A stretch of DNA of 64,000 nt from an uncultured bacterium (GTDB taxonomy: Bacteria; Planctomycetota; SZUA-567; JAKLDR01). The notes below the pieces were generated by a model. The model was given only the letters and a program-made list of their open reading frames with translations, had not been told where the DNA came from and searched no databases. How positions within the stretch are numbered: position 1 is the stretch's first letter; every line of letters starts with the position of its first letter. This document shows positions 1 to 64,000 of the stretch, one piece after another. The stretch spans positions 5,608 through 69,607 of the forward strand of contig CALGYR010000006.1 in assembly GCA_937935355.1 (NCBI GenBank), given 5' to 3'. A program made the position numbers and the translations under genes.

Positions 1-1198
1 GCCCCAGTGCCCGCGCGGCGAGCTCCTGCCCGTGGTCCACGCTCATCAGCCCCGAGCGGACGATCTCGCTCATGTAGGCGGCGGCGCTCACCGAGAGGGT
101 CAGCACCGCCGAGGCGATGGGCGAGAGCGTCACTCCCACCTGCGGCGCTCCGAAGTATACGAAGAGCAGCTGGATGAGCACGGGCGTGCCCCGGACGAAG
201 TCCACGAAGGCCCGCACCGCCCGGCAGCCCGCGCCGCGGCCCCGGTTGAGGACCATGCCCAGCGGAATGGCCAGCACGAAGCCGATGGCCAGCGACGCGA
301 CGGCCACGCCGATGGTGATGCCGAAGCCGCGGAGCAGCAGCCGGACCACCGTCGCGGCGGACATGCCCGTCGGCCGCCTGCGGGCGAGCCCGAACCACTT
401 CTCGAAGAGCCGGTCGCGCTCGCCGGAGGCCTGCATGTCGGCCAGGGCCGCGTTGATGCCGGCGAGCAACTCCGGCCGGTCCTTGCGCACCGGGATGCCG
501 ATGCGCTCCTCGAAGAGCAGCTTCCCGGCGGGCACGAAGTCCCGCCCGGCGCTCTTGACCTGCCAGGCGCCCACCAGCTTGTCGGTGATGAAGCCGGAGA
601 GCCGGTCGTTCTCCATGTCCTGGAAGATGTCCACGGTGGACTTGTAGGTGACGGCCTCGACCTCGGGGTGCTCGCGGCGCAGGTAGTGCTCGTAGGTCTC
701 GCCCAGGCCCACCCCGACCGGCCGCCCGGCGCACGCGGCGATGCCGTCGAGGTCGCCCCGATCGGACCGGCGCACGAAGAGCTGGGCCCCCGAGACGTAG
801 TAGGGCTCGGAGAAGTCCACCTGCCGGGCGCGCTCCGGGGTGATGGCCATCGATCCGATGATGGCGTCGTACTTGCCGGAGAGCAGCCCGGCGAGGATGC
901 CGTCCCACTCGGTGGCCACGATCTCGAGCCGGCGGCCGAGGCGCCCGGCCACCGCGCGGGAGACGTCCACGTCGAAGCCAGCGAGCTCCCCATTCTCGTC
1001 GTAGAAGCTGAAGGGCGGGTACTTGCCGGTGAGCGCCACGGTGAGGGGCGCCTGATCGGCCTCCGCGCCGGCGGCGGGACCGGTGCCTGCCTCCGGCTCG
1101 GCGGCCGCCGCCGGGCGGGCCGCCGCCGCCAGCGCGAAGACCGCGGCCAGCGCCAGTGCTGCTCCGGGCCGGAGCGGCCAACCGGCCTGGAGGCTCAC
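1..1198 (-). CDS. Amino-acid ABC transporter with fused periplasmic substrate-binding domain and permease (PAAT-type); the 3' end runs off the window start
   Basis: Reverse-strand translation from a GTG start (complement of 1196-1198) gives an Ala-rich signal peptide, then '[28 protein letters not shown]...[32 protein letters not shown]' (family-3 solute-binding fold). It continues without a stop into '[25 protein letters not shown]...[20 protein letters not shown]' (polar amino-acid permease TM region). The GTGA overlaps the kamA stop. The frame is absent from the ORF track because it has no stop inside the window; it was translated by eye. Confidence 0.65.
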
Positions 1199-2523
1199 GC
1201 CTCCTCCCTCCGGCGCAGGCGCTCGTTGTTCTCGGGCACCAGGGTCATGTCCTCCTCGTGGTCGCACAACAGCCGGGCCACGCCGACCACCGCGTCCTCC
1301 GAAGCGTCGGCGGTGTTGAGCTGCAGGTGGCACTCGGCGCAGCGCCGGTTGCACTCGCGGATCGGGTAGCTGTCCGGCTCGATGTAGGTGCTGATCACGC
1401 CCTCGTAGTTCCGGAGGATGGCCTTGTGCGTCGACCAGGAGACCAGGTAGTTTGGCAGGATGGGGATCTTGCCGGCTCCGCCCGGCGCGTCGATCACGTA
1501 GGTGGGCACGGCCAGCCCGCTGGTGTGGCCGACCAGGTTCTCGATGATCTCGATGCCCTTGCCGATGGGCGTGCGGAAGTGCGAGAGCCCCTCGGAAAGG
1601 TCGCACTGGAAGAGGTAATAGGGCCGGACCCGGTTGACCACCAGCTTGTGCACCAGCGCCTTCATGATCCGCGGGCAGTCGTTGACCCCGGCCAGCAGCA
1701 CGGTCTGGTTGCCGAGCGGGAAGCCCCCGTCGGCCAGCCGCGAGAGCGCCCGCCGGGAGCCCGGGGTGAACTCCCGCGGATGGTTGAAGTGGGTGTTGAT
1801 CCAGAGCGGCTGGTGCTTCCGGAGCATGGCCACGAGCCCGTCGGTGATGCGCATGGGCAGCACCACCGGAGTGCGCGTGCCGATGCGGATGATCTCCACG
1901 TGGGGGATGCGCCGGAGCTCGCCGAGGATGCGGTCGAGCCGCTCGTCGGAGAGCAGCAGCGGGTCGCCGCCGGAGAGCAGCACGTCGCGCACCGCCGGCG
2001 TGCGCCGGACGTAGTCGATGCCCGCGGCGATCTGCTCCTCGCCGGGGATGGAGTCGACGTCGCCGACCTTGCGCTTGCGCGTGCAGTGCCGGCAGTACAT
2101 GGCGCAGACGTTGGAGACGTGGAAGAGCACCCGGTCGCCGTAGCGGTGGGTGATGCCCGGCACCGGCGAGTCCTCGTCCTCGTGGAGCGGATCGGCCATG
2201 TCGCAGGAGGCGACCTCCAGCTCCTGGGGCGAGGGGAAGGCCTGCTTGAAGACCGGGTCGTTGCGGAAGTCGCGGGCGTCGATCAGCGAGAGGTAGTACG
2301 GCGTGATCGAGAGCGGGAAGCGCTCGAGGGTGCGCAGCAGGACGGCGCGCTCCTCTTCCGGGAAGCGGATCCCCAGCAGGCGCTCGAATGTGTCGATGTC
2401 CCGGACGGCGTGGCGCACCTGCCAGCGCCAGTCGTTCCAGTGCTCCAGGGCCGCCTCGGGGGCGATGCCCCCGGCGATGCGCTTCTGCCGCGAGGCCAGT
2501 TCGGTCTGGTTTATGTTTTCCAT
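1195..2523 (-). CDS. kamA: KamA-family radical SAM lysine 2,3-aminomutase
   Basis: 442-aa ORF with the radical-SAM CxxxCxxC motif 'CAMYCRHC' and the KamA-family pattern '[11 protein letters not shown]', 'RIGTRTPVV', '[16 protein letters not shown]'; the C-terminus has an additional Cys cluster 'CNRRCAEC'. The length matches KamA rather than the shorter EpmB. Confidence 0.9.
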
Positions 2524-2842
2524 GGAAACGATCCTCCCTGGGCCTTGCCGGCCCGGATCACGGGGTTTCGAGATGTCTGATCCCGTTTTTCAACCCCGGC
2601 GCCCGGCGCAGTTGCCGACCGGAGTAAGATGGAGGCCGCGTCGTCGTTCGGCCTCGAGGGGAGCGAGTCCCCAGCCAACGAAAGGATTCACCGTGGCCGC
2701 CAGACGCAGGACGACGCAGCGCTGAGCGGCCGTAGCGAAACCATGGTATCACCTGAACCCGTGCAGTTCAACTTCGATTCCGGCATCAATCCCACGAACA
2801 AGCAGTGCCCGTCGGTGTATAGGCATGCAGATGGGAGGCAGC

Positions 2843-3946
2843 ATGTCCAGCAGACAGAGAGCAGTTTGCGAGAGCGTTCCCACACGGTCTTCGGCGCAGC
2901 TCGCGGATCAACTCCGCGCCAGGATTTCCAAGGGAACTCTGGCCGGCGGCAGCTTCCTGCCCAGCGAGCGCGAGTTGGCCCGGGAGCAGAAAGTCAGCAG
3001 CAAGACCGCCCGGCGGGCGCTGAAGCTGCTCGAGTCCGAGGCGCTCATCGTCTCGGAAAGCCGCCGCGGCTACCGGGTGCTCTCGCGCGCCAACGACCCG
3101 GACCGGGGCTGCCCGATCGCCATGGTGATCGCCAATCCGCCCGAGTCCGGAGACCGCAGCTTCTACGGCAGCCTGCTGGGCGCGCTCCAGGACGCCGCCG
3201 GGCGCAGGGGCTGGTCGCTCTTGGGCGTGCAGCGCGAGGGGCGCCCGATTGGCGAGGTCGTCGAGCGCCTGCGTGCGGCCCGGGCTTGCGGCGCGGTGGT
3301 CGACTCGCTCGATACGGAACTGCTCGAGGCGGTCAGGCGCCTGGGCGTCCCGGTGGTGCTGGCCGACGCCTGGTTCGCCGACTCGCCCTGCGATGCGGTC
3401 GTCCAGGACGGCTTCGCCGGCGGGGTGCTGGCCGCGGAGTGGCTCGCCGGGCGCGGCCACCGGCGGATCGCCTTCCTGGGTCCGGACCCGCGGGGAGCGG
3501 ACATGCTGGTCGTCGAGCGCTTCTCCGGAGCGGTCGGTGGCCTGGCCCGCTCGGGCCTGGCGCTCGACCCGGGCCTGACCGCAGTGACGCGGCAGGGCGA
3601 TCCGGATGCGGCCGCCAGGTGCGCCCGGGAGTTGCTCTCCCGGGCGGACCGTCCCACCGCGGTGCTGGCCCTCTGGCAGGGCTTCGCCCGGGAGGCGGCC
3701 CGCGCCGCGCGCGAGCTGGGACTGGCCGTGGGCCGCGACCTGGACCTGGTCGGCTGGACGACGAGCCCGGCCCCCGGTGCGCCGGAGGCTACGGGCGCGG
3801 CCGGGCCGGAGCTCTCCGCGGAGGTGGTCTGGAGCCCCGCGGATCTCGCCGAGCTCTGCATTCTGCGCCTGATGCAGCGGCGGGCCGACCCGCGCATGCC
3901 GGCCTCGCTGACCCGCGTTCCGGTGCGGCTCGAAGTTCGCGGATAG
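2843..3946 (+). CDS. AraR-type transcriptional regulator (GntR-family HTH N-terminus + LacI/GalR-type periplasmic-binding-like effector domain), paralog 1
   Basis: GntR HTH 'LPSERELAREQKVSSKTARRALKLLESEALIVSESRRGYRV' followed by a LacI-type sugar-binding fold ('VVLADAWFAD...DAVVQDGFAGGVLAAEWLAGRGHRRIAFLG'). ATG 2843 is preceded by GGGAGG; alternative ATGs at 2825 and 2831. The stop TAG lies directly upstream of the next gene's RBS. Confidence 0.8.
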   Translation: MSSRQRAVCESVPTRSSAQLADQLRARISKGTLAGGSFLPSERELAREQKVSSKTARRALKLLESEALIVSESRRGYRVLSRANDPDRGCPIAMVIANPPESGDRSFYGSLLGALQDAAGRRGWSLLGVQREGRPIGEVVERLRAARACGAVVDSLDTELLEAVRRLGVPVVLADAWFADSPCDAVVQDGFAGGVLAAEWLAGRGHRRIAFLGPDPRGADMLVVERFSGAVGGLARSGLALDPGLTAVTRQGDPDAAARCARELLSRADRPTAVLALWQGFAREAARAARELGLAVGRDLDLVGWTTSPAPGAPEATGAAGPELSAEVVWSPADLAELCILRLMQRRADPRMPASLTRVPVRLEVRG

Positions 3947-3957
3947 GGAGGACGAAG

Positions 3958-5190
3958 ATGATCGTGAGAAGTCTGCCGATGCTTCCGGCTCTGTTGCTCG
4001 TTGGCCTCGTGGGCGCGCTCGCGGCAGAGCCCCCGGCCAAGGGCCCTCTGGCCGACCGGCCCTCGAAGCCGGGGCCGCACCTCGAGAAGGTGAAGGCCCT
4101 CGGCGACAACGCCTGGGTGAACCTGGGCAAGCCCGCGCCCGACCCCAAGTACGGCCCGGCCCAGGGGCGCTCATGGAGCCGCAAGATGGCCTTTGCGCCG
4201 GACCTGCGCGGGGCCTTCATCTACGGCGAGGGCGTCCACGGCGGCGCCTCGACGCGCGGCGGGAAGCGCTTCTACAACGACGACCTCTTCTTCTACGACA
4301 TCAACGCCAACGCCTGGGTCTGCTGCCATCCGGGCACGCCGCTGGACGACCCGGGGCTGACCTACGACAAGGAGCTCGGCTGCGAGAGGGATAAGAACGG
4401 GGACATCATCCCGGTGGCGGTCAGCGTCCACGCCTACTGGACGCCGGACTACGACACCGACCGGAAGATGTTCACGATGATGCCCTCGCCGGCCTCGCTC
4501 TACTGGCGCAAGGAGCTCGAGAAGTTCCGCCCCTATTTCAAGGAGAAGGGCAACTCCGACCCGCGCTGGGGCGGCTACGGCAGCCCCTGGTACTGGGACC
4601 CGCGCACCGGCAAGTGGGAGTTCCGGCGCGTCAAGGGCCCGGCCCCGGTCTGCAACGTGGACAACGTCTACTTCTACTCGCGCAAGCTCAAGAAGGGCGT
4701 GAACCTCTTCCGCGGCGTCTGGCTCTACGACCACGCGGAGAACTCCTGGAAGAAGGTGAACGAGGCCGGCGGCGGCAACGGGGCCTACTGCTATGATCCC
4801 AAACGCGAGTGGATCTACGCGGTCGGCGCCGACCGCAACGACGGCGGGAGGAACAAGCTCTCGGTCCTGGACATCGCCAGCGGAAAGTGGACGAAGATCG
4901 AGGCCGAGGGCGACGCCGGCACCGGAATGGAGTCGAATCAGGCCTTCTTCGCCTACGACTCGGTCAACGACGTCGTGGTCTTCCACATCCATGACCGGCA
5001 CCACATCTACGTTCCGGACGCGAGGAAGTGGACCGTGCTGCCCTCGACGCTCCCCGAGAAGGTGCGCTGGGTCTCCGGCAGCGGCTTCTACGACCCGGAG
5101 ACCAACGCCCACTTCTACTTCAACGCCGGCGACAGCAACATCGGCCCCGGCAACATGTGGGCCTGGCGGTACGCCGGCGGCGGGCGCTGA
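3958..5190 (+). CDS. Secreted Kelch-like beta-propeller protein (paralog family member 1)
   Basis: ATG 3958 with RBS GGGAGGACGAAG; signal peptide 'MIVRSLPMLPALLLVGLVGALAA'. Family-specific N-terminal motif 'GPHLEKVKALGDNAWVNLGKPAPDPKYG' and C-terminal 'NAGDSNIGPGNMWAWRY' shared with the paralogs at 36361, 37811 and other paralogs. The supplied ORF 2629..5190 has a spurious 443-aa Arg/Gly-rich N-extension. Confidence 0.8.
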   Translation: MIVRSLPMLPALLLVGLVGALAAEPPAKGPLADRPSKPGPHLEKVKALGDNAWVNLGKPAPDPKYGPAQGRSWSRKMAFAPDLRGAFIYGEGVHGGASTRGGKRFYNDDLFFYDINANAWVCCHPGTPLDDPGLTYDKELGCERDKNGDIIPVAVSVHAYWTPDYDTDRKMFTMMPSPASLYWRKELEKFRPYFKEKGNSDPRWGGYGSPWYWDPRTGKWEFRRVKGPAPVCNVDNVYFYSRKLKKGVNLFRGVWLYDHAENSWKKVNEAGGGNGAYCYDPKREWIYAVGADRNDGGRNKLSVLDIASGKWTKIEAEGDAGTGMESNQAFFAYDSVNDVVVFHIHDRHHIYVPDARKWTVLPSTLPEKVRWVSGSGFYDPETNAHFYFNAGDSNIGPGNMWAWRYAGGGR

Positions 5191-5207
5191 GACGGGAGGA
5201 GTCCACG

Positions 5208-7871
5208 ATGAAGACCGCCTGCATCATCGGCATCCTGGCGCTCGCGGCCTGCGCCGTCCCCGCGGCCGAGCCCGCGGCGCCCTCCGGGGCCGTGATCCTC
5301 GACGAGAACAGCCACTGGCGCCTGGAGCGCACCTGGGTGCCGGGCCTGGCCAGGACCTCCGACGGGCGGCTGGTGCCGCTGGTCCCCGGCGCCGGCCTCA
5401 AGGGTCCGGCCCACGCCCTGGTCTTCAAACCGGCGCCCGGCGAGAAGTACGAGATGCCCAGTTGGCCGGCGCTGCCCGGGGACTGGGCTGCCCCGGGCTT
5501 CGACGACTCGCACTACGCGCTCCACCGCGGCCCGGTCAGCGTCAACGACTGCTACTCCATGCGGAGGGCCTTCACGCCACGCTGGGGCTTCAGCCTGGCC
5601 CGGATGCGCGGGCGCTTCGCGGTCGATGATCCTGCCGCGGTCGGGGACCTCAAGCTCGACCTGGTCTACCAGGGGGGTGCCGCCGTCTACCTCAACGGCG
5701 CCGAAGTGGCCCGCGGCGGACTTCCCGAGGGCGAGGTCGCGCCCGAGGCTCCGGCGGCGGACTACTCCGACGCCGAGACCGCCCGCCATAACGAGTGGGT
5801 GCGCTGCGACAAGATGGACCGGAAGCTGAGCGGGGTCGTCATCCCGGCGGCCAGGCTGGTCAAGGGCGTCAACGTCCTGGCCATCGAGGTCCACCGCGCG
5901 CCCATGCCCGAGAAGATGCTCAAGGACAAGAACAACTGGATTCCGCTGGAGCTCGTCTCGGTCCGGCTGAGCGCGGCTTCCGGCGCAGGGCTGGTGCCCA
6001 ACGGGGGCAAGCCCGCGGGCCTCTCCGTGTGGACCGGCGAGCCGACCTACTGCGTGCGGGTCGACGACCCCGGAGACCGGAGCCAGGCCGAGCCGCGGCC
6101 GATCCGGATCGCCGCCTGCCGGAACAGCACGTTCTCCGGGCAGGCGGTGATCTTCAACGACCAGCCCCTGGGCGCGGTCAGAGCGACGGTCGGAGAACTT
6201 GCGACCGCCGACGGCGCCAAGCTTCCGGCCTCGGCCTGCCAGGTGCGCTACTCCAAGCCCGACCGCCGGGGCGGCGGTGTGGAGACCGGGGTCTACGGAC
6301 CCTACAACGACATGAACTGGTTCGACGCGCTCGAGGAGGATCCGCCCGCCGAGGTCCCGCTGCGCTTCTTCCAGCCAAAGCCGCACCTGCCCAAGCAGAT
6401 GCACCTGGCCGTTCAGCCGGTTTGGCTCACCGTGCGTGTGCCGGCCGACGCCAAGCTTGGAGAGTACAAAGGACAGCTGGCCCTCGAGATAGCCGGGCAG
6501 AGCACCGTGAAGGTGCCCGTCGAGGTCAAGGTCCACGGCTTCCAGCTGCCGGACCCGAAGGAGTTCGCCACGTTCCTGGAGATGCACCACTCGCCGGAGA
6601 CGCTGGCCTACTACTACAAGGTCCCGATCTGGAGCGAGGAGCACTGGAAGCTCCTGGAGCGGTCCTTCGAACTTTCGGCGCGCGCCGGCAACAAGCTGAT
6701 CTTCATCCCGCTCTTCGCCCGCGCGCGCTTCGGCAACGATCACGGCATGCTGCGCTTCGTCAAGAAGGGAGACGACTGGGACTACGACTTCTCGATCGTC
6801 GAGCGCTACCTCGACCTGGCCATGAAGCACTTCGACCGCAACATGGTGGTAGTCTGGCACATCACCGAGCCGGCCCACGAGGACAACTACTGGAAGATCC
6901 GCCACGGGGGCAAGGTCGAGCCGCAGAAACATCCCCAGGTGACGGTAGTCGACCCCAAGGACGGGAGCCTCTCGCTCTTCAAGGCTCCGCTCTTCGGCAC
7001 GCAGGAGTCCCGCGACTTCTGGAAGCCGGTCTGCGCGCGGATCGCCGAGCTCGTCAAGAAGAAGGGCCTGACCAGGCGGGCGCTGGTCCTCGGCACCGAG
7101 CAGGACCTGGGCGTGAGCAAGGGCTTCCTCGACGACCTCAGGAACATCGCCCCCGGCTTCAAGTGGTCCCGGTGCACGCACCCGGCGCCGCCGCCGAGCC
7201 TGAAGTACCCCAACGGACTGGAGCTGGGCTACGCCAGCGACGTCTACGGCGGTGCGCTCCACCGCCCGCCCGAGCAGCAGCGCTGCTACGGCTGGATGTG
7301 GCGCGACGACGAGAACCTGGGCGTCCACGCCCACTGGCCGCGGAACTCCATGACCGACCATGCCTCCCTGTCGAAGATCCACCAGGTCATGGAGACGCAC
7401 CTGGTCAGCAGCCCCTACGCCATCGAGGAGTACGCCTACGCGGGGCTGTCCTACCAGGGGGCTGACTTCTGGGTCATTCCCGGCGTGAAGTCCAGGATGG
7501 ACAACGGCCGGGTCGGCACGCTCATCGACCGCTTCCCGGAGGCGATCTGGGGCTCGATCTCGATCGGCAACGGAGCGGTCTCCTGGCTGGCCCCCGGCCC
7601 CAACGGGACGATCTCCACGGCCCGCTTCGAGGTCCTCTGCGAGGGCATCCAGGAGGCCAACGTCCGGGTGTTCATCGAGCGGGCGCTGACCGACCCCGCC
7701 GCGCGCGCCAAGCTCGGCGAAGATCTGGCCGCGAAGGCGCAGGCGGTCCTCGACGAGCGCTTCCGGTTGCTCTATCCCCACCGGTTCATGGAGACCGCCT
7801 CCGGCGTCGGCGCGCGGCGGGAGAAGCTGCTCGCCGCCGCCGACGAGGTGGCCGCCCGGCTGGGGAAGTAG
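5208..7871 (+). CDS. Secreted DUF4091-like glycoside-hydrolase-like protein (paralog of 34370..36331)
   Basis: ATG 5208 after GGGAGGAG; signal peptide 'MKTACIIGILALAACAVPAAEP'. Conserved block 'QPVWLTVRVPADAKLGEYKGQLALEIAGQSTVKVPVEVKVHGFQLPD' matches 'QPVWLTVLVPADAAPGVYRAEVTVSAEGLAATKVPLGIKVYGWTMPD' in the paralog. The DUF4091/GH-like assignment is from memory of that family motif. The N-terminal extension in the ORF track is rejected. Confidence 0.7.
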   Translation: MKTACIIGILALAACAVPAAEPAAPSGAVILDENSHWRLERTWVPGLARTSDGRLVPLVPGAGLKGPAHALVFKPAPGEKYEMPSWPALPGDWAAPGFDDSHYALHRGPVSVNDCYSMRRAFTPRWGFSLARMRGRFAVDDPAAVGDLKLDLVYQGGAAVYLNGAEVARGGLPEGEVAPEAPAADYSDAETARHNEWVRCDKMDRKLSGVVIPAARLVKGVNVLAIEVHRAPMPEKMLKDKNNWIPLELVSVRLSAASGAGLVPNGGKPAGLSVWTGEPTYCVRVDDPGDRSQAEPRPIRIAACRNSTFSGQAVIFNDQPLGAVRATVGELATADGAKLPASACQVRYSKPDRRGGGVETGVYGPYNDMNWFDALEEDPPAEVPLRFFQPKPHLPKQMHLAVQPVWLTVRVPADAKLGEYKGQLALEIAGQSTVKVPVEVKVHGFQLPDPKEFATFLEMHHSPETLAYYYKVPIWSEEHWKLLERSFELSARAGNKLIFIPLFARARFGNDHGMLRFVKKGDDWDYDFSIVERYLDLAMKHFDRNMVVVWHITEPAHEDNYWKIRHGGKVEPQKHPQVTVVDPKDGSLSLFKAPLFGTQESRDFWKPVCARIAELVKKKGLTRRALVLGTEQDLGVSKGFLDDLRNIAPGFKWSRCTHPAPPPSLKYPNGLELGYASDVYGGALHRPPEQQRCYGWMWRDDENLGVHAHWPRNSMTDHASLSKIHQVMETHLVSSPYAIEEYAYAGLSYQGADFWVIPGVKSRMDNGRVGTLIDRFPEAIWGSISIGNGAVSWLAPGPNGTISTARFEVLCEGIQEANVRVFIERALTDPAARAKLGEDLAAKAQAVLDERFRLLYPHRFMETASGVGARREKLLAAADEVAARLGK

Positions 7872-7963
7872 CCCGGCCGACGGCCTGGAATCCGCCGCCG
7901 GCCCGGCCTAGAATCCTTCCGGCCGCGGCGACCGGCGGCGGCCATGAGGAGGCGCGCCCAGCC

Positions 7964-9301
7964 ATGCCCGGACCAAACCTGCTCTTCGTCTTCGGCGACC
8001 AGTGGAGGGCGCAGGCCCTCTCCCACGCCGGCGACCCGAACCTGGCCACGCCGAATCTCGACGCCTTCGCGGCCTCGGGCGTGCGCTTCACCAACGCGGT
8101 GAGCAACTCGCCGGTCTGCAGCCCGCACCGGGCTACGCTGATGACCGGGCTCTACCCGCACCTCAACGGCATGGTGGCCAACGACCAGTGCCTGGCCGCC
8201 AACTGCCCCGGACCGTACCTGGCCGAGTGCCTGGCGGCCGGCGGCCATCAGACTGCCTACATCGGCAAGTGGCACATCGATGGCCGCGGCCGCCGGCGCT
8301 TCGTGCCGCCCGAGCGCCGGCTGGGCTTCGGGCTGTGGCGGGGCTTCGAGTGCAACCACGACTACTGGGACGCGCCGTGCTACGGCGACTCGCCCGAGCC
8401 CGAAACCCTTCCCGGCTACGAGAGCTTCGCCCAGGTGGAGCTCGCCCGCCGCTTTCTGGCCGGGCAGGCCCGCGAGCCCTTCGCGCTCTTCCTGTCCTGG
8501 GGGCCGCCGCACGACCCCTATGGCACGGCGCCCGAGGAGTTCCGCTCGCGGCACCGGCCGGAGGACGTGCTTCTGCGCCCCAACGTCCCGGCCGCGGCCG
8601 AGGCCGTCGCGCGCAAGGAACTGGCCGGCTACTACGCGCACTGCGAGGCGCTGGACCTGGCCTTCGGCCGGCTGCTGGCCGCACTCGAGGAGACCGGGCA
8701 CGCGCGCGACACGGTGGTGATCTTCACCGCCGACCATGGCGACATGCTCGGCAGCCAGGGCTTCTTCCGGAAGCAGCGGCACTACGACGAGTCGGTCCTG
8801 GTGCCCATGCTGGTCCGCGACCCGCGGCGCACTCTCGGGCCGGCCGCCGTGGAGGCGCCCATCTCCACGATCGACCTGATGCCCACGCTGCTGGGCCTTG
8901 CCGGCTGCGAGGTCCCCGAGCGGTGCCAGGGGCGCGACTGGACGCCGGCGATCCGCGAGGGCGCCGCGCCGCCGGTCGACGCGGCGCTCCTGGCCTGCCA
9001 CGCGCCCTTCCATCAGTACACGGCGGCGAAGGGCGGCCGGGCCTACCGGGGGGTGCGCACAGCGCGGCACACCTACGTGCGCTTCATCGACGGAGTCCGG
9101 CAGCTCTTCGACAACGCCGCCGACCCGTACCAGATGCGCGACCTGGCGGCCTCGCCGGAGCACGCCGGTACGATGGCGGAGCTCGAGTCGCGCCTGGCCG
9201 CGCTTCTCAAGGAAGCCCGCGACCCGTTCGAGCCGCCCGAGGAGCTCTTCCGGCGCTGGTCGGTGCGGCTCAACGCCAGGGGCGAAGTCTACTACGACTG
9301 A
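7964..9301 (+). CDS. Sulfatase (arylsulfatase family, Cys-type formylglycine motif), no signal peptide
   Basis: 'SPVCSPHRATLMTGLYP' (C-x-P-x-R sulfatase signature), 'IGKWHI', 'VIFTADHGDMLG'. Starts 'MPGPNLLFVFGDQ' without a signal peptide. Confidence 0.9.
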   Translation: MPGPNLLFVFGDQWRAQALSHAGDPNLATPNLDAFAASGVRFTNAVSNSPVCSPHRATLMTGLYPHLNGMVANDQCLAANCPGPYLAECLAAGGHQTAYIGKWHIDGRGRRRFVPPERRLGFGLWRGFECNHDYWDAPCYGDSPEPETLPGYESFAQVELARRFLAGQAREPFALFLSWGPPHDPYGTAPEEFRSRHRPEDVLLRPNVPAAAEAVARKELAGYYAHCEALDLAFGRLLAALEETGHARDTVVIFTADHGDMLGSQGFFRKQRHYDESVLVPMLVRDPRRTLGPAAVEAPISTIDLMPTLLGLAGCEVPERCQGRDWTPAIREGAAPPVDAALLACHAPFHQYTAAKGGRAYRGVRTARHTYVRFIDGVRQLFDNAADPYQMRDLAASPEHAGTMAELESRLAALLKEARDPFEPPEELFRRWSVRLNARGEVYYD

Positions 9302-9349
9302 GCGCCGCGCGTTCGTGATGGCGGATGACTGGCGGCGCCGCCCGGGCGC

Positions 9350-10096
9350 TCAGCCCGGGGCCTGTCCGTCGGCCGGCCGGCGGTACCAGAAGCCGCAGCA
9401 GCGCCGCGACATGAGCGCCAGCGGGCACAGCAGCAGCACGCCCTGGGACAGGATCACCCGCGCCGTGGAGTGCCAGCGCAACTTGCGGCTGGAGGTCACC
9501 ACCGGGTGCGCGGTGACCACCCGGAACTCGAGGCCGTGCCTGCGGCCCCAGAGCCGCAGCGAGCGCGAGAAGGCCAGCTCCTCGGCGGCGAAGAGCCTCT
9601 GGCTGAAACCGCCGACCGCCTCGAAGCCCTCGCGCAGGCAGTAGACGAAGGCCCCGGCGGCCAGTCCGCGCAGGACCATCAGCCGGTTGAAGAGGCGCAC
9701 GAAGGAGCGCACCCAGCGCCGGGGATAGGCGTCGAGCTCGACGACCGCGCCGCCGCCCGCGCAGCGGCCGGACTCCAGGTTGGCGAGCGCCGCGGCCAGG
9801 AGCCCGGGGCTCACCGCCGTGTCGGCGTCGACGAAGACCAGGTGCCGGCCGGCGGCGGCACGCGCCCCGGCGTTGCGGGCCCGCGATATCTGGTTGACCG
9901 GCTCGAAGACCACCCGGGCCCCGAGCCCCCGGGCGACCTCCGCCGTGCGGTCGTTCGAGTTGTTGTCGACGACGATGAGCTCGCCCGGCCGGCCGGAGCG
10001 TTCCATGGCGCGCTGCAGGAGAGGCAGGTTGCGTGCCAGTTCCACCTCCTCGTTGAAGGCGGGCACGATCACCGAGTAGGCAAGGGAGTCGCTCAC
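9350..10096 (-). CDS. Family 2 glycosyltransferase
   Basis: 'YSVIVPAFNEE...LIVVDNNSNDRTAEVAR...VFVDADT' GT2 DxD-type signature. GTG start at compl. 10094-10096 preceded by AGGAG; the ORF track starts it 25 codons earlier, at 10171. Confidence 0.75.
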   Translation of the reverse strand: MSDSLAYSVIVPAFNEEVELARNLPLLQRAMERSGRPGELIVVDNNSNDRTAEVARGLGARVVFEPVNQISRARNAGARAAAGRHLVFVDADTAVSPGLLAAALANLESGRCAGGGAVVELDAYPRRWVRSFVRLFNRLMVLRGLAAGAFVYCLREGFEAVGGFSQRLFAAEELAFSRSLRLWGRRHGLEFRVVTAHPVVTSSRKLRWHSTARVILSQGVLLLCPLALMSRRCCGFWYRRPADGQAPG

Positions 10097-10169
10097 GGTT
10101 GGCTCCTGGAGGCGAGGGCCCGGCCGGAGCCGGGCGTGCGGACATTGTAGGCTGGGAAGCGACCACTGC

Positions 10170-10355
10170 AAGCCTGCCGCCCTTCGCGCGGGGCCGTTTC
10201 AAGAAGACGGTTTTTTTGCCGCGGAGAAGCGGAGGCACAGAGCAGGCTCGGGAACGCGGCGGACAGCTCCTGCAGTGAAGAGCCCCGGCCGCGGACACGA
10301 TCCTGTCTCGGCGCCTCCGCGCCTCGGCGGTGAGCATCGGTTCCTGAAATGGCCC
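10170..10355 (+). ncRNA. Conserved non-coding element, copy A (terminator-like hairpin + ~140-nt conserved block)
   Basis: CCGTTTCaagaaGACGG followed by TTTTTTT (10187-10210), then 'GCCGCGGAGAAGCGGAGGCACAGAG...CCGCGGACACGATCCTGTCTCGGCGCCTCCGCGCCTCGGCGGTGAGCATCGGTTCCTG'. Function unknown; copy B is at 46205-46360. Confidence 0.3.
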
Positions 10356-10375
10356 TGACCCGGCTCATCGCATCC

Positions 10376-10403
10376 TTGACAGTCCGGCCCTCCGGCATAC
10401 AAT
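10376..10403 (+). promoter_or_regulatory. Near-consensus sigma-70 promoter for rpsJ (TTGACA-16-TACAAT)
   Basis: TTGACA at 10376-10381 and TACAAT at 10398-10403 with a 16-nt spacer, ~75 nt upstream of the rpsJ ATG. Confidence 0.5.
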
Positions 10404-10476
10404 ACCCCCCGCGACGCCCGAAGACGGTCTGCGGGCGCAGAAGCAACCCAAAGAGGTAGGTTCGTTCGGAGGCATC

Positions 10477-10785
10477 ATGGCGCAGAATCGGATTCGCATT
10501 CGCATGGAGGCGTACGACCACAAGCTGCTGGACCAGTCCGCCCAGACGATCGTCGAGGCGGCCAAGCGCACCGGCGCGCAGATCCACGGGCCCATCCCGC
10601 TGCCCACCAAGATCGAGCGCTACACCGTGCTGAGGAGTCCCCTGGCCGACAAGAAGAGCCGGGAGCAGTTCGAGATCCGCACGCACAAGCGCATCCTGGA
10701 CATCAGCGAGCCCAACGCCAAGACCATCGGCGCCCTGGGCAAGCTCACCGTCCCGGTCGGCGTGGACATCCGCATCAAGGCGTAG
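10477..10785 (+). CDS. rpsJ: 30S ribosomal protein S10
   Basis: '[76 protein letters not shown]' is near-identical in pattern to bacterial S10. RBS GGAGG upstream. It is not followed by rplC. Confidence 0.95.
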
Positions 10786-10821
10786 CCGGTCGTACCCAGG
10801 TCCCTTCAGGAGGGTCGAGAC

Positions 10822-10911
10822 ATGTGCGGAAGCTGCGGCTGCAAGCCCAGGAAGAAGGCGGCCAAAAAGGCCGTCAAGAAGACCGCCAAGAAGGGCAAAA
10901 AGAAGAAGTAA
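10822..10911 (+). CDS. Candidate 29-aa Cys-x2-Cys-x-Cys / poly-Lys peptide (MCGSCGCKPRKKAAKKAVKKTAKKGKKKK)
   Basis: ATG 10822 is 7 nt after AGGAGG (10809-10814). GC3 is ~90% in this frame versus clearly lower in the overlapping 67-aa track ORF 10824..11027. No homolog recalled. Confidence 0.35.
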   Translation: MCGSCGCKPRKKAAKKAVKKTAKKGKKKK

Positions 10912-10993
10912 CAGCCCGACGCGGTCGGCAAACTGCGTTCAGGCGCGGTCTCATCCCCCGGGTGAGGCCGCGCTGTCTTAGGAGCCCAGATTG

Positions 10994-11086
10994 GCCACAG
11001 ATGCACACAGATAAACGCAGATCTTGAGCCTGGGATTGAGGCCGTCTGTCGGCCCCAATCTGTGTGCATCTGTGTTCATCTGTGGC
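10994..11086. repeat. CACAGATG decamer-repeat locus 1 (inverted pair of 10-bp-phased direct repeats) abutting the LarA-like RBS
   Basis: 10994-11023 GCCACAGATGCACACAGATAAACGCAGATC; 11058-11086 ATCTGTGTGCATCTGTGTTCATCTGTGGC in opposite orientation. Confidence 0.6.
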
Positions 11087-11102
11087 TACCAGGAGAGATG
11101 CC

Positions 11103-12332
11103 ATGGTTGATGCCGCCCCGATGAAGCCGCTCACCGAGGAACAGGTCCGCGCCGCGCTCGAGAAGGGCCTGCGGCCCGAGCAGTTCGCCGGCAAGACCGT
11201 CCTGGTGGTCATCCCCGACTCGACCCGCACCGCGCCGGTGGCGCAGTTCTACCGGCTGCTCTGCGAGATGGTCGGCCCGCGCGCGAAGAAGCTCGACTTC
11301 CTGGTGGCCCTGGGCACGCACATGGCCATGTCCGAGGAGGCCATCATGAAGCTGGTCGGGGCCACCCGCGAGCAGCTCGCGCGGCACCCGGTCTTCAACC
11401 ACGAGTTCCGGGACCCCAAGGAGCTCGTGCAGGTCGGCACCTTCAGCAACGCGGACGTCGAGGAGATCTCCGGCGGGCTGATGAGCTGCTCGGTGCCGGT
11501 GGAGGTCAACCGCCGGGTCAACGAGTACGACCAGCTCGTCCTGGTCGGCCCGGTCTTCCCCCACGAGGTGGTCGGCTTCTCCGGCGGCAACAAGTACCTC
11601 TTCCCGGGCATCGCCGGCGCCCGGATCATCGACATGTTCCACTGGCTGGGCGCGCTGATCACCAACGTCTGCATCATCGGCACGGCCGAGACCCCCGTCC
11701 GGAAGGTCGTGGAGCGCGCCGCGGCGATGGTCAAGACCCCCAAGCTCGCCTGCTGCATGGTGGTCGACCACGGCGAGCTCGTCGGCCTGGAGGTCGACGA
11801 GCCCTACGCGGCCTGGAAGCGCGCCGCGGAGCTGAGCGACCGGCTGCACATCGTCTACCACGAGAAGCCGTACAAGAGCGTGCTCTCCTGCGCACCGCAC
11901 ATGTACGACGACATCTGGACGGCCGGCAAGTGCATGTACAAGCTCGAGCCGGTGGTGGCCGACGGCGGCGAGCTCATCATCTACGCCCCGCACGTCACCG
12001 AGATCAGCTACACCCACGGGAAGGTCATCGACGAGGTCGGCTACCACTGCCGCGACTTCTTCGCCAGGCAGTGGGACAAGTACAGCCGGTACCCGTGGGG
12101 GGTGCTGGCCCACTCGACGCACGTCAAGGGCGCCGGGATGTTCGATGGCGGCCAGGAATGCCCGCGCGTGAACGTGGTGCTGGCCACCGCCATCCCCGAG
12201 GAGCGCTGCCGGAAGGTCAACCTCGGCTACCGCGATCCGAAGTCCATCGACCCCAAGCAGTGGATGAACCGCGAGGCCGAGGGCTACCTCTACGTCCAGA
12301 AGGCCGGGGAGATGCTCTACCGGCTGAAGTAG
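11103..12332 (+). CDS. LarA-like (lactate racemase family, DUF2088) protein
   Basis: 'LVVIPDSTRTAP', 'ALGTHMAM' and 'FPHEVVGFSGGNKYLFPGI' resemble the LarA N-terminal domain and nickel-pincer site region. ATG 11103 is preceded by AGGAGA; the track start 11064 lies inside a repeat. Confidence 0.75.
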   Translation: MVDAAPMKPLTEEQVRAALEKGLRPEQFAGKTVLVVIPDSTRTAPVAQFYRLLCEMVGPRAKKLDFLVALGTHMAMSEEAIMKLVGATREQLARHPVFNHEFRDPKELVQVGTFSNADVEEISGGLMSCSVPVEVNRRVNEYDQLVLVGPVFPHEVVGFSGGNKYLFPGIAGARIIDMFHWLGALITNVCIIGTAETPVRKVVERAAAMVKTPKLACCMVVDHGELVGLEVDEPYAAWKRAAELSDRLHIVYHEKPYKSVLSCAPHMYDDIWTAGKCMYKLEPVVADGGELIIYAPHVTEISYTHGKVIDEVGYHCRDFFARQWDKYSRYPWGVLAHSTHVKGAGMFDGGQECPRVNVVLATAIPEERCRKVNLGYRDPKSIDPKQWMNREAEGYLYVQKAGEMLYRLK

Positions 12333-12430
12333 CCGCGCCGGACGCGAAGGGAAGCATCTTCAGAGCTGCCGTAAAGAACTCCTGGGACAGGGTGTTCGAC
12401 GAATAGGCGCCTCATGCAGGCGAATGCCCG

Positions 12431-12470
12431 GCGGCCGCGGGCTCGATCGAAGAGCCCGCGGCCGCTTTGG
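12431..12470 (+). terminator. GC-rich perfect hairpin (13-bp stem, 7-nt loop) followed by CTTTGGGGG between convergent genes
   Basis: CGGCCGCGGGCTC-gatcgaa-GAGCCCGCGGCCG then cttTggggg; sits between the LarA-like (+) and ECF-fusion (-) 3' ends. Confidence 0.4.
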
Positions 12471-12507
12471 GGGTCCTGGATTTACGCGGTGCTCGTGCCG
12501 CTGTGCG

Positions 12508-14871
12508 TCACGGGTTCGATGCCATCCAGGCCGCCTTGTCGCCGGGCTGGATCTCGCCGGTGACTCGAACCAGTTCCGCCATGGCGCTGTTCGGCTGGAC
12601 GCCGACCACTCTGGCGGTGGCGATCTTGTTGCCGGCGCGCTCGATCTCGAACTCGAAGCCGGTCTTCACGCCCTGCTCGAAGCCGGCGTCGAGAATCGCC
12701 TTGCCGTCCGGGACGAGGTCGGCCACCGCGCAGGTGATGCCCTTGCCCGCCGCCGCCCCGCCTTTGTCGTCACGCGCAGGATCTGGCTTGTAGAGCCACA
12801 CCTTGCTGCCCGCCCACATGGTTACGCCGTACTCCGGGATGAACGTTACCACCTCGAACTTGACATTGACATCGTCGGTGATCGGCCGGTACTCGTCCAT
12901 TTTGCTGTCGAACTCCACCAGCCGTTTCCCCGAGTGGAACAGGTAGCGGCCCGAGAGCGGGTCCACCGTCAGAGAGTCGTTCCGGATGGTCAGACTGTCC
13001 GTAGACGGGAAATCCTTCATCTTCCTGAACTTGCCGTCCTTGTCTATTACGGCGACGGCGTGCGAGTCGTTCCCGCCGGCGAAGAGCACCTCCTGGCGGA
13101 AAGGATTGTGCCGGGCCAGGCTGTGGTAGCCGTGAACGGGGAACTTCCCCAGATTCTGCCAGGCCTTTTTCTCCTCGCTGTACGCCGAGAGACCTTCGCC
13201 CCTCTCCAGGGAGAGAAGGCAGTCCATGGCCGAGAAGTATTCCCAGGTCATGCCGCCGCCGCCGCTGGGAACATTGGACCACTTGCCGGTGCGGATGTCG
13301 TAGCACGCGCCGCTGGTGAAGAAACGGCTTCTCTCGGAGTCCAGGGAGTTTTGCGAGTACTGATGGCCGAACTTCTGCAGAATCGCCGGCGCGTTCGGCT
13401 CCCCATCGAAGGGGATGTTCCGCCAGGCGTTCTTCTCCTCGGAGTAGGCCACCAGCTTGCGCGACTGGCGCACCCCGAAGTACAGGCACTGCCCCGTATG
13501 GCTGTCCCAGTGGGCGTCGTCCGACCAGGTCGCGATGCTCAGCCCCTTGGAGGGGCCGACCTTGGGGGCGCCCCAAAGCCCCGCGGGCATCTCGGTCTTG
13601 AGCTCGGCCCAGTCGCCGGGCTTCATCGAGGCGGCCAGCTTGGAAAGCTCGGTCTTGCCGCGCCGGGCCTCCGACGCCTTCCTGGCGGCCTCGTTACCGG
13701 GAATCCAGGCGCCGCCGCCGGGCTGGGCCGATCCCGCCTGTGACGCCGGTTGAGCCACTACGCGGAACCGCGTCGCAGCCCTGTCGCCGACCTGGACTTG
13801 GCCCGTGGCGCTGACCAACTCGGCGATGGCGGTCTTGGGCTCGACGGCGGTGACTCTGACTATGCCGACCTTCTGGCCATCGCGATCGACGTCCAGCTCG
13901 AAGTCCGGCCTGAGTCCCTGGTCCGCGCCGGCCGAGAGTTCCACCCTGCCGCCGCCAAGCAGGGCGGTCACCCGGCACTCGAGGACATCGTCTTTCGCCG
14001 CCGTCCCGACCTTTTGGATCGTGGATTCGGCCGCCAGAAGTCTGGTCGCCAACGCCCCGCCCCCGCCGACGACGGCCAACACCGCCGCGCAGACGGCTGC
14101 CGCCACCTTGATCTTCGTCCAGAACATCATCCTCAGCACTCCTTCCGCCAATTGCACGGGCACGGCATACTGTGCCCCCGCGATCCCTGCCGCCCCCGTC
14201 GCGACGCCGGTCGCCGCGAGCTTCGAGGTCGCCAGGATGGATGGAAGGAGCGCGGCGGGCATCGCTGCGCCGGCCTCGGCGTCGAGGACTGCGATGAGCC
14301 CCGCAGCCGAAAGCACCGCACCGTGCTGCGCCAGCCGCTCGCGCAGGCGGTCCAGGCCGATCTGCGCCCGGCGGGCCAGTGTCCCCTGCGGGCAGCCCGC
14401 CAACCGCGCGGCCTCCTCCTGGGAATGGCCCTCGAGGTAGCGGAGGAGCACCGCCTGGCGCTGGGCGGACGGCAGGGCGTCGATCTCGCGGTCGAGCATG
14501 GCCAACGCCTCGTTCCTGCCCGACTCGCCTCCCGCCTCCCGCCCCCCGTCCCCGCCCTGCACCGGCCTGATCATGGCCGCCTCCTCTTCGTGCCGGATGC
14601 GGCGGGCACGGCTCCGGACAGCCATGCGCCCAACGTTGCCGGCCACTCCGTGGAGCCATCCTGCCAGGCTCGCCACTGGGCGGAACGCACGGGGCTCTCT
14701 GGCCAGGGCCAGGAAGACGGCCTGCGTGGCCTCCTCGGCGTCGTGTCCGTTGCCGAGCAGGCGCAGGCAGGTCCGGTAGACCATCCGGCTGTGGCGGGAG
14801 ACGAGCTCGGCGAAGGCCGCCTCGCTCCCGCCGGACGCGTAGTCCGCCAGCAGTTCCTGGTCCGTACGCAT
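12508..14871 (-). CDS. ECF sigma-70 factor fused to a transmembrane helix and an extracytoplasmic Kelch-like beta-propeller flanked by two copies of a ~65-aa domain
   Basis: N-terminus 'MRTDQELLADYASGGSEAAFAELVSRHSRMVYRTCLRLL...QAVFLALAREP' (sigma-70 region 2) and '...LPSAQRQAVLLRYLEGHSQEEAARLAGCPQGTLARRAQIGLDRLRERL' (region 4). Then TM 'IKVAAAVCAAVLAVVGGGGAL', then a propeller ('...GVTMWAGSKVWLYKPD'), in one uninterrupted 788-799-aa frame. Start is uncertain: ATG 14871 chosen; TTG 14907 and ATG 14901 are alternatives. Confidence 0.75.
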   Translation of the reverse strand: MRTDQELLADYASGGSEAAFAELVSRHSRMVYRTCLRLLGNGHDAEEATQAVFLALAREPRAFRPVASLAGWLHGVAGNVGRMAVRSRARRIRHEEEAAMIRPVQGGDGGREAGGESGRNEALAMLDREIDALPSAQRQAVLLRYLEGHSQEEAARLAGCPQGTLARRAQIGLDRLRERLAQHGAVLSAAGLIAVLDAEAGAAMPAALLPSILATSKLAATGVATGAAGIAGAQYAVPVQLAEGVLRMMFWTKIKVAAAVCAAVLAVVGGGGALATRLLAAESTIQKVGTAAKDDVLECRVTALLGGGRVELSAGADQGLRPDFELDVDRDGQKVGIVRVTAVEPKTAIAELVSATGQVQVGDRAATRFRVVAQPASQAGSAQPGGGAWIPGNEAARKASEARRGKTELSKLAASMKPGDWAELKTEMPAGLWGAPKVGPSKGLSIATWSDDAHWDSHTGQCLYFGVRQSRKLVAYSEEKNAWRNIPFDGEPNAPAILQKFGHQYSQNSLDSERSRFFTSGACYDIRTGKWSNVPSGGGGMTWEYFSAMDCLLSLERGEGLSAYSEEKKAWQNLGKFPVHGYHSLARHNPFRQEVLFAGGNDSHAVAVIDKDGKFRKMKDFPSTDSLTIRNDSLTVDPLSGRYLFHSGKRLVEFDSKMDEYRPITDDVNVKFEVVTFIPEYGVTMWAGSKVWLYKPDPARDDKGGAAAGKGITCAVADLVPDGKAILDAGFEQGVKTGFEFEIERAGNKIATARVVGVQPNSAMAELVRVTGEIQPGDKAAWMASNP

Positions 14872-14994
14872 GGCCACAAAGTTACCCACCGCTCCCTCCA
14901 TCCGCAATGAAGTTGCCGGAGGGGGAGGCCGTGTTCAACGAAAGGCGGCGAATCCTGGAACCGCAACGGCCACGGACCATGCCGGGGAGACACC

Positions 14995-17778
14995 CTACCG
15001 GCCGAAGCAGGCCGGCGCGGCCCGCTCCGCCGCCCGGCGCGATTCCTCCTTCTCTCCCGCGTTCCAGGCGGTCTTGGCGAGCGTGTCCCAGTTCTCCCGG
15101 CAGCGGTCGTCGAGCCGCACGGCCTGGCGCGAGCGCTCCAGCGCCTCCCGGGGGCGGTCGAGCGCCGAGAGCGCCGCAGCCAGGTCGCGCAGCAGGTAGT
15201 CGCGCGCCGGGCCCAGGGCGAGCGCTTCCTCGATCAGTTCCCGGGCCAGGTCCGGGCGCCCGGAGCGCAGGGCCTCCCCGCCCATCCAGCCCAGCAGTGT
15301 CCAGAGCGCGTAGGACGGCTCCGGCGCCGCCGGATCGAGGTCGCGCGCCTGGCGCAGCTTACGGAGGGAGGTCTGCGCATCGCCGGCCGAGGCGGCCGAG
15401 AGCAGCCCCTCGGCCAGCAGCCGGCGGGACATGCGCAGCTTGGACTCCGGGCCGTCGGGGATCGCGCCCGGTCCCGGCTCCCAGAGCCGGGTGACCACCG
15501 TCTCAAGGTTGCGCACGCCCCACTCGCCGCTTCGCGCCAGGCGTCCCTGCGAGAGCAGTTCGGCCAGAGGCAGGTCGTCGCTCGAGGGCCGCGCGCCGTG
15601 GGCCAGTTCCCGGAGCTGCTCCGGCCCGGCCACGCGGTGGGCGAGGACCGCCCCGGGCGAGCCCAGGCCCAGATCGGCGAGCTCCGCGGGCTTGAGCCTT
15701 GAGGACCGGATGCGCGCGGCGAGCTCCCCGGGCTCGGTCGCCACGGCCGCCGGGCCGCGCGAGCCCAGCAGCATGACCACCGGGCGATAGGCGTCCAGGC
15801 ATCCGACCCAGAGGGTCGCGTCCGGGAAGACCTCCAGGAAGGAGCGCACTACCGCGCTGAAAGCCTCCGGCGGCAACTGGAAGAGCGGGATCCACTGGGC
15901 GAAGAGGCCGTCCCCGGCCAGCCGGCTCCGCGCCAGCCGGAAGTACTCCAGCGAGAAGAGGCCGCCGGCCCCCGCGTCCTCCGGGAAGACTATGTCGGTG
16001 ACGATGAGCTCGAACCGGCCGCGCTCGGCGAGCAGCCGCGAGCGGCCGTCGGCGACGCTCACGGCGAAGGTCGCGACCGAATTGTGCGGCCGGAAGGCCC
16101 CGGCGGCGCGCGCCACCGCCGGGGAGAGCTCGGCGCACTCCACCGGGCGGCCCGGCGCCGCGGCGGCGCTCCAGGCGGCGGTTACGCCCGAGCCCAGGCC
16201 GACGTGCAGCGTGCGACCCCGCGCAGCCGGACAGAGCAGGGCCGGCAGCGCGCCCATCCGCTTCTCGACGCGCAGCCACGGCGTCGTGTCCTCGGCCTGC
16301 ATCTTGGGGCCGATGTACAGGCGCCGGACCCGGCGGCCCTCGCTGGGCTCGCGTTCCGCGACGAGGGAGACGACCGCCTCGAGGTCCTCGGTCTGCGACT
16401 CGAGCACGGGCTCGGCCTCCGGGGCGGTCCCCAGGGCACGGAGGCCGTATAGCTCCGTCTGCGCCGCCGGCAGCACCGCCGCGGGCAGCGCCAGGATGAT
16501 CAGCCAGCGCCCGGCCGCGCCGAGCCGGCTGCCCCGGCGAGCCGACCAGAAGGCCAGGACCAGAGCGGCGAGGACGGCTGCGCCGCCGAGGGCGGCCAGG
16601 GTCCACCTGGTGCCCAGGAGGGGCAGGAGGACCAGCGCCCCGACGACCGGACCGGCCACCGAGCCGAGGTCGAGCGCCGCGGCCGCGCCGCCGACCGAGC
16701 GGCCCACGCGGCCGGCCGAGGGGGAGAGCAGGTGGACGAGGAGCGGGAAGGCCGCGCCGAGCGCCAGCATGGCCGGCGCGCAGGCGGCGAAGGCGATGGT
16801 CAGGCTTCCGGAGCCGCGCCCCATGGCCGCGAGCGTCGGCACGGAGAGCCCGGCGAACGCCCCCCCGAGGGCCAGGAGCACCGCGAGCGCCGGCGCCGCC
16901 GACAGGGCCGAGGGCTTGCGGATCAGCCAGCCGCCCAGAAAGGAGCCGGCGCCGAGGGCCAGGATGCAGACCGCCGAGACCGCGGCGAAGGCCCGGATGG
17001 TGCTCGACGAGCCGAAGAGCACCGCACGCAACTGGGCGAGCTCGACGCACAGGACCAGCGCGCCGGCCAGACCGGCGAGGACCAGAGCCGCGGCGCGCGG
17101 CAGGGCCCGGGCTTCCTGTTGCCGGGCCGGCCCGGCGGTGTGCCTGGCGCGCTTCTCGTCGGGCGTGGTCGGATCGCGGGCCAGGAAGAAGCCGGCCGCC
17201 GCCGCGGCGAGGCTGAGCCCGGCGGCCAGGACCACGCTCAGCCGCAGGCCCAGGGCCGGGATGAGCAGCCAGGCCGCCGCGAGCGCGCCGGCCGCGGCCC
17301 CCAGGCAGTTGGCGGCGTGCAGCCGCCCGGCGATGCGCGCGGCGGCGCCCTCGCGACCGGCGGCCGCCCAGCGCGCGACCACGGGAAACGCCCCGCCCAT
17401 CAGACCGGCAGGCAGGAAGAGGAAGAGCGCGGCCAGGGCGAAGCGGGCCGCGCCCGCGGTCAGGGCGCCCGAACCGGCCGGGACCAGGGCGGAGTAGACG
17501 GGCGGCAGCGCCGCGGGCACGGCGAGCAGCGCCGCCCCGCAGAGCGCCGCGCCTAGTTGCAGCAGAGCGAAGAGCCTTCGCGGAGACGCGGAGCGGTCGC
17601 CGATCCGTCCGAACCAGGCCGCCCCGGCGGCCAGCCCGCCCAGGTAGGCGGCCAGCACCGCGGCGGCCGCCGGCGCCGTGCCGCCATAGCTCAGTGCAAA
17701 CCAGCGCGCCCAGACCACCTCGTGGACTAGGCCGGCGAAGCCGGTCAGGAAGAGCAGCAGCGCGAACACGGGCCCCAT
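14995..17778 (-). CDS. Spermidine-synthase-like fused membrane protein (N-terminal multi-TM domain, SpeE-like SAM-dependent domain, C-terminal TPR-like tail)
   Basis: About 12 predicted TM segments (Ala/Leu-rich). Then 'LHVGLGSGVTAAW' (SAM-binding GxGxG) and 'DIVFPEDAGAGGLFSLEYFRLARSRLAGDGLFAQW' (SpeE-like). Start set at the internal ATG 17778 because a MITE-like element overlaps the track start 17835. Confidence 0.7.
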   Translation of the reverse strand: MGPVFALLLFLTGFAGLVHEVVWARWFALSYGGTAPAAAAVLAAYLGGLAAGAAWFGRIGDRSASPRRLFALLQLGAALCGAALLAVPAALPPVYSALVPAGSGALTAGAARFALAALFLFLPAGLMGGAFPVVARWAAAGREGAAARIAGRLHAANCLGAAAGALAAAWLLIPALGLRLSVVLAAGLSLAAAAAGFFLARDPTTPDEKRARHTAGPARQQEARALPRAAALVLAGLAGALVLCVELAQLRAVLFGSSSTIRAFAAVSAVCILALGAGSFLGGWLIRKPSALSAAPALAVLLALGGAFAGLSVPTLAAMGRGSGSLTIAFAACAPAMLALGAAFPLLVHLLSPSAGRVGRSVGGAAAALDLGSVAGPVVGALVLLPLLGTRWTLAALGGAAVLAALVLAFWSARRGSRLGAAGRWLIILALPAAVLPAAQTELYGLRALGTAPEAEPVLESQTEDLEAVVSLVAEREPSEGRRVRRLYIGPKMQAEDTTPWLRVEKRMGALPALLCPAARGRTLHVGLGSGVTAAWSAAAAPGRPVECAELSPAVARAAGAFRPHNSVATFAVSVADGRSRLLAERGRFELIVTDIVFPEDAGAGGLFSLEYFRLARSRLAGDGLFAQWIPLFQLPPEAFSAVVRSFLEVFPDATLWVGCLDAYRPVVMLLGSRGPAAVATEPGELAARIRSSRLKPAELADLGLGSPGAVLAHRVAGPEQLRELAHGARPSSDDLPLAELLSQGRLARSGEWGVRNLETVVTRLWEPGPGAIPDGPESKLRMSRRLLAEGLLSAASAGDAQTSLRKLRQARDLDPAAPEPSYALWTLLGWMGGEALRSGRPDLARELIEEALALGPARDYLLRDLAAALSALDRPREALERSRQAVRLDDRCRENWDTLAKTAWNAGEKEESRRAAERAAPACFGR

Positions 17779-17815
17779 TCTACACCGGGCGGGCGGGAAG
17801 TCACGCCGGTCCGGG

Positions 17816-18009
17816 CGTTCCCCAGGGTCTTTCAATTTTGCCCAACGGGCCTACAACTTGGGGCCGGCGGTGCTATCGCCGCCGGCCCCAAGTTCCCTCC
17901 AGAGCCGATCCTCGCTCGAGAGCAGGGGACCGAAAGCCAAGTCCTGACAGCAGGACTTGGCTTTCAGGTAGGCCCGTTGGGCAGAATTAAGAGACCCTGG
18001 GGCGTTCCC
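17816..18009. mobile_element. MITE-like structured element: 39/42-bp terminal inverted repeats enclosing two perfect hairpins
   Basis: Left arm 17816-17854 (CGTTCCCCAGGGTCTTTCAATTTTGCCCAACGGGCCTAC) is the near-exact reverse complement of right arm 17968-18009. Internal palindromes: 17855-17894 (AACTTGGGGCCGGCGG...CCGCCGGCCCCAAGTT) and 17932-17965 (GAAAGCCAAGTCCTG...CAGGACTTGGCTTTC). Confidence 0.5.
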
Positions 18010-18029
18010 GCCCGAGCCGCAGAGCGCCG

Positions 18030-18110
18030 CTACCTGCCGGCCGCAGCCTTCTTGTACCGGTAGGCCCACATCGTCCCGTTGTCGCGGCCGTCGCAGGCGG
18101 TGTGCAGGTT
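18030..18110 (-). pseudogene. Out-of-frame 3' fragment of a Kelch-family gene ('NLHTACDGRDNGTMWAYRYKKAAAGR*') directly after the HEAT/Kelch gene stop
   Basis: 56 of 58 nt identical to the 3' end of the paralog at 37811..39169 (…GGTAGGCCCACATCGT[C/A]CCGTTGTCGCGGCCGTCGCAGGCGGTGTGCAGG), shifted +1 relative to the 18109..20781 reading frame. Confidence 0.45.
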
Positions 18111-20781
18111 ACTTGTCCGCCGACGGCCGCCTTCCTCCGTCCGCCCCGAAAAACGCCTTTGTGCCAACGGGCACGTTCTTCAGCCGGAAGGCGACCATCT
18201 TGCCTGATCTGAGGCCGATGAAGACGTTGTGCTGCGGATCGAAGTCGAAGACGACCATTTGGAAATTGCCGTCGGCAGCCTTGCGCCATGTGTCGGTTTC
18301 CCTGTCATAGGCATAGGCCCCGGTCGAGCGGAGCACTGTCAGGTCGCGGTTCAACGAGTCGAAGACCATCTGCATGCCCTGGCTGCCGCGCTCCCCTTCG
18401 GGCAGCGGACTTTTCGACTTGCGGGCCGTGCCCGTCCCAGGACCCATCAGCCACACGCCGAAATCCTCCGGCGTCTGACCGGCGCGCTTCTTGTGGTTCC
18501 TGACCTCGCGCAGCACCAGGTCGGCAACCGGGTCGTACCCGGCGGCTTCGAATACATAGAATGCGTGCAGACGTGGCAAGCCCGCAAACGGAAGTTTGAC
18601 CAGGTTTTTCGTCCGGGTATCTATAGCGTCGGTGACCGGTCCCATGAACTCGTTGTAGACGTGTCCACGTCGAGAGTCGGCGATGTACCACTTCGGTCCC
18701 TCGCCGGTCGTGACCGTGGTTTGGGGGTAATGACCGTCGAAACGGTCCAGGGTCAAGTCGTAGGTGGCCGCGTCGGTGCGGCGGGTCATGTCCGTGGGAA
18801 ATCCGGTCGAATTGTTCATCCAGAACAGGCGCGATTGCCAGCAGTAGACCAGCCCCCTAGAACACCCGCGGCCGGCCCTGACTTCGTTGAAGAACAAACC
18901 GGACACCTCGTTGGGACGGATGACGAACTGCTTGCCGCTGGCCGGGTCGTAGCCGATGCACTCGTTCGAATAGCACATGTCACAGCCGCCGTAACGCAAC
19001 CACACTCCCGCACGGGCATCCACTGCGCAACGGGTCTCACCGTACGAGGCGACGGTCACCGCTTTGTCGAGGACGACCACTTTCCCGATCGGGAAATCGG
19101 CGCCGAATTGAGGGTTGACCGGGTTGTAGGCGGGAATAAACCCATCCAATTCCTTCCCGACGCGCGCGAGCAGTTCCGCATGTTCCTGTCCTCCCGCTTC
19201 GACTTCCCTGAGCATCGCCCAGGCGGAACGTCTGGGCAGGTACTCCTTCTCGCCTTCGAGAAGTGCGGCCAGCGCGCGGGCGGCCTCCGGTCCGCCTATG
19301 CGGCCAAGAGCCAGTGCCGCGCGGCTCCTTGTCACGCGGTTCGAGGACGAGAGTGCCCGGACCAGCGGCTGGACCGCCGCCAGCTGGGCGCTCTCGCCCA
19401 GGCCCCGTGCAGCGGCCGTCGCCGCGGAGAGATTCTCCGAGTCCAGCAGGGGGGCGATCCTGTCTATGGCGTCCGGCCCACCGATATAGCCGACGACCAA
19501 CGGCACCGAAAAGCCGCGAACAGTCAGAAACTTCTCCAGATATGGCAGGGCCGGCGGTCCGGAAAAGCGTGCCAGCAGAAACTCCGAATGGAGCATCCAG
19601 CGCTCGACGCCCAGCCGCGGGCCGAGTTCTTCGGCCAGAGCCTTGCCGTCGCACACCGCCGCCAGCGCGCGCTTGCCGACATCGGCGGAACTCCCCGATT
19701 GATTGCTTGCTGGCCAAGGCTGGCCGCGCCCGGCCAACTCGCGGAAGAATGCCGTCGCCGCGGAGCCGCCGGAGTAGTCCGCCAGGGCGGCTTTTGCCCG
19801 GATCTGGATGTGTTCGCTCTTGGTGGTTTTGCATAGCTCGATCAGCTTCACGATATCCTCCTCCGTCCCGAACGCCGCTATGAACGGGCCCGAATCCCGG
19901 GTGCCGATTTCATCGCGAACTGCGGCATCCCAATGTTTGGCCAGATCCGGTTTCTGGACGGGTCGCGGGACGGCCGTTGGGCTTTCCCAGCGACGCAGCG
20001 CCCTGGCAGCCGCCTGGCGCACCAGCAGGCTGGGGTCGCCCGAGAGTTTCTTCGCCACCGCCTGCCCCGAGCCGCAACCGGCCGCGAGCCGGGCCGCCGC
20101 CTCCCGCAGGGGCACATAAGACGAGCCGGCCAAGGCTTCGAGGGCCGCCGCCGTGATCGGGTCAGCGAAGGCCGCGCCCAGCGGTGCTTGCCACAGGCCG
20201 GCATCGCGAGGGGAGGCCCGCGAGTAGAGCTTGTCGCCGGCGACCCACCGGACAATGTTGAAGTCCTCCTCGCCGTCGAGCCGGCGCAGTGCGTGCGCAG
20301 CCGAAAGTGCCACAGCCGGGTCGCCCCCCGCCGCCGCCTTTGCCAGCGCCGGCCAGGCGCGCGCGTCCTTGAGCCAGCCCAGCAGCCACGCCGCGCGGAT
20401 CGCCTCCGCCCCGCCTGCCGACAGCTTTGCCTCGAGTTCCTTCCGCTTCGCTTCGTCCGGCCGGTGCGCCACCAACACCCCGCCGATCACCTCCACGCGG
20501 ATGCCCGTGCCTTTCTCGAAGTCAGCGGCTGGCTTCGATGCGGAGACGTTCTCGCCGCCGACACGACCGCGTCCGGAGATCCCGTCGACGGTCGCCCAGC
20601 GCAGCCCCGCTGCCTCCCCCAACCGCCAGGCGAACTCATGCTCGTTCCACCAGCGGGTCTCCAGCGAGACAGTGGTGGACAGCGATGGCTCCCCGGTCCG
20701 ACCGAACTTCGGGGCTGCGCACAGCCCGCTCAGCACGGCGAGGATGACGGCCGCAGTGTATCTCATCCCATGACGTTTCAT
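18109..20781 (-). CDS. Secreted HEAT-repeat protein with a C-terminal Kelch-family beta-propeller
   Basis: Signal peptide 'MRYTAAVILAVLSGLCAAP'. Repeated 'A...ALG.LG...A...L..LL.D....VR..AA.AL' HEAT/PBS-lyase-like units. C-terminal region homologous to the paralogs ('YDRETDTWRKAADGNFQMVVFDFDPQHNVF'). Start overlaps the regulator stop (ATGA). Confidence 0.7.
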   Translation of the reverse strand: MKRHGMRYTAAVILAVLSGLCAAPKFGRTGEPSLSTTVSLETRWWNEHEFAWRLGEAAGLRWATVDGISGRGRVGGENVSASKPAADFEKGTGIRVEVIGGVLVAHRPDEAKRKELEAKLSAGGAEAIRAAWLLGWLKDARAWPALAKAAAGGDPAVALSAAHALRRLDGEEDFNIVRWVAGDKLYSRASPRDAGLWQAPLGAAFADPITAAALEALAGSSYVPLREAAARLAAGCGSGQAVAKKLSGDPSLLVRQAAARALRRWESPTAVPRPVQKPDLAKHWDAAVRDEIGTRDSGPFIAAFGTEEDIVKLIELCKTTKSEHIQIRAKAALADYSGGSAATAFFRELAGRGQPWPASNQSGSSADVGKRALAAVCDGKALAEELGPRLGVERWMLHSEFLLARFSGPPALPYLEKFLTVRGFSVPLVVGYIGGPDAIDRIAPLLDSENLSAATAAARGLGESAQLAAVQPLVRALSSSNRVTRSRAALALGRIGGPEAARALAALLEGEKEYLPRRSAWAMLREVEAGGQEHAELLARVGKELDGFIPAYNPVNPQFGADFPIGKVVVLDKAVTVASYGETRCAVDARAGVWLRYGGCDMCYSNECIGYDPASGKQFVIRPNEVSGLFFNEVRAGRGCSRGLVYCWQSRLFWMNNSTGFPTDMTRRTDAATYDLTLDRFDGHYPQTTVTTGEGPKWYIADSRRGHVYNEFMGPVTDAIDTRTKNLVKLPFAGLPRLHAFYVFEAAGYDPVADLVLREVRNHKKRAGQTPEDFGVWLMGPGTGTARKSKSPLPEGERGSQGMQMVFDSLNRDLTVLRSTGAYAYDRETDTWRKAADGNFQMVVFDFDPQHNVFIGLRSGKMVAFRLKNVPVGTKAFFGADGGRRPSADK

Positions 20782-21935
20782 GACTGTGCCCCCCCTCTGT
20801 CCTGTCCCGCAACGCTTCTTGTCCCACCGTTCCCGAGGACGGCTCCAGCCTGTTCATCCGGCAGCCTCAGCCCGGCGGGAATCCTCAGCCGGACCGGCGG
20901 CAGCCCCGGCTGGGCGCGGCGCTGCTCGAGCCGGGCGATGGCCGCCTGGGCCATCCCGGTTAGGCTCCACGTCATCGCTGGCGCGATAGGCCCACCGCCG
21001 AACATAGGGCGGTATTCGCTTTCGTAGGACTCCTCGTCGCTCCATCCAACCATCTCGAAGTCCCGGCCCGGGACCAACCCCTCCTCGGCGGCGGCGCGGA
21101 CCAATCCGGCGGCGGGCACCTGCCAGAGCGCCAGGATACCCGTGGGGCGGTTCGGCGCGCGCAGCAGCCGCCGGGCGCACTCCAGCGCAGCGGCGCTGTC
21201 TTCCAGGGGCATCTCCATGCGAAGCTCCGGCTCCAGGCGCAGTCCGAGGGATGCCAGCCCGCCGATCGCCCCCAGCGTCCTTTCGATGATCTCTCGCGCG
21301 CCCCCAGCCAGTGCGTAGCCCAGCCAGCCGATGCGCCGGTGGCCACGGGCTGCAAGATGCGCGGCTGCGGCCATCGCCCCGGCGAAACCGTCCTGCGACA
21401 CCGAGTCGATATCCGGGCGTTCGTGCCAGGTGCCGACCAGCACGGCCGGTATGCCGTCTCGTTTCAGTTGGTCGAATAGCCTGGGATCGGAAACGTTGAG
21501 CAGCGCGCCCCAGGCCCGGGCCGACCGGAACTTGGCCACCAGTTCCTTCGGGGCCCCGTCACCGCGGGAAACCGCCAGCACCGACCGGCCCAGCTTGGTG
21601 GCCGCCTGCTGCAGCGCAGCCATGAGCTTGCGCTCGAATGGATCCCAGTCCTTCTCGTAGAACACCAGACCCAGCGGGCAGCCGCGGTCTGGATCGTTGG
21701 CTCGGGCCAGCACGCGGTAGCCCCGGCGGGGTTCACTACGGACCAAGCCCTCAGCCTCGAGGTGATGTAGCGCGCGCCCTACCGTTTCGGACGGCAGTCG
21801 GTATCTTGCACAGAGATCCCGCATCGTGGGCAGATACTCTCCGGAGCCGACCTTGCCTGACACAATCAGTTCCTTCATGACAGAAGAAAGCTCCCCCGAC
21901 CTTCTGCCTACGCCTGAGCCATGTGACCTGGTCAT
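20778..21935 (-). CDS. AraR-type GntR/LacI-hybrid transcriptional regulator, paralog 2
   Basis: 'MKELIVSGKVGSGEYLPTMRDLCARYRLPSETVGRALHHLEAEGLVRSEPRRGYRV' HTH plus a LacI-type domain ('GIPAVLVGTWHERPDIDSVSQDGFAGAMAAAAHLAARGHRRIGWLG'). ATG 21935 is preceded by AGGAGG; alternative ATG 21878. The stop overlaps the start of the downstream HEAT/Kelch gene. Confidence 0.8.
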   Translation of the reverse strand: MTRSHGSGVGRRSGELSSVMKELIVSGKVGSGEYLPTMRDLCARYRLPSETVGRALHHLEAEGLVRSEPRRGYRVLARANDPDRGCPLGLVFYEKDWDPFERKLMAALQQAATKLGRSVLAVSRGDGAPKELVAKFRSARAWGALLNVSDPRLFDQLKRDGIPAVLVGTWHERPDIDSVSQDGFAGAMAAAAHLAARGHRRIGWLGYALAGGAREIIERTLGAIGGLASLGLRLEPELRMEMPLEDSAAALECARRLLRAPNRPTGILALWQVPAAGLVRAAAEEGLVPGRDFEMVGWSDEESYESEYRPMFGGGPIAPAMTWSLTGMAQAAIARLEQRRAQPGLPPVRLRIPAGLRLPDEQAGAVLGNGGTRSVAGQDRGGAQS

Positions 21936-22180
21936 GTCCTGCCTCCTGACGTGGTAGTGAGCTATACACGTTGTTGACGATGTTGTTGCTGGCAAAACCG
22001 TGGATAACTCCAAAGGAGCCGGGGGATGGGGGCCAAGAGCAGTAGAAGCTCACGAGCAGAGGATCCTAGAGCAAAGCCTCTGCCATATATCCGGACAACA
22101 GGGCCGCGTGAGTTTCCAGGTCTGCCCCTCCCTGCACAGGCATCTCGTGCAGGTCTGGGGTGCGCCTACTTTGTCTAAAA

Positions 22181-24562
22181 CTAAAAACCTGTCGTGGCCT
22201 CGGGCAACGCCTTGATTCGGAAATAGTGTGTTCGTGGTGCGGCATTGGGCTCGACCCGCTCTACAAAGCTCTCGACCGTCAGTTGTTGGAGGTATTTGGT
22301 GGCGGTGTTGGGGGAGATCCCGAGTGTGGCAGCCACCTCTGCGCGGGTCATGCTCCGGTGCGCCCGAAAGAGTTCGCGAAGCCGGGCCAACCGACGCATT
22401 GGCGAACGCCCGCAGCGCAGTTCATCATCACCAGGCTTGTCGGCAGAAGGAATCGAAACGGCACTTGGGGTTGCCCAGCCTCTCCCGTCGGTCTTGTTGG
22501 CCTGCGTGGCCAGTGTGGATGCAGTCGTGGGTTGATCCGAACTGGCAGCCATTCCGGCCCCGGCTGCGATTCGGGGATCCAAGTGCATTAGCTCGTAAGC
22601 CGGCTGGTCCGAGTTCATCAGCCGCATGCGTTCCATCTCGTTGCGCAGCTCCCGGACGTTGCCTGGCCAGGAATAGGCCACCAGCGCGGCCCGCAACTCC
22701 GGGCTCATCGTCAGAAGTGCCCCGTCGGTGCGGTGCTCGCCCAAAAAGTGTCCGGCCAGGTTCAGGATGTCCTCGGCACGCTCCCGCAGCGGTGGCACGA
22801 CGATCTCCAGCCGCCTGAGCCGGTAGAGCAGATCCTGGCGGAAGCGCTCTTCGCCGACCATTCGCTCCAGGGGGGCGTTGGTCGCCGCCAAGACCCGGCA
22901 GGACACCTTGCGGCTCGTGGTGCTGCCCACCCGCCGGATCTCGCCAGTTTCGAGCACTCTAAGGAGCGTCACTTGCAGGCGCGGAGATATCTCGCCGATC
23001 TCGTCGAGCAACACTGTACCGGTTCCGGCTGCCTCGAAGAATCCCTGGTGGGCCTTGTCCGCGCCGGTGAAGGCTCCGCGCTCATAGCCGAAGAGCTCGC
23101 TCTCCAACAGCGAGTCGGTGAGCGCCCCGCAGTTGACAGCCACGAAGGGTTCAGCGGCGCGGGGGCCCTCCTCGTGGATGGCCCTGGCCACCAGTTCCTT
23201 ACCGGTGCCGGTTTCGCCGGTGATGAGCACGGGCATGTCGAGCTTCGCGGCGCGGCTGACGGTCTCGCGCAGAGCGACCATGGCGAGGCCTGCACCGATG
23301 AGCCGCGCTGCACCGGACGGCTGTGTCTTGACCGGTTCTGCCGGGACGGGAACCAGGACCGCAACGGAGGCGGCTGGGCTTGGTGTGGTGCCGGCTGGGT
23401 GGGGGGGGAGGGCTGCGCGCATTAGCCTGGCCGAGTCGGCCGCGGACATCTCGCAGGCCATGCGCAGCTCGATGTCCAGTCTTTCCAGGGCGTGGTAGCG
23501 TTCGCAGGCGTGGTAAGCGGTTGAGAAGAGCCTGCCGGCCTCATCACCCCGCCCGGCCAGCAGTTCCGCTCTGGCCAGGTAGAAATCGTCCAGGTAGTGC
23601 GTGTTGCCGCGCTCCCGCCGCAGGCGCAGCAGGCGGCGGGCGGCCTCCCCGCGACGCATGGCTAGCTCGCAACGGACCAGATTGAAGGCTTGGAAGTTCT
23701 GGCCGTACAGAAAGTCGGCGTTGGTCTTGACTGACTCCCGAGCCAACTGCAGGGCGTGCTCGGGCCGGCCGGCCAGCAATTCCCGGGTGGCCGCCAGGCT
23801 CGAGGAGAGGTTCTCGCCTGGCCGGCCCGCCAGCACGTCGGCCAAGGCAAGAAAATCCCGGATCGCCGGCTGGTCCCGGGGCGGCATCTTCTTCAGGCGC
23901 TCCCGGTCGACTTCTCGCAACCTGCCGACCTGTCCGGTATGGACGAAGTGAATAAGATAGATGGCCTCGCGTGTATTGTGTATGTCTTCGTGTTGGGGGC
24001 TGCGAAGGATCCGACAGTACTCGATCTCGATCTCGGCAAAGGTGCCAAAGTTGGCGAACAAGATGGCGAAGTCGCTATAGAACATCTGGTAACGAGGCGA
24101 ATCCTGCGGCACGATTTCGAGGGCCCGGCGGCGGAGTTCCAGGGACTGCTCCTTCTTGCCCACTGTGGCCGCCAACTGCGCCTCGGGAAGGAGCAACATG
24201 GCGATCAGTTCTGCCGGGGTATCGTCCGCAATCAGCAGTTTGGCCCGGTCACTGAGCACAGACGCTTGCGCCAAGCGGTTCCTGTTTATGGAGGTCATGA
24301 GCCAGTAGTGGAAGAAGAGAATCAGGAGGTTCGGGTCGCAGCCTTTGAGATCAAGTGAATCTGCAGTTTTCAGCGCCTCGTCATGCGCCTTCTCGTTACC
24401 GGTTATGGCGCCCGCCATCTCGAGGATGGCGCTGGCAATCGCTCCGTCGTTGCCAGCCTGTGGAGACTCGATTGCTTCACGGAATTCTTTGCGGCCCTTG
24501 AGGAAAGCCGCAACCAAGGGATGCAAAGGACGCGTAGGGTGTTTCTTTCTTGACAATGCCAT
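22181..24562 (-). CDS. Sigma-54-dependent transcriptional activator (enhancer-binding protein) with a ~400-aa N-terminal TPR-like sensory region and no receiver domain
   Basis: AAA+ sigma-54 interaction domain with 'ESELFGYERGAFTGA' (GAFTGA), Walker A 'ITGETGTGKE', 'VLLDEIGEIS'. C-terminal HTH 'TRAEVAATLGISPNTATKYLQQL'. RBS GGGAGG 5 nt before the ATG. Confidence 0.9.
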   Translation of the reverse strand: MALSRKKHPTRPLHPLVAAFLKGRKEFREAIESPQAGNDGAIASAILEMAGAITGNEKAHDEALKTADSLDLKGCDPNLLILFFHYWLMTSINRNRLAQASVLSDRAKLLIADDTPAELIAMLLLPEAQLAATVGKKEQSLELRRRALEIVPQDSPRYQMFYSDFAILFANFGTFAEIEIEYCRILRSPQHEDIHNTREAIYLIHFVHTGQVGRLREVDRERLKKMPPRDQPAIRDFLALADVLAGRPGENLSSSLAATRELLAGRPEHALQLARESVKTNADFLYGQNFQAFNLVRCELAMRRGEAARRLLRLRRERGNTHYLDDFYLARAELLAGRGDEAGRLFSTAYHACERYHALERLDIELRMACEMSAADSARLMRAALPPHPAGTTPSPAASVAVLVPVPAEPVKTQPSGAARLIGAGLAMVALRETVSRAAKLDMPVLITGETGTGKELVARAIHEEGPRAAEPFVAVNCGALTDSLLESELFGYERGAFTGADKAHQGFFEAAGTGTVLLDEIGEISPRLQVTLLRVLETGEIRRVGSTTSRKVSCRVLAATNAPLERMVGEERFRQDLLYRLRRLEIVVPPLRERAEDILNLAGHFLGEHRTDGALLTMSPELRAALVAYSWPGNVRELRNEMERMRLMNSDQPAYELMHLDPRIAAGAGMAASSDQPTTASTLATQANKTDGRGWATPSAVSIPSADKPGDDELRCGRSPMRRLARLRELFRAHRSMTRAEVAATLGISPNTATKYLQQLTVESFVERVEPNAAPRTHYFRIKALPEATTGF

Positions 24563-24719
24563 TTTCCTCCCGGAAACACGTCCTTTGACGCACTCCTATA
24601 GCACAGAATACACCCAATGCGTGCCATTGCAATGCCATAATTCCTAAGATGGCAGTTGAGTTCGACGAGATGTCTATCGTAAGCCACTGTGATTCTGGGT
24701 GATGGGCATTTGCTGGTCT

Positions 24720-24735
24720 TGGAACACCTATTGCT
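24720..24735 (+). promoter_or_regulatory. Sigma-54 (-24/-12) promoter TGGAAC-N5-TTGCT upstream of the radical-SAM gene
   Basis: TGGaaCacctaTTGCt has GG and GC separated by exactly 10 nt (consensus TGGCAC-N5-TTGCW). It lies in a low-GC stretch 22 nt upstream of RBS AGGAGG (24757-24762), divergent from the sigma-54 activator gene. A perfect palindrome CATTGCAATG (24625-24634) lies ~90 bp upstream and is a candidate upstream activator sequence. Confidence 0.55.
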
Positions 24736-24768
24736 TTGTCAAGAACGCTTCGGCCCAGGAGGTGACCG

Positions 24769-26127
24769 TTGAACAGTAAGCTTAACTGCGGAGGGCCAGT
24801 GATGCGCAGCCGCCGCCCGCTGTCCGTGAACAACAGTCTGGTTCACGGCATCTGCAACTGCAACTGCCTGACCTGTGGGGTGAACAAGGCGAGCTACCGC
24901 GGTCCGCGAGAGTATCAGCCCCGGGAGGTCACCGAGCGGCTGATTTCTCGCGTGGAGGAGGCCGCGGCGGCTGGGATCCGGGTGCGCTACATCGCCAACT
25001 CCGGCGACGGCGAGCCGACGTTGCACCCGGAGTTTCGCAGGCGGATGGATCTGTTCGGGGCCATGCTCCGCAACTGGTCAGCGTCGGTACCCGCCCCCGA
25101 GGTCTCGGTGGTCACCAACGGCCAGCGGCTGCTCTCGCCCGGCGTGCTCGATGCCGTGGCCGGGAACCGCCTGACGCTGATCGTCTCCTTCCCGACGACC
25201 GTCGCGGCCGACTACGGGCAGCTGATGTTCTGCCGGCCGGAGCGCGGGGTGGTGACCCTCGAGACGGTCAAGGCTGGCATCCGCCGGGCGATGGAGCTGC
25301 GCGCGGTCGGATCCATCCCGAGGCTGTGCTTCCATCTCTCTCCGCCGGAGCGGGAACTCCTGCGCCGCGGATTCCCGGCGACAATGCAGTTTCTGACCTC
25401 CGAGGCAGCGCGCGCCGGGCTCGGCGAGGTCGAACTGGTGCTCTTCCCGGCGACCTCCAACCGCTCGGGGCTGATCCGCAGCCGCGGCAGTTCGGTCGAC
25501 TTCTACCCGGACCTCTTCCGGGCGTTCAACGGCCGGGCGGTCAACGGCGTGCGCTTGAACATGAGCATCTCCTACCGGCGGTTCTTCCCGGAGGTTTGGG
25601 AGGTGCTCGACCTGGTGCGCAGCTTCAGCCTGCCCTGCATGTGGAACGCCCACCTCTTCATCACCGCCGGCGGCGACTCGATCTGCTGCAACGACCAGGC
25701 GGTGCGCGCCCCGCGCGGCAACGTGCTGACCGATTCGATCGCAAGTCTGATGGTCCGGAAGGAAGCGCACCTGCCCGGCGCGGTCTGCGCCGCGTGTGAT
25801 CAGCGCCCCGACCGGATGCGGGGTGGGCTTGCGGTGACGGTTTTCTCGCTGCTTGCCCGTGCCCGGCTGACCCTGGCGATGATGCGGGCCAGGGCTGGGG
25901 AGGCCCCCACGGGAGAACCGATCCCGGCGGACGCGAAGGAGAACGCCCATGCTCAGGAAAATCTGGTGCTGGATGTTACGGCTCTGCGGATTGCCGCGCG
26001 CCTTGGCAACCAGCCGGCAGCTTTTCTTCCCCGCCGGAACGGTTCACTGAGCGGGGAGCCGGTCGCGCTCCTGCCTGTCGGGGGCACGGGCAGAAAGAGC
26101 CGACTGGGCGTGGCTGACAGCGAGTGA
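24769..26127 (+). CDS. Radical SAM protein with C-terminal auxiliary Cys cluster (SPASM/twitch-like)
   Basis: 'HGICNCNCLTCGVN' (Cx3Cx2C), 'SGDGEPTLHPEF' (GGE-like motif), C-terminal 'LPCMWNAH...SICCNDQ...AVCAACDQRP'. TTG start at 24769 is 6 nt after AGGAGG; alternative ATG 24802 after GGAGGG. Confidence 0.8.
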   Translation: MNSKLNCGGPVMRSRRPLSVNNSLVHGICNCNCLTCGVNKASYRGPREYQPREVTERLISRVEEAAAAGIRVRYIANSGDGEPTLHPEFRRRMDLFGAMLRNWSASVPAPEVSVVTNGQRLLSPGVLDAVAGNRLTLIVSFPTTVAADYGQLMFCRPERGVVTLETVKAGIRRAMELRAVGSIPRLCFHLSPPERELLRRGFPATMQFLTSEAARAGLGEVELVLFPATSNRSGLIRSRGSSVDFYPDLFRAFNGRAVNGVRLNMSISYRRFFPEVWEVLDLVRSFSLPCMWNAHLFITAGGDSICCNDQAVRAPRGNVLTDSIASLMVRKEAHLPGAVCAACDQRPDRMRGGLAVTVFSLLARARLTLAMMRARAGEAPTGEPIPADAKENAHAQENLVLDVTALRIAARLGNQPAAFLPRRNGSLSGEPVALLPVGGTGRKSRLGVADSE

Positions 26128-26157
26128 AGTGCAGGGCTCCACTCAGGAGGGCGGAAA

Positions 26158-26361
26158 ATGATGATCAGCGCGGTGCAGATTGGCATGGTCCCTGCTCTGC
26201 GGAGGATCCTCAGCCTGACGCGGTTTCCGCTGAGGGGCCGAGCAAGGTGGACCGGGAGGCCCAGCGTCGGGGAGGGGCCGCAATGGTCACCCGGCCGGTC
26301 CAAGCGGAGCGAGCTGGCCGCCTGCCTGCCGTGCTACACCTGCGGAGGCAGCCGCAGATGA
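26158..26361 (+). CDS. Candidate 67-aa precursor-like peptide with C-terminal 'AACLPCYTCGGSRR' (Cys-x2-Cys-x2-Cys)
   Basis: ATG 26158 is 7 nt after AGGAGGG. GC3 is ~85% in this frame against ~68% in the overlapping N-extension frame of the next gene. The stop overlaps the ATG of the acyltransferase (ATGA). Same frame and strand as the radical-SAM gene, 30 nt downstream of its stop. Confidence 0.35.
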   Translation: MMISAVQIGMVPALRRILSLTRFPLRGRARWTGRPSVGEGPQWSPGRSKRSELAACLPCYTCGGSRR

Positions 26362-27272
26362 GGACGCTGGAAGAGAAGGTCGGGGCTGTGCCCGGCGAGT
26401 ACCGCTTCGGGGCCGCCGGCGACTACAGCATCCGGGTGGCCGCCTCAATCGAAGACCGGATCAGGGCGTGGAGCTTAGTCTACCGGGTCTACCGGGAGAA
26501 GGAATACGCTGTGCCCAACGAGCAGAGGCTCTGGTACGGTCTGCACGATGCCCTGCCGGGGACGACCACGTTCCTGGTCGAAAAGCGGGCTCAAGACACA
26601 ACGGCGGTCTCTGCCGCACCTTCGACCCTCGGTCTTCAGGCTGCAGCCGCAGTCGTCCCGGTGGCCACCTTGACGCTGGTCTTCGACTCGCCCCTGGGGC
26701 TTCCCGCCGAGGAGGTCTACGGGCCGGAGCTTGGGTCGCTGCGCGCCTGCGGGCGCCGTCCCTGCGAGATCGTCAGCCTGGTGAGCGTTGAGGGCGACCT
26801 CCGGTGCGGCATGGAGATCATGAAGCGCCTCTTCAAGCTCGCCTACCTGGTCGCCAGGCGGCTGACCGACGCCACTGACTTCCTGATCACCGTCAACCCC
26901 CGGCACGTCTCCTTCTACAAACGAATCCTGTTGATGAGCGAGCTTGGCCCCGAGCGGCCCTACGGCAAGGTGGGCGGCGCCCCCGCAGTGCTCCTGGGCC
27001 TGGATCTGCTCGGCGCCGAGGAACTCTACCGGGCGCGCTACGGCGAGGAACAGGGGAGCTTCTTCCGCTTCTTCGTCGACCAGGTCACCGAGCCGGAGAT
27101 CGTCAGCAGACTCTCCCGGAGCCGGCGGCCGCTCGGCGAGGCGGACCTGCGCCGATTCTTCGTCGAGGAGCGGCCGCTGCTCTTCGGGGCGGGTGGCCGG
27201 CACGGTCCAAATGCGCCCGCCGCGGCCCTGTCGGGCACAGCTGTGCGCACCTCGGATTACGCGCAGGTCTAG
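26358..27272 (+). CDS. FeeM/N-acyl amino-acid-synthase-like GNAT-fold acyltransferase (Acetyltransf_5; resembles PEP-CTERM/exosortase-associated acyltransferase family)
   Basis: 'IRAWSLVYRVYREKEYAVPNEQRLWYGLHDALPGTTTFLV' and 'CEIVSLVSVEGDLR...LFKLAYLVARRLTDATDFLITVNPRHVSFYKRILLMSELG' match the long-chain N-acyl amino acid synthase pattern (R.RY.VF.EE..W…E.DE.D…H.LV…EI.RF.V…L…HG..Y.L…P.H..FY.R). ATG 26358 is preceded by GGAGG; the track's 78-aa N-extension is rejected. Confidence 0.6.
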   Translation: MRTLEEKVGAVPGEYRFGAAGDYSIRVAASIEDRIRAWSLVYRVYREKEYAVPNEQRLWYGLHDALPGTTTFLVEKRAQDTTAVSAAPSTLGLQAAAAVVPVATLTLVFDSPLGLPAEEVYGPELGSLRACGRRPCEIVSLVSVEGDLRCGMEIMKRLFKLAYLVARRLTDATDFLITVNPRHVSFYKRILLMSELGPERPYGKVGGAPAVLLGLDLLGAEELYRARYGEEQGSFFRFFVDQVTEPEIVSRLSRSRRPLGEADLRRFFVEERPLLFGAGGRHGPNAPAAALSGTAVRTSDYAQV

Positions 27273-27387
27273 AGCGCGTAGCGCTGCCGTTCCGCAGGCT
27301 GCGTTGGGGGGCGAAGCAGCCAACCGAGGATCGAGGGGCGGGCAATCTTGCTGGCACCGCTAACGGTTACGAAGGGAGCGCAGTCTC

Positions 27388-30300
27388 ATGCACATCCATT
27401 TCGGAGGCAATGTGGGACATACATTCGTGGCGCTTTTGGCCGCTCTGTGGATTGCAGCCTCCTCGGCGTCTTCGCAGGAAGCCACAGATGTGCCCTCCGG
27501 CCCTGTGCGCGTGGTGGCGCTGAAGATGGACGCCGAGAACACGGGGCTGGACCGAAGGGCGCTCTTGCGAGAGAAGCTGGCTGCAGTACTCGCCGGGATG
27601 GGTGCTGGCAGTGTGGACTTGGTGGTGGTTCCCGAATACACCTTCTATCGGGGATACGAGAGCGATCCGGTTAAGATCCTGCCGGACGGCGCCAACTTTC
27701 GGGTGGTGTCGACCGGGACGGCCAAGAGCAACGAGATCGCGGCCGCCGTGTCGGAAGCGCAAGCCTGGGCGCAGGCCAATAACGCGAATATGATACTGGG
27801 GACCGTAGCTGATCTGGTAACCCCGCAGGACGATCCCGCGCTGCCGGCAAGCGTGACCTTCAACACCCAACTGGTTATCGATCGCCTCGGGCGAATTGTG
27901 GGCTACCGAAGAAAAGTGACTGAATGGATATCCAGTCTTGGTTTGAGTTCAACGGTCGCCAAGCAGAAGGCCCTGCAGTCCCTGCGCACATGGACGCTAT
28001 CCACCAGGGGCGGCATGGATTTCGTGGTATTCCCGATCATCTGCGATGAGGAGGCCGATTGCGATCTGCTGGCCAGATCCGCGGCCTTCAACGCGGATCT
28101 GGTGATCAATTCCGAATGCGTTCTGGAGACCTGGGTTTCTCGCGAGATCGAAAAGATCACCAAGAGCGTTCAGGACGGCGCTTGGACCCCAACCGTGCCG
28201 GGGGCCAGATTCTTCAGGGATGTGTATGTCAAGAGGTACGTGGTAAGCCGTAATGCGGTCAAACCCGGCGGTTGGCTGGTGGCGGCCAACAGCTATGGCA
28301 GCACAGGGGGGATGATCGAACTGAACGTTCCGCCCGGACCGTTGGCGTCTCTCAATATTACCGATCACTATGTGCACGGCGTGATCCAATTCGCCAGCCG
28401 AAGCGAACCGACCAACAAGATGCCGATAATCACGGCTGCTCCCTCGGCCGTCCCGAGTACGGTTGTTCTGCCGTCTCATGCGACAGTGAACGTGGCGATC
28501 AGCGACCCGGACAACGGCCCATGGCCTCTTTACGTCACGTGGTCCAAGGTGAGCGGCCTAGGATCTGTTACCTTCTCTCCGAACGGGACGGCCAGCGCAG
28601 CTTCCAGCTCAGCCGTCTTCAGCCTGGCAGGCCCCTACATTCTTCGAGCCGAAATCTCGGACGGCATGGACGAGGTGAGCCAGGATCTTGCCGTGCTCGT
28701 AACCGATGACAATCGGTCCGTCAATAAAGCGCCCGCCGTGAGCGCGGGGCCCGATTGTACGGTAACCTCGCCGTCGAAGGCCAGTCTGAAGGGCATGGTT
28801 ATTGATGACGGTCTGCCCAATCCGCCTGGGACGGTTACGGTCAAGTGGAGCCACGTCTACAACCCAAGCACACTGATCCTAAGCAGTCCTAATACTTTGG
28901 CCACGTTGGTGACGGCCAGCAAACCTGGCACCTATATTGTGCGACTGACGGCAAGCGACGGGGCCTTGTCTGCCTCCGAGACTGTGGCTGTCACGTTCGA
29001 CCCGATACCCGAGAACCAACCGCCGCTGGCCAACGCCCAGAGCGTGACGACCGTCGAGGATGTCGCCAAGGCGATCACGCTGGTCGGCACGGATGCCGAT
29101 GGCGACGCGCTGACCTATACGGTAGTGACAAACCCCGCGCACGGAAAGCTTTCGGAGGCGGGCGCGGTCCGGACCTACACGCCGGCAGCGGACTGGAGCG
29201 GCACTGACAGCTTCACATTCAAGGTCAACGACGGGAAGGCCGACTCCAACGTCGCGACGGTCTCCATCGCGGTAACGGCGGCGAACGACCAGCCCATCGT
29301 CTCCTCCTTCTCGCCGGGCAGCTTGGTGACGGTGCCGGCGGGCACCACGCAGGCCTTCAGCGTGGATGCCTGGGACGTCGACGGCGACGCGCTCTCCTAC
29401 GCCTGGAAGCTCGACGGCGTCGCCGTGCCGGTGACGCTGAGTTCCATGAACTACAGCCCCGTTGCCGCCGACGCCGGGGCGCACGTCATCGCCGTGACCG
29501 TCTCCGATGGCAAGGGCGGCGCGGCCAGCAAGAGCTGGGACGTGAACGTGATTGCCGGCAGCCAGGCCCCGGCGGTGGCGCTCACCGCCCCGGCCGCGGG
29601 GGCCGTCTATGCGGCCGGCTCCTCGATCGTCCTCGCCGCCACGGCCTCGGACGCGGACGGGAAGGTCGTCAAGGTCGAGTTCTACCAGGGCGCGACCAAG
29701 CTCGGGGAGGACCTGGCCGCCTCCTACGGCCTCACCTGGAAGAGCGTGCCAACGGGCAGCTACACGCTCACGGCCAAGGCCTTTGACGACCAGGGGCTCT
29801 CGACGGTCTCGGCGCCGGTAACGGTCAAGGTGATCCCGACGGTAACCGTGGCGGTCTCCGACTCGGTCGGCTCGGAGCCCGGCACCGACACCATGAAGTT
29901 CAAAGTCTCGCGCGCGAGCTCCACGGCCTCGGCGCTGACCGTCTACTACACCGTAGGCGGCACGGCCACTAGCGGCACCGATTACGCCGCGCTCCCCGGC
30001 TCGGTCTCGATCCCGGCCGGCGCGAGCTACGCCTACGTGACGGTGACGCCGAAGGACGACGCGGCCATCGAGGGCAAGGAGACGGTGACTTTCACCGTCT
30101 CGGCCAACTCCGCCTACAAGCTCGGCTCGACGGTCACCGGCACGGCCTGGCTGCTCGACAACGAGCTGCCGGTGGTGACGACCTCGGCCTACGACGCCTA
30201 CGCCTTCGAGGGCAGCGCCACCGACACGGCCAGGTTCAAGGTCTCGCGCACGGGCTCGACCGCCGCGGCGCTGACGGTGAAGTACGCCATGTCGGGCACG

Positions 30301-31518
30301 GCGACCAACGGCACCGACTACGCGGGCCTCTCCGGGTCGGCGGTGATCCCGGCCGGCTCGAGCTACCTCTACGTCACCGTCGCATCCAAGGCCGACAGCC
30401 TGGTCGAGGGCCGCGAGTACTTGAAGCTCTCGCTGGCCGCCTCGAGCGCCTACCAGATCCACAGCTCGACCGCCGCGACGGCCTACATTGTGGACGACGA
30501 CTTCCCGGCGGTGAAGATCGCGGCGACCGACGCGGTGGCGGCCGAGGGCGGCTCGGACACCGGCACATTCACGATCACCCGGACCGGTCCGCTCTCGAGC
30601 GCGCTGGTCGTCTACCTCAAGACCGGGGGCTCGGCCGTCAAGGGCGCCGACTACGTCGCGCCGCCGGCCTCGGTGACGATACCCGCCGGGGCGGCCTCGG
30701 TCACGGTGAAGCTGACCGCCATCAACGACTCCCTCGCCGAGGGCAAGGAGACGGCGACGCTCTACCTCGTCGCCAACGCCGCCTACCAGCTCTCGACGAG
30801 CACGTACGCGACGGTGACGATCTACGACGACGAGAAGCCGGAGGTGACGCTCAAGGTCACCGACAGCCGGGCCTACGAGCAGGGGTGTGACCCGGCGGTC
30901 TTCACGGCCAGCTGCTTCCCGGCGGCCAAGGCGAACCTTTCCGTGGCCTACACGGTCTCGGGCACGGCCACCAACGGCACGGACTACCAGAAGCTCTCCG
31001 GCACGGCCACCATCCCGGCCGGCGGCACCTCGGCGACGATCACGGTCAAGCCGATAGACGACGCCGTGGCCGAGGCCGGCAGCTACGAGACGGTGGGGGT
31101 GGCACTGGCGGCCGGGAGCGGCTACGCGCTGGGCTACTACAAGTCGGGCACGGCCTACCTCTACGACAACGAGCCGACGATGAGCGTCTCGGTCTACGAC
31201 TCCTCGGCGGCGGAGACCCTGTCCGGGGCCGTGGCCGAGACCGGGCGGTTCAAGCTCTATCGCTCGGGCGGGGACGTGACCAAGTCCCTGACCGTGGGCT
31301 ACACGATGAGCGGCACGGCGACGAACGGCACCGACTACGCGAAGCTCTCCGGCTCGGCGGCCATCCCCGCCGGCTCGACCTACGTGTACGTCTACGTCAC
31401 GCCGGTGAACGACGCGCTCAAGGAGGGCAGCGAGACGGCCACCCTCACCATCGCGGCGAGCACCGCCTACAAGATCGGCACGGCCAGCGCGACGGTGACC
31501 ATCGCGGATAACGATTAG
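27388..31518 (+). CDS. Large secreted protein (1376 aa): N-terminal carbon-nitrogen hydrolase (nitrilase-superfamily) domain, Ig/cadherin-like domains, 7 Calx-beta repeats
   Basis: Signal peptide 'VALLAALWIAASSASS'. CN-hydrolase catalytic-triad context 'LVVVPEYTF' (Glu), 'VGYRRKVTEW' (Lys), 'VVFPIICDEEADCDL' (Cys). Repeated 'GTATNGTDY..LSG...IPAG.S...V.V.P..D...EG.ET' (Calx-beta) x7; 'ANDQPIVSSFSP...YAWKLDG' cadherin-like. Confidence 0.8.
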   Translation: MHIHFGGNVGHTFVALLAALWIAASSASSQEATDVPSGPVRVVALKMDAENTGLDRRALLREKLAAVLAGMGAGSVDLVVVPEYTFYRGYESDPVKILPDGANFRVVSTGTAKSNEIAAAVSEAQAWAQANNANMILGTVADLVTPQDDPALPASVTFNTQLVIDRLGRIVGYRRKVTEWISSLGLSSTVAKQKALQSLRTWTLSTRGGMDFVVFPIICDEEADCDLLARSAAFNADLVINSECVLETWVSREIEKITKSVQDGAWTPTVPGARFFRDVYVKRYVVSRNAVKPGGWLVAANSYGSTGGMIELNVPPGPLASLNITDHYVHGVIQFASRSEPTNKMPIITAAPSAVPSTVVLPSHATVNVAISDPDNGPWPLYVTWSKVSGLGSVTFSPNGTASAASSSAVFSLAGPYILRAEISDGMDEVSQDLAVLVTDDNRSVNKAPAVSAGPDCTVTSPSKASLKGMVIDDGLPNPPGTVTVKWSHVYNPSTLILSSPNTLATLVTASKPGTYIVRLTASDGALSASETVAVTFDPIPENQPPLANAQSVTTVEDVAKAITLVGTDADGDALTYTVVTNPAHGKLSEAGAVRTYTPAADWSGTDSFTFKVNDGKADSNVATVSIAVTAANDQPIVSSFSPGSLVTVPAGTTQAFSVDAWDVDGDALSYAWKLDGVAVPVTLSSMNYSPVAADAGAHVIAVTVSDGKGGAASKSWDVNVIAGSQAPAVALTAPAAGAVYAAGSSIVLAATASDADGKVVKVEFYQGATKLGEDLAASYGLTWKSVPTGSYTLTAKAFDDQGLSTVSAPVTVKVIPTVTVAVSDSVGSEPGTDTMKFKVSRASSTASALTVYYTVGGTATSGTDYAALPGSVSIPAGASYAYVTVTPKDDAAIEGKETVTFTVSANSAYKLGSTVTGTAWLLDNELPVVTTSAYDAYAFEGSATDTARFKVSRTGSTAAALTVKYAMSGTATNGTDYAGLSGSAVIPAGSSYLYVTVASKADSLVEGREYLKLSLAASSAYQIHSSTAATAYIVDDDFPAVKIAATDAVAAEGGSDTGTFTITRTGPLSSALVVYLKTGGSAVKGADYVAPPASVTIPAGAASVTVKLTAINDSLAEGKETATLYLVANAAYQLSTSTYATVTIYDDEKPEVTLKVTDSRAYEQGCDPAVFTASCFPAAKANLSVAYTVSGTATNGTDYQKLSGTATIPAGGTSATITVKPIDDAVAEAGSYETVGVALAAGSGYALGYYKSGTAYLYDNEPTMSVSVYDSSAAETLSGAVAETGRFKLYRSGGDVTKSLTVGYTMSGTATNGTDYAKLSGSAAIPAGSTYVYVYVTPVNDALKEGSETATLTIAASTAYKIGTASATVTIADND

Positions 31519-31679
31519 AAGACCTCTGATTCATCGGCGGGGAGCGGGCCGAGAATGGCTCGCCTCCGCTGTTTATGAAGAGTGCAACCGGTCCGGTCCG
31601 CCACGACCCTATGTAGCCTGTGCCGCCGCTGAAGGGATCCGTGTGTCACTCCCTGGGTCACGTCATGCCCTGCCGGATA

Positions 31680-34319
31680 TCACTGCCCGTCCTTCATCTC
31701 CTCCATTATCGCGGTCGCGCGGTCGAACCGGAGCGCCCAGACCTTGCGCGCGCTGGAGTTGTTGAGCAGCACCAGCTTCAGCTTCGGGTCGTAGGCCAGG
31801 GCGTCGGAGTAGCTGAACGGTTTGTCCTTATGCTCGACCTCCTTGCCGCCGTCGACCCACTTGAGATCCAGCCAGTAGAACTTGCCGTCGTTGAGGTCCC
31901 ATGCGTAGCTGCGGACCTTGCCATCCGGGCGCTTGAGCGGGCACATGCCGAGAACCAGATCGGCCTCCGGCAGATATACGGCCTCGCCGCCGCGGAAGAT
32001 CCACTTGTCCAAGGCCTTGGGCTTGGCGAAGGCGATCTTCTCGCTGGTGCCCTTGGCGATGTCGTACCGGAAGATCTCCTCGGCGTAGGTCATCCACAGG
32101 CAGTCGCGCTTGGAGTCGTGGATCACGCAGGGCCCGTCGCACCAGCCGACGTCGCCCTTGGGCCTGGGCCCGTTCCAGGGCAGCTTCCGCCAGGCGCCGG
32201 CCCTGGCGTCGAAGCGGAAGAGCCCCTTGTCCGACCAGGTGACCGCGCCGGCCGGCGTGGCCTTGATGTGGCTGTGCATCACCCCGCGATGCTCCAGCCC
32301 GGGCATGGGCACCGGCTCCCACTCGCGGACCAGCGGGTCGTAGACGCGCTCGAAGTAGAACATCTTGCGGGCGGTCGGGTCGTAGCTGTAGCCCTTGTAG
32401 GCGTGCATGGGCACGTGGGCGCGGTCGTGGAACGACAGCGGCACCGGCTGGCTGGCGTAGACGTTCTCGATGGGATCGTCGGGGTGATAGCCGATGGTCC
32501 AGAAGCCGCCGAGCACGCTGAAGTGGGCCACGTCGTTCTCGTGGCTGGTGGCGTGCCCGCCGCCCCAGAGCAGGAACTGGTGGCGGTCGGTGTCGTAGGC
32601 GCTGGTGCCCCAGCGGTTGGTGGCGCCCGGCGCGTACCTGGGGAACTTGAACGCGGTCCACTGGTTGGCGGGCAGGCCGTCGATGAACTGCCTGGCCGTC
32701 GCAGCCGCGTCGGCCGGGGCGGCCGCCTCCCAGGCGGCCGGATCGATCCGGTTGAAGTCGTACGCCCCGGCAGACGCGCCGCGCTCGGCGGTGCCGGCGG
32801 CATCGGCCCTGGCCGCGTCCACCCGGCAGGCCCAGGTCTGGAGGGCGTCGTGGCCGACGGTGGTCACGCAGACCAGAACGTCGTCCGGCCCCACCGCGCC
32901 TGGCTGGATGCCCATGCGGTCCGCCGCCGGGCCGGCCCCGCCGGAGGGCAGGTGAGCCAGCAGCTGCCAGGCGTTGGCGTCCGGGTCGTAGGTCCAGATC
33001 TCCTGGTCGAGCGGCCCGCGGCTGTAGCCGCCGGCCAGCACCACCCTGCCGGCCGTGGGCAGCCAGCCCAGGACGTGGCCCGCGCGCGGCGAGGGGCATT
33101 TCTCCGGGAACTTCTGCTCCCAGGTGCGCGTAGCGCAGTCGTAGAGCCAGGTGTCGGACAGCGTCCGGTCGAGCCCGTCGCCGCCGAAGAGCACGATCTT
33201 TTTCCGGACCGGGTCGAAGACGGTCTGCGACCGCGCCCGGCCGGGCGGCTCGGGCGAGAGCGCGTCGACGGCCTGCTCGAAGATGACCCGGGCGGCGCGG
33301 ACCGCGGCGATCTTTTCCGGGGTTATCGCACCGGAGAGCGTCGGGCCGGCCGCCTTGACCGCGGAAGAGGCGGCGGTCAGACGCTTGGCGGCCATCTCCC
33401 CGGCCGGCTTCTCGCTCCCGGCCAGACCCGCAGCCGCCACCTCGCCGGCGAACTTCCCGGTTGCAGCGGCCAGCTTGGCGGCCTCGGCGACGAGGTCCAC
33501 CTTGGCCTCCTCCTCGGTCTCGGCCACGGCGTGGCGGCTGGAGCAGCGGCCGAGCAGCCTCTTGGCCTCCCAGCGCAGGTCCTTCGATTTCGCGAAGAGC
33601 TCCTTGAGCTTGGCCGAGCCGAATTCGAGCTTCCGCCACTCGTTCTTCTCGATGCTGTAAGTCCAGGTGGAGACGTCGGCGCTGCCGCCGCCCCCGCCGG
33701 TGTGGAGGATCTCCTTGTTCACCGGGTCGTGGCACATCGAGCCCCAGACCAGGCAATTCCCGCGCGGCGCGGTCTTGCGCTCACCCCAGGTCCGCCTGGC
33801 GGTGTCGTAGACGAACATCTCCTTGCCGGGCGACAGGTAGATCCGGCCGTCGTCCGGGACATGACACCAGGCGTAGCTGTTGGTGACCACGGGCGCCCAC
33901 TGTCCGCCGGCGACCAGGCGCAGGTGCTCGCCGTCCTTGTAGAACGGGCCGCCGCCCAGGCCGTTGCCGTGCCTCTCGCGGTCCTTGGCATACTGCTCGC
34001 CCAGCGGTCCGGACTCCGGGCGGTCCTGTTCCAGGCCTGCCGGGTAGGCGTTGAACCACCGGCCGGAGGCCAGGTCGAACTCCTCGGTGTCGTAGTGGCG
34101 GGCGATCCCGCCGTAGCCCCGGCCCTGCGTGCCGCCGGTCAATACGAACCGTTTGATCCCGGAGGCGTAGACGAACAGCGGCTGCTTGCGGCCGCCGGTC
34201 TTCGACTCGGCCAGCTTCACCCAGGCGTTGGCCGGGGCATCCTTGAGCGCGGACGGCTCGGCAGCGGTCAGAGGACTGCCAAGCCAGAGCGCAATCGAAA
34301 TGCCGATCATCAGACGCAT
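31680..34319 (-). CDS. Large secreted Kelch-like beta-propeller protein (family member; two propeller-like halves)
   Basis: ATG 34319 with GGGAGGACGAAG RBS; signal peptide 'MRLMIGISIALWLGSPLTAAEP'. Repeated 'W.YD....W' Kelch-like blades. Confidence 0.75.
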   Translation of the reverse strand: MRLMIGISIALWLGSPLTAAEPSALKDAPANAWVKLAESKTGGRKQPLFVYASGIKRFVLTGGTQGRGYGGIARHYDTEEFDLASGRWFNAYPAGLEQDRPESGPLGEQYAKDRERHGNGLGGGPFYKDGEHLRLVAGGQWAPVVTNSYAWCHVPDDGRIYLSPGKEMFVYDTARRTWGERKTAPRGNCLVWGSMCHDPVNKEILHTGGGGGSADVSTWTYSIEKNEWRKLEFGSAKLKELFAKSKDLRWEAKRLLGRCSSRHAVAETEEEAKVDLVAEAAKLAAATGKFAGEVAAAGLAGSEKPAGEMAAKRLTAASSAVKAAGPTLSGAITPEKIAAVRAARVIFEQAVDALSPEPPGRARSQTVFDPVRKKIVLFGGDGLDRTLSDTWLYDCATRTWEQKFPEKCPSPRAGHVLGWLPTAGRVVLAGGYSRGPLDQEIWTYDPDANAWQLLAHLPSGGAGPAADRMGIQPGAVGPDDVLVCVTTVGHDALQTWACRVDAARADAAGTAERGASAGAYDFNRIDPAAWEAAAPADAAATARQFIDGLPANQWTAFKFPRYAPGATNRWGTSAYDTDRHQFLLWGGGHATSHENDVAHFSVLGGFWTIGYHPDDPIENVYASQPVPLSFHDRAHVPMHAYKGYSYDPTARKMFYFERVYDPLVREWEPVPMPGLEHRGVMHSHIKATPAGAVTWSDKGLFRFDARAGAWRKLPWNGPRPKGDVGWCDGPCVIHDSKRDCLWMTYAEEIFRYDIAKGTSEKIAFAKPKALDKWIFRGGEAVYLPEADLVLGMCPLKRPDGKVRSYAWDLNDGKFYWLDLKWVDGGKEVEHKDKPFSYSDALAYDPKLKLVLLNNSSARKVWALRFDRATAIMEEMKDGQ

Positions 34320-34369
34320 CTTCGTCCTCCCTCGAGTTGACATGGCAGCCCTCTTCTCTTGCGTCTCAT

Positions 34370-36331
34370 CTACCTTGCGCCCGCACCCGGCCCGGCGCCT
34401 ATCTCGGCGCAGAGCGAAAACAGTTTGTCGTCATCCTCCTGCCAGGAGGGGAGGAAGGCCGCCGCCCTTCCGGGCCCGGGGGCGTTCCCGCCACTGGCGC
34501 CAGGCATGATCTTGAGATTCCGGGCTGCACGCTTCGCCAGGAAGTCCTGGCACCTGGCGGCCAGCGCCGCGTCGAGCTTTCCCCCATCGACGGCCTTGAG
34601 CAGGCAGACCAGGGCCTCGACGACCTGCATGCCCTCCGCGAACGCCTCCAGCCTCTCGGTGCCCAGCGGCCCGCCGGGCCCCGGGGCGACGAAGCTCACG
34701 ATGCTCTCGTTCATGCCCCCGCCTTCGTCAGAAAAGTTGATGGGCCGCTTCGTGTCCGGCATGAACCAGTAATCGGCGCCGCTCTGGCCGAGCCCGGCCC
34801 AGCCGGTGTGGAGGATGATCTCGGGATTGAAGCGATGGCCGAAGAGGCCGTCGTGCTGGCGCAGGATGCAGGCCCCGGCGCCGTAACGCGACCACACCCA
34901 GACGTTGCGCCCGCCCGTCTTCCAGGGCATGGCGTACTCCGGCTTGCGCGGGCTGCCCACCCCCCAGACGTGCTCACGGAAGGCGACCGGGACCGATTGG
35001 CCATCGACAGTCTTGTAGCTGGAGGGGTTCTTGTGGGACGTGCTAAACCAAGGCAGTTTGGGCGCCGCCTTCAGGAAGGCTGTCGCCGTCTCCTTGGTGG
35101 GATAGGCGTCCCCGGCGGTTCCGATCGCGGCCACATCCAGCCAGCCGCGTTTCTCGAGCCGTTTCGAGACCTCGGCCAGGACCGGCCGCCAGAAATCCGC
35201 GCTCGCGTCCGTGCCGTAGAACGGCTGGCTCATCGGCTCGACTCTGCCGGTGGCCGGGTCGAGCCGGCTCACCTTCACCGGGTTCTCCCCCGGGGCCTTG
35301 ACCAGAGGCGCCCCCGGCCCGATGCCACCATCGGCCTTGGGACGGAAGACGTTCAGAAGGAGCGCCCGGGGCTTGCCGAGCTTCTTCTCGTAGAGGTCCA
35401 GGTACCTGTCGAAGGGCGCGAAGTCGTGTTCGTACTTGCCGTTACCCTTGTCGATCCACCTGACCATCGACTCGGCGTTGCCCGCATTGAAGGCATTGGC
35501 GATCAGGTGCACCGGGCACAGACCGTTGCCCGTCGGCCTGATGAGGTCGAGGACCTGGCCCATCAGTTCGAAGTGCCGCTCCGACCACAGGGGTGCGCCG
35601 TAGCGCCGGGCGCTTGACTCCTGCGACTGCCAGATCTGGGGCCGGCAGGTCAGGTCCTTGAGGTCCGGCATGGTCCAGCCGTAGACCTTGATGCCCAGCG
35701 GCACCTTGGTGGCGGCCAGCCCCTCGGCGGAAACGGTCACCTCGGCGCGATAGACGCCGGGAGCGGCATCGGCCGGCACCAGCACGGTGAGCCAGACCGG
35801 CTGCATGGCGCCCACCGGCACCGGCGGGTCGCTGTACTTCTGGCTGGGGAACCCGGGACGCACGCTGCGAACCGGGACCTCGGCCGGCGCCTCGGTCAGC
35901 AGGACATCGAAGCGGTTGTCGGGGACGAAGCGCGAGCTCTTGCTGGACGACTCGGCCACTGCTGGGAAGCGCACCAACACCCGCCCGGACGGGATCGTGC
36001 CCTTGCCGTCTTCCCGCGCCAGATCGCCGACCGTGGTCCTGATGTTCCGGATCGCCTTGGCCGAAGCCAGAACCACCTGGCCGCTGGCGCGGCCGTTGCG
36101 CGGGGCGATCAGGTCGATCTCCAGCTTCTTTTCGCCCTGCGCCGGAGTGTCGAAGACGGTCAGGTCCCGCGGCGGCTGGCAGACCCAGACCTGCACGCCG
36201 TCCGGGCGCTGCGGCGCCGCGCTCGGCATCTCCGGAGCCGGAGCCGGCGGGCGTTCGCCGGCCTGAGCTGCGCCGAACGACGCCAGGCTGCAGATCAGAA
36301 CGCTTGCGGTAAGGCTGCTCGTCAGACGCAT
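34370..36331 (-). CDS. Secreted DUF4091-like glycoside-hydrolase-like protein (paralog of 5208..7871)
   Basis: ATG 36331 with GGGAGGACGAAG; signal peptide 'MRLTSSLTASVLICSLASFGAAQA'. Shares the 'QPVWLTV.VPADA.PG.Y...' block and 'FDRYLDL' with the 5208 gene. The 104-aa N-extension in the track is rejected. Confidence 0.7.
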   Translation of the reverse strand: MRLTSSLTASVLICSLASFGAAQAGERPPAPAPEMPSAAPQRPDGVQVWVCQPPRDLTVFDTPAQGEKKLEIDLIAPRNGRASGQVVLASAKAIRNIRTTVGDLAREDGKGTIPSGRVLVRFPAVAESSSKSSRFVPDNRFDVLLTEAPAEVPVRSVRPGFPSQKYSDPPVPVGAMQPVWLTVLVPADAAPGVYRAEVTVSAEGLAATKVPLGIKVYGWTMPDLKDLTCRPQIWQSQESSARRYGAPLWSERHFELMGQVLDLIRPTGNGLCPVHLIANAFNAGNAESMVRWIDKGNGKYEHDFAPFDRYLDLYEKKLGKPRALLLNVFRPKADGGIGPGAPLVKAPGENPVKVSRLDPATGRVEPMSQPFYGTDASADFWRPVLAEVSKRLEKRGWLDVAAIGTAGDAYPTKETATAFLKAAPKLPWFSTSHKNPSSYKTVDGQSVPVAFREHVWGVGSPRKPEYAMPWKTGGRNVWVWSRYGAGACILRQHDGLFGHRFNPEIILHTGWAGLGQSGADYWFMPDTKRPINFSDEGGGMNESIVSFVAPGPGGPLGTERLEAFAEGMQVVEALVCLLKAVDGGKLDAALAARCQDFLAKRAARNLKIMPGASGGNAPGPGRAAAFLPSWQEDDDKLFSLCAEIGAGPGAGAR

Positions 36332-36360
36332 CTTCGTCCTCCCGTCAGAACCCTCGGATC

Positions 36361-37722
36361 CTACTTGCCGGCCTTCTTGTGCCGGTAGACCCACATGACG
36401 CCGTTGTCCACGCTGTCGCCGGCGAAGAACACGAAGTGGACGTTGAGTTCCGGATCGTAGAAGGCGTGTCCGCAGTCCGAAGGTCTCTTCGTCCCGTCGG
36501 GCAGCGGAACGGGACTGGCCCAGGTGCCGGTTTCGGGATCGTAGGCGTGCAGCGTCCTGTCCGGGTAGTTGAGAAACAGCACCACATCGCCCGCGGAATC
36601 GTAGTGAACCGAGCAACGGTTGGTCGACCAAGCCTGCGGGCACTCGCCCCTGGCGTCAGGCCTGGACCATGTCTCCGTCTTGATGTCGAAAGCCAGGATG
36701 GCGTTCCGATCGCCCTTCTTCATGGCCATGGGTCCGATCGCCCCGCTCCAGATGCGGTCGCGCTTCGAATCGTAGCAGGCCCCGATGTCGCCCCCGGACG
36801 GGCCCGCGCCCTTGACCTCCACCGTCGTCCAGGACTTCCGGTCGGGATCGAAATAGGCGGCCTTCTTCTCGCTGAAGAGGAGCGGCTGCTTCCTGGATGG
36901 GATGTACATGAACTGCGGATGGCTGTTGAATCCCTGGATCGCGCGGGACGCGGCTGACAGGGCGTAGCGCTCGAACTCGCCCCTGGCCGTGTCGTAGAAC
37001 CAGGGCGACAGGGTCTGCGCGGCTTTGTCCTTCATCTGCTCCTGGAGGAGCCCCAGGCCTTCCGCGACGTCCTTGGCGTCGCGGGAGTTGTAGCTCGTGC
37101 CGGGAAAGTAGTACTTGTTGTAGCCGCAATCCGCCATCACCGCGAACTTCTTCCGGTCCGTGTCATACGTCAGGAATCCCCACGCGTGAATCAGGTGGCC
37201 GGGCATCGACCGGCCGTCCTTGTCCGTCACCAGGCCGTGCTCGTTGACCTTGAGGTCGCCGTTCCTGACCTGTTGGGTCAGAGTCTTGGTGTTTGTGCCG
37301 GGATAGATGCAGATCCAGCGGTGCGCGTTGATGTCGTAGACCCAGTAGTCGTTCATGCCGTAGCCGTCCGGCTTGACGTAAGCATGAATCCCCTCTCCGG
37401 TGAAGTAGGCGCCGCGGATATCTGGGGCCAGGGCGAACGCCTTGCCGCCCCAGGCCCGCCCCCGGGCCCGACCCCACTTGGGATCGGCGGCGGGAGGTCC
37501 CAGGTTCAGCCACTGGTTGTCGCCCAGCGCCCTGACCTTCTCCAAGTGCGGCCCTGGCGCACTCGGCAGCGCGGCCAGCGGTCCCTTGCGCTCGGCCTTG
37601 TCGGAAGTCCCGGTGGCCCCCGGCTCCCCGGCGCCGGCCGTCAGCCTGGCCGCGCGCGACCCGACACCGCCCATCAAAACCGCGGTGACCACCGCCGCCG
37701 CCAGCTTCGTTCTGATGCTCAT
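36361..37722 (-). CDS. Secreted Kelch-like beta-propeller protein (tandem array member)
   Basis: ATG 37722 after AGGAGAAGGG; signal peptide 'MSIRTKLAAAVVTAVLMGGVGS'. 'GPHLEKVRALGDNQWLNLGPPAADPKWG...GMNDYWVYDINAHRWICIYPG...GDSVDNGVMWVYRHKK'. Confidence 0.8.
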   Translation of the reverse strand: MSIRTKLAAAVVTAVLMGGVGSRAARLTAGAGEPGATGTSDKAERKGPLAALPSAPGPHLEKVRALGDNQWLNLGPPAADPKWGRARGRAWGGKAFALAPDIRGAYFTGEGIHAYVKPDGYGMNDYWVYDINAHRWICIYPGTNTKTLTQQVRNGDLKVNEHGLVTDKDGRSMPGHLIHAWGFLTYDTDRKKFAVMADCGYNKYYFPGTSYNSRDAKDVAEGLGLLQEQMKDKAAQTLSPWFYDTARGEFERYALSAASRAIQGFNSHPQFMYIPSRKQPLLFSEKKAAYFDPDRKSWTTVEVKGAGPSGGDIGACYDSKRDRIWSGAIGPMAMKKGDRNAILAFDIKTETWSRPDARGECPQAWSTNRCSVHYDSAGDVVLFLNYPDRTLHAYDPETGTWASPVPLPDGTKRPSDCGHAFYDPELNVHFVFFAGDSVDNGVMWVYRHKKAGK

Positions 37723-37810
37723 CTTTCCCTTCTCCTTGCTTTGGCAAAAGCACATCCCCTGCCTCCAGCAGGCCGCTTTTAACGGCCTGCCAGTTCTTCT
37801 GGCGCCTTCT

Positions 37811-39169
37811 CTACTTCTTCTCCGCCGCCCGCTTGTAGCGGTAGGCCCACATCGTACCGTTGTCGCGGCCGTCGCAGGCGGTGTGCAGGATGTGGGCGTT
37901 GAGCTCCGGGTCGTAGAAGCCGGTCCAGGTGGGGTTGCCCTGGCGCTTGAGCTCAGGCGGATCCTTTGCAGCCACCTCCCACTCGTTCTTCTCCGGGTGA
38001 TAGACGTAGACGCCGGGCGCCTCGTCGCCCTTGGAGCGGTGGAAGAACAGTACCACCGCGTCGTTGACGCTGTCGTAGAAGAGCATGGCGCGGTTGGTCG
38101 CGTAGCTCGTGGGGGTCGGATTCACCTTCGGCTCCAGGCGCGAGAAGGTCTCGGTCTTGACGTCAAACATCCACAGGGCGCTCTCGCCAGGCTTGATCTC
38201 CAGGCCCTTGGCCGGGTAGATGCCGCCGGCCAGATAGATCCGGTCGCGCTTGCTGTCGTAGCAGCTGTTCGGGTCAATTTGCCAGGGAGGAGGGGTTCCT
38301 TTGCGTTTGATCTCCACCCAGTCCTGAGCCCCGGGATCGTACCAGGCGATATGGGAACTGCGGTTCTTGTAGCCGAAAGCCTTCTTAACGGTGGGAACGT
38401 AGACAAGAGTGGCGCCGAAACCGCCCGGTGAGTTTGGATTGGCGGTGCGATAGCGTTCGAAGCGACCGGTCCTGGAGTTGTAGATGTACGGGCTGGAGCC
38501 CTTGCTTGCAGCCCACACCGGCTCTTTGCCCGCCGCCCGGGCCTTGTCCGTGGACTCCTTGTGCGCCTTCAGGGCTGCGACTCTTCCGATGATGCCCTTG
38601 TGAAAGTCGCCCTCCTTCCAGTACGCCCCCGGGCACCCCATGTTCATGAAGAGCCCGCGGTCGGTGTCGTATGTCACCATGCCGTAGGCGTGCACCATTG
38701 ACGCGATGGGCAGGGGCTGGCCGTCCGGGGCCACTTCGAAGCCGGTCTTCTCGTCGAAGCCGATCTGCCCGTAACCCTCCTTGGCGTGAATGCCCGGATA
38801 CACGCAGATCCACCTGTGCTGGTTGAGGTCGTAGAACCAGAGGTCGTCGTGGTAGTGCCCGTCGGGCTTGACCATCCCGTGCGGGCCCTCGCCGAAGACG
38901 AACGCCCCCCGCAGGTCCGGGGCGAAGGGCGCCACCGGCGACCAGCTTCGCCCCCGGGCCTTGCCCCACTTGGGATCGGGAGCAGGAGAGCCGAGATCTA
39001 CCCACTGGTTGTCGCCGAGCGCCTTGATCTTCGCCAAGTGCTCGCCCTTCGGCTCGCTCGGCAGCGCGGCCAGCGGGCCCTTGCGCTCGGCCTCGGCAGG
39101 CTCTCCTGCCCCGAGAGCCCCGGCGGTCAGGGCCAGAACCAGAGCCACTGCACAGACATGCCTTGCCAT
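37811..39169 (-). CDS. Secreted Kelch-like beta-propeller protein (tandem array member)
   Basis: ATG 39169; signal peptide 'MARHVCAVALVLALTAGALGAGEP'. 'HLAKIKALGDNQWVDLGSPAPDPKWG...HYHDDLWFYDLNQHRWICVYPG...CDGRDNGTMWAYRYK'. Confidence 0.8.
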   Translation of the reverse strand: MARHVCAVALVLALTAGALGAGEPAEAERKGPLAALPSEPKGEHLAKIKALGDNQWVDLGSPAPDPKWGKARGRSWSPVAPFAPDLRGAFVFGEGPHGMVKPDGHYHDDLWFYDLNQHRWICVYPGIHAKEGYGQIGFDEKTGFEVAPDGQPLPIASMVHAYGMVTYDTDRGLFMNMGCPGAYWKEGDFHKGIIGRVAALKAHKESTDKARAAGKEPVWAASKGSSPYIYNSRTGRFERYRTANPNSPGGFGATLVYVPTVKKAFGYKNRSSHIAWYDPGAQDWVEIKRKGTPPPWQIDPNSCYDSKRDRIYLAGGIYPAKGLEIKPGESALWMFDVKTETFSRLEPKVNPTPTSYATNRAMLFYDSVNDAVVLFFHRSKGDEAPGVYVYHPEKNEWEVAAKDPPELKRQGNPTWTGFYDPELNAHILHTACDGRDNGTMWAYRYKRAAEKK

Positions 39170-39191
39170 GAGTCTTTCTCCCCTCTCTGGT

Positions 39192-40328
39192 TCAGTTCGT
39201 CTCGGCGGCGGGTTTGCCGCCCGCATCGCCCTTGAAACTGAACTCCTTCGGCGGCTGGTAGGCCCAGACGCCCGATCCGCTCACCAGCAGGGCAACCTTG
39301 TCGACGGGGTCGTACCGGAACCGGCTCCAGACCGTGCCTTTCAACTCCGGGACCTGGGAGTCGACGTCGCGCCACTTCCCGGTCGCGCAGTCGAAGAGCG
39401 CCAGACGGCTGGGGCTGGGAGGATCCCCGCGCGGCACGTGGAGATAGAGGGCCGCGTCGTGCTCTGGCAGGTAGGTCAGCCCGGCGCCGCCGCTGGCCCC
39501 CTCCAGGGGATGGGCCTCGACGGACATGTCCTCCAGGTTCACCGTGCAGGCGGCGTCCGCGGGCGTGCTGCCGACGATCATGACGCGGTCGCTCTTGGGC
39601 AGGTACTCCATCTGGACGTTGATGCCAACCGGAACGATCTTCGACTTCACTGGGTGCCGCTTCCAGGTCTTCGCCTTGAGGTCGAACTGCTGAAGCTCCG
39701 TGCGCTCCTTGCCGTAGGCCCAGACGGTGTCGCGCTTGGAATCGTAGCAGCAGGCCTTGGCGTAACCGAACCCCCTGGCGTTGTCCGACAGCTGCGTCCA
39801 CTTGTTGTCTTTGAACGAGTAGCTCCAGGCATCGGACGGCACCATGCATGTGGGCTTGATGTCCCCCCAGCCCGGCCCGCAGCCGCCGAATATGAACATG
39901 GCCCCCGAGCTCTTCAGGAAGCACAGCTGGTTGTAGCTGTGCCGGGTGTAGGGCTTGTCGGAGTCCTTGAGCTTGCCGTTCTTGTGGTCGAGGTTGTCGT
40001 TGGTGTACCGCGCCCGGGCATCGGGCTCGTACATCTTCTGCCAGGTGAGCGTCGCCGGCGAGAAGGCGCAGACCTCGTTGCCCCAGTAGTCGGCGTGGCC
40101 GCCACCGAAGATCAGGAACCGATGGTTGACCGAATCGTAGACCCCGCCCGAATAGGCGAGGATCCCCCGGGGCGCCGGGGCGAAGCCGGCCACCTTCTCC
40201 CAGGAGTTCTCGGCGATGGCCGTCAGCTTGGGATTCGGCTCATGTCCGGGCTCCCCGGCCGAGGCGACTCCCAGGCTGCCGGCCAGAACGACCGTCGCGA
40301 GACTGCCCGTTGCCCAGCGCATGCTCAT
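39192..40328 (-). CDS. Secreted Kelch-like beta-propeller protein (tandem array member, divergent)
   Basis: Signal peptide 'MSMRWATGSLATVVLAGSLGVASAGEP'. Kelch-like 'FIFGGCGPGWGD...WSYSF..NKWTQL' blades. The ATG overlaps the regulator stop (ATGA). Confidence 0.75.
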   Translation of the reverse strand: MSMRWATGSLATVVLAGSLGVASAGEPGHEPNPKLTAIAENSWEKVAGFAPAPRGILAYSGGVYDSVNHRFLIFGGGHADYWGNEVCAFSPATLTWQKMYEPDARARYTNDNLDHKNGKLKDSDKPYTRHSYNQLCFLKSSGAMFIFGGCGPGWGDIKPTCMVPSDAWSYSFKDNKWTQLSDNARGFGYAKACCYDSKRDTVWAYGKERTELQQFDLKAKTWKRHPVKSKIVPVGINVQMEYLPKSDRVMIVGSTPADAACTVNLEDMSVEAHPLEGASGGAGLTYLPEHDAALYLHVPRGDPPSPSRLALFDCATGKWRDVDSQVPELKGTVWSRFRYDPVDKVALLVSGSGVWAYQPPKEFSFKGDAGGKPAAETN

Positions 40329-41473
40329 CCTCCCGTGAGAACCTTGTCTTCACGCTTCACGCCCGCCGTGCTCGACCTGACCACCAGCCTGTCCGGCACA
40401 AGAACGAATCGTCCCTCTGCCGGCTCGGCCGGCCGCAGGGCGGCGCGCACCGCCTCGCGGCCCATCCGCCGGAAATCGATCCGGCAGCTGGTCAGCGAGT
40501 CGCAGATCCCCAGCCGCGAGGCGGTGTCGCCGAAGCCGGCCACGGCGACGTCCCGGCCGGGCTCGAGCCCGCGGCGCCGAAGGCTCTCCATGACCAGGAG
40601 CGCCCGGCGGTCGTCGTAGGCGAAGATGGCCGTGGGCGGCTCGGCGAGGGCCAGCAGTTCGCCGACCGCCGCGTCCACCAGGGCCGGGGCCTTCGAGTAG
40701 TCGGCGGGCACGCCCAGCGCCGGCGCGACCGTTAGCCGCGCGTCGACCGGGGCGCCGGCATCCTCCAGCGCCGCCACGTAGCCGGCATGCTTGTCCGGGT
40801 TCCACTGCTGCCGGTCGCCGACGTCCAGGAAGGCGATGCGGCGGTGGCCCAGCCCCAGGAGGTGGCGGGCCACCGCGCGCGCGCCGGTGAAGCTGTCGTC
40901 GCCGACCAGGACCGCGGGCAGGCCGCGGGTGGGCTCGTCGACCATCACGACCGGACCGGCCCGGAGCGCCAGGAGCCGCGAGACCAGCCGGGGCGGGCCG
41001 AAGCGCACCAGCAGGAACCCGGCGTGGGCGCGCATCTCGCGGTTGTCCAGCAGGCGCCCGGCGTCGCCGGCGTCCTCCCAGGCCAGCAGCTCGCAGCGGG
41101 TGCCCGCCCGTCCGGCCTGGGCCCGGATGCCGGCGACCATGTCGGCGACCTGGCTCCAGCCTTCCGCCTCGCGGGGCCGCGTGCGGACCACCAGGGCCAG
41201 GCTCCTGGCCGCCGCCCGGGCCCGACGCTGCCCGTCGTCGAGCACGTAGGTCCCCGAGCCGTGCCGTCGCTCGATGAGCCCGTCGGCCTCCATGGCGGCC
41301 AGGGCGCGCTGGAGGGTCTGCTGACACACCCCCATCTTGGCGGCGAGCTGCCGGTAGCCGAGCAGGCGTCGGCCGGCCAGCTTCTGCTCGCGGATCATCC
41401 GTTCGAGTTGCTCGCGGGTATCGGCGAACCTCGGGGCGCTGTGTATCTTCTCGGGCATGCCGGGCTCCATCAT
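40325..41473 (-). CDS. AraR-type GntR/LacI-hybrid transcriptional regulator, paralog 3
   Basis: 'LLGYRQLAAKMGVCQQTLQRALAAMEADGLIERRHGSGTYV' HTH plus a LacI-type domain ('PAVLVGDDSFTGARAVARHLLGLGHRRIAFLD'). First gene of a minus-strand operon with four Kelch genes and a GH-like gene. Confidence 0.8.
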   Translation of the reverse strand: MMEPGMPEKIHSAPRFADTREQLERMIREQKLAGRRLLGYRQLAAKMGVCQQTLQRALAAMEADGLIERRHGSGTYVLDDGQRRARAAARSLALVVRTRPREAEGWSQVADMVAGIRAQAGRAGTRCELLAWEDAGDAGRLLDNREMRAHAGFLLVRFGPPRLVSRLLALRAGPVVMVDEPTRGLPAVLVGDDSFTGARAVARHLLGLGHRRIAFLDVGDRQQWNPDKHAGYVAALEDAGAPVDARLTVAPALGVPADYSKAPALVDAAVGELLALAEPPTAIFAYDDRRALLVMESLRRRGLEPGRDVAVAGFGDTASRLGICDSLTSCRIDFRRMGREAVRAALRPAEPAEGRFVLVPDRLVVRSSTAGVKREDKVLTGG

Positions 41474-41712
41474 GTCACTTTCAGCACACTGCGAAATACA
41501 CCGGACTGAGCTCGGAGTTGTCGAAATTCCTTGAAACTCGCCGGCGGCAGTTCCACTAACCGAGCTGTTGAATCACACTTAGACAGTGCATATCAAGCAA
41601 TTGGCGCTTCCCATTGGCGCGGAGCCGGTGTATTCTGCCCCAGTCGTCTCCGCAGCTGCACACAGATGTGCAATCTGCGCGACGGGGATGAGTTGAGGAA
41701 CTGGAGACAACC

Positions 41713-43047
41713 ATGGCCAAGATCGCCTTCGTCGGTGCCGGAAGCCTGGGCTTCACCCGCGGGCTGGTCCGCGACCTGCTGACCTTCCCGACCATGCGCG
41801 ACGCGACCATCGCGCTCATGGACGTGGACCGGGAGCGCCTGGACTTCGCGACCCGCGCTGTCCGGACCATCGTCGAGCGCGGCAAGTACCCGGCGAAGGT
41901 CGTCCCCACCATGGACCGTAAGACGGCGCTCAAAGGGGCCGACTTCGTGGTCTGCACGATCCTGGCCGGCGGCGTGCAGGTCTGGCGCCACGACATCGAG
42001 ATCCCCAGGAAATACGGCGTGGATATCAACGTGGGCGACACCCGCGGCGTCGCCGGGATCTTCCGGGCGTTGCGCACCATCCCGGTGATGGTCTCCATCT
42101 GCCGGGACATGGAGCGGCTCTGTCCGAACGCGCTGCTCCTCAACTACACGAACCCGATGGCCATGCTCTGCCGGGCCATGCAGCGCTCCTCGTCGATCCA
42201 GCTAACCGGCCTGTGCCACAGCGTGCAGGGCACGGCCGGGATGCTCGCCAGGTGGCTGGGCGCGCCGATGAGCGAGATCGACTACGTCTGCGCCGGCATC
42301 AACCACCAGGCCTGGTATGTGAAGTTCCAGCGCAAGGGCCGGGACGTGATCCCGCTGCTTCGCCGCAAGGTGGCGGCCGACCGGAAGATCTACCGCGAGG
42401 AACTGGTGCGCAACGAGATGTTCCTGCACCTGGGCTACTACGTGACCGAGTCGAGCGGCCACAACTCCGAGTACAGCTGGTGGTTCCGCAAGCGCCCGGA
42501 TCTGGTCCGGAAATACTGCAGGAACCACCCGGGTGCCGGCTGGAACCCGGGCGAGCATGCCTACATCCTCAAGCGCTACCTCCACGCCGAGAAGAACTGG
42601 AAGAGGGAGATCCGCGACTGGTTCGCCAAGGGCGCGCCCATCAAGCTGGAGCGCGGCCACGAGTACGCCGCCTCGATCATGCACGCGCTATTGGGCGGCG
42701 AGACCTTCGAGTTCAACGGCAACGTCCCGAACACCGGGCTGATCGACAACCTGCCCCGGGGGGTCTGCGTGGAGGTGCCGGTGCTGGCAAACCGCCGGGG
42801 CCTGAACCCCATGCACGTCGGCGCGCTCCCGCCGCAGTGCGCGGCGCTCAACAACGTGAGCGTCGCCTCCGAGGAGATGGCCGTGGAGGCCGCGCTCACC
42901 GGCGACCCGGACCTGGTCTTCCAGTCGATCGCCATCGACCCGCTGACCGCGGCGATGCTGTCGCTGGCCGAGATCAGGAAGATGGTCGGGGAGATGCTCG
43001 CGAAGAACCGCGCCCACCTGCCGCAGTTCAGGTCGGTGAAGCTCTGA
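41713..43047 (+). CDS. Glycoside hydrolase family 4 (NAD/Mn-dependent alpha-galactosidase/alpha-glucosidase-like)
   Basis: '[14 protein letters not shown]' Rossmann N-terminus, '[14 protein letters not shown]', '[16 protein letters not shown]', 'GINHQAW' typical of GH4. Confidence 0.85.
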
Positions 43048-43108
43048 CTTGGAGTGCGTCCGGGGCGCCTTCGGTTCCCGCCACACGCGCATTGCCATCA
43101 AGCGGCCG

Positions 43109-43221
43109 GTTAACCACGAAGTCACAAAGCCACGAAGAAACACGAAGCGGCCTTTTCCAATGGATGGGCCAATGCTCATCTTAGTGTTTCGCTTTGTGCC
43201 TTGGTGACTTTGCGGTTGACC
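43109..43221. repeat. Palindromic CACGAAG-repeat element, copy A (imperfect ~40-bp inverted arms around a 30-bp spacer)
   Basis: Left 'GGTTAACCACGAAGTCACAAAGCCACGAAGAAACACGAAGCGG' (43109-43150); the right arm (43181-43221) is its imperfect reverse complement. Related to the element at 50614-50790. Confidence 0.5.
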
Positions 43222-43314
43222 GGCCGTTTCCGACGCCGGGGCAGCTTGATAAGCCCGCGGCCGCACTTAAAATCTTCCGCATTCGCCGTTGGAAGCCGAC
43301 CGAAAGGACGCCCC

Positions 43315-44583
43315 ATGCTCTCCCTCGAGTTCATCCGCGAGAACCCCGACCTGGTCCGCCGCGCGGTCGTCGACAAGCACGACGCCGCCGACGTGGATCG
43401 GATCCTGGCGCTCGACTCCGCGCGCCGTGCGAAGCTCACCGAGATCGAGGTCCTGAAGGCCGAGCGCAACGCCGGCTCGAAGGAAGTCGGCCGGCTCATG
43501 AAGGAGAATCGCGAGGAGGCCGAGAAGCTCAAGCTCCGCATGAAGGAGCTCGGCGAGAAGGTCGCGGCCCTCGAGAAGGAGTTCGCCGGCACCCAGGAGG
43601 AGCTCGACGGGCTCCTCCTGCGCGTCCCCAACGTCCCGGACGAGACCGTCCCGGCCGGCGCCGGCGCCGAGGGCAACGTCGAAGTCCGCTCCTGGGGGAA
43701 GAAGCCCGAGTTCGGCTTCGAGCCCAAGGCCCACTGGGACCTGGGCGAGAAGCTCGGCATCCTCGACTTCCCGCGGGCCACGAAGATCTCGGGGCACGGG
43801 TTCATCGTCTTCAAAGGGCTCGGCGCCCGGCTCGAGCGGGCCTTGATCGCCTACATGCTGGACATGGCGGCGAAGGCCGGCTACACCGAGGTGGCCGTGC
43901 CGTATCTCGTCAACCGCTCCTCGATGACCGGGACGGGGCAGCTCCCCAAGCTCGAGGAGGACATGTACCGGCTCAAGGACGACGAGCTTTTCCTGATCCC
44001 CACGGCCGAAGTCCCGGTCACGAACCTCCACGCCGGCGAGACGCTGCGGGCCGAGGGGCTGCCCCTCAAGTACTGCTGCCACTCGGCGTGCTTCCGGCGC
44101 GAGGCCGGCTCCTACGGCAAGGATACCCGCGGAATGATCCGCGTCCACCAGTTCGACAAGGTCGAGCTCGTCAAGATCGTCCCCGAGGAGGCCAGCCCCG
44201 CCGAGCACGAGGCGCTCACCGCCGACGCCGAGCGCGTGCTCCAGAGCCTCGGGCTCCACTACCGGACGATGCTGCTGTGCCGCGGGGACCTGTCTTTCGC
44301 GGCGGCGCGCTGCTACGACATCGAGGTCTGGGCGCCGGGGCAGGGCAGATTCCTGGAGGTCTCGAGCTGCTCGAACTTCCGCGACTTCCAGGCCCGGCGG
44401 ATGGGCCTCAAGTACAAGGATGGGCAGTCGAAGCCGAAGTTCTGCCACACCTTGAACGGCTCGGGCACGGCCCTGCCGCGGCTGGTGATCGCCCTGATGG
44501 AGACCTACCAGCAGGCCGACGGGAGCATCCTGCTGCCGGAGGTCATCCGGCCCTACATGGGCGGGGTGGAGAAGATCGACTAG
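43315..44583 (+). CDS. serS: Seryl-tRNA synthetase
   Basis: 'MLSLEFIRENPDLVRRAVVDKH' N-terminal coiled-coil, then class II motifs 'FRREAGSYGKDTRGMIRVHQFDKVE' and 'GSGTALPRLVIALMETYQ'. ATG 43315; the track's 38-aa extension is rejected. Confidence 0.95.
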   Translation: MLSLEFIRENPDLVRRAVVDKHDAADVDRILALDSARRAKLTEIEVLKAERNAGSKEVGRLMKENREEAEKLKLRMKELGEKVAALEKEFAGTQEELDGLLLRVPNVPDETVPAGAGAEGNVEVRSWGKKPEFGFEPKAHWDLGEKLGILDFPRATKISGHGFIVFKGLGARLERALIAYMLDMAAKAGYTEVAVPYLVNRSSMTGTGQLPKLEEDMYRLKDDELFLIPTAEVPVTNLHAGETLRAEGLPLKYCCHSACFRREAGSYGKDTRGMIRVHQFDKVELVKIVPEEASPAEHEALTADAERVLQSLGLHYRTMLLCRGDLSFAAARCYDIEVWAPGQGRFLEVSSCSNFRDFQARRMGLKYKDGQSKPKFCHTLNGSGTALPRLVIALMETYQQADGSILLPEVIRPYMGGVEKID

Positions 44584-44589
44584 GGGCTC

Positions 44590-46230
44590 TTACAGCGTCG
44601 ACATCTTCATGATGCCGTAGAGCCGCATGTTGCAGTCGGTCATGCGGCTCTGCAGCTGGTCGTTGTCGGGGTCGGCCTTGACGGCCGCCTCGTAGAGCTC
44701 CTGGGCCTTGCGGAGCAGCTTGCGCGCCTCGGACTGGTGCTGCTTGCAGTCCGGCATGTTGGGCATGGCCTTATAGTAGTGGGTGATCCCTTCCTCGAAG
44801 AGGCGGTTGGCCTCGGAGAGGTCCACCTTGGCGGTGACCCTGCTGACCGTCACCTTGACCGGGGCCTTGGGGGGATCGACGCGACTGACGCTGGAAGCTC
44901 CGTTGGGTTCCTTGATTTCCTGAGGAGGCTTGACCTCGACGCCGCTGACCTGCACCGTGGACTTGTAGTTGATGCCCTTGCGCTTGTCCATCAGGGCCAG
45001 CATCTGCTCGGAGGCCTCGAAGAAGCTGGTCTTGCGGTACATGACGTTGTCGCGGATCTTCTCGCAATAGCGCCGGGCCCAGATCTCCTGGCCGACCGAG
45101 TCGGACCAGTTGGCCTGGGCGAAGAGCCGGCTGGCCTGGTCCTCGGCGACGAGCAGCACCAGATCCTTGCCGCCGGTCTCGGCAGCGGCCCAAGCCTTCT
45201 CGAGGATGGGCAGCGACTCCTCGCGCAGTCCGTTCTCGACGGCGAAGAAGGCCGCGTCGCAGAGCTCGGGCGGAGTCGCCGCGGCGCCCAGCTTGGACAG
45301 CCGGGTATTGAGCGCCTTCTTGAGCTCGGCCCGGCGCTCGGCGGGGTCGATCTGCTGGACGTTCCGGACGTCGTCGGCCGTCAGCGTGTAGGTCATCTGG
45401 CCGCCGCCGGACGTGCCGGCCAGCACCGAGTAGCCGCCATCGGGCTTCCTGGTCACCACGCCCTTGATCTTGGTGCCGTTGACCAGCTCGACGATGGAGA
45501 TGAGCTGGTCGGCGTCGGCGCGGACCTTGATGTCCCTGGTGAGGCGGTCGAAGGCCTCGGCCTTGCGCTTGAGCGCCGCGGCCTCCTTGGCGACCTCCGG
45601 GGAGACCTTCATGATCTCGACGCTGCCGAAGGCCTTGAGCGCGCCGGGATAGTTGATCTTGGCGAGCAGGTCCCTGCCGTCGGCGATGGCCTTGGCCGCC
45701 GCGCCGTTGTCGGGGGTCGACGGTGGCGGGGGCGGAGGGGGCGGAGGCGGCGGCGGGGGATTCGTACCGGTGTTCACCGGCGTCACCGGAGTCACGGGGG
45801 TGACCGGCGTGACCGGGGTCACCGGTCGGACCGGCGTGGTTTCCGTGCGGTCCGGCCCGGTCTTCTTGCCGAGGAGTTCGTCCTTAAAGGCCAGCCCCGC
45901 CCCCACCGCCCCCGCCAGGACCATGAACATGATCAGCATGGTCATGCGGCTGCCGCCGGAACCTCTGGACGGACGGTAGCTGGCGGTGCCTACTGCCCCG
46001 CGCTTGCCAGTGCCCACCGCGGACCGGCCGCCCGTTCCCACCTTGGGGGTCTTGCCGGTTCCGGCCGCTTTGCCGTTGCCGTTACTGGGGGTTGGTTCTG
46101 GCACGAAGACTCCCTTCCGCCTCCCAAATGTCGTGCACCCAACGACATAGATATATACACCACCGCGGGGCGTCTTGTCAACGAACTGCGAAGCGGGCTT
46201 CCCGGGCCATTGCAGGAAAGGTAGTTTCAC
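44590..46230 (-). CDS. Hypothetical membrane-anchored protein with (PVT)n repeat and 13-residue poly-Pro linker
   Basis: TM 'MTMLIMFMVLAGAVGAGLAF', then 'RPVTPVTPVTPVTPVTPVNTGTNPPPPPPPPPPPPPSTPD' encoded by 9-bp GTCACCGGn tandem repeats (45770-45840) and a G/C run (45718-45757). C-terminal globular region without recognised motifs. Confidence 0.55.
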   Translation of the reverse strand: MKLPFLQWPGKPASQFVDKTPRGGVYIYVVGCTTFGRRKGVFVPEPTPSNGNGKAAGTGKTPKVGTGGRSAVGTGKRGAVGTASYRPSRGSGGSRMTMLIMFMVLAGAVGAGLAFKDELLGKKTGPDRTETTPVRPVTPVTPVTPVTPVTPVNTGTNPPPPPPPPPPPPPSTPDNGAAAKAIADGRDLLAKINYPGALKAFGSVEIMKVSPEVAKEAAALKRKAEAFDRLTRDIKVRADADQLISIVELVNGTKIKGVVTRKPDGGYSVLAGTSGGGQMTYTLTADDVRNVQQIDPAERRAELKKALNTRLSKLGAAATPPELCDAAFFAVENGLREESLPILEKAWAAAETGGKDLVLLVAEDQASRLFAQANWSDSVGQEIWARRYCEKIRDNVMYRKTSFFEASEQMLALMDKRKGINYKSTVQVSGVEVKPPQEIKEPNGASSVSRVDPPKAPVKVTVSRVTAKVDLSEANRLFEEGITHYYKAMPNMPDCKQHQSEARKLLRKAQELYEAAVKADPDNDQLQSRMTDCNMRLYGIMKMSTL

Positions 46231-46360
46231 TGCGGAGACGCTGAGAAGCAGAGATTGCTTGTGAGCGCGGCCAACGGTCGTTGACGGGAAAGGCTCCCGC
46301 CGCGGACCGGATTCGGCCTCTGCGCCTCCGCGTCTCGGCGGTAAGTATCGTTTCTTGCGT
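46205..46360 (+). ncRNA. Conserved non-coding element, copy B
   Basis: 'CACTGCGGAGACGCTGAGAAGCAGAG...CCGCGGACCGGATTCGGCCTCTGCGCCTCCGCGTCTCGGCGGTAAGTATCGTTTCTTG': ~50/62 identity to copy A in the 3' block and similarity in the 5' block. The hairpin is degenerate here. Confidence 0.3.
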
Positions 46361-46377
46361 TGGCTCCAGAGGAGTCG

Positions 46378-48420
46378 CTATTGCTGCGGACTGGCCGTCG
46401 CCCGGCGGAAGGCCCAGACCTCGGCGGAGCCGATGCCCTCCTGCCCGAAGGCGTCCACGGCCAGCACGCAGTAGCGGCGCATGGCGTCGCCGGGCAGCGA
46501 CTCGTCGGCGAACCCGGTCTCCTTGACCGGCTCGGCGTTGAGGCGCTTGGGCTTCTCGTAGGTCGCGGCGATCCGGTAGACGTTGTAGCCGACCACCGAC
46601 GGCGAGGGGTGCTTCGCCCACTTGAGCGTCACCTTGCCGGTCTCCGGCTCGGCCGCGGCGACCTCCGGGGCGTCCATCTGCTCCGGGATGGTCAGGGCGA
46701 AGGCCGAGGGGCCGCTCTCGACGCCGAGCCGGTTCACCGCCCGGACGTGGTAGGCCCAGAGGGCGTGGATCGCGCCGGACGGCTCGGGCGCGGCCAGGTC
46801 CACGGTCTTGTCCGTGAAGCGCGGCTCGGAGATCGGCTCGGCGTTGAGCTTCATGAAAGCCTCGGCGCCGCCCAGGCGCGAGACCTGGCCGCCAGAGACC
46901 GAGAGCACCCGTACGCGGGCGCGGTAGACGTTGTAGCCGATCACGTCCTTCTCGGAATTGACTGCCCAGGAGACCTCGGTCTCTTTCTCGTTCCTGAGGA
47001 CCACGAGAGGGCAGGCCGGGACGGCCGGTTGTGCCCTGAGCGGCGCGCTGAGGCGCTCGCCGACCTTCAGGCGATACCAGTAGACCCGGCCGCGCTCGAC
47101 TTTTTCGTCGCGGAAGGTCCCGGTGAACTTCGGCTCGATTTCGGCCCAGGCGAGCTTCCAGGGCTGCTCCCCTTCAGCGCGCAGGAGCGGACAGGCCAGT
47201 TCGGTCTTTTGTGGAACGGTCACGACCACGGCCTTGTCTTCGGCGGTGACCACCAGAGAGGAGTTCGCCAATATGCCCTCCGGGGCCTTGCCTTCCCTGT
47301 ACCGGTAGGTCCATGTCTCCCGGGTCGTGGGGTGGCCGGTGTGCCAGTCGGCGTGCCCGGGCCCGATCACGTGGACGTTGAGCTCGGGGACGTAGACGGC
47401 GCAGTGGTTGAAGTAGGCCGGTCCCGGCTCGGCCGGGGTGACTTCGGTCCAGTCGGGCTTGTCGAGGTCGAGCGTCCAGACGCGCATGCGCCACTTGCCG
47501 CTGCCAGGGCTGCCCTCCGCCGGGAAGCAGAGTGTCTGTCCGGCCGCCTCGTCGAAGGACAGGGGCGAATTGGTGCCGGCCGGCGGCGAGTGCTCCGGCC
47601 GGTGTTCCTTCCAGGCGTTGGCCGCCGGGTCGTAGGTCCAGAGGCCGGTCCTCCGGGGCGGCTCGCCCACCTCGGGCCCGGCGGCCGCGAGCATGACGAA
47701 GGTCTTGCGCTTGCGGTCGTAGCACAGGCTCCCGCCCAGGAAGGCCGGCGGCCTGGCCGGCGGGTTCATCTCGAACCAGCGGTTGGCCCCGCTGTCGTAA
47801 GCCCAGGTGTCGTTCTCCTGGCCCTCGCCGGAGAACATCAGGGTGATGAAGTGGTCGGGGCTCCAGGCCAGCGCCTTGTAGGGCCGGTTGGAGGGCCCGA
47901 AGGCCGGCCGCATGGGAGCCCACCGGTCGGCGGCCGCGTCGTAGAGCCACGGGGAGCTGGCGCGCAGGCCCCAGCCCTTCTGGCGGGTGAACTGCCAGCC
48001 GTGGCCGCCGGAGTGCCCCTCCATCTGCACCACCCGGCCGGCGACCTCGTCGTAGGTCGAGTCGCGCACGCAGCACGAGCCCATCGGACGGCGCGGCGGG
48101 TGGCCCTCCTTCCAGGCGTTGGCCGCCGGATCGTAGAGCCAGGTCTCGTCGAGCTGGGGCGAGTCGCACTGCAGGCCGTGGCCGCCCCACATCACCACCT
48201 TGTGGTTGCGGCGGTCATAAGCCAGCGAGGACTCGTAGCTCAGCCGCGGCAGGAGGCCCACGTCCTCCATCGGCCGGGCGGCCAGCCGGCGGACCCAGGT
48301 GCCCGGCTTCTGCTCGGCGACCGAGGGGACAGGCTGCGGCTGCTCCGCGGCTGGCGCGGGCTCTCCTTCAGCAGTCGCCGCCGCCGCCGCCGCCAGGAAC
48401 ATGCCGAGCACGAAGTTCAT
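46378..48420 (-). CDS. Secreted Kelch-like beta-propeller protein with two C-terminal fibronectin type III domains
   Basis: ATG 48420; signal peptide 'MNFVLGMFLAAAAAATAEG'. Kelch-like blades ('WLYDPAANAWKE', 'WAYDSGANRWFEM', 'WTYDPAANAWKEH'). FN3 'EVSWAVNSEKDVIGYNVYRA' and 'VTLKWAKHPSPSVVGYNVYRIA'. The 297-aa Arg-rich N-extension in the track is rejected. Confidence 0.8.
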   Translation of the reverse strand: MNFVLGMFLAAAAAATAEGEPAPAAEQPQPVPSVAEQKPGTWVRRLAARPMEDVGLLPRLSYESSLAYDRRNHKVVMWGGHGLQCDSPQLDETWLYDPAANAWKEGHPPRRPMGSCCVRDSTYDEVAGRVVQMEGHSGGHGWQFTRQKGWGLRASSPWLYDAAADRWAPMRPAFGPSNRPYKALAWSPDHFITLMFSGEGQENDTWAYDSGANRWFEMNPPARPPAFLGGSLCYDRKRKTFVMLAAAGPEVGEPPRRTGLWTYDPAANAWKEHRPEHSPPAGTNSPLSFDEAAGQTLCFPAEGSPGSGKWRMRVWTLDLDKPDWTEVTPAEPGPAYFNHCAVYVPELNVHVIGPGHADWHTGHPTTRETWTYRYREGKAPEGILANSSLVVTAEDKAVVVTVPQKTELACPLLRAEGEQPWKLAWAEIEPKFTGTFRDEKVERGRVYWYRLKVGERLSAPLRAQPAVPACPLVVLRNEKETEVSWAVNSEKDVIGYNVYRARVRVLSVSGGQVSRLGGAEAFMKLNAEPISEPRFTDKTVDLAAPEPSGAIHALWAYHVRAVNRLGVESGPSAFALTIPEQMDAPEVAAAEPETGKVTLKWAKHPSPSVVGYNVYRIAATYEKPKRLNAEPVKETGFADESLPGDAMRRYCVLAVDAFGQEGIGSAEVWAFRRATASPQQ

Positions 48421-48503
48421 GTGCGTTCCCGCCTCTTTCCCAGCTCCGGCTCCAGCCCCCGGACCCCAGACCCGAGCCCCGAGACCCGAGACCCTTCTCG
48501 CCG

Positions 48504-50528
48504 CTACTTCTCGTACGCCTCCAGCTCCGCCAGCCCCGGGCCGAAGGAGTCCTGGCGGGCGGTCTCGTAGCGCTCGACTTCCAGGACCAGTCTGCGCGCC
48601 CTGGCCGGCGGGAAGGCGACGTCCAGCGTCCGGAACATGTCCGGCGCTCGGACCGAGCCCTCCGCCAGCGTGGTCGCGGTTCCGGAGGCATCGAAGGCCA
48701 GCAGCCGGTACTGGGTGATCGGCCGCTCCGACGTCCCCAGGAAGCGGACCCGTCCGACCGCGAGCTCCTTTCCGAAGTCGACGGCGAAGCGCCCGCCGGG
48801 GCCGGCCGAGAGGACCGTGGCGGTCCCGGGCTGGCCGTCGGCGAAGCTGCCGGCCAGGTTGCCGCCGACCTCGGGGGCGAGCGGTTCGGCCGCGACCTTG
48901 CCGCCGCCCTCCCTGGCAAGCGCCGCGGCCACCAGGCCGGCGGGCGCGGCGCCATCGAGGGCCAGCAGCGCCGTTCGGGCGGCGGAGAGCGCTTCGAGCT
49001 CGCCCTCGAGCTCCGGCTGCCGGCCGGCCCCGTCGCGGAAGCCGTAGGCGTCGTCGGGGTCCAGGTCGAAGAGCCGCGGCTCCTTCCGGCGGTTGTAGTC
49101 CCAGGCGAGCTTGATGACTTCGAGCAGCAGCCCGTGCTTCTCCCGCGGGTCGGCGGCGGCCCCGGCCCGTTTCGCGAGCCGCGCCGCGCCGGCCACGGAT
49201 TGATAGTGGTCGAGCACCGCCCGGTGGTGCAGGGCGATGCGCTTCCTGGGCGGCGTGTTGGCCGGGGACTTGGTCCGGGCGGCGCGGAACCGGTCGGCCA
49301 GCGCCTTCCACTTACCGCAGGTGGTGTCGCTGGCGAGCGGATCGGGAGAGGCCAGTTCCGCGTCCATGGCCTCGAGCCCCAGGAAGTATCCGGCGATTTC
49401 GTCGCCGGCCTCGCCGCCGCCGTAGTAGAGCCGGCAGTAGTCCCTGACGAAGCCCTCGACCGGCTGCGGCCCCTTCCAGGCCGAGAGCGCGAAGTAGTCC
49501 GCGGCGATGCTGAACTCGTCGAGGAAGAAGCGCCGGGGGGAGCAGTCCATGCTGATATAGGCTGGCCTGTCGGAGGCAAGGAACTGGAAGGCCTGGATGT
49601 CGCCGAGCGGCCCTCGAGGTCCCGAAAAAGGCGTGCCCAGACACTTGATGGCCGAACTCGCGATCGACTGTTCGAGGGCGCTGGCCTGGACCCCGGGAAG
49701 CTTCTCGGTCGTCTTCTTTCGAGCCTCGGCCACTTTGACGGCGGCCTCCTCCGGCTTCTCGTCGCCCTTGAGGCCGGCCTGTGCTCGCCACCATGCATCG
49801 GGCGCGGTCAGTTCCAGCTCCAGCCCGCGGCGCAGGACCTCACGGGCTGCGGCCGAGGTCGAGCCGATGCCGGCTCGGTCCACCCGGACCACCAGCCGGT
49901 TAAGGCCGTTGGCGGCCATCCAGTCGAGGTAGCGCGGGGCCACCGCCCCGAGCGAGTCGGTCACCAGAGCCCTTATCGCGTGGACCGGGGCGTCCTTGAT
50001 CGGCTCCCGCGGCCAGGCGGTCTTCGCGTCCATCGGCACTTCGCCGAGGTCGTGCAGCGAGCAGAAGCGCCAGCCGCGCTCACGCAACAGCCGGGCCGCG
50101 GCGTAGACCACCGCCCGGGGGCTCGCGCCGGCCAGCACCGTCGCGCCGCCGTCGGTGGTTATCAGGAAGCCTTCGGGATTGGGCTGATCCTTCTGCCCCG
50201 GCAGGACTGGCAGGTCGGCCTTGAACTTGGCCAGCGCCGGGTTCGAGTCCGGAGTGCCCATGATGATAGCCGCCGCGTCGCCGGCGGCCGGGGCCGAGGC
50301 GCCCACCGCTGCCTCCGCGCCCAGGTCGCGGCGCAGCCGCTCGGCCAGGAACTCGGCGGCGTACTTCTCGGGATCGGTGGCCTTCTCGCCCAGGGCGATG
50401 ACGAAGCGCGGCCGGGCCGGCGGCTCCTTCCGGGCCGGCTCTCCGCTCATCGCTCGCGCGCTCAGGCACAACAAGAGCCCGGCGGCGGCCAGCGCCGCCC
50501 CGGACCTGACATTCGGTTTCATCGCCAA
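48504..50528 (-). CDS. Secreted glycoside-hydrolase-like protein with C-terminal discoidin (F5/8 type C) domain
   Basis: Signal peptide 'AALAAAGLLLCLSARAMSGEP'. N-terminal alpha/beta domain resembling GH20b/GH67-N ('IIMGTPDSNPALAKF...GFLITTDGGATVLAGASPRAVVYAAARLLRERGW'). C-terminus '...RVRFLG...YRLLAFDASG...GPGLAELEAYEK' is discoidin-like. Confidence 0.6.
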   Translation of the reverse strand: MAMKPNVRSGAALAAAGLLLCLSARAMSGEPARKEPPARPRFVIALGEKATDPEKYAAEFLAERLRRDLGAEAAVGASAPAAGDAAAIIMGTPDSNPALAKFKADLPVLPGQKDQPNPEGFLITTDGGATVLAGASPRAVVYAAARLLRERGWRFCSLHDLGEVPMDAKTAWPREPIKDAPVHAIRALVTDSLGAVAPRYLDWMAANGLNRLVVRVDRAGIGSTSAAAREVLRRGLELELTAPDAWWRAQAGLKGDEKPEEAAVKVAEARKKTTEKLPGVQASALEQSIASSAIKCLGTPFSGPRGPLGDIQAFQFLASDRPAYISMDCSPRRFFLDEFSIAADYFALSAWKGPQPVEGFVRDYCRLYYGGGEAGDEIAGYFLGLEAMDAELASPDPLASDTTCGKWKALADRFRAARTKSPANTPPRKRIALHHRAVLDHYQSVAGAARLAKRAGAAADPREKHGLLLEVIKLAWDYNRRKEPRLFDLDPDDAYGFRDGAGRQPELEGELEALSAARTALLALDGAAPAGLVAAALAREGGGKVAAEPLAPEVGGNLAGSFADGQPGTATVLSAGPGGRFAVDFGKELAVGRVRFLGTSERPITQYRLLAFDASGTATTLAEGSVRAPDMFRTLDVAFPPARARRLVLEVERYETARQDSFGPGLAELEAYEK

Positions 50529-50613
50529 TGACTATTCCGAAGGCGGCGGAAAGTTCAAGAAGAAAACGGCCGGCGAGGCCGCGTCCTTACCCTCCTTCGT
50601 GTTCGAGCGGGTG

Positions 50614-50790
50614 CTTTCACCACGAAGTCACGAAGACACGAAGAAGTCACCGAGAACGACATGGGATGTCGTGCGCGGCCATGGCCCCGGGAGTCCGGGC
50701 GTTATCGCCGCGGATTTCGAACCATCGCCGTTCTTCGTGTCTTCTTCGTGCCTTGGTGGCTTTGTGGTTCGTATGCCACGAATCGGAGAG
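50614..50790. repeat. Palindromic CACGAAG-repeat element, copy B (~45-bp inverted arms around a ~70-bp spacer containing CGACATgggATGTCG)
   Basis: Left 'CACCACGAAGTCACGAAGACACGAAGAAGTCAC' (50618-50650); right 'TTCTTCGTGTCTTCTTCGTGCCTTGGTGG' (50741-50769) is its reverse complement. Sits in the divergent promoter region between the 48504 gene and the DJ-1 gene. Confidence 0.5.
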
Positions 50791-50877
50791 AGAGATGGAG
50801 TCGTTAAGCCATGCGTCCTGCCGGGGCGGAATCTCCCCGCTTCGCCGCCGGTTTGATGTCCGAAAGGAGAGTGCGCC

Positions 50878-51402
50878 ATGAAGGCTCTGATACTGGCCGC
50901 CGACGGATTCGAGGACAGCGAGTTGCTCGTGCCCATGTACCGCCTGAAGGAGGAGGGCTTCGAGGTGGACGTGGCCACGCCCACCGGGAGCAGGATCACC
51001 GGCAAGCACGGCTACGAGGTGCCGGGCACGGCCGACCTGTCCCAGGTCCGTCCCGACGAGTACGACCTGCTGGTCATCCCCGGCGGGCGCGCCCCGGAGA
51101 CCGTGCGTCTCGAGGAACAGGCCGTGGCCGCGACCCGCGCGATGATCGACAAGAACAAGATCGTCTGCGTCATCTGCCACGGCGCCCAGGTGCTGGTTTC
51201 CGCCGGCGCGGTCAAGGGCCGGAAGCTCACCTGCTGGATGGGCATCCGCGACGACGTCAAGGCCGCCGGCGGAGAGTTCCGCGACGAGGAGGTGGTGGTC
51301 GACCGCAACCTGGTCACCAGCCGCTTCCCCGGGGACCTGCCGGCCTTCTGCCGCGAGATGATGAAGCTGGTCCGGCAGCGGAAGCTTTCTCCCAACCGAT
51401 GA
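50878..51402 (+). CDS. DJ-1/PfpI family protein (intracellular protease/glyoxalase-like)
   Basis: 'MKALILAADGFEDSELLVP...YDLLVIPGG...KIVCVICHGAQVL' with the nucleophile-elbow Cys-His typical of PfpI/DJ-1. Confidence 0.85.
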   Translation: MKALILAADGFEDSELLVPMYRLKEEGFEVDVATPTGSRITGKHGYEVPGTADLSQVRPDEYDLLVIPGGRAPETVRLEEQAVAATRAMIDKNKIVCVICHGAQVLVSAGAVKGRKLTCWMGIRDDVKAAGGEFRDEEVVVDRNLVTSRFPGDLPAFCREMMKLVRQRKLSPNR

Positions 51403-51433
51403 GGCGCGGGGAGGAGGGCTACGGTCCTTCTTG

Positions 51434-52240
51434 CTACGGCTTCCCTGCCGGGGCGCTTCCGTCTGCCGGCTTGCCGGCCATCGAGGCCGGGGCATCAGCA
51501 CTCCGCCTGATGGCTCCCGCGGCTCCCAGGAGGGCCGCGGCGAGAAGATAGCCGGAGAGATATCGCCAGGCGGAGGGCACGGCCATCGGGTAGTCCGTCC
51601 CCACCCAGTGTTCGTAGAACCACGGCGAGGAGTGCGGCACGTACTCCCAGCCGACCGGCCGCGACGCCCCGACGAGCGTGTAGGCGGCAGCCAGGGGCGG
51701 CGAGCGCAGCCCCATCGAGATCAGCCGGTCGCGCGCGGCCGGCCGTCCCTCCGCGGACAAAGCCTTGATGGCCGTCAAGGAGTAGAGCGGCAGGAGCAGG
51801 AAGGCGAGGATCAGCGTGGCGGCAAGTCCCGCCGCGGCGCGCGGCCGGCGCGTCAGTCGCGTCAGCGCCAGCGTCAGCCCGGCGGAGGCGAGCCCCGCGC
51901 CGGCGGCCGCCAGCTTGGCGAGCAGCACGCCGCCGAGCGCTCCCCGGTCGAGCCCCGTGGCCAGCACCAGTTCTCCGGGCAGCGGGGCCACGAAAACCCA
52001 TCCGACCGGCGCGGCGACGGCCAGGGCCGCGCGCCAGAAACCCCCGCGCGCCGCGCTCCCGGCGGCGAAGAGCGGCGCCAGACAGGCGGCCAGCGCCTCC
52101 GCGATCACCGCGAAGGTCAGGACCTTCCGAGCTCTAACGGTAGCGTCGCCGCCGGTCGCGGCCGTCAGGATAAGGAGCAGACCGGCCGCGGCGGCTGCCG
52201 AGGCGAGCAGTACCGGCGCTCGGCGGGCGGCGGGGGTCAC
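51434..52240 (-). CDS. Hypothetical integral membrane protein (~6 TM, 268 aa), last gene of the MlaF-like operon
   Basis: GTG start at compl. 52238-52240 overlaps the lipoprotein stop (GTGA). Hydrophobic Ala/Leu-rich segments 'VLLASAAAAAGLLLILTAATGG', 'LTFAVIAEALAACLAPLFAAG', 'LAATLILAFLLLPLYSLTAI'. Its size is similar to MlaE-type permeases, but no motif was verified. Confidence 0.45.
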   Translation of the reverse strand: MTPAARRAPVLLASAAAAAGLLLILTAATGGDATVRARKVLTFAVIAEALAACLAPLFAAGSAARGGFWRAALAVAAPVGWVFVAPLPGELVLATGLDRGALGGVLLAKLAAAGAGLASAGLTLALTRLTRRPRAAAGLAATLILAFLLLPLYSLTAIKALSAEGRPAARDRLISMGLRSPPLAAAYTLVGASRPVGWEYVPHSSPWFYEHWVGTDYPMAVPSAWRYLSGYLLAAALLGAAGAIRRSADAPASMAGKPADGSAPAGKP

Positions 52241-54285
52241 TGGGGCTCCAGCCGGGATTCGGGGGTTGGGGACTGGGGGCCAGGGGCAGGCGACGAGGTG
52301 GAGGGCGCGGCCTCTTCCGTTCCCGTTCCCCGCCCCTCGTCCCCCGCCCCCGGCATCACGGGCAGCAACTCCCGGAAGGCCGACGAGCCCCACACCGGGG
52401 CCGGCGGCATGGACACGGGATCCCGGCTCGGCGCGGCCACGACCGGCGAGGGCAGTTCGTCCCAGCCCTCGGGCTTGCGTCCGATGGGAATCCAGAGGAT
52501 GCGCACGCGCCTGGCCTGCGCGCGCCGCTCGTAGCCGAAGAGGCCGCCGAGGATGCGGAAGCGCCTGGCGCTCTCCCCCGCGGTCTGGCGGGTCTCCCCG
52601 GGCGGAGGGGCGGCCGCCGGGCCGCCCGTCGAGCCGCGCCGCGAGTAGTCGAATAGCGGGAAGAAGCGCACGTTCCTGCCCTCCGGCGTGCGCACGTGCT
52701 TGAAGAGGTTGAAGAGCGCGTGGTCGCGCAGCGTGCCGTCGGCGAAGCACTCGTGGCGGTAGAGCGTGAAGAATGGGCCGTAGACCCGGTCGAAGGCCAG
52801 CCGGTTGCGGAACCACCAGGGCTCCAGGGTCGTGAAGAACCTCTCGCCGCTCGGCCCGCGGTCATAGCGGAAGAGCGGCCAGAAGAGCGCGTTCACGTCG
52901 CTCCTCATGTCCCCGGGGTCGATCGGGCGTTCGGCGCGGCCGGGCGGCTCCGGATAGGCGCCGGGTTCCCGGATGGCCGCGAGCCTCCGGCGCTCGGGGG
53001 GCAGCGGCGGCAGGACCCGCACCCGCCGCCCGTCGAGCGTCTTCTCCACCCACTCCCGGCGCACGTAGCGGAAAACGAACGCCGAGGTCACCGTGGTCAC
53101 GCGCATGGGCGGCTCGTCGCCCGTCTCCCGGATGTAGAACGGCCAGAGCACCTGGCGACTCTCCCCGTAGGCGCCCACCCGGTGGCCGTAGAACGGGAAG
53201 ATCTTGAAGCCGTGGACGCTCTCTCCCGTGATCCAGGATACGAAGGGCCATGGCGCGTGCCACTCGACGAACTCGTTGTTCTTGTGCCAGGCGTGCTTGC
53301 GGCCGAAGAGCGGCCAGAGCACGCTGTAGTAACTGATCTGGTCGCCACGGTAGCTCATCCAGAACGGGAAGAAGACCCAGGTCTCGGAGGGGTGCGGCGT
53401 GTCCAGGGCCAGCTGCCAGTGGTGGAAGAAGGGCCAGAGCGCGAAGACCCGGCGGTAGCGCCCGTCGCGCGCGTCGATCCCGTAGAGCGGCCAGACCCGC
53501 CAGCCGCGAACGTCGGGTCCGCGCCACACGCCGAAGACCGGCCAGAGCACGTTCCACGAATGGTAGAACTCGCTCTGGTAGTCCACCCATAGCGGGAAGG
53601 CCGCGAAGCGGATCCACCTGGTCCCGAGCTTGCCCTTGAGCAGTCCGGCGACCGGGAAGACCGCGAAGTAACTCCCGCGGGCGGTGTCGGAGCCGCCCCA
53701 CAGCACGGGCATGACCGCCCAGTCGGTCTTCGCGGCCGGCTCTCCGCCGGAGCGGTCGACGCGCTTGTCCCACCAGACGATCGGGAAGACGTGCAGGCGG
53801 TTCGACTCGCCGTTGCGCGTGGCCCACACGATGGGCCAGAGCGCGCGGAAGTCCCAGCGGATCGAGCCCGGGCCCTCGTCCTCGAGATAGCCGAGCGGTC
53901 GGACGATGGTCACGCGGTTGCCCGGCTGCGACCACCCCGTGGCCAGGGGCAGCAGCGCCCCCCAGTCGAGCCGGCCGGCGGGCGTCTCCTGCCAGAAGAA
54001 GAACGGCCCGGATCCCTCGCTGAGCCCCCGGGCAGCCGCGGCCTGTGCCGCCTCTTCGGCCGGTGGCGCCGGGCGGAGGGCCGCGGCCCGGAGCGGCTCG
54101 TTGCGCTCCGGAACCTTCGGCCGGCCGCATCCCGCAACGGACGCCAGCAGCAAGCCACAGATGCACACAGATGCACACAGATGCCGAATACCGCCTGGAA
54201 CGACCGGAGACCGGCTCCGCCTGCTCCGGCCATCTTCGCAAATCCGGAACCCGGAACCCGGAACCCGGAACATCCCGTTATTCAT
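52237..54285 (-). CDS. Lipoprotein with ~20 short aromatic 'WP(L/F/I)(F/Y/W)' repeats (682 aa), translationally coupled to the MlaF-like ATPase
   Basis: ATG 54285 overlaps the ATPase stop (ATGAATAA). Lipobox 'LLLASVAGC'. Repeats 'FPIVWW', 'MPVLWG', 'WPVFGVW', 'WPLYG', 'WPFFHHW', 'FPFWMSY', 'WPLFGRK', 'WPFVSW', 'FPFYGH', 'WPFYIRE', 'FWPLFRYD'. The 5' end contains (CCGGAAC)x4 and CACAGATGCA x3 repeats. Confidence 0.6.
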   Translation of the reverse strand: MNNGMFRVPGSGFRICEDGRSRRSRSPVVPGGIRHLCASVCICGLLLASVAGCGRPKVPERNEPLRAAALRPAPPAEEAAQAAAARGLSEGSGPFFFWQETPAGRLDWGALLPLATGWSQPGNRVTIVRPLGYLEDEGPGSIRWDFRALWPIVWATRNGESNRLHVFPIVWWDKRVDRSGGEPAAKTDWAVMPVLWGGSDTARGSYFAVFPVAGLLKGKLGTRWIRFAAFPLWVDYQSEFYHSWNVLWPVFGVWRGPDVRGWRVWPLYGIDARDGRYRRVFALWPFFHHWQLALDTPHPSETWVFFPFWMSYRGDQISYYSVLWPLFGRKHAWHKNNEFVEWHAPWPFVSWITGESVHGFKIFPFYGHRVGAYGESRQVLWPFYIRETGDEPPMRVTTVTSAFVFRYVRREWVEKTLDGRRVRVLPPLPPERRRLAAIREPGAYPEPPGRAERPIDPGDMRSDVNALFWPLFRYDRGPSGERFFTTLEPWWFRNRLAFDRVYGPFFTLYRHECFADGTLRDHALFNLFKHVRTPEGRNVRFFPLFDYSRRGSTGGPAAAPPPGETRQTAGESARRFRILGGLFGYERRAQARRVRILWIPIGRKPEGWDELPSPVVAAPSRDPVSMPPAPVWGSSAFRELLPVMPGAGDEGRGTGTEEAAPSTSSPAPGPQSPTPESRLEPQ
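54154..54185. repeat. CACAGATG decamer-repeat locus 3 (GCCACAGATGCACACAGATGCACACAGATGCC)
   Basis: Three exact 10-bp-phased copies; lies within codons ~34-43 of the lipoprotein gene. Confidence 0.6.
54244..54271. repeat. (CCGGAAC)x4 heptanucleotide tandem repeat inside the 5' end of the lipoprotein CDS
   Basis: ccggaac|ccggaac|ccggaac|ccggaac exact; encodes 'FRVPGSGFR' (codons 6-14 on the minus strand). Confidence 0.7.
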
Positions 54286-55033
54286 CCGTCAGCGGCCCGG
54301 TGGTGTGGCCTTCGAGGAACTGGCGGACGGCGGGATCGCGCGTATTGCGCATCTCCTCGACGGTGCCCTCGGCGATGATCTTGCCGCGGAAGAGCATGGC
54401 CGCGCGGTCGGCCACCCGGAAGACGGTGTGGATGTCGTGGGTGATGATGATGGAGGTTGCTCCGGTCTTCTCGCGCATCTCGCCGGCCAGGTCCACGGTG
54501 GCGTTGGCCATGATCGGGTCCAGGCCGGCGGTGGGCTCGTCGTAGAGTATGACCCGCGGCTCGCGCACCAGCGCCCGGGCCAGCCCCACGCGCTTCCTCA
54601 TGCCGCCGGAGAGGTCGGCGGGCATGTAGTCTTCGAAGCCCTCGAGGTGGACCAGTCCCAGCTTTTCCTCCGCGATCTCGCGGATGCGCTCCTTGGGCAG
54701 CTTGGTATGCTCGGCGAGCGGCAGGCCCACGTTTTCCGCGACGGTCAGGCTGTTGAGCAGCGCCGCGCCCTGGAAGACCAGGCCGATGGACTCGCGGATC
54801 CTGCCGAGTTCCCTGCGCCGGGCCTTGACCACCGAACGGCCCTCGACGAGCACGTCGCCCTTGTCGGGCCGCATCAGCCCCACGATGTGCTTGATGAGCG
54901 TGGACTTGCCCACGCCGGAGGGGCCCACCACCGCGAGGATCTGCCCGGCCTCGACGGAAAGGCTAACGTCGTCGAGGACCTGGCGGGTCCCGAGCCTCTT
55001 GGAGACGTGGACGATCTCGATTGCAGCGGCCAA
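54278..55033 (-). CDS. MlaF/Ttg2A-like ABC transporter ATP-binding protein
   Basis: Walker A 'GPSGVGKST', 'LSGGMRKRVGLARALVREPRVILYDEPTAGLDPI', C-terminal 'RNTRDPAVRQFLEG' as in MlaF. TTG start at 55033 is 8 nt after GGGAG. Confidence 0.85.
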   Translation of the reverse strand: MAAAIEIVHVSKRLGTRQVLDDVSLSVEAGQILAVVGPSGVGKSTLIKHIVGLMRPDKGDVLVEGRSVVKARRRELGRIRESIGLVFQGAALLNSLTVAENVGLPLAEHTKLPKERIREIAEEKLGLVHLEGFEDYMPADLSGGMRKRVGLARALVREPRVILYDEPTAGLDPIMANATVDLAGEMREKTGATSIIITHDIHTVFRVADRAAMLFRGKIIAEGTVEEMRNTRDPAVRQFLEGHTTGPLTDE

Positions 55034-55132
55034 GCGAATCGCTCCCGGCTGTTCCGAAGGGAAGGTTAGCCGGGGGCGGTGCGGGAGTCAAGTGGCCCTG
55101 CCGGGCCATCCGGTTGCCACAGTCCGAGCCGG

Positions 55133-56038
55133 TCAGGACACGCCTTCCGCTGCCGGATCCTTGTCCGGAGCGGATGGCGGGGCGGTGGTCTTGGGAAGCT
55201 GGCGCTGTCCGCCGCGCGTCGGGTCCCAGGTGAGCCCCTGCGGCTCGGACTTGTCGGGCTCGGTCAGCCGCAGACAGACCCCCCAGCCGCCGGCGAACTG
55301 GGCCACCTTGACGAGGATGTCGTTCCATCCCGGCTCCAGGGTCACCTCCACGGCGTCCTGATCGGGAGTGACCCCGCGGGCGGTCGGGTTGGTATGGACG
55401 ACCTTGCCGTTGACGCGCACCTGGACGTGGTCGTCGCTGCCCAGCAGCAGGCGCAGCCTTCTCGGTTCGTCGCCGTCGACCCGCACCGAGGCCAGCGTGT
55501 AGGCCACCGCATATTCGCGGTGTCCGAAGACCGCGTCGAAGTCCACGGCCCCGCGCGCCCCCGGCTTGAATGGGCGGACCCAGCGGGCCTCGGCGTCCGA
55601 GGCCTTGTAGGCGGCCTCGACGCGGACCTCGCCGTCCGGAGGCAGAGCGAGGTCCAACGGCTTGACTTCCTTCCGGTCGAACGGAAAAGGACCGCAGAAG
55701 AAGAGGTCCTTGATAAGCCGGCGTTCGCCGATTTCCCTGCGGGCATTGGCCCGGACGGCGTCGACCAGGGCGGATGCGCGCGTGGCGACCTCGACGTCCT
55801 TGCTCTTGAGCGCCGCCTCCACCAGGGGCAGTGCGGCCTCCCCCATGGTGGCCAGCTCCTTGCTGGCGGCATCGCGCTTGTGCCAGTCGTCATCCCCCAG
55901 TTGAGCCACCAGGAGGCGGGCGCGGGCCGCGTCCGGGTCCCCGGCGACGCCTTCGCCGACGGACTCGGCGGCGCCGCCCGCCCCGGCCAGAAGCAGTGTG
56001 AAGATCGCTGCGCCCAGGGTCACGGACGGTCTCTGCAC
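55133..56038 (-). CDS. Secreted protein with HEAT-like N-terminus and beta-sandwich C-terminal domain
   Basis: GTG 56038 after GAGGGGG; signal peptide 'VTLGAAIFTLLLAGAGGAAES'. 'WHKRDAASKELATMGEAALPLVEAALKSKDVEVATRA' HEAT-like. C-terminal 'LRLLLGSDDHVQVRVNGKVV...GWNDILVKVAQFAGGWGVCLRL' jelly-roll-like. Confidence 0.55.
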   Translation of the reverse strand: MQRPSVTLGAAIFTLLLAGAGGAAESVGEGVAGDPDAARARLLVAQLGDDDWHKRDAASKELATMGEAALPLVEAALKSKDVEVATRASALVDAVRANARREIGERRLIKDLFFCGPFPFDRKEVKPLDLALPPDGEVRVEAAYKASDAEARWVRPFKPGARGAVDFDAVFGHREYAVAYTLASVRVDGDEPRRLRLLLGSDDHVQVRVNGKVVHTNPTARGVTPDQDAVEVTLEPGWNDILVKVAQFAGGWGVCLRLTEPDKSEPQGLTWDPTRGGQRQLPKTTAPPSAPDKDPAAEGVS

Positions 56039-56158
56039 GGAGCACCCCCTCTGATGGGGATACACCACCGCGAAGTCAGCGGGCGCGATCAAATGCCCGG
56101 CTCCCGGGGACTGCGTCAAAGCTCGGGTCCGGTTGCGCTGCCTGTCGCGGATGCTGCG

Positions 56159-57010
56159 CTAGCGGACCGCCCTGGCGCCGGCCGCGAGCCGTTGCCGGAC
56201 CCCGGCGCTCTCGAACACCGCCAATACCGGGAGGTGGTCGGAGGCCCCGGCCTTCACGACTGCCGCGCGGCAGCAGAAAAGTTCCGGCGAATAGAGGACG
56301 TGGTCGAGGCGGTCCTCGAAGGTCCAGAAGCGCGTGGGCCAGCGCCAGGTGTCGCTCTTGGGATCGAACTCCCTGAGCGCGTCGGTGAAGCCCCGCCCGA
56401 CCAGCCATTCCACGGCCGAACCGCCGTCGCTCTCGTTGAAGTCGCCGAGGACAAGCGTTGGCTTGCCCGGCTCGAGCAGCCCGTTGAGGAACTTGATCTC
56501 CTCGAGTCGCCGGCCGGACGCGGCGAAGTACGCGCCGATGCTCACGCCGCCCGTGTCGCTCAACGAGGGCCTCAGGTGGACGGAGAGCACCTGGATCTCG
56601 CCGGCCGGGGTTCCGACGGCGAGCACCCAACCGAAGAACCAGCCGGCCGGCGGAGTGGCCCGGGCCACCTCCCTGACCGGCCAGCGCGAGAAGACGGCCA
56701 TGCCGCCGGCGCCGCGCCCATGCCGGAAGAGCGCGTGCGGATAGCGCGCCGCCAGGAGCGGCCGGAGATATCCCTCCCACGCCGGGGTGGTCTCCTGCAG
56801 GCAGATCACGTCCGCTCCGGATTCGAGGATCGCCCGGGCGGACAGGTCGGCGCGATAGCCACCCCAGTTGATGTTGAAGGTCATGGCCGTGAAGCTCGGC
56901 CCGACCGGCGCGACCGGCTCCCGCGGTCGGGTGCAGGAGGAGCAAAGCACCGCCGCAACCAGGGCCAAGCCGCCGGGAACCAGCCTGCGCATAGGCAGTC
57001 TCATGTCCAA
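56159..57010 (-). CDS. Endonuclease/exonuclease/phosphatase (EEP) family lipoprotein
   Basis: 'MTFNINWGGYRADLSARAILESGADVICLQET...QVLSVHL...LVLGDFNESD...SDHLPVLAVF' EEP catalytic motifs. Lipobox 'AAVLCSSC'. Confidence 0.8.
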   Translation of the reverse strand: MDMRLPMRRLVPGGLALVAAVLCSSCTRPREPVAPVGPSFTAMTFNINWGGYRADLSARAILESGADVICLQETTPAWEGYLRPLLAARYPHALFRHGRGAGGMAVFSRWPVREVARATPPAGWFFGWVLAVGTPAGEIQVLSVHLRPSLSDTGGVSIGAYFAASGRRLEEIKFLNGLLEPGKPTLVLGDFNESDGGSAVEWLVGRGFTDALREFDPKSDTWRWPTRFWTFEDRLDHVLYSPELFCCRAAVVKAGASDHLPVLAVFESAGVRQRLAAGARAVR

Positions 57011-57070
57011 TCGCCTCCGAAGCCGGGGGGATTATAGCCGCGCCGGCCGGGGCGCGAGGGGAAAACGGGA

Positions 57071-57164
57071 GGACGCGGGGACATGGGGACACGGTGACGC
57101 GGTGACACGGTGACACGGTGACACGGGGACGCGGTGACACGGGGACAGGGGGACGCGGAGACAG
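57071..57164. repeat. Tandem array of ~11 octamers GG(G/T)GAC(A/G)N
   Basis: ggggacat|ggggacac|ggtgacgc|ggtgacac|ggtgacac|ggtgacac|ggggacgc|ggtgacac|ggggacag|ggggacgc|ggagacag; the 8-bp period is incompatible with coding. Confidence 0.7.
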
Positions 57165-57398
57165 AAGAAAATACGAAATATCGTCGCGTGGTGGCGACTC
57201 CGCGCCAGCCCTCTTCTTTCCTCCCGGAAGAAGACACAGCCAAGAAGAGCCAACTGATGTACCAGCCACTCGGGAAATGAAAACCATCACGGCAGTCCCC
57301 TCACGGGGACTCATGATACGAGGGAGACAAGGGGACGGTGACAAGGAGATGCGGAGGATACCGGAAACAGGGACTCTGCCGGAAGGCTCTTGCCTCCT

Positions 57399-57550
57399 GT
57401 CCCCGCGTCTCCGCGTCTCCGCGTCCCCGCGTCCCCGCGTCCCCGTGTCCCCATGCCCCCTTGTCCCCTTGTCCCCGTGTCCCCGTGTCACCATGTCCCC
57501 GTGTCACCATGTCCCCGCGTCCCCCCGTCGCCGCGTAACCGCGTCATCCC
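57399..57550. repeat. Tandem array of ~19 octamers GTCCCCGY, the reverse complement of the 57071 array
   Basis: gtccccgc|gtctccgc|gtctccgc|gtccccgc|gtccccgc|gtccccgt|gtccccat|gccccctt|gtcccctt|gtccccgt|gtccccgt|gtcaccat|gtccccgt|gtcaccat|gtccccgc... The two arrays flank a 230-bp lower-GC segment containing the unit palindrome GTCCCCTCACGGGGAC (57297-57312). Confidence 0.7.
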
Positions 57551-57615
57551 GTAGAGACCGGCCGTCCTTGAACGCCTGGCCGGCGCGGCTATCCTCTCCG
57601 GCGAAGGAGACTGCC

Positions 57616-58602
57616 ATGATCCGCCTGGCGATAGTCGGCTGCGGCGTCCACTCGGAGTTCTGCCACGCCGTCCCTCTGGCCCGGTACGTTCGCGAGCATC
57701 CGGGCGAGGTCGAGCTGGCCGCAGCCTGCGACCTGGACCCGGCCAAGGCCGCCGAGTTTCAGATCAAGTACGGCTTCGCCCGCGCCTACTCCGAGATGCG
57801 TGCGATGCTCGCCGCCGAGAAGCCCGACGGCGTCGTCTGCGTGGTGCCGGTCGGGCTCATCTCCCGGGTCAACGCCGAGCTGCTCCGCGCCGGGGTGCCC
57901 TGCACGGTCGAGAAGCCGCCGGGCGCCACCCGAGAGCAGGTGCGAGAGCTCGCGCGCCTGGCTCGCGAGACGGGCACTCCGCACATGGTCTCGGTCAACC
58001 GGCGCTTCACCCCGCTCCTGGTCCGCGCGCTCGAATGGGCGCGCGCCCAGGGGCCGCTCCACTACGTGCGGGCCACCATGGTCCGCCACGCCCGGAGCGA
58101 GCCCGGTTTCATCTGGAGCACGGCCATCCACGGCGCCGATGCCCTGCGCTACATCGCCGGCGAGATGGAGGGATTCGGCCTGAGCGTCAGCGACACACCG
58201 GGGCTCTCTGCCAGGTGGTACGACGTCTCGCTGACCTTCGCCGGCGGCTGCCGCGGGCGGCTCGAGGTGCTGGTCACCGCGGGGATGGCCGAGGAGAGCT
58301 ACGACCTCTTCGGCGAGGGCTTTCGCGCGCGCCTGGCCGGCCCCATCCGCCAGGGCATGTTCCAGCCGGGGACCCGCCTGGAGTGCTGGCGCGACAACCG
58401 GCTGGAGGTCTCGGAGGAGGCCCCGGCCGACGCGCCGGTCGACGTGGTCGGCGGCCCCTACGGAGAGGTCGAGGAGTTCGTCTCCGCCCTGCGCGAGGGC
58501 CGCAGCCCGCGGCCCACGCTGGATGACGTCCTGCCTTCGGCCGAGCTGTGCTTCAGCCTGGCCGAGGCGGCTGGAGTCACGCCGGGAACCGGAGAAGACT
58601 GA
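57616..58602 (+). CDS. Gfo/Idh/MocA family oxidoreductase
   Basis: 'MIRLAIVGCGVHSEFCHAVPLARYV...GFARAYSEMRAMLAAEKPDGVVCVVP...VEKPPGATREQVREL' Rossmann NAD(P)-binding N-terminus and the conserved EKP motif. ATG 57616 after GAAGGAGA. The track's 166-aa extension through the octamer array is rejected. Confidence 0.85.
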   Translation: MIRLAIVGCGVHSEFCHAVPLARYVREHPGEVELAAACDLDPAKAAEFQIKYGFARAYSEMRAMLAAEKPDGVVCVVPVGLISRVNAELLRAGVPCTVEKPPGATREQVRELARLARETGTPHMVSVNRRFTPLLVRALEWARAQGPLHYVRATMVRHARSEPGFIWSTAIHGADALRYIAGEMEGFGLSVSDTPGLSARWYDVSLTFAGGCRGRLEVLVTAGMAEESYDLFGEGFRARLAGPIRQGMFQPGTRLECWRDNRLEVSEEAPADAPVDVVGGPYGEVEEFVSALREGRSPRPTLDDVLPSAELCFSLAEAAGVTPGTGED

Positions 58603-58705
58603 GCGACGGTCCGCCGGGGCCGGTTCCCGCAGGAAACGAGAGTCCCGGGCCGGCGCGCCGGCCCGGGACTCTTCCTTATCTCGTCAGCGGCGTTATCGAA
58701 GGTGC

Positions 58706-59440
58706 TTACTTGGGCTCGCCCCCGCCGACCTGGCCCCGGCGCTCGCCGCGGTGTTCCCGCACGGCGGCCATGACGGCCTTGAGGTCGGCGCGGAGACCGC
58801 CACGGTCGTCCTTCATCTCGTCGCGGTCGGCCTCGATGGCGTCCTTGTTGCCGGCCTCGATGTCCGCGATCAGCTTGGTCAGGTCGGCCTTGCGCTCCTT
58901 CATGTCGGCGACGAGCTTCTCGACGGCGGCCTTGACGTCGGCCGGCGCGTCCGGGTGCTCTGCCAGCCGGGCCTCGACCTTGGCGATGCGGGCGTCGACG
59001 AGCGCCAGGCGGTCCTTCAGGAGCTGGAGGACGGCTGCGCGCAGCGCGGTGCGGTCGCCCTCGATGGCATCCTTGTTGCCGGCCTTGAAGTCGGCGGCCA
59101 GCTTCTCGACGGCGGCCTGCTTGACCTTCAGGTCGGCCACAATCTTCTCGAGGGCGGCCTTGACGTCAGCGGGCATGTCGGTACGGTTGGCGATGAGCTG
59201 CTCGATGCGCTTGATGTGGTTCTCGATGTGCTGGCCGGGGTTGCCGTTGGCCAGCATCTGCCCGCGACCCTGGCCCTGCCCCTGGCGCTCGCCCAGCCTC
59301 TGGCCGAGAGCCTTGCCCGGGCGCCCCTGCTCGCCGGCCCCCGCGGTCACGCCCAGCGCCACCACCGCAACCGCCAGCCCCAGAGCCGAGATCAGCCGTA
59401 TCTTCAAGGTAGTCATCGCCCGTCCTCCTCGCCTTCGCAT
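58706..59440 (-). CDS. Secreted/periplasmic coiled-coil protein with internal tandem duplication
   Basis: Signal peptide 'MTTLKIRLISALGLAVAVVALG' (probable start 59416). Duplicated block 'PADVKAALEKIVADLKVKQAAVEKLAADFKAGNKDAIEGDRTALR' / 'PADVKAAVEKLVADMKERKADLTKLIADIEAGNKDAIEADRDEMK'. Confidence 0.55.
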   Translation of the reverse strand: MRRRGGRAMTTLKIRLISALGLAVAVVALGVTAGAGEQGRPGKALGQRLGERQGQGQGRGQMLANGNPGQHIENHIKRIEQLIANRTDMPADVKAALEKIVADLKVKQAAVEKLAADFKAGNKDAIEGDRTALRAAVLQLLKDRLALVDARIAKVEARLAEHPDAPADVKAAVEKLVADMKERKADLTKLIADIEAGNKDAIEADRDEMKDDRGGLRADLKAVMAAVREHRGERRGQVGGGEPK

Positions 59441-59824
59441 CCTTCTTCAGTGTGCCCCCTGCACGCTGCGCCCGGGGCTAAGCAACGGCGGGGCCAAAGA
59501 CGGGGTGGACGGCTGCCTGCGCTAAGGCGCCCAAATGCGCCACTTGTCAATACGCGGGCATCTTCCCGGGCGGCTCATGTCCTGATGTGGATTCCCACAC
59601 CAGCCGACGTTCGTCGGGGACAACAACGGTTTGGGGGGAAGCTATCAGCCGCGGATGAACGCCGACAAACGCGGACGGGCTCTTCACCGCAGAGGACGCT
59701 GAGGCGCGCAGAGGACGGCCATTGCCTGCATGAGCCGGAGCGCGGCGGAGTACGTTGCGTATTCGAAAGCCCCAGCCGCGAACCGGAGGACGCCTCCGCG
59801 CCCCCTCTGGTGGAATCCTCGTAT

Positions 59825-59853
59825 CCGTGTCCATCTGTGTCCATCTGTGGCTG
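59825..59853. repeat. CACAGATG decamer-repeat locus 4 (CCGTGTCCATCTGTGTCCATCTGTGGCTG) ~130 nt upstream of tyrS
   Basis: Reverse complement GCCACAGATGGACACAGATGGACAC; same motif family. Confidence 0.55.
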
Positions 59854-59981
59854 ATTGCGATGCGCCTGTTGCAGCCGGCGCCCTTGATTTTACCCGACCG
59901 CTGGCAAGAATCTCCCCGTCCGGAGCGACGCGGCTCCTCAGATCGAAACGCACGGGCGAGTCCGGGAAAGTCGAGGGTCAC

Positions 59982-61175
59982 TTGGAAACCGACGTCACGA
60001 AGCAGCTCGAGCTCATCCGCCGCGGGGCGGTCGAGATCCACACCGGGGCGGAGCTCGAAGCCAAGGTGAAGCGCGCGGTCAAGGAAAGCCGACCGCTGCG
60101 CGTCAAGCTCGGCCTCGACCCGACGAGCCCGGACATCCACCTCGGCCACACCGTGGTGCTCGCGAAGCTCCGGCAGTTCCAGGACCTCGGCCACCAGGCG
60201 GTGCTGATCATCGGCGACTACACCGCGATGGTCGGCGACCCCTCGGGCCAGAGCAAGACCCGCCCGCAGCTCACCCGCGAGCAGATCGAGGCCAACCTCC
60301 AGACCTACCTCGAGCAGGTCAAGGCCGTGCTCGACGTAGAGAAGCTCGAGATCCGCCGGAACGGCGAGTGGCTCGGCAAGATGGGCTTCGCCGACGTCTT
60401 GAAGCTCGCCGGGAGCTCGACCGTCGCGAGGATGCTCGAGCGCGACGACTTCTCGAAGCGCTACGCGGCCGGAGCGCCCATCGGCGTCCACGAACTCCTC
60501 TACCCCCTGATGCAGGCCAAGGACTCCGTCGAGGTCCGCGCCGACGTGGAGCTCGGCGGCACCGACCAGACCTTCAACCTGCTCGCCGGACGCGACCTGC
60601 AGCGCGACGCCGGACAGGAGCCGCAGGTGACGCTGTCCATGCCGCTCTTGGTCGGCCTCGACGGCGTCAAGAAGATGTCCAAGTCCCTCGGCAACTACGT
60701 GGGCATCCAGGACCCGCCCAACGAAAAGTTCGGCAAGCTCATGAGCCTGCCAGACGCGCTCATGAAGGACTACTTCACGCTGCTCACGGCGCTGCCCGAG
60801 GCCGAGATCGCGAAGCTCCTGGCCGGCCACCCCAGAGAGGCCAAGGAGCGCCTGGGCGTCGAGATCGTGACGCGCTACCACGGCGCGGATGCCGCGCGCG
60901 CGGCGGCCGAGGAGTTCCGGAAGGTCTTCAGCCAGAAGCAGGCGCCGACGGAGATGCCCGAGCTGAAGCTCGCGGCGGTCAAAATCACCGTGCTCGACCT
61001 GATCATGCAGGCCGGCCACGCGACGAGCAAATCCGAGGCCCGGCGGCTCGTCGAGGGCGGCGGTGTGTCGCTCGACGGCCAGAAGCTCGCCGACTGGAAG
61101 GCCGAGGTGGAGCCCGCCGACGGGGCGGTGTTGCAGACGGGGAAGAGAAGGTTCGCCAAGATCCGGTGCGGATAG
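59982..61175 (+). CDS. tyrS: Tyrosyl-tRNA synthetase
   Basis: 'LGLDPTSPDIHLGHTVVL' (HIGH), 'KMSKSLGN' (KMSKS), C-terminal S4-like 'KSEARRLVEGGGVSLDGQKL'. Start placed at TTG 59982 after GAGGGT. The 84-aa upstream extension in the track has low GC3 and overlaps a repeat. Confidence 0.85.
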   Translation: METDVTKQLELIRRGAVEIHTGAELEAKVKRAVKESRPLRVKLGLDPTSPDIHLGHTVVLAKLRQFQDLGHQAVLIIGDYTAMVGDPSGQSKTRPQLTREQIEANLQTYLEQVKAVLDVEKLEIRRNGEWLGKMGFADVLKLAGSSTVARMLERDDFSKRYAAGAPIGVHELLYPLMQAKDSVEVRADVELGGTDQTFNLLAGRDLQRDAGQEPQVTLSMPLLVGLDGVKKMSKSLGNYVGIQDPPNEKFGKLMSLPDALMKDYFTLLTALPEAEIAKLLAGHPREAKERLGVEIVTRYHGADAARAAAEEFRKVFSQKQAPTEMPELKLAAVKITVLDLIMQAGHATSKSEARRLVEGGGVSLDGQKLADWKAEVEPADGAVLQTGKRRFAKIRCG

Positions 61176-61306
61176 AACGCTCACGGGAATTGCCGCAAAG
61201 AAGCGCGCAATTTCATGCCAGGCCGACTCTCGATTTGGATGACCGCGGATATCTGCTCGGCAGTATAGAGCCTTGTCTGCCACGTCTCCTCGGTCATGAC
61301 CACCGA

Positions 61307-62440
61307 CTACCGAGCCAAGCACCCGACCTCCTCCAGCAGCGCCGGCAGCGGGAGGACTTCCACCTTCGGGTGAACCCGGTAGCGTTCCTGGCCCGGATAG
61401 GCGATCCAGGCCCGTTCGAGCTTCAGGTCCTCCAGTGCTATGTGCAATGACTTGGTCATCTGCGGGGCGTCGGCGTACTTGAACTCGACCCCGTAGCGTT
61501 TTCCGGCGAGGAACAACAGAAGGTCCAGTTCGGCCCCGGCGTGGGTGCCCCAGTAGAAAGCCTCGCCGGACCCGGCCCCGGCCAGCGCCAGCACCTGCTC
61601 GATCGCGAAGCCCTCCCATGAGGCGCCGAGTTTGGGATGGGCCGCCAAGTCGTCCATCTTGCCAATGCCCAGCAGGGCGTGGAGCAGCCCGCTGTCCCGC
61701 ACGTAGACCTTCGGCGCACGGTACTGCCGCTTGGAGATGTTCTCGAACCAGGGCTGGAGCTGCCGGAGCACGAAGGCGCCGCTGAGCAGGTCCAGGTAGC
61801 CGCGCACGCTCTTCTCGGCCACCCCCAGGCTCCTGGCCAGCTCCGCCCCGGACCATATCTGGCCGTGGTAGTGGGCAACCATCATCCAGAAGCGGCGGAG
61901 CACCTCGGAAGGGACGCCGATGCCCAGCTGGGGCAGGTCCCGCTCCAGAAAGGTGCGGACGAAGTTCCGTCGCCAGCGCAGGCTGGCGGCGTCGTTCGGC
62001 GCCAGAAAGGAGCGCGGAAACCCGCCACGCAGCCACAGCGAGCGCAGGCTCTCCGGCCCGGTCTCCTGGAGATCGAAGCCGCCCAAGTCGACGAAGCCCA
62101 CCCGCCCGGCCAGCGATTCGGAGGCGCCGCGCACCAACTGCGGCGAGGCGCTGCCCAGGATGAGGAACTTCGCGCGCTGTTCCGGACGGTCCACAACGGG
62201 CCTCAAGGCGGCGAAGAGGGCGGGCATGCGCTGGATCTCGTCGATGATCGCCAGCCCCTCCGGCTCGGAAAGCGTCAGCTCCGGATTGGCAAGCCGCGCG
62301 CGCGCCGAGGCCGTTTTCAAGTCGAAGAAGACCGCGGGCCTGCCCTCAGCCACCTGGCGGGCCAGCGTCGTCTTGCCGCACTGGGGGCTCTCGGGGTCGG
62401 ACCACGGCAACCATTTGGCACAACTGGACTTAGCTATCAC
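61307..62440 (-). CDS. DUF4143-type AAA+ ATPase (possibly N-terminally truncated)
   Basis: 'CGKTTLARQ' P-loop remnant only 22 aa from the GTG start (full-length family members have ~35 aa and a GxxxxGKT Walker A). 'LAIIDEIQRMP' Walker B. C-terminal DUF4143-like 'RAPKVYVRDSGLLHALLG'. Confidence 0.65.
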   Translation of the reverse strand: MIAKSSCAKWLPWSDPESPQCGKTTLARQVAEGRPAVFFDLKTASARARLANPELTLSEPEGLAIIDEIQRMPALFAALRPVVDRPEQRAKFLILGSASPQLVRGASESLAGRVGFVDLGGFDLQETGPESLRSLWLRGGFPRSFLAPNDAASLRWRRNFVRTFLERDLPQLGIGVPSEVLRRFWMMVAHYHGQIWSGAELARSLGVAEKSVRGYLDLLSGAFVLRQLQPWFENISKRQYRAPKVYVRDSGLLHALLGIGKMDDLAAHPKLGASWEGFAIEQVLALAGAGSGEAFYWGTHAGAELDLLLFLAGKRYGVEFKYADAPQMTKSLHIALEDLKLERAWIAYPGQERYRVHPKVEVLPLPALLEEVGCLAR

Positions 62441-62582
62441 TGGAGGCCGATTTTGACCTCTTACAGGCGCCTTTTCGGCCTCAAAAGCCCGCTGTAAGGC
62501 GTGGCCGGAAGCACTCCGGCCGTGGTTTCGCAGTCCAGCAACACCTCAACCTTGAGCTCCTGCATGCCGCCCGACCTTCGAA

Positions 62583-62625
62583 CCTCCTCGCATTTCTGTA
62601 CTCACGGTTCAGAAATGCAAGGAGG
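62583..62625. repeat. Strong hairpin (16-bp stem with one mismatch, 11-nt loop)
   Basis: CCTCCTCGCATTTCTG-tactcacggtt-CAGAAATGCAAGGAGG; between the dsRBD-protein gene and the DUF4143 gene; no downstream U-tract on either strand. Confidence 0.5.
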
Positions 62626-62700
62626 TGTTGACGGAGCCCTTTGAGATAAGCCGCTTCCTCTCGGCACATGGGGAACAGGCTCAGATCCTGGCCTCGGCCT

Positions 62701-64000
62701 TCATGCCGACTCGGAAGCCCCGCCCGCCAGCAAGCCCCGTTCCCTCAGCCGCTCCACCAGCCGCACCGCGGCGGCCAGCTGCGCGGCCTTCTTCGAAGCC
62801 GCCTCGGCCGGCTCGCCCTCCAGGCGCTCGCCGTCGGCGGTGACGGCCCAGGCCGAGAGGCGGAAGACCGGCCGGTGCGCCGGGCCCTCGCTCGAGGCCG
62901 GGCCGTAGCCGAAATCGCGGAGCAGCCCGGCCTGGCGCATTTCGTTGAGGAGCGCGCGGGGCTCGGTGCCGCCCGCGACTGCGGGAGGCTCACCCGCCGG
63001 GCCCGGGGCCGCCTCGCCGGCGCTTTCTGCCGGTGCCTCCGCCTGTGCCTCCAGCCTCGCCAGCAGCTCCTCGGCCGCGGCGTGCTCGGCGACGGCACGA
63101 GAGAGAGACGCGTGCCAGCCGGAGCAGAGCGGTTCCCTGCCCCCGGCATCCAGGGTTACCCGGCAAGCGTAGCCGGCCAGCGCCGAGCGACGCTCGAATG
63201 TCGGAGCGGACAGGCCCAGCGCCGTGCAGCGCTCGAGCAGCCTTCCCTTGAAGTTGACAGCGCGGAGCTCCCCGCCGCGCTCCTCGGAAACGAGCGCGGG
63301 GGCGAAGCCCGAGCGGCTCGCCTCCTCCTCGACGGCCGCGAGCAGCGCCTCGGCGGCCAGCTGCTCGGCCGTGAGGCGCTCGGCCGCGCGGTGCACGCCG
63401 CTCTCCAGCCGGCGGCCCTCCCAGTCGAGGGCCATCCGGGCCGAATGGAAGGCGCCCTCCACCGAAAACTCGATGGCCGGCGGCGGCGAGCCCGCGCGCA
63501 TGCAGAGTTCGAGCAGCCGCCCCTTGGGGTTCGAAGCCTTGAGCCGCGCCTCGAGCGCCGCCTCCTCCGGAAACGCGCCGCTCTCCGAGGGGGCCAGGAC
63601 GAAGAGCCGCTCGCGCCGCGCGTCGTCCCGGCGCGCCAGGCCCAGGCGTTCGAGCTCGGCGAGGAGCGCCGCGGTCTCCTCGCGGCCGGTCGGCCGGCCG
63701 AACCAGGCGCGGGCCACGTCGCGGGCCCGGAGCGGCGCCTCGCCCGGCGGCCCGAGGAGCGCCCGGGCGCGGGCAACGTCGGCCTCCTCGATGCGAAGCG
63801 GCGCCGCAGGCGACGTGGAAACCGTCGCGGCGCGCCGCGGCCAGCCGCGCACCAGCATTTCGCCGTCGGCGGGCCGGACCACGTCCCGGCAGCCGAGCGC
63901 GCGGGCGAGCGACTCCCGCGCTCCGGCATCGCCGTGGACGAGCGCCACCGTCCGGGGCGAGAGCGCCTCGAGGAACCCGGCCATCTGCAGGCGGTCGGCG
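62701..64000 (-). CDS. Protein with three double-stranded-RNA-binding-motif-like repeats (5' end off window; N-terminal remnant resembles a beta-CASP/MBL C-terminal motif)
   Basis: 'NPKGRLLELCMRAG...', 'NFKGRLLERCTALGLS...', and 'ALLNEMRQAGLLRDFGYGPASSEGPAHRPVFRLSAWAVTADGERLEGEPAEAASKKAAQLAAAVRLVERL' (the last a good dsRBM: G..H...F...V.....G...G.G.SKK.A...AA). The reading frame is open upstream of ATG 63984 to the window end; 'TVALVHGDAG' resembles the beta-CASP motif C region. Confidence 0.5.
   Translation of the reverse strand, partial: ADRLQMAGFLEALSPRTVALVHGDAGARESLARALGCRDVVRPADGEMLVRGWPRRAATVSTSPAAPLRIEEADVARARALLGPPGEAPLRARDVARAWFGRPTGREETAALLAELERLGLARRDDARRERLFVLAPSESGAFPEEAALEARLKASNPKGRLLELCMRAGSPPPAIEFSVEGAFHSARMALDWEGRRLESGVHRAAERLTAEQLAAEALLAAVEEEASRSGFAPALVSEERGGELRAVNFKGRLLERCTALGLSAPTFERRSALAGYACRVTLDAGGREPLCSGWHASLSRAVAEHAAAEELLARLEAQAEAPAESAGEAAPGPAGEPPAVAGGTEPRALLNEMRQAGLLRDFGYGPASSEGPAHRPVFRLSAWAVTADGERLEGEPAEAASKKAAQLAAAVRLVERLRERGLLAGGASESA

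Follow-up and report, generated by a model that had tools for sequence, protein, structure and literature searches.

The open reading frame on the minus strand at 12508..14907 raises the question of whether an ECF sigma factor and a putative extracytoplasmic sensor are made as one protein at this locus and, if so, how the sigma factor would be held inactive and released. The first-pass annotation of the 64,000-nucleotide stretch analysed here (the window) described a sigma factor whose reading frame runs on into a TM helix and an extracytoplasmic region, where two homologous small domains enclose a propeller. That architecture is borne out by the reading frame, Pfam matches, the hydrophobicity profile and BLASTP.

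The gene and its modules

The reading frame is uninterrupted, with no stop or frame change. Read from the N-terminus, σ2 and σ4 lead into the conserved linker and the one TM helix, after which a Kelch-like propeller stands between two small β-barrels. The features are, with amino acids numbered in the 799-aa frame:

12508..14907, minus strand: whole ORF, 799 aa from TTG; stop at 12508-12510
14575..14862, minus strand: sigma region 2, aa 16-111 in the model; Pfam Sigma70_r2 at aa 35-103, E=4e-12; conserved Cys47
14326..14532, minus strand: sigma region 4, aa 126-194; Pfam Sigma70_r4_2 at aa 137-182, E=5e-10; conserved Cys172
14212..14322, minus strand: conserved cytoplasmic linker helices, aa 196-232 (helices 201-212 and 220-232); candidate anti-sigma element
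14176..14211, minus strand: Gly/Ala-rich flexible stretch, aa 233-244; poorly conserved and of variable length
14029..14175, minus strand: single long helix, aa 245-293; conserved, amphipathic juxtamembrane motif LAEGvLRMMFWTKIK followed by the TM segment with a GGGG cluster
14032-14112, minus strand: TM core, aa ~266-292
13759..13995, minus strand: small domain, N copy, aa 305-383; six-stranded FlgT-C/MreC-like β-barrel adjoining the membrane; invariant Cys311
12763..13710, minus strand: Kelch-like β-propeller, aa 400-715; equivalent to the whole mature portion of a ~360-aa secreted family of stand-alone proteins
12517..12750, minus strand: small domain, C copy, aa 720-797; same β-barrel family; Cys726

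The deposited product is 793 aa long and starts with the GTG at 14889, which has a GGAGG upstream at a spacing of 5 nt and is the probable start codon. As had been stated, neither adjoining gene is for an anti-sigma factor, one encoding an MFS/TPR protein and the other a LarA-like protein; no protease gene is linked to the locus. A scan for sigma-70 promoters and terminators around the gene gave nothing useful. A GAAC-containing stretch is found upstream of the gene and was not taken as an ECF promoter.

The hidden frameshift or stop against which the first-pass annotation had warned is excluded, because two independent assemblies, an 80-kb contig of the NCBI MAG GCA_036768975.1 and an ENA contig, encode the identical, intact 793-aa protein, and because more than 100 homologues from many assemblies have the same unbroken sigma-linker-TM junction joined to unrelated C-terminal domains. 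The sigma-TM-barrel combination is found in at least 15 homologues, nothing was found in favour of two stand-alone genes, for a sigma factor and a membrane protein, joined by a frameshift or in a chimeric contig, and such an artefact is extremely improbable. The locus is a single genuine gene, whose product unites an ECF sigma factor with an outward-facing sensor by way of a membrane anchor and is predicted to carry its own inhibitor.

The sigma core, the linker and the membrane anchor

The sigma part consists of σ2 and σ4 only, without σ1.1 or σ3, as in ECF (group 4) sigma factors, and scores 71.1 bits with the NCBIfam model TIGR02937 (sigma70-ECF; cut-off 42.9); about 600 aa follow after σ4. 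Two conserved Cys, one in σ2 and one in σ4, are the hallmark of the group ECF57 (PMC8999054), and both are also found here (C47 and C172). Among 88 aligned sequences C47 is kept in 63, C172 in 52 and both in 46, and the pair is present in most of the closest homologues. ECF57 sigma factors are multi-copy in planctomycetes, about five per genome (PMC7826278), and have variable extensions and no anti-sigma gene nearby (PMC7826278, PMC7671368). The long C-terminal extension and the lack of a neighbouring anti-sigma gene are common to ECF57 and the present protein, whose relatives are annotated as Planctomycetota.

WD40-like repeats are prevalent in some ECF57 members, whereas the present protein has a barrel, a Kelch-like propeller and a barrel, and no WD40 match in Pfam. 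The sigma core is nevertheless homologous to that of the WD40-bearing members; the cassette of sigma domains, linker and TM helix aligns end to end with the WD40-bearing proteins P0036, P0038 and P0040, and the likeness to planctomycetal WD40 fusions that had been suggested is true homology. ECF01-Gob is reportedly an older name of such planctomycetal WD40-bearing ECF fusions, going back to Jogler et al. in 2012. In the accessible literature the ECF57 extension is treated as a module that may mediate protein interactions, with no description of the FlgT-like barrel, the TM cassette or the conserved linker helices. Judged by the Cys pair, the extension, the gene neighbourhood and the homology to WD40 fusions, the protein is most likely a planctomycetal ECF57-like sigma fusion.

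The N-terminal module is matched by 116 homologues, 74 of which align to query position 285 or beyond, and the domains that follow the cassette are unrelated to each other (WD40, HEAT, serpin, PQQ and TIGR03435, among others). The TM core is the sole strong hydrophobic segment (KD up to 2.22), in agreement with the single TM helix noted earlier. The K+R value is 2.7 before the TM helix and 1.05 after it, and the predicted topology is N-in/C-out. With at least two Gly/Pro in the TM segment of 88 of the 91 homologues, the helix looks like a substrate of an intramembrane (site-2) protease. An M50 gene lies near the paralogues P0002 and P0003, parted from them by a tRNA synthetase gene; its proximity may be coincidental.

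A linker of about 70 aa between σ4 and the TM helix had also been pointed out. It is present but is not a mere linker, being conserved (G196 0.90, L204 0.85, L208 0.84, P217 0.92) and confidently folded. In an AF2 model of aa 1-300 (pLDDT 86, pTM 0.81) the linker-helix blocks have a pLDDT of 90-97, as confident as the sigma domains, and lie within the same compact unit as σ2 and σ4. The modelled arrangement of σ2 and σ4 is closed, like that in sigma/anti-sigma complexes and, as modelled, is incompatible with binding to core RNAP. The linker has no match to the anti-sigma models of Pfam and NCBIfam (RskA, zf-HC2, FecR, ZAS). From the model, the two helices are probably the anti-sigma part of the protein rather than a passive tether.

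The duplicated barrel and the propeller

The two copies of the small domain are clearly homologous, as had been claimed. The 67-aa stretches aa 311-377 and aa 726-792 are identical at 29 positions, and BLASTP aligns the copies ungapped with 43% identity over 70 aa (E=1e-20), a sequence similarity far beyond chance. The duplicated domain is thus real, but it is not the unknown domain it was taken for, since it has the six-stranded β-barrel fold in common with the C-terminal domain of FlgT and with MreC. The sequence similarity to these is marginal; FlgT_C (PF16538) scores 19.5 bits, below the Pfam gathering cut-off of 27, and matches three of eight barrel copies at E<=10 (best E 7e-4). The flagellar or cell-shape context of FlgT and MreC has no counterpart at the present locus. 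The domain is instead a large separate sequence family with a FlgT-C/MreC-like fold, comprising 994 representative clusters in an exhaustive representative search; tandem copies are found in lipoproteins, and the domain also follows coiled coils and, in sigma fusions, the TM helix. The C copy is closest to the barrels that adjoin the membrane in other sigma fusions (49-53% identity). P0019 and P0247 carry inserts inside a single barrel; that a barrel likewise served as host for the propeller of the present protein was rejected, since both barrels here are complete.

The propeller sequence alone matches Kelch_1 at E=0.016 (15.1 bits, cut-off 20.1). When a profile of 22 family sequences was searched against PDB, the six-bladed designed Kelch protein SAKe6 was matched at E=7e-11, with Keap1 and KLHL following at E~0.01-0.06. 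The 184 propeller homologues are mostly ~360-aa proteins with signal peptides. This stand-alone family has hundreds of members and is without a Pfam family; its members are 50-79% identical to the query, and 94 of the 99 columns conserved in >=95% of them are kept in the fusion. To judge from these sequence comparisons, the propeller is taken over whole from the secreted family. The genes around the stand-alone propellers encode GntR/PBP regulators, Kelch, Laminin_G, transglutaminase and PL14 proteins and are putative glycan-degradation clusters; one stand-alone propeller (Motiliproteus) is in an unrelated gene context.

The first-pass annotation had assigned the sensor to a Kelch family expanded locally. 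Six Kelch-repeat genes are found in the window (including 3958-5190, 31683-34343, 36364-40328 and 46381-49311), but the propeller has no tblastn match to them at E<1e-3, and hhalign gave partial alignments with probabilities of 16%, 8% and 72%. An origin as a local paralogue was rejected on these results; the family of the propeller is that of the separate stand-alone secreted proteins.

Activation of the sigma factor and alternative explanations

The preferred reading, with a probability of roughly 55%, is that the protein is an auto-inhibited, membrane-tethered sigma factor freed by regulated proteolysis, as in IutY, upon a glycan-type cue received via the ectodomain. In the resting state the linker helices would act as a minimal fused anti-sigma domain that clamps σ2 and σ4 in a closed, RNAP-incompetent arrangement, with the TM helix holding the protein at the membrane. 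The ectodomain would detect an extracytoplasmic cue. Gene context, an indirect guide, points to a glycan or to a partner in glycan processing as the probable cue, since the stand-alone propeller relatives sit in GntR-regulated Kelch/GH/PL clusters. The two barrels, joined via the adjacent N- and C-termini of the propeller, are conjectured to pair intramolecularly, while in single-barrel relatives the equivalent barrels would pair between two molecules. The signal would open the ectodomain to site-1 cleavage, a site-2 protease of the M50/RseP type would then cut the Gly-rich TM helix, and the freed sigma-linker fragment would be trimmed in the cytoplasm to give active sigma, a route demonstrated for IutY. 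To our knowledge there are no experiments on any member of the ECF57-like fusion family.

IutY of Pseudomonas putida (ECF243), for which sequential proteolysis by Prc and RseP has been demonstrated (PMC5411451, PMC8999054), is by analogy the best mechanistic model for the present protein. Both have sigma domains, an inhibitory cytoplasmic segment, one TM helix and a periplasmic domain in one chain, the inhibition being predicted in the present case. IutY differs in having a FecR-type anti-sigma and periplasmic domain, whereas the present protein has no FecR or other anti-sigma match in Pfam. Moreover, IutY receives signals from a TonB-dependent receptor, and its sigma core belongs to a different ECF group. 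For SCO4117 of Streptomyces coelicolor (ECF52) a model of proteolytic activation has been proposed (PMC8999054); its C-terminal extension with TM helices and an extracytoplasmic carbohydrate-binding domain can be likened to the present fusion. ECF52 is actinobacterial, and the present protein has neither its Pro-rich region nor its anti-sigma segment of zinc-finger (ZAS-like) type. IutY and SCO4117 are the only fused sigma/anti-sigma proteins that have been studied experimentally (PMC8999054).

The sigma factor could alternatively be membrane-resident, never cleaved and recruiting RNA polymerase while tethered in the manner of ToxR or CadC, with a change in conformation or oligomerisation of the ectodomain relayed inwards by the TM helix and ~12 flexible residues. 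This is unlikely. The flexible Gly/Ala segment (mean pLDDT 62-66 in the 10-residue blocks covering aa 231-250 of the AF2 model) could give the reach needed, but the tether from the folded unit to the membrane is short and the modelled σ2 and σ4 are closed to core RNAP. FlgT/MreC-like barrels are oligomerisation modules in known contexts, and the locus encodes no protease; on the other hand, the Gly/Pro-rich TM segment kept by the homologues fits a substrate of an intramembrane protease, and of the two fusions studied IutY is activated by proteolysis and SCO4117 is proposed to be (PMC8999054).

Less likely still, the fusion is an evolutionary by-product, in which a duplicated sigma-linker-TM-barrel cassette has landed by or inside a secreted propeller gene, leaving a C-terminal part that is non-sensing or decaying. 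A 'fortuitous insertion' of such extensions has been suggested (Pinto & da Fonseca 2020), and within the clade the extensions arose several times from unrelated sources and lack a common gene context (PMC7671368). The exact fusion came up in this organism alone; no second full fusion was found in protein searches or in 185,579 species genomes, where the scan gave propeller loci only. The combination recurs, however, in the more distant sigma-TM-propeller fusions P0017 and P0018. Decay is at odds with a propeller that retains nearly all family-conserved positions and with a GC3 that is uniform over all domains of the 799-aa ORF (0.84-0.93 in each), and random read-through would not give a complete second barrel in frame after the propeller.

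A wider reading extends the preferred one of regulated proteolysis: the sigma domains, a hitherto unrecognised two-helix minimal anti-sigma, the amphipathic helix and the Gly-rich TM segment may form a portable cassette that gives new sensors when joined to captured secreted proteins, in this case a glycan-linked propeller with an intramolecular barrel pair. This suggestion is tentative and rather more doubtful than the proteolytic activation itself. If it is true, Planctomycetes and neighbouring phyla build one-component transmembrane sensors from captured secreted proteins, and the captured propeller comes from a secreted Kelch-like family that is very abundant, uncharacterised and associated with glycan-utilisation clusters under GntR control. 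The protein would then be a planctomycete ECF glycan sensor with a logic analogous to that of the ECF/anti-sigma regulators of Bacteroidetes polysaccharide utilisation loci, and the duplicated FlgT/MreC-like barrel would have exchanged an intermolecular for an intramolecular dimer, possibly with a C311-C726 disulfide.

Planctomycetes are rich in ECF sigma factors whose C-terminal extension crosses the membrane. Planctomycetal ECF57-like fusions are a kind already on record (Pinto & da Fonseca 2020); the present protein is a further example of them and reveals no new signalling principle. Every module of it can be assigned, and the linker is a concrete candidate for the missing anti-sigma function. 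The fusion thereby offers a handle on sigma-class switching and on the ligand of a widespread, unannotated propeller family.

Reading frame and relatives of the fusion

The gene is a single uninterrupted frame in which two sigma domains are joined to one hydrophobic segment, as the first-pass annotation had proposed, and the two copies of the small domain that it recognised are homologous over their whole length without gaps.

Features of the fusion (nucleotide positions in the window; residues counted from the TTG)
12508-14907, minus strand: uninterrupted ORF, 799 aa from TTG
aa 35-103: Sigma70_r2 (Pfam, E=4e-12)
aa 137-182: Sigma70_r4_2 (Pfam, E=5e-10)
aa ~266-292: single strong hydrophobic segment (hydropathy)
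aa 311-377 and 726-792: small-domain copies (gapless alignment, 43% identity, E=1e-20)
13975-13977, minus strand: codon of C311, first strand of the N copy
12730-12732, minus strand: codon of C726, first strand of the C copy

The public product has 793 aa, with a GTG start at 14889 preceded by GGAGG and a 5-nt spacer. No σ3 or σ1.1 domain was found in the protein with Pfam, and the NCBIfam ECF superfamily model TIGR02937 gives 71 bits (cut-off 42.9). GC3 is 0.84-0.93 in every module. An identical protein is present on an 80-kb contig of the NCBI MAG GCA_036768975.1 and on the independently assembled ENA contig ERZ724101 NODE_3926, and in 74 of the 116 database proteins matching the N-terminal part the alignment runs from query residue ~13 to at least 285, through sigma domains, linker and TM helix. 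A hidden frameshift at residues 190-260 is therefore excluded, and an artefact is a very improbable explanation of the fusion.

The homologues have sigma-linker-TM in common and diverge in their C-terminal parts, which comprise WD40 propellers, HEAT repeats, a serpin, PQQ propellers, TIGR03435/DUF3738, Cys-rich ribbons and unannotated domains; the suggested likeness to planctomycete WD40 fusions is thereby borne out. The same pattern of one sigma core with unrelated extensions is described for planctomycetal ECF duplications, where σ2/σ4 are conserved and gene context is not (Pinto & da Fonseca, PMC7671368). P0002 and P0003, the closest relatives, lie among genes unrelated to those around the query. 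In ECF57 the extension carries WD40-like repeats, and σ2 and σ4 each contain one conserved cysteine (PMC8999054); 5.3 ECF57 copies per planctomycete genome are reported (Casas-Pastor et al., PMC7826278). The query has both cysteines, C47 and C172 (conserved in 63/88 and 52/88 aligned sequences, both in 46/88), and probably belongs to ECF57.

P0002 and P0003 are paralogous or orthologous sigma-TM-barrel fusions (loci L025 1284-8953 and L026 619-5043) with a common order of Peptidase_M50 (~232 aa), tRNA-synt_1b (Trp/Tyr-type tRNA synthetase), fusion and UvrB. P0003 was recovered from the ENA sample that also yielded the query contig, at matching coverage (8.6 and 8.4), and both genes therefore probably belong to one organism as paralogues.

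Linker and membrane helix

The ~70 aa between sigma and membrane are present, but they are not the mere linker first described, being conserved and containing confidently modelled helices. In an alignment of 88 sequences the strongly conserved positions after σ4 are G196 (0.90), L204 (0.85), L208 (0.84) and P217 (0.92), followed by a weakly conserved Gly/Ala stretch of variable length and, C-terminal to it, the motif L253-A-x-G-x-x-K-x-M-x-W-x-K-x-K267. The AlphaFold2 model of aa 1-300 has a mean pLDDT of 86 and a pTM of 0.81. Helices 201-212 and 220-232 reach 90-97, equal to the sigma domains; blocks spanning residues 231-250 fall to 62-66, and residues 245-293 form a single long juxtamembrane and TM helix (84-89).

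Structural matches of the model
CnrH-CnrY: 122 residues, 4.0 Å
RpoE-NepR: 127 residues, 4.8 Å
RpoE-ChrR: 119 residues, 4.9 Å
SigG1: auto-inhibited case

The RNAP-bound ECF sigmas SigE, SigH and SigL, in contrast, align only at 13.8-18.5 Å; the sigma part is therefore modelled in the closed state. No anti-sigma Pfam model matches the linker; helices 201-212 and 220-232 may constitute a minimal fused anti-sigma element.

In 91 homologues the 14 residues preceding the TM helix contain on average 2.7 K+R and the 12 that follow it 1.05, and the predicted orientation is therefore N-in/C-out. The helix is rich in Ala, Val and Gly, with at least two Gly/Pro in 88 of 91 sequences and GGGG in the query. 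Helix-destabilising residues in a substrate TM favour cleavage by RseP-type site-2 proteases, and the conserved Gly cluster hints at intramembrane proteolysis.

Barrels, propeller and surrounding genes

The small domain is indeed duplicated, but its fold, first taken as unknown, is recognisable by structure prediction. FlgT_C matches below the Pfam threshold (19.5 bits, cut-off 27) and TsaP weakly in a profile search of PDB. From a 62-sequence alignment AlphaFold2 predicts an all-β unit of six strands (pLDDT 90), for which FlgT (8z5n, 3w1e) and MreC hold the top Foldseek ranks, arguing for an FlgT-C/MreC-like periplasmic β-barrel. This fold serves protein-protein assembly beside the inner membrane. 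A profile search run exhaustively against 1.84 billion representatives gave 994 clusters at E<=1e-3; among them, sigma fusions carry one copy immediately behind the TM helix, lipoproteins carry 2-4 in tandem, and TM and coiled-coil proteins have one at their end.

The C copy is closest to the juxtamembrane barrels of other sigma fusions, P0002 (53%) and P0003 (52%), and slightly less close to the N copy in the same protein (43%), which points to an old duplication of the barrel belonging to the cassette. The strand-1 Cys is invariant in eight aligned sigma-fusion barrels and kept in both query copies (C311, C726). A disulfide between the two barrels of one chain is conceivable, and single-barrel relatives might form disulfide-linked dimers.

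In the related fusions P0019, P0256, P0247 and P0024 the barrel accommodates large inserts just ahead of the last β-strand, such as a Cys-rich zinc-ribbon-like insert and one of ~200 aa, and seems to act as host for inserted domains. The representative search also gave unannotated proteins (P0292, P0293, P0303, P0246) with an N-terminal TM, a long coiled coil and the same barrel at the end, a MreC-like organisation with a conserved C-terminus ...GDxAWTRLP.

The ectodomain alone retrieved 184 proteins, nearly all 'hypothetical proteins' of ~340-400 aa without Pfam domain, 46-79% identical to query aa ~400-715. They start with signal peptides; after these, the mature chains begin with YLPGGEEVKKAVEARRGKTELSKLAASMKPG..., matching the query from residue ~400, and end with ...VxLYKH, matching residue ~715, which indicates that the fusion holds an entire mature propeller protein. 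Of the 99 columns with at least 95% conservation among stand-alone members, the query retains 94. With the family profile, designed Kelch proteins of six blades are matched at E=7e-11 and Keap1 and KLHL proteins less strongly. Assignment of the sensor to the locally expanded Kelch family was rejected: the window's six annotated Kelch genes gave no tblastn match to the propeller and hhalign probabilities of 16%, 8% and 72%, and are not close relatives.

Stand-alone members occur, often in tandem, in Planctomycetia, Pirellulaceae, Phycisphaeraceae, Victivallales, Verrucomicrobiota and one gammaproteobacterial MAG. Several have GntR/Peripla_BP_3 regulators, further Kelch-like, Laminin_G or transglutaminase-core proteins or a PL14-type lyase as neighbours; one lies in an unrelated context. 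At L023 (4679-10125), L006, L009, L012, L016 and L017 they are arranged in tandem, up to five in a row, together with similar-sized unannotated genes, beside a transglutaminase-core gene and divergent Kelch genes with a GntR/PBP regulator.

The window itself contains twice (2843-9301, plus strand; 31683-41473, minus strand) a GntR/Peripla_BP_3 hybrid regulator, Kelch-like propeller gene(s) and GH123, in this order, the first with an additional sulfatase; a sixth Kelch protein and GH4 lie nearby (46381-49311, minus strand, and 41713-43044, plus strand). The region looks like a planctomycetal glycan-utilisation locus. From these genes and the contexts of stand-alone members, a glycan-related propeller ligand is a reasonable guess. 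The 853-aa ORF 2629-5190 is actually an upstream read-through of a Kelch gene of 410 aa at 3958-5190. Immediately upstream of the fusion, 88 nt away on the same strand, is a 946-aa MFS-like and TPR protein. Ahead of that gene the minus strand of 18112-24562 carries a 793-aa sigma-54 activator (~420 N-terminal residues unannotated), then a GntR/PBP regulator whose gene overlaps by 4 nt with that of a HEAT-repeat protein of 890 aa. Encoded on the plus strand at 24769-31515 are a radical-SAM protein, a FeeM-like N-acyl amino acid synthase and then a protein of 1376 aa that combines a CN_hydrolase domain with PKD/Big/cadherin-like domains and five Calx-beta domains.

Possible mode of action

The analysis shows the order of the modules, their topology, the conservation of the cassette and the folds. 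The best-supported reading, with a probability of about 0.55, is an auto-inhibited, membrane-tethered ECF sigma freed by sequential proteolysis. Helices 201-232 would hold the inhibitory role, the ectodomain would perceive a periplasmic cue, possibly a glycan, the two barrels may pair with each other, and sequential proteolysis including S2P cleavage would release the sigma factor. The model for this release is IutY, freed by Prc and then RseP (PMC5411451, PMC8999054); sequential proteolysis is also proposed for ECF52 (PMC8999054). That the sigma factor stays in the membrane uncleaved is unlikely, and a functionless evolutionary by-product somewhat less likely still.

Fusions of this kind are already known and the diversity of their extensions is published, while the barrel-Kelch-barrel ectodomain has not been described previously; searches of protein databases and genome contigs gave no second protein with the same full-length arrangement. 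The fusion gains interest from the candidate minimal anti-sigma element, from the recognition that in a subfamily the cassette includes the FlgT/MreC-like barrel, and from its link to a large unannotated family of secreted propellers.

Follow-up and report, generated by a model that had tools for sequence, protein, structure and literature searches.

What is the striking palindromic block that lies in the spacer between two minus-strand genes of the window, the 64,000-nt stretch of uncultured planctomycete DNA analysed here? An earlier note on this DNA had described a 194-bp element and offered three readings of it: a non-autonomous transposable element, a REP/BIME-like repeat or a structured RNA. 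The first of these is borne out by a target-site duplication, a second copy and ends identical to those of transposase-bearing insertion sequences (ISs) of the ISAs1 family, and we consider it very probable that the block is a MITE, that is, a non-coding, non-autonomous DNA transposon with ISAs1-type ends that is mobilized in trans (Table 1).

The G+C content of the element is 62–63%, against 69% in the window. A repeat scan placed inverted arms at 17820–17854 and 17968–18002 (35 nt, 91% complementary, 113 nt apart); the terminal inverted repeats themselves are 32 nt long, reach 35 nt with a chance extension, and contain three mismatches. The 32-nt arm sequence is present at two places only in the 64 kb, and none of 100 dinucleotide-preserving shuffles gave any match (0/100). 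Folding of the whole block gave a predicted free energy of −160.5 kcal/mol, compared with −94.9 ± 5.0 kcal/mol in shuffles (z = −13.2). Both arms begin with CAGGGTCT, and the 32-nt inverted ends are flanked by a perfect 10-bp direct repeat, GGGCGTTCCC, for which the chance of a 10/10 match at the local composition is about 4 × 10−6. The empty target site, as reconstructed, reads ...CCGGTCCGGGCGTTCCCGCCCGAGCC....

These boundaries change the extent of the element. Arms of 39 and 42 nt had been described; the inverted repeat and its three mismatches stand, but the lengths do not, because the outermost bases belong to the 10-bp direct repeat. The length of 194 bp has to be shortened as well: homology to a second copy and to parent-type ISs runs from C17823 to G17999, so that the element measures 177 bp. 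At this size and without coding capacity it falls within the range of 70–300 bp and the non-coding character by which MITEs are defined, and a protein search with its translated frames, joined into one concatenated query, found no relatives at E ≤ 1 among 5.8 billion. The two perfect internal hairpins of 15–16 bp are present as described. Both contain the hexamer ACTTGG/CCAAGT (at 17856, 17888, 17937 and 17955), which occurs four times in the 177 bp compared with 0.375 times per kb in the window. We considered this hexamer as a subterminal transposase site, but it is missing from the ends of related ISs, which leaves it no clear candidate for one. The two hairpins may have arisen from one another by an old duplication.

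Table 1. Features of the element and its neighbourhood, in window coordinates.
Feature	Coordinates	Strand	Basis
Fused MFS/spermidine-synthase-like protein with TPR, 927 aa	14995–17778	−	Pfam MFS_1, TPR; downstream gene
Left target-site duplication copy, GGGCGTTCCC	17813–17822		Perfect 10-bp direct repeat abutting element end
Element proper (very probable MITE), 177 bp	17823–17999		Limits of homology to L017 copy (91%, 179 nt) and IS ends
Left terminal inverted repeat, CAGGGTCTTTCAATTTTGCCCAACGGGCCTAC	17823–17854	+	20/21 to left terminal inverted repeat of ISs on L015/L018/L019/L028/L029
Internal hairpin 1	17855–17894		Perfect 16-bp stem 17855–17870/17879–17894, 8-nt loop
Variable spacer, 37 nt	17895–17931		Between hairpins; 9/16 inter-copy differences
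Internal hairpin 2	17932–17965		Perfect 15-bp stem 17932–17946/17951–17965, 4-nt loop
Right terminal inverted repeat (reverse complement CAGGGTCTCTTAATTCTGCCCAACGGGCCTAC)	17968–17999	−	3 mismatches against left arm; 19/21 to IS left terminal inverted repeat
Right target-site duplication copy, GGGCGTTCCC	18000–18009		Perfect 10-bp direct repeat
HEAT-repeat protein, 890 aa	18109–20781	−	Pfam HEAT_2; upstream gene; called in source record

The earlier note had tied its transposon reading to flanking direct repeats and to further copies, and both exist. By scanning metagenome contigs with the outer-arm pattern CAGGGTCTNTNAATTNTGCCC, we identified a second copy on contig L017 (Ga0302242_1008703, 72% G+C) that is 91% identical over 179 nt and has the same end bases. 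The homology is confined to the stretch from the C of CAGGG to the corresponding G, and the flanks on L017, where the copy lies between a 277-aa ORF and, downstream, an AraC-type regulator (judged from its translation), are unrelated to those in the window. A repeat also flanks this copy (GGCGCAAGAG/GGCGCAAAAA, 8/10 positions; the chance of at least 8/10 is about 10−3). Because an interior that is not that of an IS recurs at this unrelated locus with its own flanking repeat, the 177-bp form has transposed or been copied at least once.

The known copies thus number two, in unrelated contexts. The scan of the metagenomes yielded 25 matches, most of them chance matches in low-GC gut contigs, whereas this one copy and five IS loci were real. 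No other copy was found in the 64-kb window, in approximately 21 kb of a relative (85–90% nucleotide identity) or, by blastn, in plasmids, and a scan of viral contigs for the element returned chance matches only. Among GTDB representative genomes, a collection outside which the source genome lies, the inner-arm 19-mer TTNTGCCCAACGGGCCTAC had six bare chance matches of about 20 nt and no element.

The ends of the element lead directly to the ISAs1 family. The consensus of the four arms of the two copies, CAGGGTCTTTCAATTCTGCCC, is identical at 21/21 positions to the left ends of ISs on contigs L015, L018, L019, L028 and L029. The individual arms differ from it at 1, 2, 0 and 2 positions, none of them shared, a pattern of separate decay of the arms away from a sequence that is the same as the IS left end. 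The terminal 21 nt of the left arm are the putative transposase-binding end. On all five contigs, flank divergence starts exactly at the C of CAGGG, and an ORF starts around 60 nt inside the IS end. The IS reading frames carry the Pfam domains DDE_Tnp_1_assoc (PF13808) and DDE_Tnp_1 (PF01609). Once the two frames of the L015 product are joined, it matches the NCBIfam model NF033564 (ISAs1 family transposase) with 234.5 bits over 1–314/314, the cut-off being 70 bits. An inverted copy of the end lies 1,207–1,210 bp away in L019 and L028, which makes loci of this type complete insertion sequences. Across the IS clade there is little variation in the terminal 17 nt, CAGGGTCTTTCAATTCT, from which L049 and L051 differ at one or more positions.

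The hallmarks of the ISAs1 family are a terminal inverted repeat of 14–22 bp starting with CAGGG and a 10-bp direct repeat (PMC11946415); in ISArsp11 the inverted repeat reads CAGGGCTGATGC... and the direct repeat is again 10 bp (PMC6305408). The element in the window has both a CAGGG-initiated terminal inverted repeat and a 10-bp direct target repeat, features it shares with ISAs1 of Aeromonas salmonicida, ISArsp11 of Arthrobacter and Francci3_2330/2941 of Frankia (PMC11946415, PMC6305408). Closest to it is an environmental clade of ISs of about 1.2 kb (L015, L019, L028, L037 and L049), whose terminal 21 nt are the arm consensus and whose one clean insertion, a complete IS on L037 (118–1326, 1,209 bp), likewise has a perfect target duplication of 10 bp on its flanks, GTTGGTCGGT. 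Of the four complete copies, the remaining three (L019, L028 and L049) show no target duplication, which we treat as uninformative since they lie on contigs of 1.4–2.5 kb, in which the flanks of a multi-copy repeat can be chimeric.

The element differs from these ISs in several respects. They are 1,207–1,210 bp long and encode an NF033564 transposase, whereas the element is 177 bp long and encodes nothing, and the window as a whole encodes no ISAs1-type transposase; because the cognate ISs elsewhere do encode one, the element is an ISAs1-family derivative and not an ISAs1-family IS. Its inverted repeat is 32 nt long and extends beyond the approximately 17–21 nt that are shared, both of its arms carry the TGCCC of a left end in place of the TCACC or TCAGG found at IS right ends, and neither the inner 11 nt of the arms nor the 113-nt interior has a counterpart in the ISs compared. 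As the agreement between arms and ISs stops at 21 nt, the direct parent of the element is not among the ISs found.

A protein search with the transposase returned 3,037 relatives at E ≤ 1e-30, most of them on contigs of about 1.2 kb, as expected for a multi-copy repeat collapsed by assemblers. The ISAs1 family is a single-ORF family. In this clade, nearly every transposase is divided between two frames, with the break at a homopolymer run, and among the best 120 of the 3,037 matches, 114 are N-terminal products of 209–270 aa and six are full length (for example, P0121 on L049, 376 aa). The frame break lies at about nt 600–640 of the IS in L015 and L029 (GGGGAAAAAAGGGG, with the slippery heptamer A AAA AAG, requiring −1), in L019 (an A5 run, requiring −1) and in L028 (an A7 run, requiring +1), and at about nt 700–740 in L035 and L037 (TTTCCCCC(C), requiring +1). 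The split frames may reflect programmed frameshifting or transcriptional slippage, or else widespread decay.

Taken together, the sequence comparisons suggest an origin in which the left terminal inverted repeat of an ISAs1-family IS would have supplied both ends of the element. A DDE transposase of the ISAs1 family, produced elsewhere, in the present genome or in an earlier one, would bind the terminal ~17–21 bp of both ends and so mobilize the element in trans. Insertion into a target cut with a 10-bp stagger, followed by gap repair, would have left the flanking GGGCGTTCCC duplication, and the interior, comprising the two hairpins and the spacer, would be passenger sequence unrelated to the IS. 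The landing site is the 330-bp spacer between the HEAT-repeat gene and the fused MFS/spermidine-synthase gene of a Planctomycetota MAG.

Among the alternatives, the one that survives best is that the block is a functional structured RNA or cis-regulatory structure (a small RNA, an attenuator, a terminator or an mRNA-stabilizing or -processing hairpin) maintained for that role, whether or not its origin was mobile. The extreme predicted fold agrees with this, as does the location of the element in the 5′ region of one gene and on the read-through path from another. However, no family in Rfam 15 reaches its gathering score, the best being asX1 (33.6 bits against 70) and mir-4018 (25.6 against 66), both of which cover hairpin 1 only; the Xanthomonas small RNAs asX1 and sX7 were set aside as sub-threshold matches to a GC hairpin. 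An intrinsic terminator was also rejected, with no T-tract terminator and no terminator-like site on either strand between 17650 and 18250, and so was a tRNA origin, there being no tRNA-like fold. The two copies have the same orientation relative to their flanking genes, but this is expected by chance in 50% of cases at n = 2, and the genes that adjoin them are unrelated.

The differences between the two copies bear on this alternative more closely. The copy in the window and that on L017 differ at 16/177 positions, of which nine fall in the 37-nt spacer, none in the 40 nt of hairpin 1, two in hairpin 2 and five in the 64 nt of the arms. The palindromic parts are thus better conserved than the spacer (7/140 versus 9/37 differences; Fisher p = 0.0012), although arms that serve as transposase-binding ends would be expected to change less. 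In hairpin 2 of L017 there are two one-sided T>C changes, which break pairs on the plus strand; on the minus (transcribed) strand, which carries both neighbouring genes, G.U pairs are kept. Against a maintained structure, no change between the copies is compensated on both sides, and each mismatch in the long stem arose separately, by a change on one side only that departs from the IS consensus. The structured RNA of the earlier note is not upheld by these data, and we regard a structure kept for a role of its own as improbable.

Even so, the spacer differs by 24% between the two copies, while hairpin 1 has no change and hairpin 2 has two. Based on two sequences, this low divergence could reflect constraint on the hairpins, and it could equally reflect the way in which palindromes are copied or repaired. 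A bolder reading is that this is the first recognized ISAs1-derived MITE family, in Planctomycetota, in which both internal hairpins are selected, either as a structure for mobilization or as a host RNA module that insulates or tunes the MFS/spermidine-synthase gene, rather than being carried as passengers; we hold this to be unlikely.

A further and very unlikely alternative is a REP, REPIN or BIME-type element, in which palindromic units would have been spread by a RAYT (an IS200/IS605-type tyrosine transposase) and the two hairpins would be bracketed by inverted GTAG-tagged units. The resemblance consists of two perfect GC-rich palindromes in an intergenic region, in inverted orientation, and of inner arm ends that read ...CCTAC and GTAGG..., GTAG being the REP tag; GTAG repeats have been reported in the PVC superphylum, which includes Planctomycetes (PMC3733652). 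In the element, however, when the strand running from a hairpin to its nearer arm is read, GTAG comes after the hairpin, which is the wrong side, and beyond it there is only a 4-bp mini-stem (an 11-nt mini-palindrome), whereas a REP unit is a palindrome of 20–40 bp with an unpaired GTAG or CGTC tag at one end. REPs are high-copy sequences, whereas neither hairpin recurs separately in the sequence searched, that is, the 64 kb and 21 kb of the close relative. The 10-bp target duplication and the CAGGG ends are those of ISs with a DDE transposase, and target duplications are not known as a feature of REP or REPIN elements; the REP/BIME-like repeat of the earlier note is not supported. That a full-length ISAs1-family IS lost its interior by deletion at this site and never moved as a miniature is also very improbable. 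The ends of the element are IS ends, and many IS copies in the clade appear degenerate, their reading frames being split. Against this, the 177-bp structure recurs with its non-IS interior at another, unrelated site that has a flanking repeat of its own; both arms resemble the left IS end and neither the right; and the interior has no similarity to the ISs.

As a probable MITE, the element belongs to a known class of bacterial element, of which Correia/NEMIS of Neisseria, RUP of Streptococcus pneumoniae, ERIC/YPAL of Yersinia and Nezha of cyanobacteria are classical members (PMC3733652). Like these, it is within 70–300 bp, has terminal inverted repeats, is non-coding, lies in an intergenic region beside coding sequences, has a strong predicted fold and is presumed to be mobilized by a transposase that recognizes the inverted repeats. 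Unlike them, it derives from another parent IS family, is known from two copies rather than tens to hundreds, and has unusually long arms plus two extra perfect hairpins. The same concept of two transposon ends around non-coding DNA, mobilized in trans, underlies the TIMEs, the Tn3-derived inverted-repeat miniature elements (PMC4133298). Their parents are Tn3-family transposons, whereas that of the present element is of the ISAs1 family. Tn3-family elements make 5-bp duplications, not 10-bp ones. No description of an ISAs1-derived MITE was found in the searchable literature, a scope outside which the ISfinder registry lies, and this MITE family looks undescribed.

That a striking palindrome can be explained as mobile DNA rather than as regulatory RNA is mainly of value for annotation: the boundaries of the element are fixed and the start of the neighbouring gene is intact. 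It also links a large and apparently undescribed environmental clade of the ISAs1 family to a non-autonomous derivative, and the 21-nt end sequence together with the 10-bp target signature can be used to find more copies. If members of the population differ in whether they carry the element, its presence would mark recent transposition in this uncultured planctomycete, and the difference would offer a natural experiment on a hairpin of about −130 to −160 kcal/mol placed 44 nt upstream of a start codon.

Gene calls on both sides agree that the site is intergenic between two minus-strand genes, as the earlier note had it. The same note had the block overlapping the first in-frame ATG of the downstream gene, but this ATG, at 17778, lies 44 nt outside the element. 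The 927-aa product that starts there is the one recorded for the source contig; it matches database protein P0001 over its whole length at 100% identity, and homologues of P0001 carry the name fused MFS/spermidine synthase. On the other side, the HEAT-repeat gene ends with a stop codon 110 nt from the element (109 nt intervening). Because the element lies between two minus-strand genes, read-through or a long 5′ leader would carry its fold, and a read-through transcript is predicted to place a fold of about −130 to −160 kcal/mol just upstream of the start codon of the downstream gene; an effect of the insertion on the neighbouring genes is possible. The only sigma-70-like promoter match in the spacer, GTGACT-16-TAGAAT at 17777–17804 on the minus strand, is located between the element and the downstream gene, and its −10 hexamer overlaps the ATG at 17778.

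The gene content of the window, with sulfatase, GH123, giant PKD/cadherin proteins and long ECF sigma factors, fits Planctomycetota. Its S10 protein falls into a cluster (at least 90% identity) with that of one named Planctomycetota bacterium. An independent assembly of the same population (L047; ENA ERZ724101, NODE_25411) is 100% identical from window position 20475 to 17841, where its contig ends inside the left arm of the element. A break of this kind would be in keeping with a repeated sequence, but the inverted repeat within the element may also be its cause. A search for an empty site found none: even the closest homologues of the downstream gene share no more than 66% identity and lack synteny, and the members of the HEAT and GntR protein clusters come from the same population and are 100% identical. 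In the relative with 85–90% nucleotide identity (L043–L046) the sequence is rearranged, without the HEAT/MFS gene pair nearby; it comes from JGI metagenomes (Ga0302248, Ga0302239) numbered close to that of L017 (Ga0302242). Contig L043 (JGI 3300028629) matches window positions 10375–12329, 31689–36234 and 40367–41505 at 81–90% nucleotide identity in rearranged blocks, and the S10–LarN pair is followed by different genes in it, indicating that synteny is lost quickly in this lineage.

The L017 copy sits in the loop of another palindrome, CGGAAAAGGGGACATTCTgCTTTT ... AAAAGtAGAATGTCCCCTTTTCCG, at about 1080–1350 (about 3125–3400 in reverse-complement coordinates), right after the stop codon of the upstream ORF. 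When empty targets were reconstructed, that of L017 was strongly palindromic (z = −5.5), and those of the window and of the complete IS on L037 were not significantly structured (z = −1.2 and 0.0, respectively). These three targets thus give no grounds for proposing a general preference for hairpins.

Directly after the stop codon of the HEAT-repeat gene, at 18030–18108 on the minus strand and 20 nt from the target duplication of the element, there is a 68-nt copy of the 3′ end of a second ORF, at 37811–39226 (92.6% identity). The copy was compared with window 37811–37889, and the ORF encodes 471 aa ending in ...LHTACDGRDNGTMWAYRYKRAAEKK; translation of the copy would give ...LHTACDGRDNGTMWAYRYKKAAAGR, terminated by a stop of its own at 18030–18032, in a frame shifted relative to the HEAT-repeat gene. 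It appears to be what remains of a deleted paralogue or else the product of a partial duplication. In the 3′ half of the HEAT-repeat gene (about 18150–19250) the G+C content falls to 53–65%, compared with the window average of 69%, and no domain match was obtained for this part. By its resemblance to the 37811–39226 ORF this half looks β-propeller-like, and the HEAT-repeat gene itself carries a diverged version of the motif in the 68-nt copy.

Follow-up and report, generated by a model that had tools for sequence, protein, structure and literature searches.

A Kelch-family 3' fragment, very probably a non-coding relic, behind the stop codon of a HEAT/beta-propeller gene in an uncultured Planctomycetota genome

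Ectopic gene conversion between dispersed paralogues is known in bacteria, with the tuf genes as one example. Among short mobile elements, the known bacterial MITEs include the Correia, ERIC and Nezha-type elements, and +1 frameshifting of the prfB type is recognised, at a stop or hungry codon, by a slippery codon in the P site and a stimulator located at a fixed distance upstream. Gene conversion has a mosaic structure as its accepted signature, and the ectopic kind is described for the PE/PPE genes of Mycobacterium tuberculosis (PMC12046097).

The locus described here lies in a window of 64,000 nt (the whole stretch of DNA that was analysed) and consists of a Kelch-family 3' fragment placed directly behind a HEAT-repeat gene. 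Its resemblance to the PE/PPE genes is in the mosaic identity, a sharply bounded near-identical tract amid diverged homologous sequence, and as in other ectopic conversion the partners are dispersed paralogues, about 20 kb apart on one replicon. Unlike in the PE/PPE case, one partner is an apparently dead 80-nt fragment, and the tract, of at least 58 nt, has the presumed deletion junction as its 5' limit and is known from a single genome. Compared with bacterial gene remnants, the fragment is likewise a short 3' piece with neither promoter nor start codon, intergenic, next to a synteny breakpoint and unannotated, but its core is unusually well preserved (97% identical to a live paralogue) and it abuts the upstream stop codon without filler bases. 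With prfB/RF2 it has in common a stop codon that is followed by an open +1 frame, whereas the slippery P-site codon and the correctly spaced Shine-Dalgarno stimulator are missing, the extension is present in no orthologue, and it would duplicate an existing structural element. The adjoining 183-nt element is like bacterial MITEs in its terminal inverted repeats, 8-bp direct repeat, lack of an ORF and strong hairpin; it differs from the known ones in that only two copies have been seen, and the relic lies beyond its borders and was not created by it.

The fragment and its Kelch-family partner

When the reverse complement of 17980..18200 was compared with the window by blastn, 18108..18051 aligned with 37889..37832 (E = 1.4e-23), that is, the core of the fragment on the minus strand matched the 3' end of the Kelch gene 37811..39169/39226 at 56/58 nt. 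In a repeat search of the window the match widened to 63/68 (18041-18108 against 37822-37889), and the next paralogue (36366-36433) showed just 71% identity to the fragment. The two core mismatches are both synonymous third positions (GGG/GGT and CGG/CGC). The minus strand of 18030..18110 translates as NLHTACDGRDNGTMWAYRYKKAAAGR followed by a stop, and the corresponding end of the 37811 gene is ILHTACDGRDNGTMWAYRYKRAAEKK, also followed by a stop. The frame is +1 relative to the 890-residue gene and begins directly past its TAA, the first bases 3' of which are CCTGCACACC...TACAAG (18108..18051). The first-pass annotation had described a near-identical copy of a Kelch 3' end, out of frame just past the HEAT gene stop; the copy, its frame and the coordinates of both partners were all borne out, 37811..39169 being the 452-residue start choice (P0035).

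Of a Kelch-family gene, the fragment retains no more than the final 26 codons and the stop; the start codon and the 5' part are absent, and the HEAT gene lies upstream. A tblastn search with the Kelch family C-terminal peptide gave the fragment as the sole non-genic copy in the window. Protein sequences of the more than 50 homologues that were inspected show the C-terminal motif to be highly conserved, and 483 homologues of the 37811 gene with the conserved motif were collected. The likeness of the core exceeds this protein conservation, since with the same amino acids and the codon usage of the window 6.75 of 19 codons would be expected to differ, giving P(≤2 differ) = 0.006. A scan with the degenerate motif DNGTMWAYRYK of a genome-contig collection, which did not include the source genome, returned a single match in a full-length Polyangiaceae gene (L013).

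The partner gene belongs to one GntR-led operon, in which gene 39192 is directly followed by 37811, and then by 36361, a GH123 gene and another Kelch gene. The HEAT gene is also behind a GntR regulator, and after it there is nothing but the fragment. Paralogous GntR-led clusters, with Kelch-family genes and GH123 glycosidases, occupy 31680-41473 and 2629-7871, and their relatives add PcRGLX/GH127-like genes. These clusters look like a family of Planctomycetota polysaccharide-utilisation loci with very fluid gene order. Positions of the features are collected in Table 1. In front of the next gene downstream, a promoter-like GTGACT-16-TAGAAT is present on the minus strand at 17777-17804; its -10 element directly adjoins the start codon ATG of the MFS/spermidine-synthase gene, the transcript of which may be leaderless or have a very short leader.

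Table 1. Features of the locus and of its relatives, with positions in the window where given.
Feature	Position	Strand	Description
HEAT-repeat and divergent beta-propeller gene	18109..20781	-	complete, 890 aa; Pfam HEAT_2 E = 1e-19; TAA 18109..18111 genuine
Rearrangement junction	18109..18111	-	homology to closest relative ends at 18111; homology to 37811 gene begins at 18110/18108
Relic core	18051..18108	-	58 nt, 56 identical to 37832..37889; codons LHTACDGRDNGTMWAYRYK; probable gene-conversion or recent-copy tract
Relic tail	18030..18050	-	6 codons and TAG (KAAAGR, stop); 12/21 nt identical to 37811 gene
MITE	17820..18002		183 nt; 28 nt downstream of relic TAG; 35-nt terminal inverted repeats, 91% complementary; GGCGTTCC 8-bp direct repeat at both borders
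MFS/spermidine-synthase-like fused gene	14995..17778	-	927 aa; next gene downstream; not syntenic with HEAT gene in other lineages
Kelch-family gene	37811..39226	-	452/471 aa; Pfam Kelch families; 3' end is the relic's partner; 452 aa from ATG at 39169
L004-L007			downstream of HEAT gene: rve-family IS
L008			downstream of HEAT gene: small ORF
L009			downstream of HEAT gene: NHL-repeat gene
L011			downstream of HEAT gene: GH123 gene
L017			downstream of HEAT gene: Calx-beta gene
L018			downstream of HEAT gene: 

Mosaic identity and origin of the fragment

The identity to the 37811 gene is unevenly distributed, with 2 mismatches in the 58 nt of the core against 9 in the 21 nt of the in-frame tail (Fisher p = 5.6e-5, or 1.4e-5 without the stop codon). 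The flanking homologous sequence is significantly less like the 37811 gene, the presumed donor, than the tract, as gene conversion demands. The diverged tail keeps the frame, and its stop is at the same codon position as in the 37811 gene; estimated from base composition, frame and stop would be kept by chance in about 2% of cases in random DNA at this GC. Against the tail of the 36361 gene, the relic tail gives 22/24 with one 6-nt gap, a weak match that is too short to weigh. The mosaic suggests that the relic and the 37811 gene have a short gene-conversion tract in common, or that the relic is chimeric in origin. Conversion, and not recent duplication, is suggested by the sequences as the cause of the core similarity, although a single genome can prove neither its direction nor its reality, and the alternative is a parent gene that was itself chimeric or recently duplicated. 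Among the homologues of the 37811 gene and of the 45-residue ORF that spans the fragment, there was no full-length gene ending in ...YRYKKAAAGR.

The closest relative (L002, GCA_035390085.1) aligns over its positions 4-2238 to 20345-18111 of the window with 84.9% nucleotide identity, and the alignment ends at the T of the stop codon. In this relative, the HEAT orthologue stops at a TGA within GTGA, and an ORF runs from that GTG. Its residues 27-61 (...EPFHQPNPKLAALPVNTWVRVADKQPAP) are 54% identical over 35 residues to the N-terminus of the Kelch gene 39192..40328 (tblastn E = 3.5e-9). Of this Kelch-like gene, which is of the 39192 type, 62 codons are seen before unrelated sequence and the contig end. 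In the unrelated sequence past codon 62 (L002 2490-2807), 35 nt match the N-terminus-encoding part of the MFS gene (17667-17701) at 86% identity, which could be an insertion, a rearrangement or chance and is too short to build on. Since homology to L002 ends at the stop, where L002 starts a Kelch-like gene, the fragment is best read as a relic of a lost downstream Kelch gene; this comparison draws on one close relative, and the relatives are labelled Planctomycetota MAGs.

The history that seems to us the most probable, with a fair measure of reserve, would then be a deletion of the downstream gene combined with conversion of the core. A Kelch-family beta-propeller gene, complete at that time, would once have followed the HEAT/propeller gene, probably in translational coupling with it. 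The rest would have been lost by deletion or rearrangement between one breakpoint at the HEAT stop codon and another that spared the final 26 codons of a Kelch gene, leaving the HEAT gene intact with its stop at the normal position, and the relic (about 80 nt, 79-81) would now lie in the 3' untranslated region of the HEAT gene, without a function of its own. The core may have been acquired by short non-reciprocal recombination (gene conversion) with the expressed 37811 paralogue, or the lost gene may have been a recent or chimeric relative of that paralogue; the last 21 nt of the relic would retain the older, diverged sequence. The MITE would have inserted later, or at least independently, into an intergenic hairpin 28 nt beyond the relic. 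Exactly this structure would result if everything between the start of a 39192-like gene and the last 26 codons of a 37811-like gene had been lost. The gene in L002 is like the 39192 type, which has another C-terminus, so the deletion needs at least two lost genes, and it also has against it that the more distant orthologous loci carry unrelated downstream genes.

A less likely explanation, to which we would still give some weight, is that a short 3' piece of the 37811 gene was copied ectopically into the 3' flank of the HEAT gene by illegitimate or template-switch recombination, and that no resident paralogue ever stood there. Such an event agrees with a core 97% identical to the 37811 gene and far less similar to any other paralogue, with the lack of any other trace of a lost gene, and with downstream genes that differ in all distant orthologous loci. 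However, a fresh copy should be uniformly similar, whereas the identity falls to 12/21 over the last 7 codons and to nil past the stop, beyond which blastn found no similarity to the 37811 gene in the window, and yet frame and stop are kept. Moreover, the closest relative starts a Kelch-family gene exactly at the junction. The diverged tail, in frame and of the same length, together with the Kelch-like start at the same position in L002, thus favours a largely deleted resident gene over a naked 58-nt paste. The proposal of the first-pass annotation, that recombination between paralogues pasted in a 3' fragment, can therefore be retained in part: the fragment is what remains of a paralogue and does not code, and the mosaic implies an exchange with the 37811 gene by recombination or conversion, but the bare paste gives way to the deletion of a resident gene.

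The downstream neighbour differs in every orthologous locus examined (Table 1), so the 3' flank of the HEAT gene is a recurrent rearrangement boundary. Orthologues of the MFS gene are at most 66% identical and have other upstream genes (URO-D, ACP-like gene). In a 68%-identical lineage (L004/L006, 9327-10791), the stop of the HEAT orthologue overlaps a 35-codon ORF (ATGA), which is followed by the rve-family transposase and an AbiEi/AbiEii pair, a mobile island in the same flank. The term recombination hot spot, applied earlier to this site, is suitable as a description, given the synteny break at the stop, the MITE with its target duplication, the IS or other disruption in relatives and the varying downstream genes; a raised rate is unproven.

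Assembly, reading frame and function

An assembly chimera, in which a shared repeat caused the end of a Kelch gene to be wrongly attached to the HEAT gene, could be suspected in a metagenome-assembled genome, all the more as the nearby MITE breaks one assembly. It is very unlikely, since no repeat at the junction is shared with the HEAT gene and the same junction is present in two contigs. The 80-kb MAG contig reads through the MITE, and its junction is identical to that of the ENA contig ERZ724101 NODE_25411 (L003), which has the same stop codon, fragment and inverted-repeat start and ends inside the inverted-repeat element, although both contigs may share read data. In addition, 2 core and 9 tail positions distinguish the relic from the 37811 gene, and a downstream sequence of its own follows it, which indicates a separate locus. 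The relic tail and the sequence 3' of the relic are unique within the window, so there was no mis-join onto the 37811 gene. An identical 890-residue protein is found in DAIPLX010000027.1 of GCA_036768975.1, a record with no gene called between it and the next annotated gene.

A frameshift was also considered, by which the HEAT/propeller gene would continue into the motif via a sequencing or assembly indel, a recent mutation or programmed +1 shifting at AAG TAA C. In its favour, the +1 frame is open from 18167 to 18030, and both core differences are synonymous. From a search of 5.8 billion proteins, 27 full-length-type homologues were obtained, of which 21 were aligned. All 21 end in ...AFRLKNVPxGTKAF[FY]G plus 0-13 residues, where the 890-residue gene stops, and the HTACDGRDNGTMWAYRYK motif is absent from every one of them. 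The closest (P0002, 86% identical) ends in ...FFGPDAGAPPAEDK (...PPAEDK, stop), and the protein studied here in ...FFGADGGRRPSADK (...RPSADK, stop), at the same codon and with equal length.

Pfam detects HEAT repeats only in the 890-residue protein. The C-terminal third (residues ~598-874), missed by Pfam, is a divergent beta-propeller homologous to the Kelch/GH123-associated family: when the family of the protein was compared by hhalign with 30 Kelch-family members, residues 598-874 aligned to 118-446 of the 452-position Kelch-family profile (probability 97.4%, E = 1.1e-11). The earlier label HEAT/Kelch is to be qualified accordingly, as the Kelch part is seen only by profile comparison, as a divergent propeller. 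The C-termini are co-aligned, the protein's own ...FDFDPQHNVFIGL..RSGKMVAFRLKNV being placed against the Kelch-family ...FYDPELNAHILHTACDGRDNGTMWAYRYKR (FDFDPQHNVF...AFRLKNV against FYDPELNAH...WAYRYKR) or, in a fuller rendering, ...VFDFDPQHNVFIGL..RSGKMVAFRLKNVPVG opposite ...GFYDPELNAHILHTACDGRDNGTMWAYRYKRAAEK. Since the protein already has a homologue of the terminal strand, fusion with the fragment would duplicate the last strands.

The 3' end of the gene reads GAC AAG TAA C, and the frames fused at the junction would read ...GGRR/RTSNLHTACDGR... Inspection of the sequence shows that AAG-TAA-C offers the Lys tRNA no +1 re-pairing (on AGU) and that the closest Shine-Dalgarno-like motif, GGAGGA, is found some 20 nt upstream, which differs from the layout in prfB. 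Among 37 long high-GC3 ORFs of the window, TAA ends 3 and is the least used stop, no more than a hint that is compatible with a stop re-formed at the junction. On the orthologue alignment and the profile comparison, the motif was rejected as the true C-terminus, and the sequence is identical in the second assembly contig (L003). The frameshift envisaged in the first-pass annotation is thus highly improbable; the comparison of orthologous loci, suggested there as a check, went against it, as orthologues stop at the same place and lack the motif. The present gene model for the HEAT protein is right, and the fragment is very probably a non-coding relic and not the true C-terminus.

It is equally hard to credit that the fragment acts as a small functional element, either through its TTG ORF as a micro-protein or as RNA, in the role of a 3' stabiliser or an sRNA target shared with the expressed paralogue, whose sequence it has in sense orientation. 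A 45-codon TTG ORF is open from 18030 to 18167, but its first 19 codons are the out-of-frame end of the HEAT gene. A phmmer search with the 45-residue product against 1.84 billion representatives returned only the cluster of 37811 orthologues, the sole real match, and a spurious ankyrin-repeat protein. The RNA fold of the relic was no better than that of shuffled sequences (z = +0.83; +0.47 and -0.89 for the equivalent ends of the 37811 and 36361 genes). No Rfam family matched the relic at the gathering score and no terminator-like site was found at it, so a structured RNA or a known RNA family was rejected.

The least credible reading of all is that repeated conversion keeps the relic near-identical to the 37811 gene as a silent donor or acceptor cassette that swaps the C-terminal strand among Kelch paralogues (or into the HEAT protein via rare +1 shifts), which, if true, would amount to a cassette system on a small scale, serving the closure strands of propellers in the polysaccharide loci of Planctomycetota.

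The adjoining MITE and the meaning of the locus

The element next to the relic, previously called MITE-like, proved to be a genuine MITE, with terminal inverted repeats, a target-site duplication and a copy in an unrelated context. It folds strongly (z = -10) and has no coding capacity. The second copy, 92% identical, is found at about 1107-1290 of a JGI metagenome contig (L016), between unrelated genes and with its own 8-bp repeat TTGCGCCC. As the 8-bp duplication of the MITE excludes the relic, the relic was not brought by it. Transduction of the fragment by the MITE was accordingly discarded, the relic being outside the duplication.

Other repeats were observed elsewhere in the window. Inverted arrays of 8-nt tandem units, GGGGACRC (~10 copies) at 57050-57163 and GYGTCCCC (~17 copies) at 57377-57560, flank an intergenic, lower-GC spacer of ~215 nt, and their arms are 76-85% complementary. 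At 10973-11097, CACAGAT-like heptads form an inverted repeat around a 45-nt loop, and a 30-nt, 97%-matching copy is located 43 kb away at 54153-54182; this is possibly another small repeated element.

For annotation, the 890-residue gene should be left as it is, with no frameshift 'repair', and the following 80 nt should be labelled as a Kelch-family pseudogene fragment. The relic is real but ordinary, a known kind of event that represents genome wear at a rearrangement-prone spot, and no new mechanism is implied. Together with the MITE, it provides a datable marker that separates the source lineage from its 85%-identical relative, and it documents operon decay and exchange between paralogues in the GntR-regulated Kelch/GH123 clusters of an uncultured Planctomycetota lineage.

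Follow-up and report, generated by a model that had tools for sequence, protein, structure and literature searches.

We propose that the gene at 27388–31518 on the forward strand of the window, the whole 64-kb stretch of DNA analysed here, probably encodes a Sec-exported modular protein, in which a nitrilase-fold enzyme is carried on an Ig/Calx-beta stalk and acts as a stand-alone exoenzyme encoded behind a FeeM operon. The open reading frame (1376 aa) has an ATG start, a TAG stop, and a good Shine-Dalgarno sequence, AAGGGAG, at 27372–27378, 9 nt 5' of the ATG, and is a genuine gene. A hydropathy scan of the protein reveals an N-terminal hydrophobic segment (residues 9–27) followed by small residues, SSASS, which fits the expectation for a Sec signal peptide. 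Specifically, the putative signal peptide spans residues 1–29 (27388–27474, forward strand) and has the hydrophobic core FVALLAALWIAA. The scan detects neither a lipobox Cys nor a transmembrane segment beyond residues 9–27; a second hydropathy peak, at residues 63–82, corresponds to a buried helix/strand of the nitrilase fold. No C-terminal anchor, sorting or secretion signal is recognised in the 1376 residues. The N-termini of homologues P0001–P0005 are equivalent to that of the window protein, and signal-peptide-like N-termini are also found in relatives. The protein is thus probably exported via Sec, consistent with the preliminary description of this DNA, which had called it secreted.

Residues ~35–340 (27490–28407, forward strand) form an intact but very divergent nitrilase-superfamily (C-N hydrolase) domain, as indicated by profile, Pfam, AlphaFold, and Foldseek analyses. 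The window protein scores 18.2 bits over its full length and 21.8 bits as an isolated domain against PF00795 (CN_hydrolase), both below the Pfam gathering score of 23.2 bits, so the assignment is carried by the fold and by the family as a whole. PF00795 is matched by 28 of 30 family members at E ≤ 1 (best 7.6e-12), and a scan of ten further clade members put seven above the cut-off, for example with 39.3 and 43.1 bits. The sub-threshold score of the window protein therefore reflects divergence, not absence of the domain. A profile of 30 homologues searched against the PDB retrieved nitrilase-superfamily chains only, led by Nit3 (1f89, 3.7e-9) and aliphatic amidase (2uxy, 3.1e-7), then nitrilase and formamidase. 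The AlphaFold model, calculated from a 30-sequence alignment (pLDDT 91.4, pTM 0.91), is predicted to adopt the four-layer alpha-beta-beta-alpha sandwich, and its best 50 Foldseek matches are all nitrilase-superfamily members. Thus, the CN-hydrolase call of the preliminary description stands on family and fold evidence, while the PF00795 scan of the protein itself falls short of the gathering score.

The Glu-Lys-Cys contexts reported in the preliminary description are all present. Glu83 (codon 27634–27636) lies in DLVVVPEY, Lys176 (27913–27915) in GYRRKV, and the predicted Cys, Cys219 (28042–28044), in FPIICDEE, all on the forward strand. Glu83, Lys176, and Cys219 are kept in 59, 52, and 57 of 62 relatives, respectively, and the family motifs read DL[IV]V[TV]PEY, GTV[AP]E, [KHR]RK, and PIIC[GA]E. 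In the HMM alignment, the family Glu, Lys, and Cys coincide with the motifs PE, RK, and IICDD in 2uxy, which correspond to Glu59, Lys134, and Cys166 of that enzyme; the alignment with Nit3 gives the same result. In the predicted model, the Cys is located between the preceding beta-strand and the following helix, namely at the nucleophile-elbow position. These features suggest that the domain is catalytic. Further acidic residues are Asp142, Glu179, and Glu221. Asp142 stands where 50 of 62 relatives have the almost invariant Glu of GTVAE, and in place of the family motif SEREGD the window protein has a degenerate version, SECVLE; with these departures from the consensus, activity could be altered.

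The remainder of the protein consists of Ig-like and Calx-beta domains, both of which the preliminary description had recognised. Two Ig-like/PKD-type domains (28435–28995, forward strand) follow the enzyme, one at residues 350–445 with a weak Cadherin_4 match and one at residues 453–536 of the K319L-like PKD type. Together with the hydrolase domain, they constitute a module in common with a 531-aa Vitiosangium homologue. Three more Ig-like domains (29014–29775, forward strand) match Big_9 (residues 543–627, 74.5 bits), Big_9/PKD (633–720, 31.8/27.3 bits), and Big_7 (728–796, 68.3 bits). Residues ~800–1376 (29785–31515, forward strand) comprise five Calx-beta domains, not the seven counted previously. 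The whole protein matches PF03160 with E 2e-44, and five separate segments score 34.9, 30.3, 37.7, 29.8, and 39.4 bits, all above the gathering threshold of 27 bits. The motif G[TA]DY likewise occurs five times, at 863, 975, 1086, 1197, and 1314. Motifs of the form D..(A/L)..EG.E are visible in the repeats, and each repeat closes with an acidic run (LLDNE, IVDDD, IYDDE, LYDNE, IADND), which suggests that the repeats bind Ca2+. No DNA-level tandem repeat was found in the Calx-beta region.

Judged by its sequences, the clade to which the domain belongs is a rare, extracytoplasmic, and so far unnamed branch of the nitrilase superfamily, with 94 cluster representatives among 1.84 billion proteins. 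A Cys pair is kept in 38–39 of 62 relatives. The fusion partners are all extracellular modules, namely Laminin_G_3, MopE, PQQ propeller, CarboxypepD_reg, Big_2, dockerin/cohesin, He_PIG, and TSP_3. About ten members are named or titled, from Myxococcota, Bdellovibrionota/Bacteriovoracaceae, Omnitrophota, Pacearchaeota, Woesearchaeota, and Kiritimatiellae, and most members are metagenome proteins.

The hydrolase gene lies behind a group of genes on the same strand. The stretch 24769–27272, previously described as a single acyltransferase gene, in fact contains a radical-SAM gene, a possible small ORF, and a FeeM-family gene. The radical-SAM gene (24769–26127; NCBI start 24802) encodes a CX3CX2C motif and a C-terminal Cys cluster, scores 28.2 bits against PF04055, slightly below the cut-off of 29.5, and has AGGAGG 7 nt 5' of its TTG start at 24769. 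In the related locus L018, a radical-SAM homologue (57% identity) is located directly upstream of FeeM. The possible 67-aa ORF (26158–26361, forward strand; C-terminus ...CLPCYTCGGSRR), called in the NCBI record and unconfirmed, has AGGAGG 8 nt upstream and a stop that overlaps the FeeM ATG. Its GC3 is 0.85, compared with 0.68 for the alternative 5' extension of FeeM, and no homologue was found in related loci. The FeeM-family gene (26358–27272, forward strand; 304 aa) belongs to the N-acyl amino acid synthase family, as the preliminary description had it for this neighbour, with 135.5 bits and E 1.8e-39 against PF21926 (gathering threshold 27 bits). Its homologues (n = 29 besides its own record) are mostly 260–340 aa long, with a range of 218–337, which fits the 26358 start.

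Divergently transcribed from these genes is a sigma-54-dependent activator (bEBP) of 793 aa (22181–24562, reverse strand; Sigma54_activat E 9e-64) with a ~415-aa N-terminal region without assigned function. A full-length homologue (43% identity) is divergent to the radical-SAM/FeeM operon in locus L013, and a partial homologue (51% identity) is on the L018 contig. The element TGGAACACCTATTGCT (24720–24735, forward strand), 33 nt 5' of the radical-SAM TTG start, has GG/GC in −24/−12 register and one mismatch to TGGCAC-N5-TTGCW. Only three such one-mismatch matches occur in the 64-kb window, and a search of L013 for an equivalent found none. The motif match suggests that TGGAACACCTATTGCT functions as a sigma-54 promoter. 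The gap between FeeM and the hydrolase gene (27273–27387, forward strand) is 115 nt long (116 bp in the preliminary description). It contains no terminator-like and no promoter-like site, the only sigma-54-like promoter found being that upstream of the first operon gene, and shuffled versions of it fold just as well (z = +0.5). Because the gap lacks a terminator, co-transcription of the hydrolase gene with the upstream operon is possible, as had been suggested before. That the hydrolase gene comes last in an apparently sigma-54-driven FeeM operon hints, if weakly, at a functional link in this genome.

This arrangement underlies the model of linked amide/acyl chemistry in the preliminary description. 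Spelled out, the model has the exported domain act on the product of the adjacent FeeM-family enzyme: at the cell surface it would either hydrolyse the secreted product, N-acyl amino acids or else a peptide bearing an N-acyl group, or transfer the acyl group to another amine, and the four genes would form one sigma-54-controlled unit. The model draws on the common strand, the short gap without a terminator-like site, the sigma-54-like promoter upstream of the first gene only, and the solid FeeM family membership of the neighbour. Nitrilase-superfamily enzymes form acyl-thioester intermediates, and some of them, such as Lnt and amidases, transfer acyl groups. However, when the four proteins were compared with 19 loci by tblastn, none of eight distinct loci of hydrolase relatives proved to carry a homologue of FeeM or of the radical-SAM protein, and none of six distinct loci of FeeM homologues carried the hydrolase. 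The conserved partners of FeeM are instead radical-SAM enzymes, a ketoacyl synthase or an FAD_binding_4 oxidase, and the activator/radical-SAM/FeeM module is present in L013 and L018 without the hydrolase. Moreover, the hydrolase-PKD part of the gene has a foreign composition: GC is ~59% across 27600–29000 (hydrolase and PKD part) against 68–69%, and GC3 of the CN-hydrolase and PKD module is 0.73 against 0.86, with 0.97 in the Calx-beta part. A functional link between FeeM and the hydrolase is thus not supported by any related genome examined, and we consider the model distinctly improbable. No neighbour is shared across the eight hydrolase loci, which, together with the distinct composition of the CN-hydrolase and PKD module, makes a stand-alone exoenzyme the most likely role of the gene product.

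The target of such an enzyme could also lie on other cells. An enzyme used as a weapon or for scavenging, with the stalk bound to a foreign surface or polymer, would deamidate or de-N-acylate envelope components, or, in the manner of vanin and biotinidase, free vitamins or amines from amide conjugates. Such a role would suit the presence of the clade in predatory or episymbiotic lineages, the named members listed above, the lectin-like or adhesion modules among the fusion partners, and the richness of the window in genes for exo-polymer degradation (sulfatase, GH123, GH4, Kelch). The taxonomic pattern, however, consists of only those ten or so named sequences, no toxin-immunity pair or secretion-system gene adjoins any member examined, and vanin is no closer than cytoplasmic amidases and is absent from the sequence-profile search, so this reading is unlikely. 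Very improbable is a soluble, exported relative of Lnt that moves an acyl chain from a lipid donor to an amine on a protein or on a molecule of the cell surface. The extracytoplasmic location, the C-x-E after the nucleophile, and weak TIGR00546 matches in 21 of 30 family members (best 8e-7) are as expected for an Lnt-type N-acyltransferase, but the window protein has no membrane domain and no TIGR00546 match, no Lnt chain appears in the profile-versus-PDB search at E ≤ 10, and hhalign against E. coli Lnt, a weak test with a single-sequence template, gave nothing. The label "Lnt-like" given in the preliminary description is therefore not supported, Lnt being the weakest structural match. Scarcely credible is an inactive nitrilase-like binding module within a mere large adhesin. 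Asp142, the departure from SEREGD, and the predominance of adhesin-type repeats point in this direction, but Glu to Asp is a conservative change, and the triad is kept in the window protein and in most relatives across bacteria and archaea, which argues for selection on catalysis.

In the preferred reading, that of a stand-alone exoenzyme on a stalk, the ~29-residue signal peptide would be removed on export and the N-terminal ~305 residues would then fold as the nitrilase-superfamily sandwich. The catalytic steps are drawn by analogy with every characterised superfamily member. Specifically, Cys219 would attack a non-peptide amide at its carbonyl carbon, or else a nitrile, with Glu83 as general base and Lys176 stabilising the tetrahedral intermediate; a thioester acyl-enzyme would form, and ammonia or an amine would leave. 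An extra acidic residue, Glu179 and/or Glu221, may help place the attacking water, which would release the acid (amidase); less likely, the acyl group would go to an amine acceptor. The ten modules behind the enzyme, five Ig-like and five of the Calx-beta type, would make up an extended stalk or binding array, probably stiffened by Ca2+, that would keep the enzyme at or close to an extracellular surface or polymer. In its general picture, a repeat stalk that carries an exported enzyme for amide hydrolysis or acyl transfer, the preliminary description was right, with an intact triad, a signal-peptide-like start, and the modules behind. The hydrolase gene would have landed behind the sigma-54-controlled radical-SAM/(67-aa ORF)/FeeM operon and stayed outside the conserved chemistry of that module. 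Read-through from the operon is probable because of the same strand, the 115-nt gap free of terminator-like or promoter-like sites, and the sigma-54-like promoter near the divergent activator.

Among known systems, the characterised amidases and Nit proteins of PF00795 share their Glu-Lys-Cys motifs with the window domain, down to order and secondary-structure position, so the same covalent thioester mechanism is expected. The comparators were yeast Nit3 (1f89), mouse Nit2 (2w1v), the S. aureus C-N hydrolase (3p8k), AmiE (2uxy, 2plq), AmiF (5g3o, 2e2k), and the Nit6803 nitrilase (3wuy). Identity with these proteins is only 10–16%, the common core leaves out ~100 of the 327 residues of the window domain, and SEREGD and IQxG are motifs peculiar to the clade. 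Whereas the Nit/amidase comparators are cytoplasmic, single-domain oligomeric enzymes, the window protein is probably exported and is fused to ten extracellular modules. All characterised branches lie at about the same distance from the domain, and homology therefore gives no basis for assigning it a substrate. Vanin-1/biotinidase (4cyf) is eukaryotic, unlike the window protein, and is outside the family sequence-profile matches at E ≤ 10; by its Z value, vanin-1 lies no nearer to the domain than the cytoplasmic amidases do. The accessory part of vanin/biotinidase is a single 'base' domain, in contrast to the Ig/Calx-beta repeats of the window protein. Lnt (TIGR00546; 8aq2) resembles the window protein in having its catalytic domain outside the cytoplasm, the Glu-Lys-Cys triad, and a C-x-E motif after the nucleophile, but it has a polytopic membrane domain, which the window protein lacks. 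The Big_9/Big_7/PKD and Calx-beta repeat proteins of the 'tandem-95 repeat protein' type (NF012211; 70.6 bits for the window protein, below the cut-off of 90) have the same kinds of modules, with the acidic motifs usual in Ca2+-binding Calx-beta domains. Compared with them, the window protein shows no recognisable signal for secretion or sorting at its C-terminus, and has a putative Sec-type signal peptide and an N-terminal enzyme domain.

The hydrolase gene occupies positions 27388-31518 of the forward strand (1376 codons, ATG start, TAG stop), in exact agreement with the preliminary description. AAGGGAG lies 9 nt upstream of the ATG, and the overall GC3 of 0.86 is the same as that of the neighbouring genes (0.86-0.87). 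A minus-strand ORF within the gene (28879-30462, 527 aa) is spurious, because the plus frame gives strong domain matches there, with GC3 of 0.82-0.97. In a hydropathy scan, the protein has a single N-terminal hydrophobic segment (residues 9-27) followed by SSASS, and it lacks both a lipobox cysteine and any other membrane segment. The N-terminus looks like a Sec signal peptide, and the protein is probably exported.

The domain layout was determined by Pfam scans of the whole protein and of ten sub-segments. A weak CN_hydrolase match (residues ~35-340) is followed by five Ig-like domains, namely a weak domain of the Cadherin_4 type (350-445), a K319L-like PKD domain (453-536), Big_9 (543-627), Big_9/PKD (633-720), and Big_7 (728-796), and then by five Calx-beta domains (~800-1376). 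All five Calx-beta segments exceed the Pfam cut-off (29.8-39.4 bits), each contains one G[TA]DY motif (at 863, 975, 1086, 1197, and 1314), and each is closed by an acidic run; by these scores and motifs, the seven repeats initially counted are five. The Calx-beta region contains no tandem repeat at the DNA level, and its repeats are not recent DNA duplications. The last repeat is also the end of the protein, with no recognisable sorting signal at the C-terminus. The protein is likely to bind Ca2+, and the Ig-like and Calx-beta domains would form a stalk of roughly ten domains that is probably Ca2+-stiffened.

The window protein itself scores below the PF00795 cut-off of 23.2 bits (18.2 bits at full length, 21.8 bits for the isolated domain), and a search of the single domain sequence against the PDB returned only a match to aliphatic amidase with an E value of 0.052. 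A word-indexed search of 5.8 billion proteins retrieved one homologue, a 531-aa Vitiosangium protein with 50% identity; repeated with a 30-sequence profile, it gave four matches. When 1.84 billion cluster representatives were searched exhaustively with HMMER, 94 relatives emerged at E<=1e-3, with 23 reaching E<=1e-30, which marks the clade as rare. Searched against the PDB, the 30-sequence profile matches only nitrilase-superfamily chains, including yeast Nit3 (3.7e-9), the aliphatic amidase AmiE (3.1e-7), nitrilase, formamidase, D-carbamoylase, Nta1, and beta-ureidopropionase. PF00795 is matched by 28/30 clade members (best 7.6e-12), and its threshold is passed by seven of the ten other members scanned. 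The AlphaFold2 model has a pLDDT of 91.4 and a pTM of 0.91, a quality that depended on the homologues from the exhaustive search (pLDDT 45 with a two-sequence alignment), and the top 50 PDB matches of the model in Foldseek are all superfamily members.

Among 62 aligned relatives, Glu83 is conserved in 59, Lys176 in 52, and Cys219 in 57, within the motifs DL[IV]V[TV]PEY, [KHR]RK, and PIIC[GA]E, respectively. In the HMM alignment, these residues coincide with the motifs PE, RK, and IICDD in Nit3 and AmiE; in the model, Cys219 lies after a strand and before a helix. Because profile searches, PF00795 matches, structure prediction, Foldseek, conservation, and alignment agree, a nitrilase-superfamily fold with a Glu-Lys-Cys triad is confirmed at the level of sequence and model. 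The C-N hydrolase assignment of the preliminary description is thus borne out for fold and triad, whereas a PF00795 match of the window protein above the cut-off is not. Two departures from the clade consensus are found in the window protein. Asp142 replaces a Glu present in 50/62 relatives, and the clade motif SEREGD is degenerate (SECVLE).

A sharp compositional step divides the hydrolase gene, between 27600-29000 and 29200-31400. The first ~1.5 kb, which codes for the hydrolase and two PKD domains, has 59% GC versus 68-69% around it; the Big/Calx-beta part has about 69% GC, with GC3 of 0.82-0.97. GC3 climbs along the gene, with values of 0.73 for the hydrolase, 0.82 for the Ig-like region, and 0.97 for the Calx-beta region. 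The low-GC stretch has exactly the architecture of the Vitiosangium homologue (hydrolase plus two PKD domains). This step in GC and GC3 suggests a mosaic gene, in which an acquired enzymatic head, arriving separately, would have been fused to a native repeat array.

The relatives of the hydrolase domain have signal-peptide-like N-termini and are fused to PKD/Big, Laminin_G_3, MopE motifs, PQQ propellers, CarboxypepD_reg, Big_2, dockerin/cohesin, He_PIG, and TSP_3, all of which are extracellular modules. Many also carry paired cysteines. One pair, at the alignment columns of window residues 99 and 104, is present in 38-39 of the 62 members and lies in the hairpin following the catalytic Glu, and many members have a second in an insertion following the catalytic Lys. 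Such pairs fit disulfide-stabilised secreted proteins. The window's own subgroup (Myxococcota/Kiritimatiellae-like) is without them. Named members come from Myxococcota, Kiritimatiellae, Bdellovibrionota/Bacteriovoracaceae, Omnitrophota, Pacearchaeota, and Woesearchaeota, and are annotated at source as 'hypothetical', 'predicted amidohydrolase', or 'nitrilase-related'. A limited literature search found no description of an exported nitrilase-superfamily clade. The Calx-beta and Ig-like repeats are themselves ordinary, and the superfamily of the domain is already known; the unusual part is a rare, secreted, scaffold-fused clade for which Pfam and NCBIfam hold no specific model.

Upstream, the stretch 24769-27272, initially described as one acyltransferase gene, comprises a radical-SAM gene, a possible small ORF, and a FeeM-family gene, all on the forward strand. 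The radical-SAM gene (24769 or 24802 to 26127) encodes a CX3CX2C motif and a C-terminal Cys cluster, and scores 28.2 bits against PF04055, just below the cut-off. The possible 67-aa ORF (26158-26361) has its own AGGAGG and a GC3 of 0.85, and its stop overlaps the ATG of the FeeM-family gene (ATGA; 26358-27272, PF21926 135.5 bits). Its C-terminus is Cys-rich (CLPCYTCGGSRR). In view of the Cys-cluster radical-SAM enzyme and the GNAT-like FeeM protein encoded on either side, the ORF could specify the precursor of a modified or acylated peptide; related FeeM loci yielded no homologue of it.

A sigma-54 activator gene (22181-24562, reverse strand) is divergently transcribed from the radical-SAM and FeeM genes. 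A sigma-54 promoter-like element with one mismatch, TGGAACACCTATTGCT (24720-24735, forward strand), precedes the radical-SAM start by 33 nt. Only three such one-mismatch matches occur in the whole window, and two of them lie between the activator gene and its neighbours on either side. The second flanking match (22070-22085, reverse strand) is upstream of a GntR/LacI-type regulator gene (20778-22013). The corresponding intergenic stretch of L013, a locus encoding a FeeM homologue, yielded no sigma-54-like element. The arrangement itself recurs: a divergent sigma-54 activator with a large N-terminal region of no assigned function, one or more radical-SAM enzymes, and a FeeM-family protein are found together in the window (22181-27272), in L013 (2457-11145), where the module includes a ketoacyl synthase and two radical-SAM genes of the B12-binding type, and in a further FeeM-homologue locus, L018, with identities to the window proteins of 57% (radical-SAM), 56% (FeeM), and 51% (activator). 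Other FeeM homologues pair with a FAD_binding_4 oxidase, sometimes with ACP and KAS genes (L016, L019, and L020). A literature search on FeeM with radical SAM found nothing relevant. The module resembles a biosynthetic cassette for a lipid or lipopeptide, of an uncharacterised kind.

The FeeM and hydrolase genes are separated by 115 nt. Between 27272 and 27388 there is no terminator-like site of the kind that would have counted against the preliminary description, no unusual structure (z = +0.5), and no credible promoter, and read-through transcription into the hydrolase gene is therefore plausible; the two genes may well be co-transcribed. An internal sigma-54 promoter was considered and rejected, since TGGCAC is present but the -12 element reads ACGG, not TTGC. 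Downstream, a Kelch protein gene (31680-34343) lies on the opposite strand, one of at least five encoding Kelch-repeat proteins in the window. The regions 2629-9301 and 31680-43047 are dense in glycan-degradation and related genes, including two GH123-like genes (5028-7871 and 34370-36643), a sulfatase gene (7964-9301), and a GH4 gene (41713-43047), and two regulators combining a GntR HTH with a LacI-type binding domain are encoded at 20778-22013 and 40325-41473. This gene content suggests a sulfated-glycan-degrading bacterium, perhaps one of the PVC group.

The window protein is most likely an exported enzyme with standard nitrilase-superfamily chemistry. In the proposed mechanism, Cys219 would act as the nucleophile and form a thioester acyl-enzyme, Glu83 would serve as the general base, Lys176 would stabilise the oxyanion, and Glu179 and/or Glu221 would be the auxiliary acidic residue. 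Held on its stalk, the enzyme would act on an extracytoplasmic non-peptide amide. Of four alternatives, the most probable narrows this proposal rather than opposing it: the enzyme would be directed at other cells or polymers, as an editor of cell surfaces or a scavenger, and the taxonomic evidence for such a role is thin. Ranked next is the linked amide/acyl chemistry of the preliminary description, with the hydrolase as a partner of the neighbouring N-acyl amino acid synthase (FeeM) gene. By tblastn and gene tables, no FeeM, radical-SAM, or activator homologue is present at any of eight distinct hydrolase-relative loci (L002/L008, L003/L004/L007, L005, L006, L009, L010, L011, and L012), of which L005 and L009 (about 4 kb) and L006 (about 6 kb) are short contigs that say little on neighbours, and no hydrolase is present at any of six distinct FeeM-homologue loci (L013, L014/L015, L016/L017, L018, L019, and L020). 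Comparison thus speaks against a functional unit and lends the partnership no support, and adjacency here is no evidence of shared chemistry. A search for conserved neighbours around the distant clade members (L010-L012) turned up unrelated genes only (PD-(D/E)XK nuclease, AIR synthase, enolase, DUF2779, and a radical-SAM gene that is likewise unrelated). In L012 (7635-10640), from a Woesearchaeota MAG, a 115-aa ORF and then a radical-SAM gene (PF04055 E 2.8e-17) come after the clade member; the product of this radical-SAM gene has no detectable relation to the window's radical-SAM protein, and this adjacency, the only other one seen, is probably coincidence.

Ranked third is an acyltransferase of the apolipoprotein N-acyltransferase (Lnt) type. 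Weak matches to the Lnt model TIGR00546 in 21/30 relatives (best 8e-7) are the only pointer in this direction, and formamidase (19/30) and nitrilase (17/30) models are matched about as often. The window protein lacks the membrane domain of Lnt and has no TIGR00546 match in NCBIfam, and Lnt is absent from the matches of the 30-sequence profile in the PDB even at E<=10; the label 'Lnt-like' is thus unsupported. Alignment of the family profile to E. coli Lnt with hhalign gave no match, a result made uninformative by the single-sequence template. Last of the four is a dead binding domain.

Returning to the exported amidase, a joint reading is possible, and we hold it only tentatively, as rather unlikely in its entirety. 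The clade would be an undescribed extracytoplasmic nitrilase branch, patchy in bacteria and DPANN archaea and possibly favouring predatory or episymbiotic lineages, in which a Cys-Glu-Lys amidase on interchangeable adhesion or lectin scaffolds edits amides of other cells' envelopes or of extracellular polymers. Here, horizontal transfer would have brought in a CN-hydrolase+PKD module, which became joined to a native Big/Calx-beta array downstream of a sigma-54-controlled radical-SAM/peptide/FeeM operon; outside the cell, the module could conceivably process an acylated product of that operon.

The window protein is a concrete, testable candidate enzyme and overturns nothing. Apart from the repeat count, the structure of the upstream genes, the label 'Lnt-like', and the proposed link to the synthase, the preliminary description largely holds. 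The clade, secreted, with its triad kept on varied scaffolds in bacteria and archaea, points to unrecognised extracellular amide chemistry. Should the substrate prove to be a signalling amide or one of the cell envelope, the clade would form a new class of surface-editing enzymes; with a simple nutrient amide, it would add modestly to the superfamily. To our knowledge, the nitrilase-superfamily enzymes characterised in bacteria are metabolic amidases and nitrilases of the cytoplasm; the known exception outside it is the membrane enzyme Lnt.
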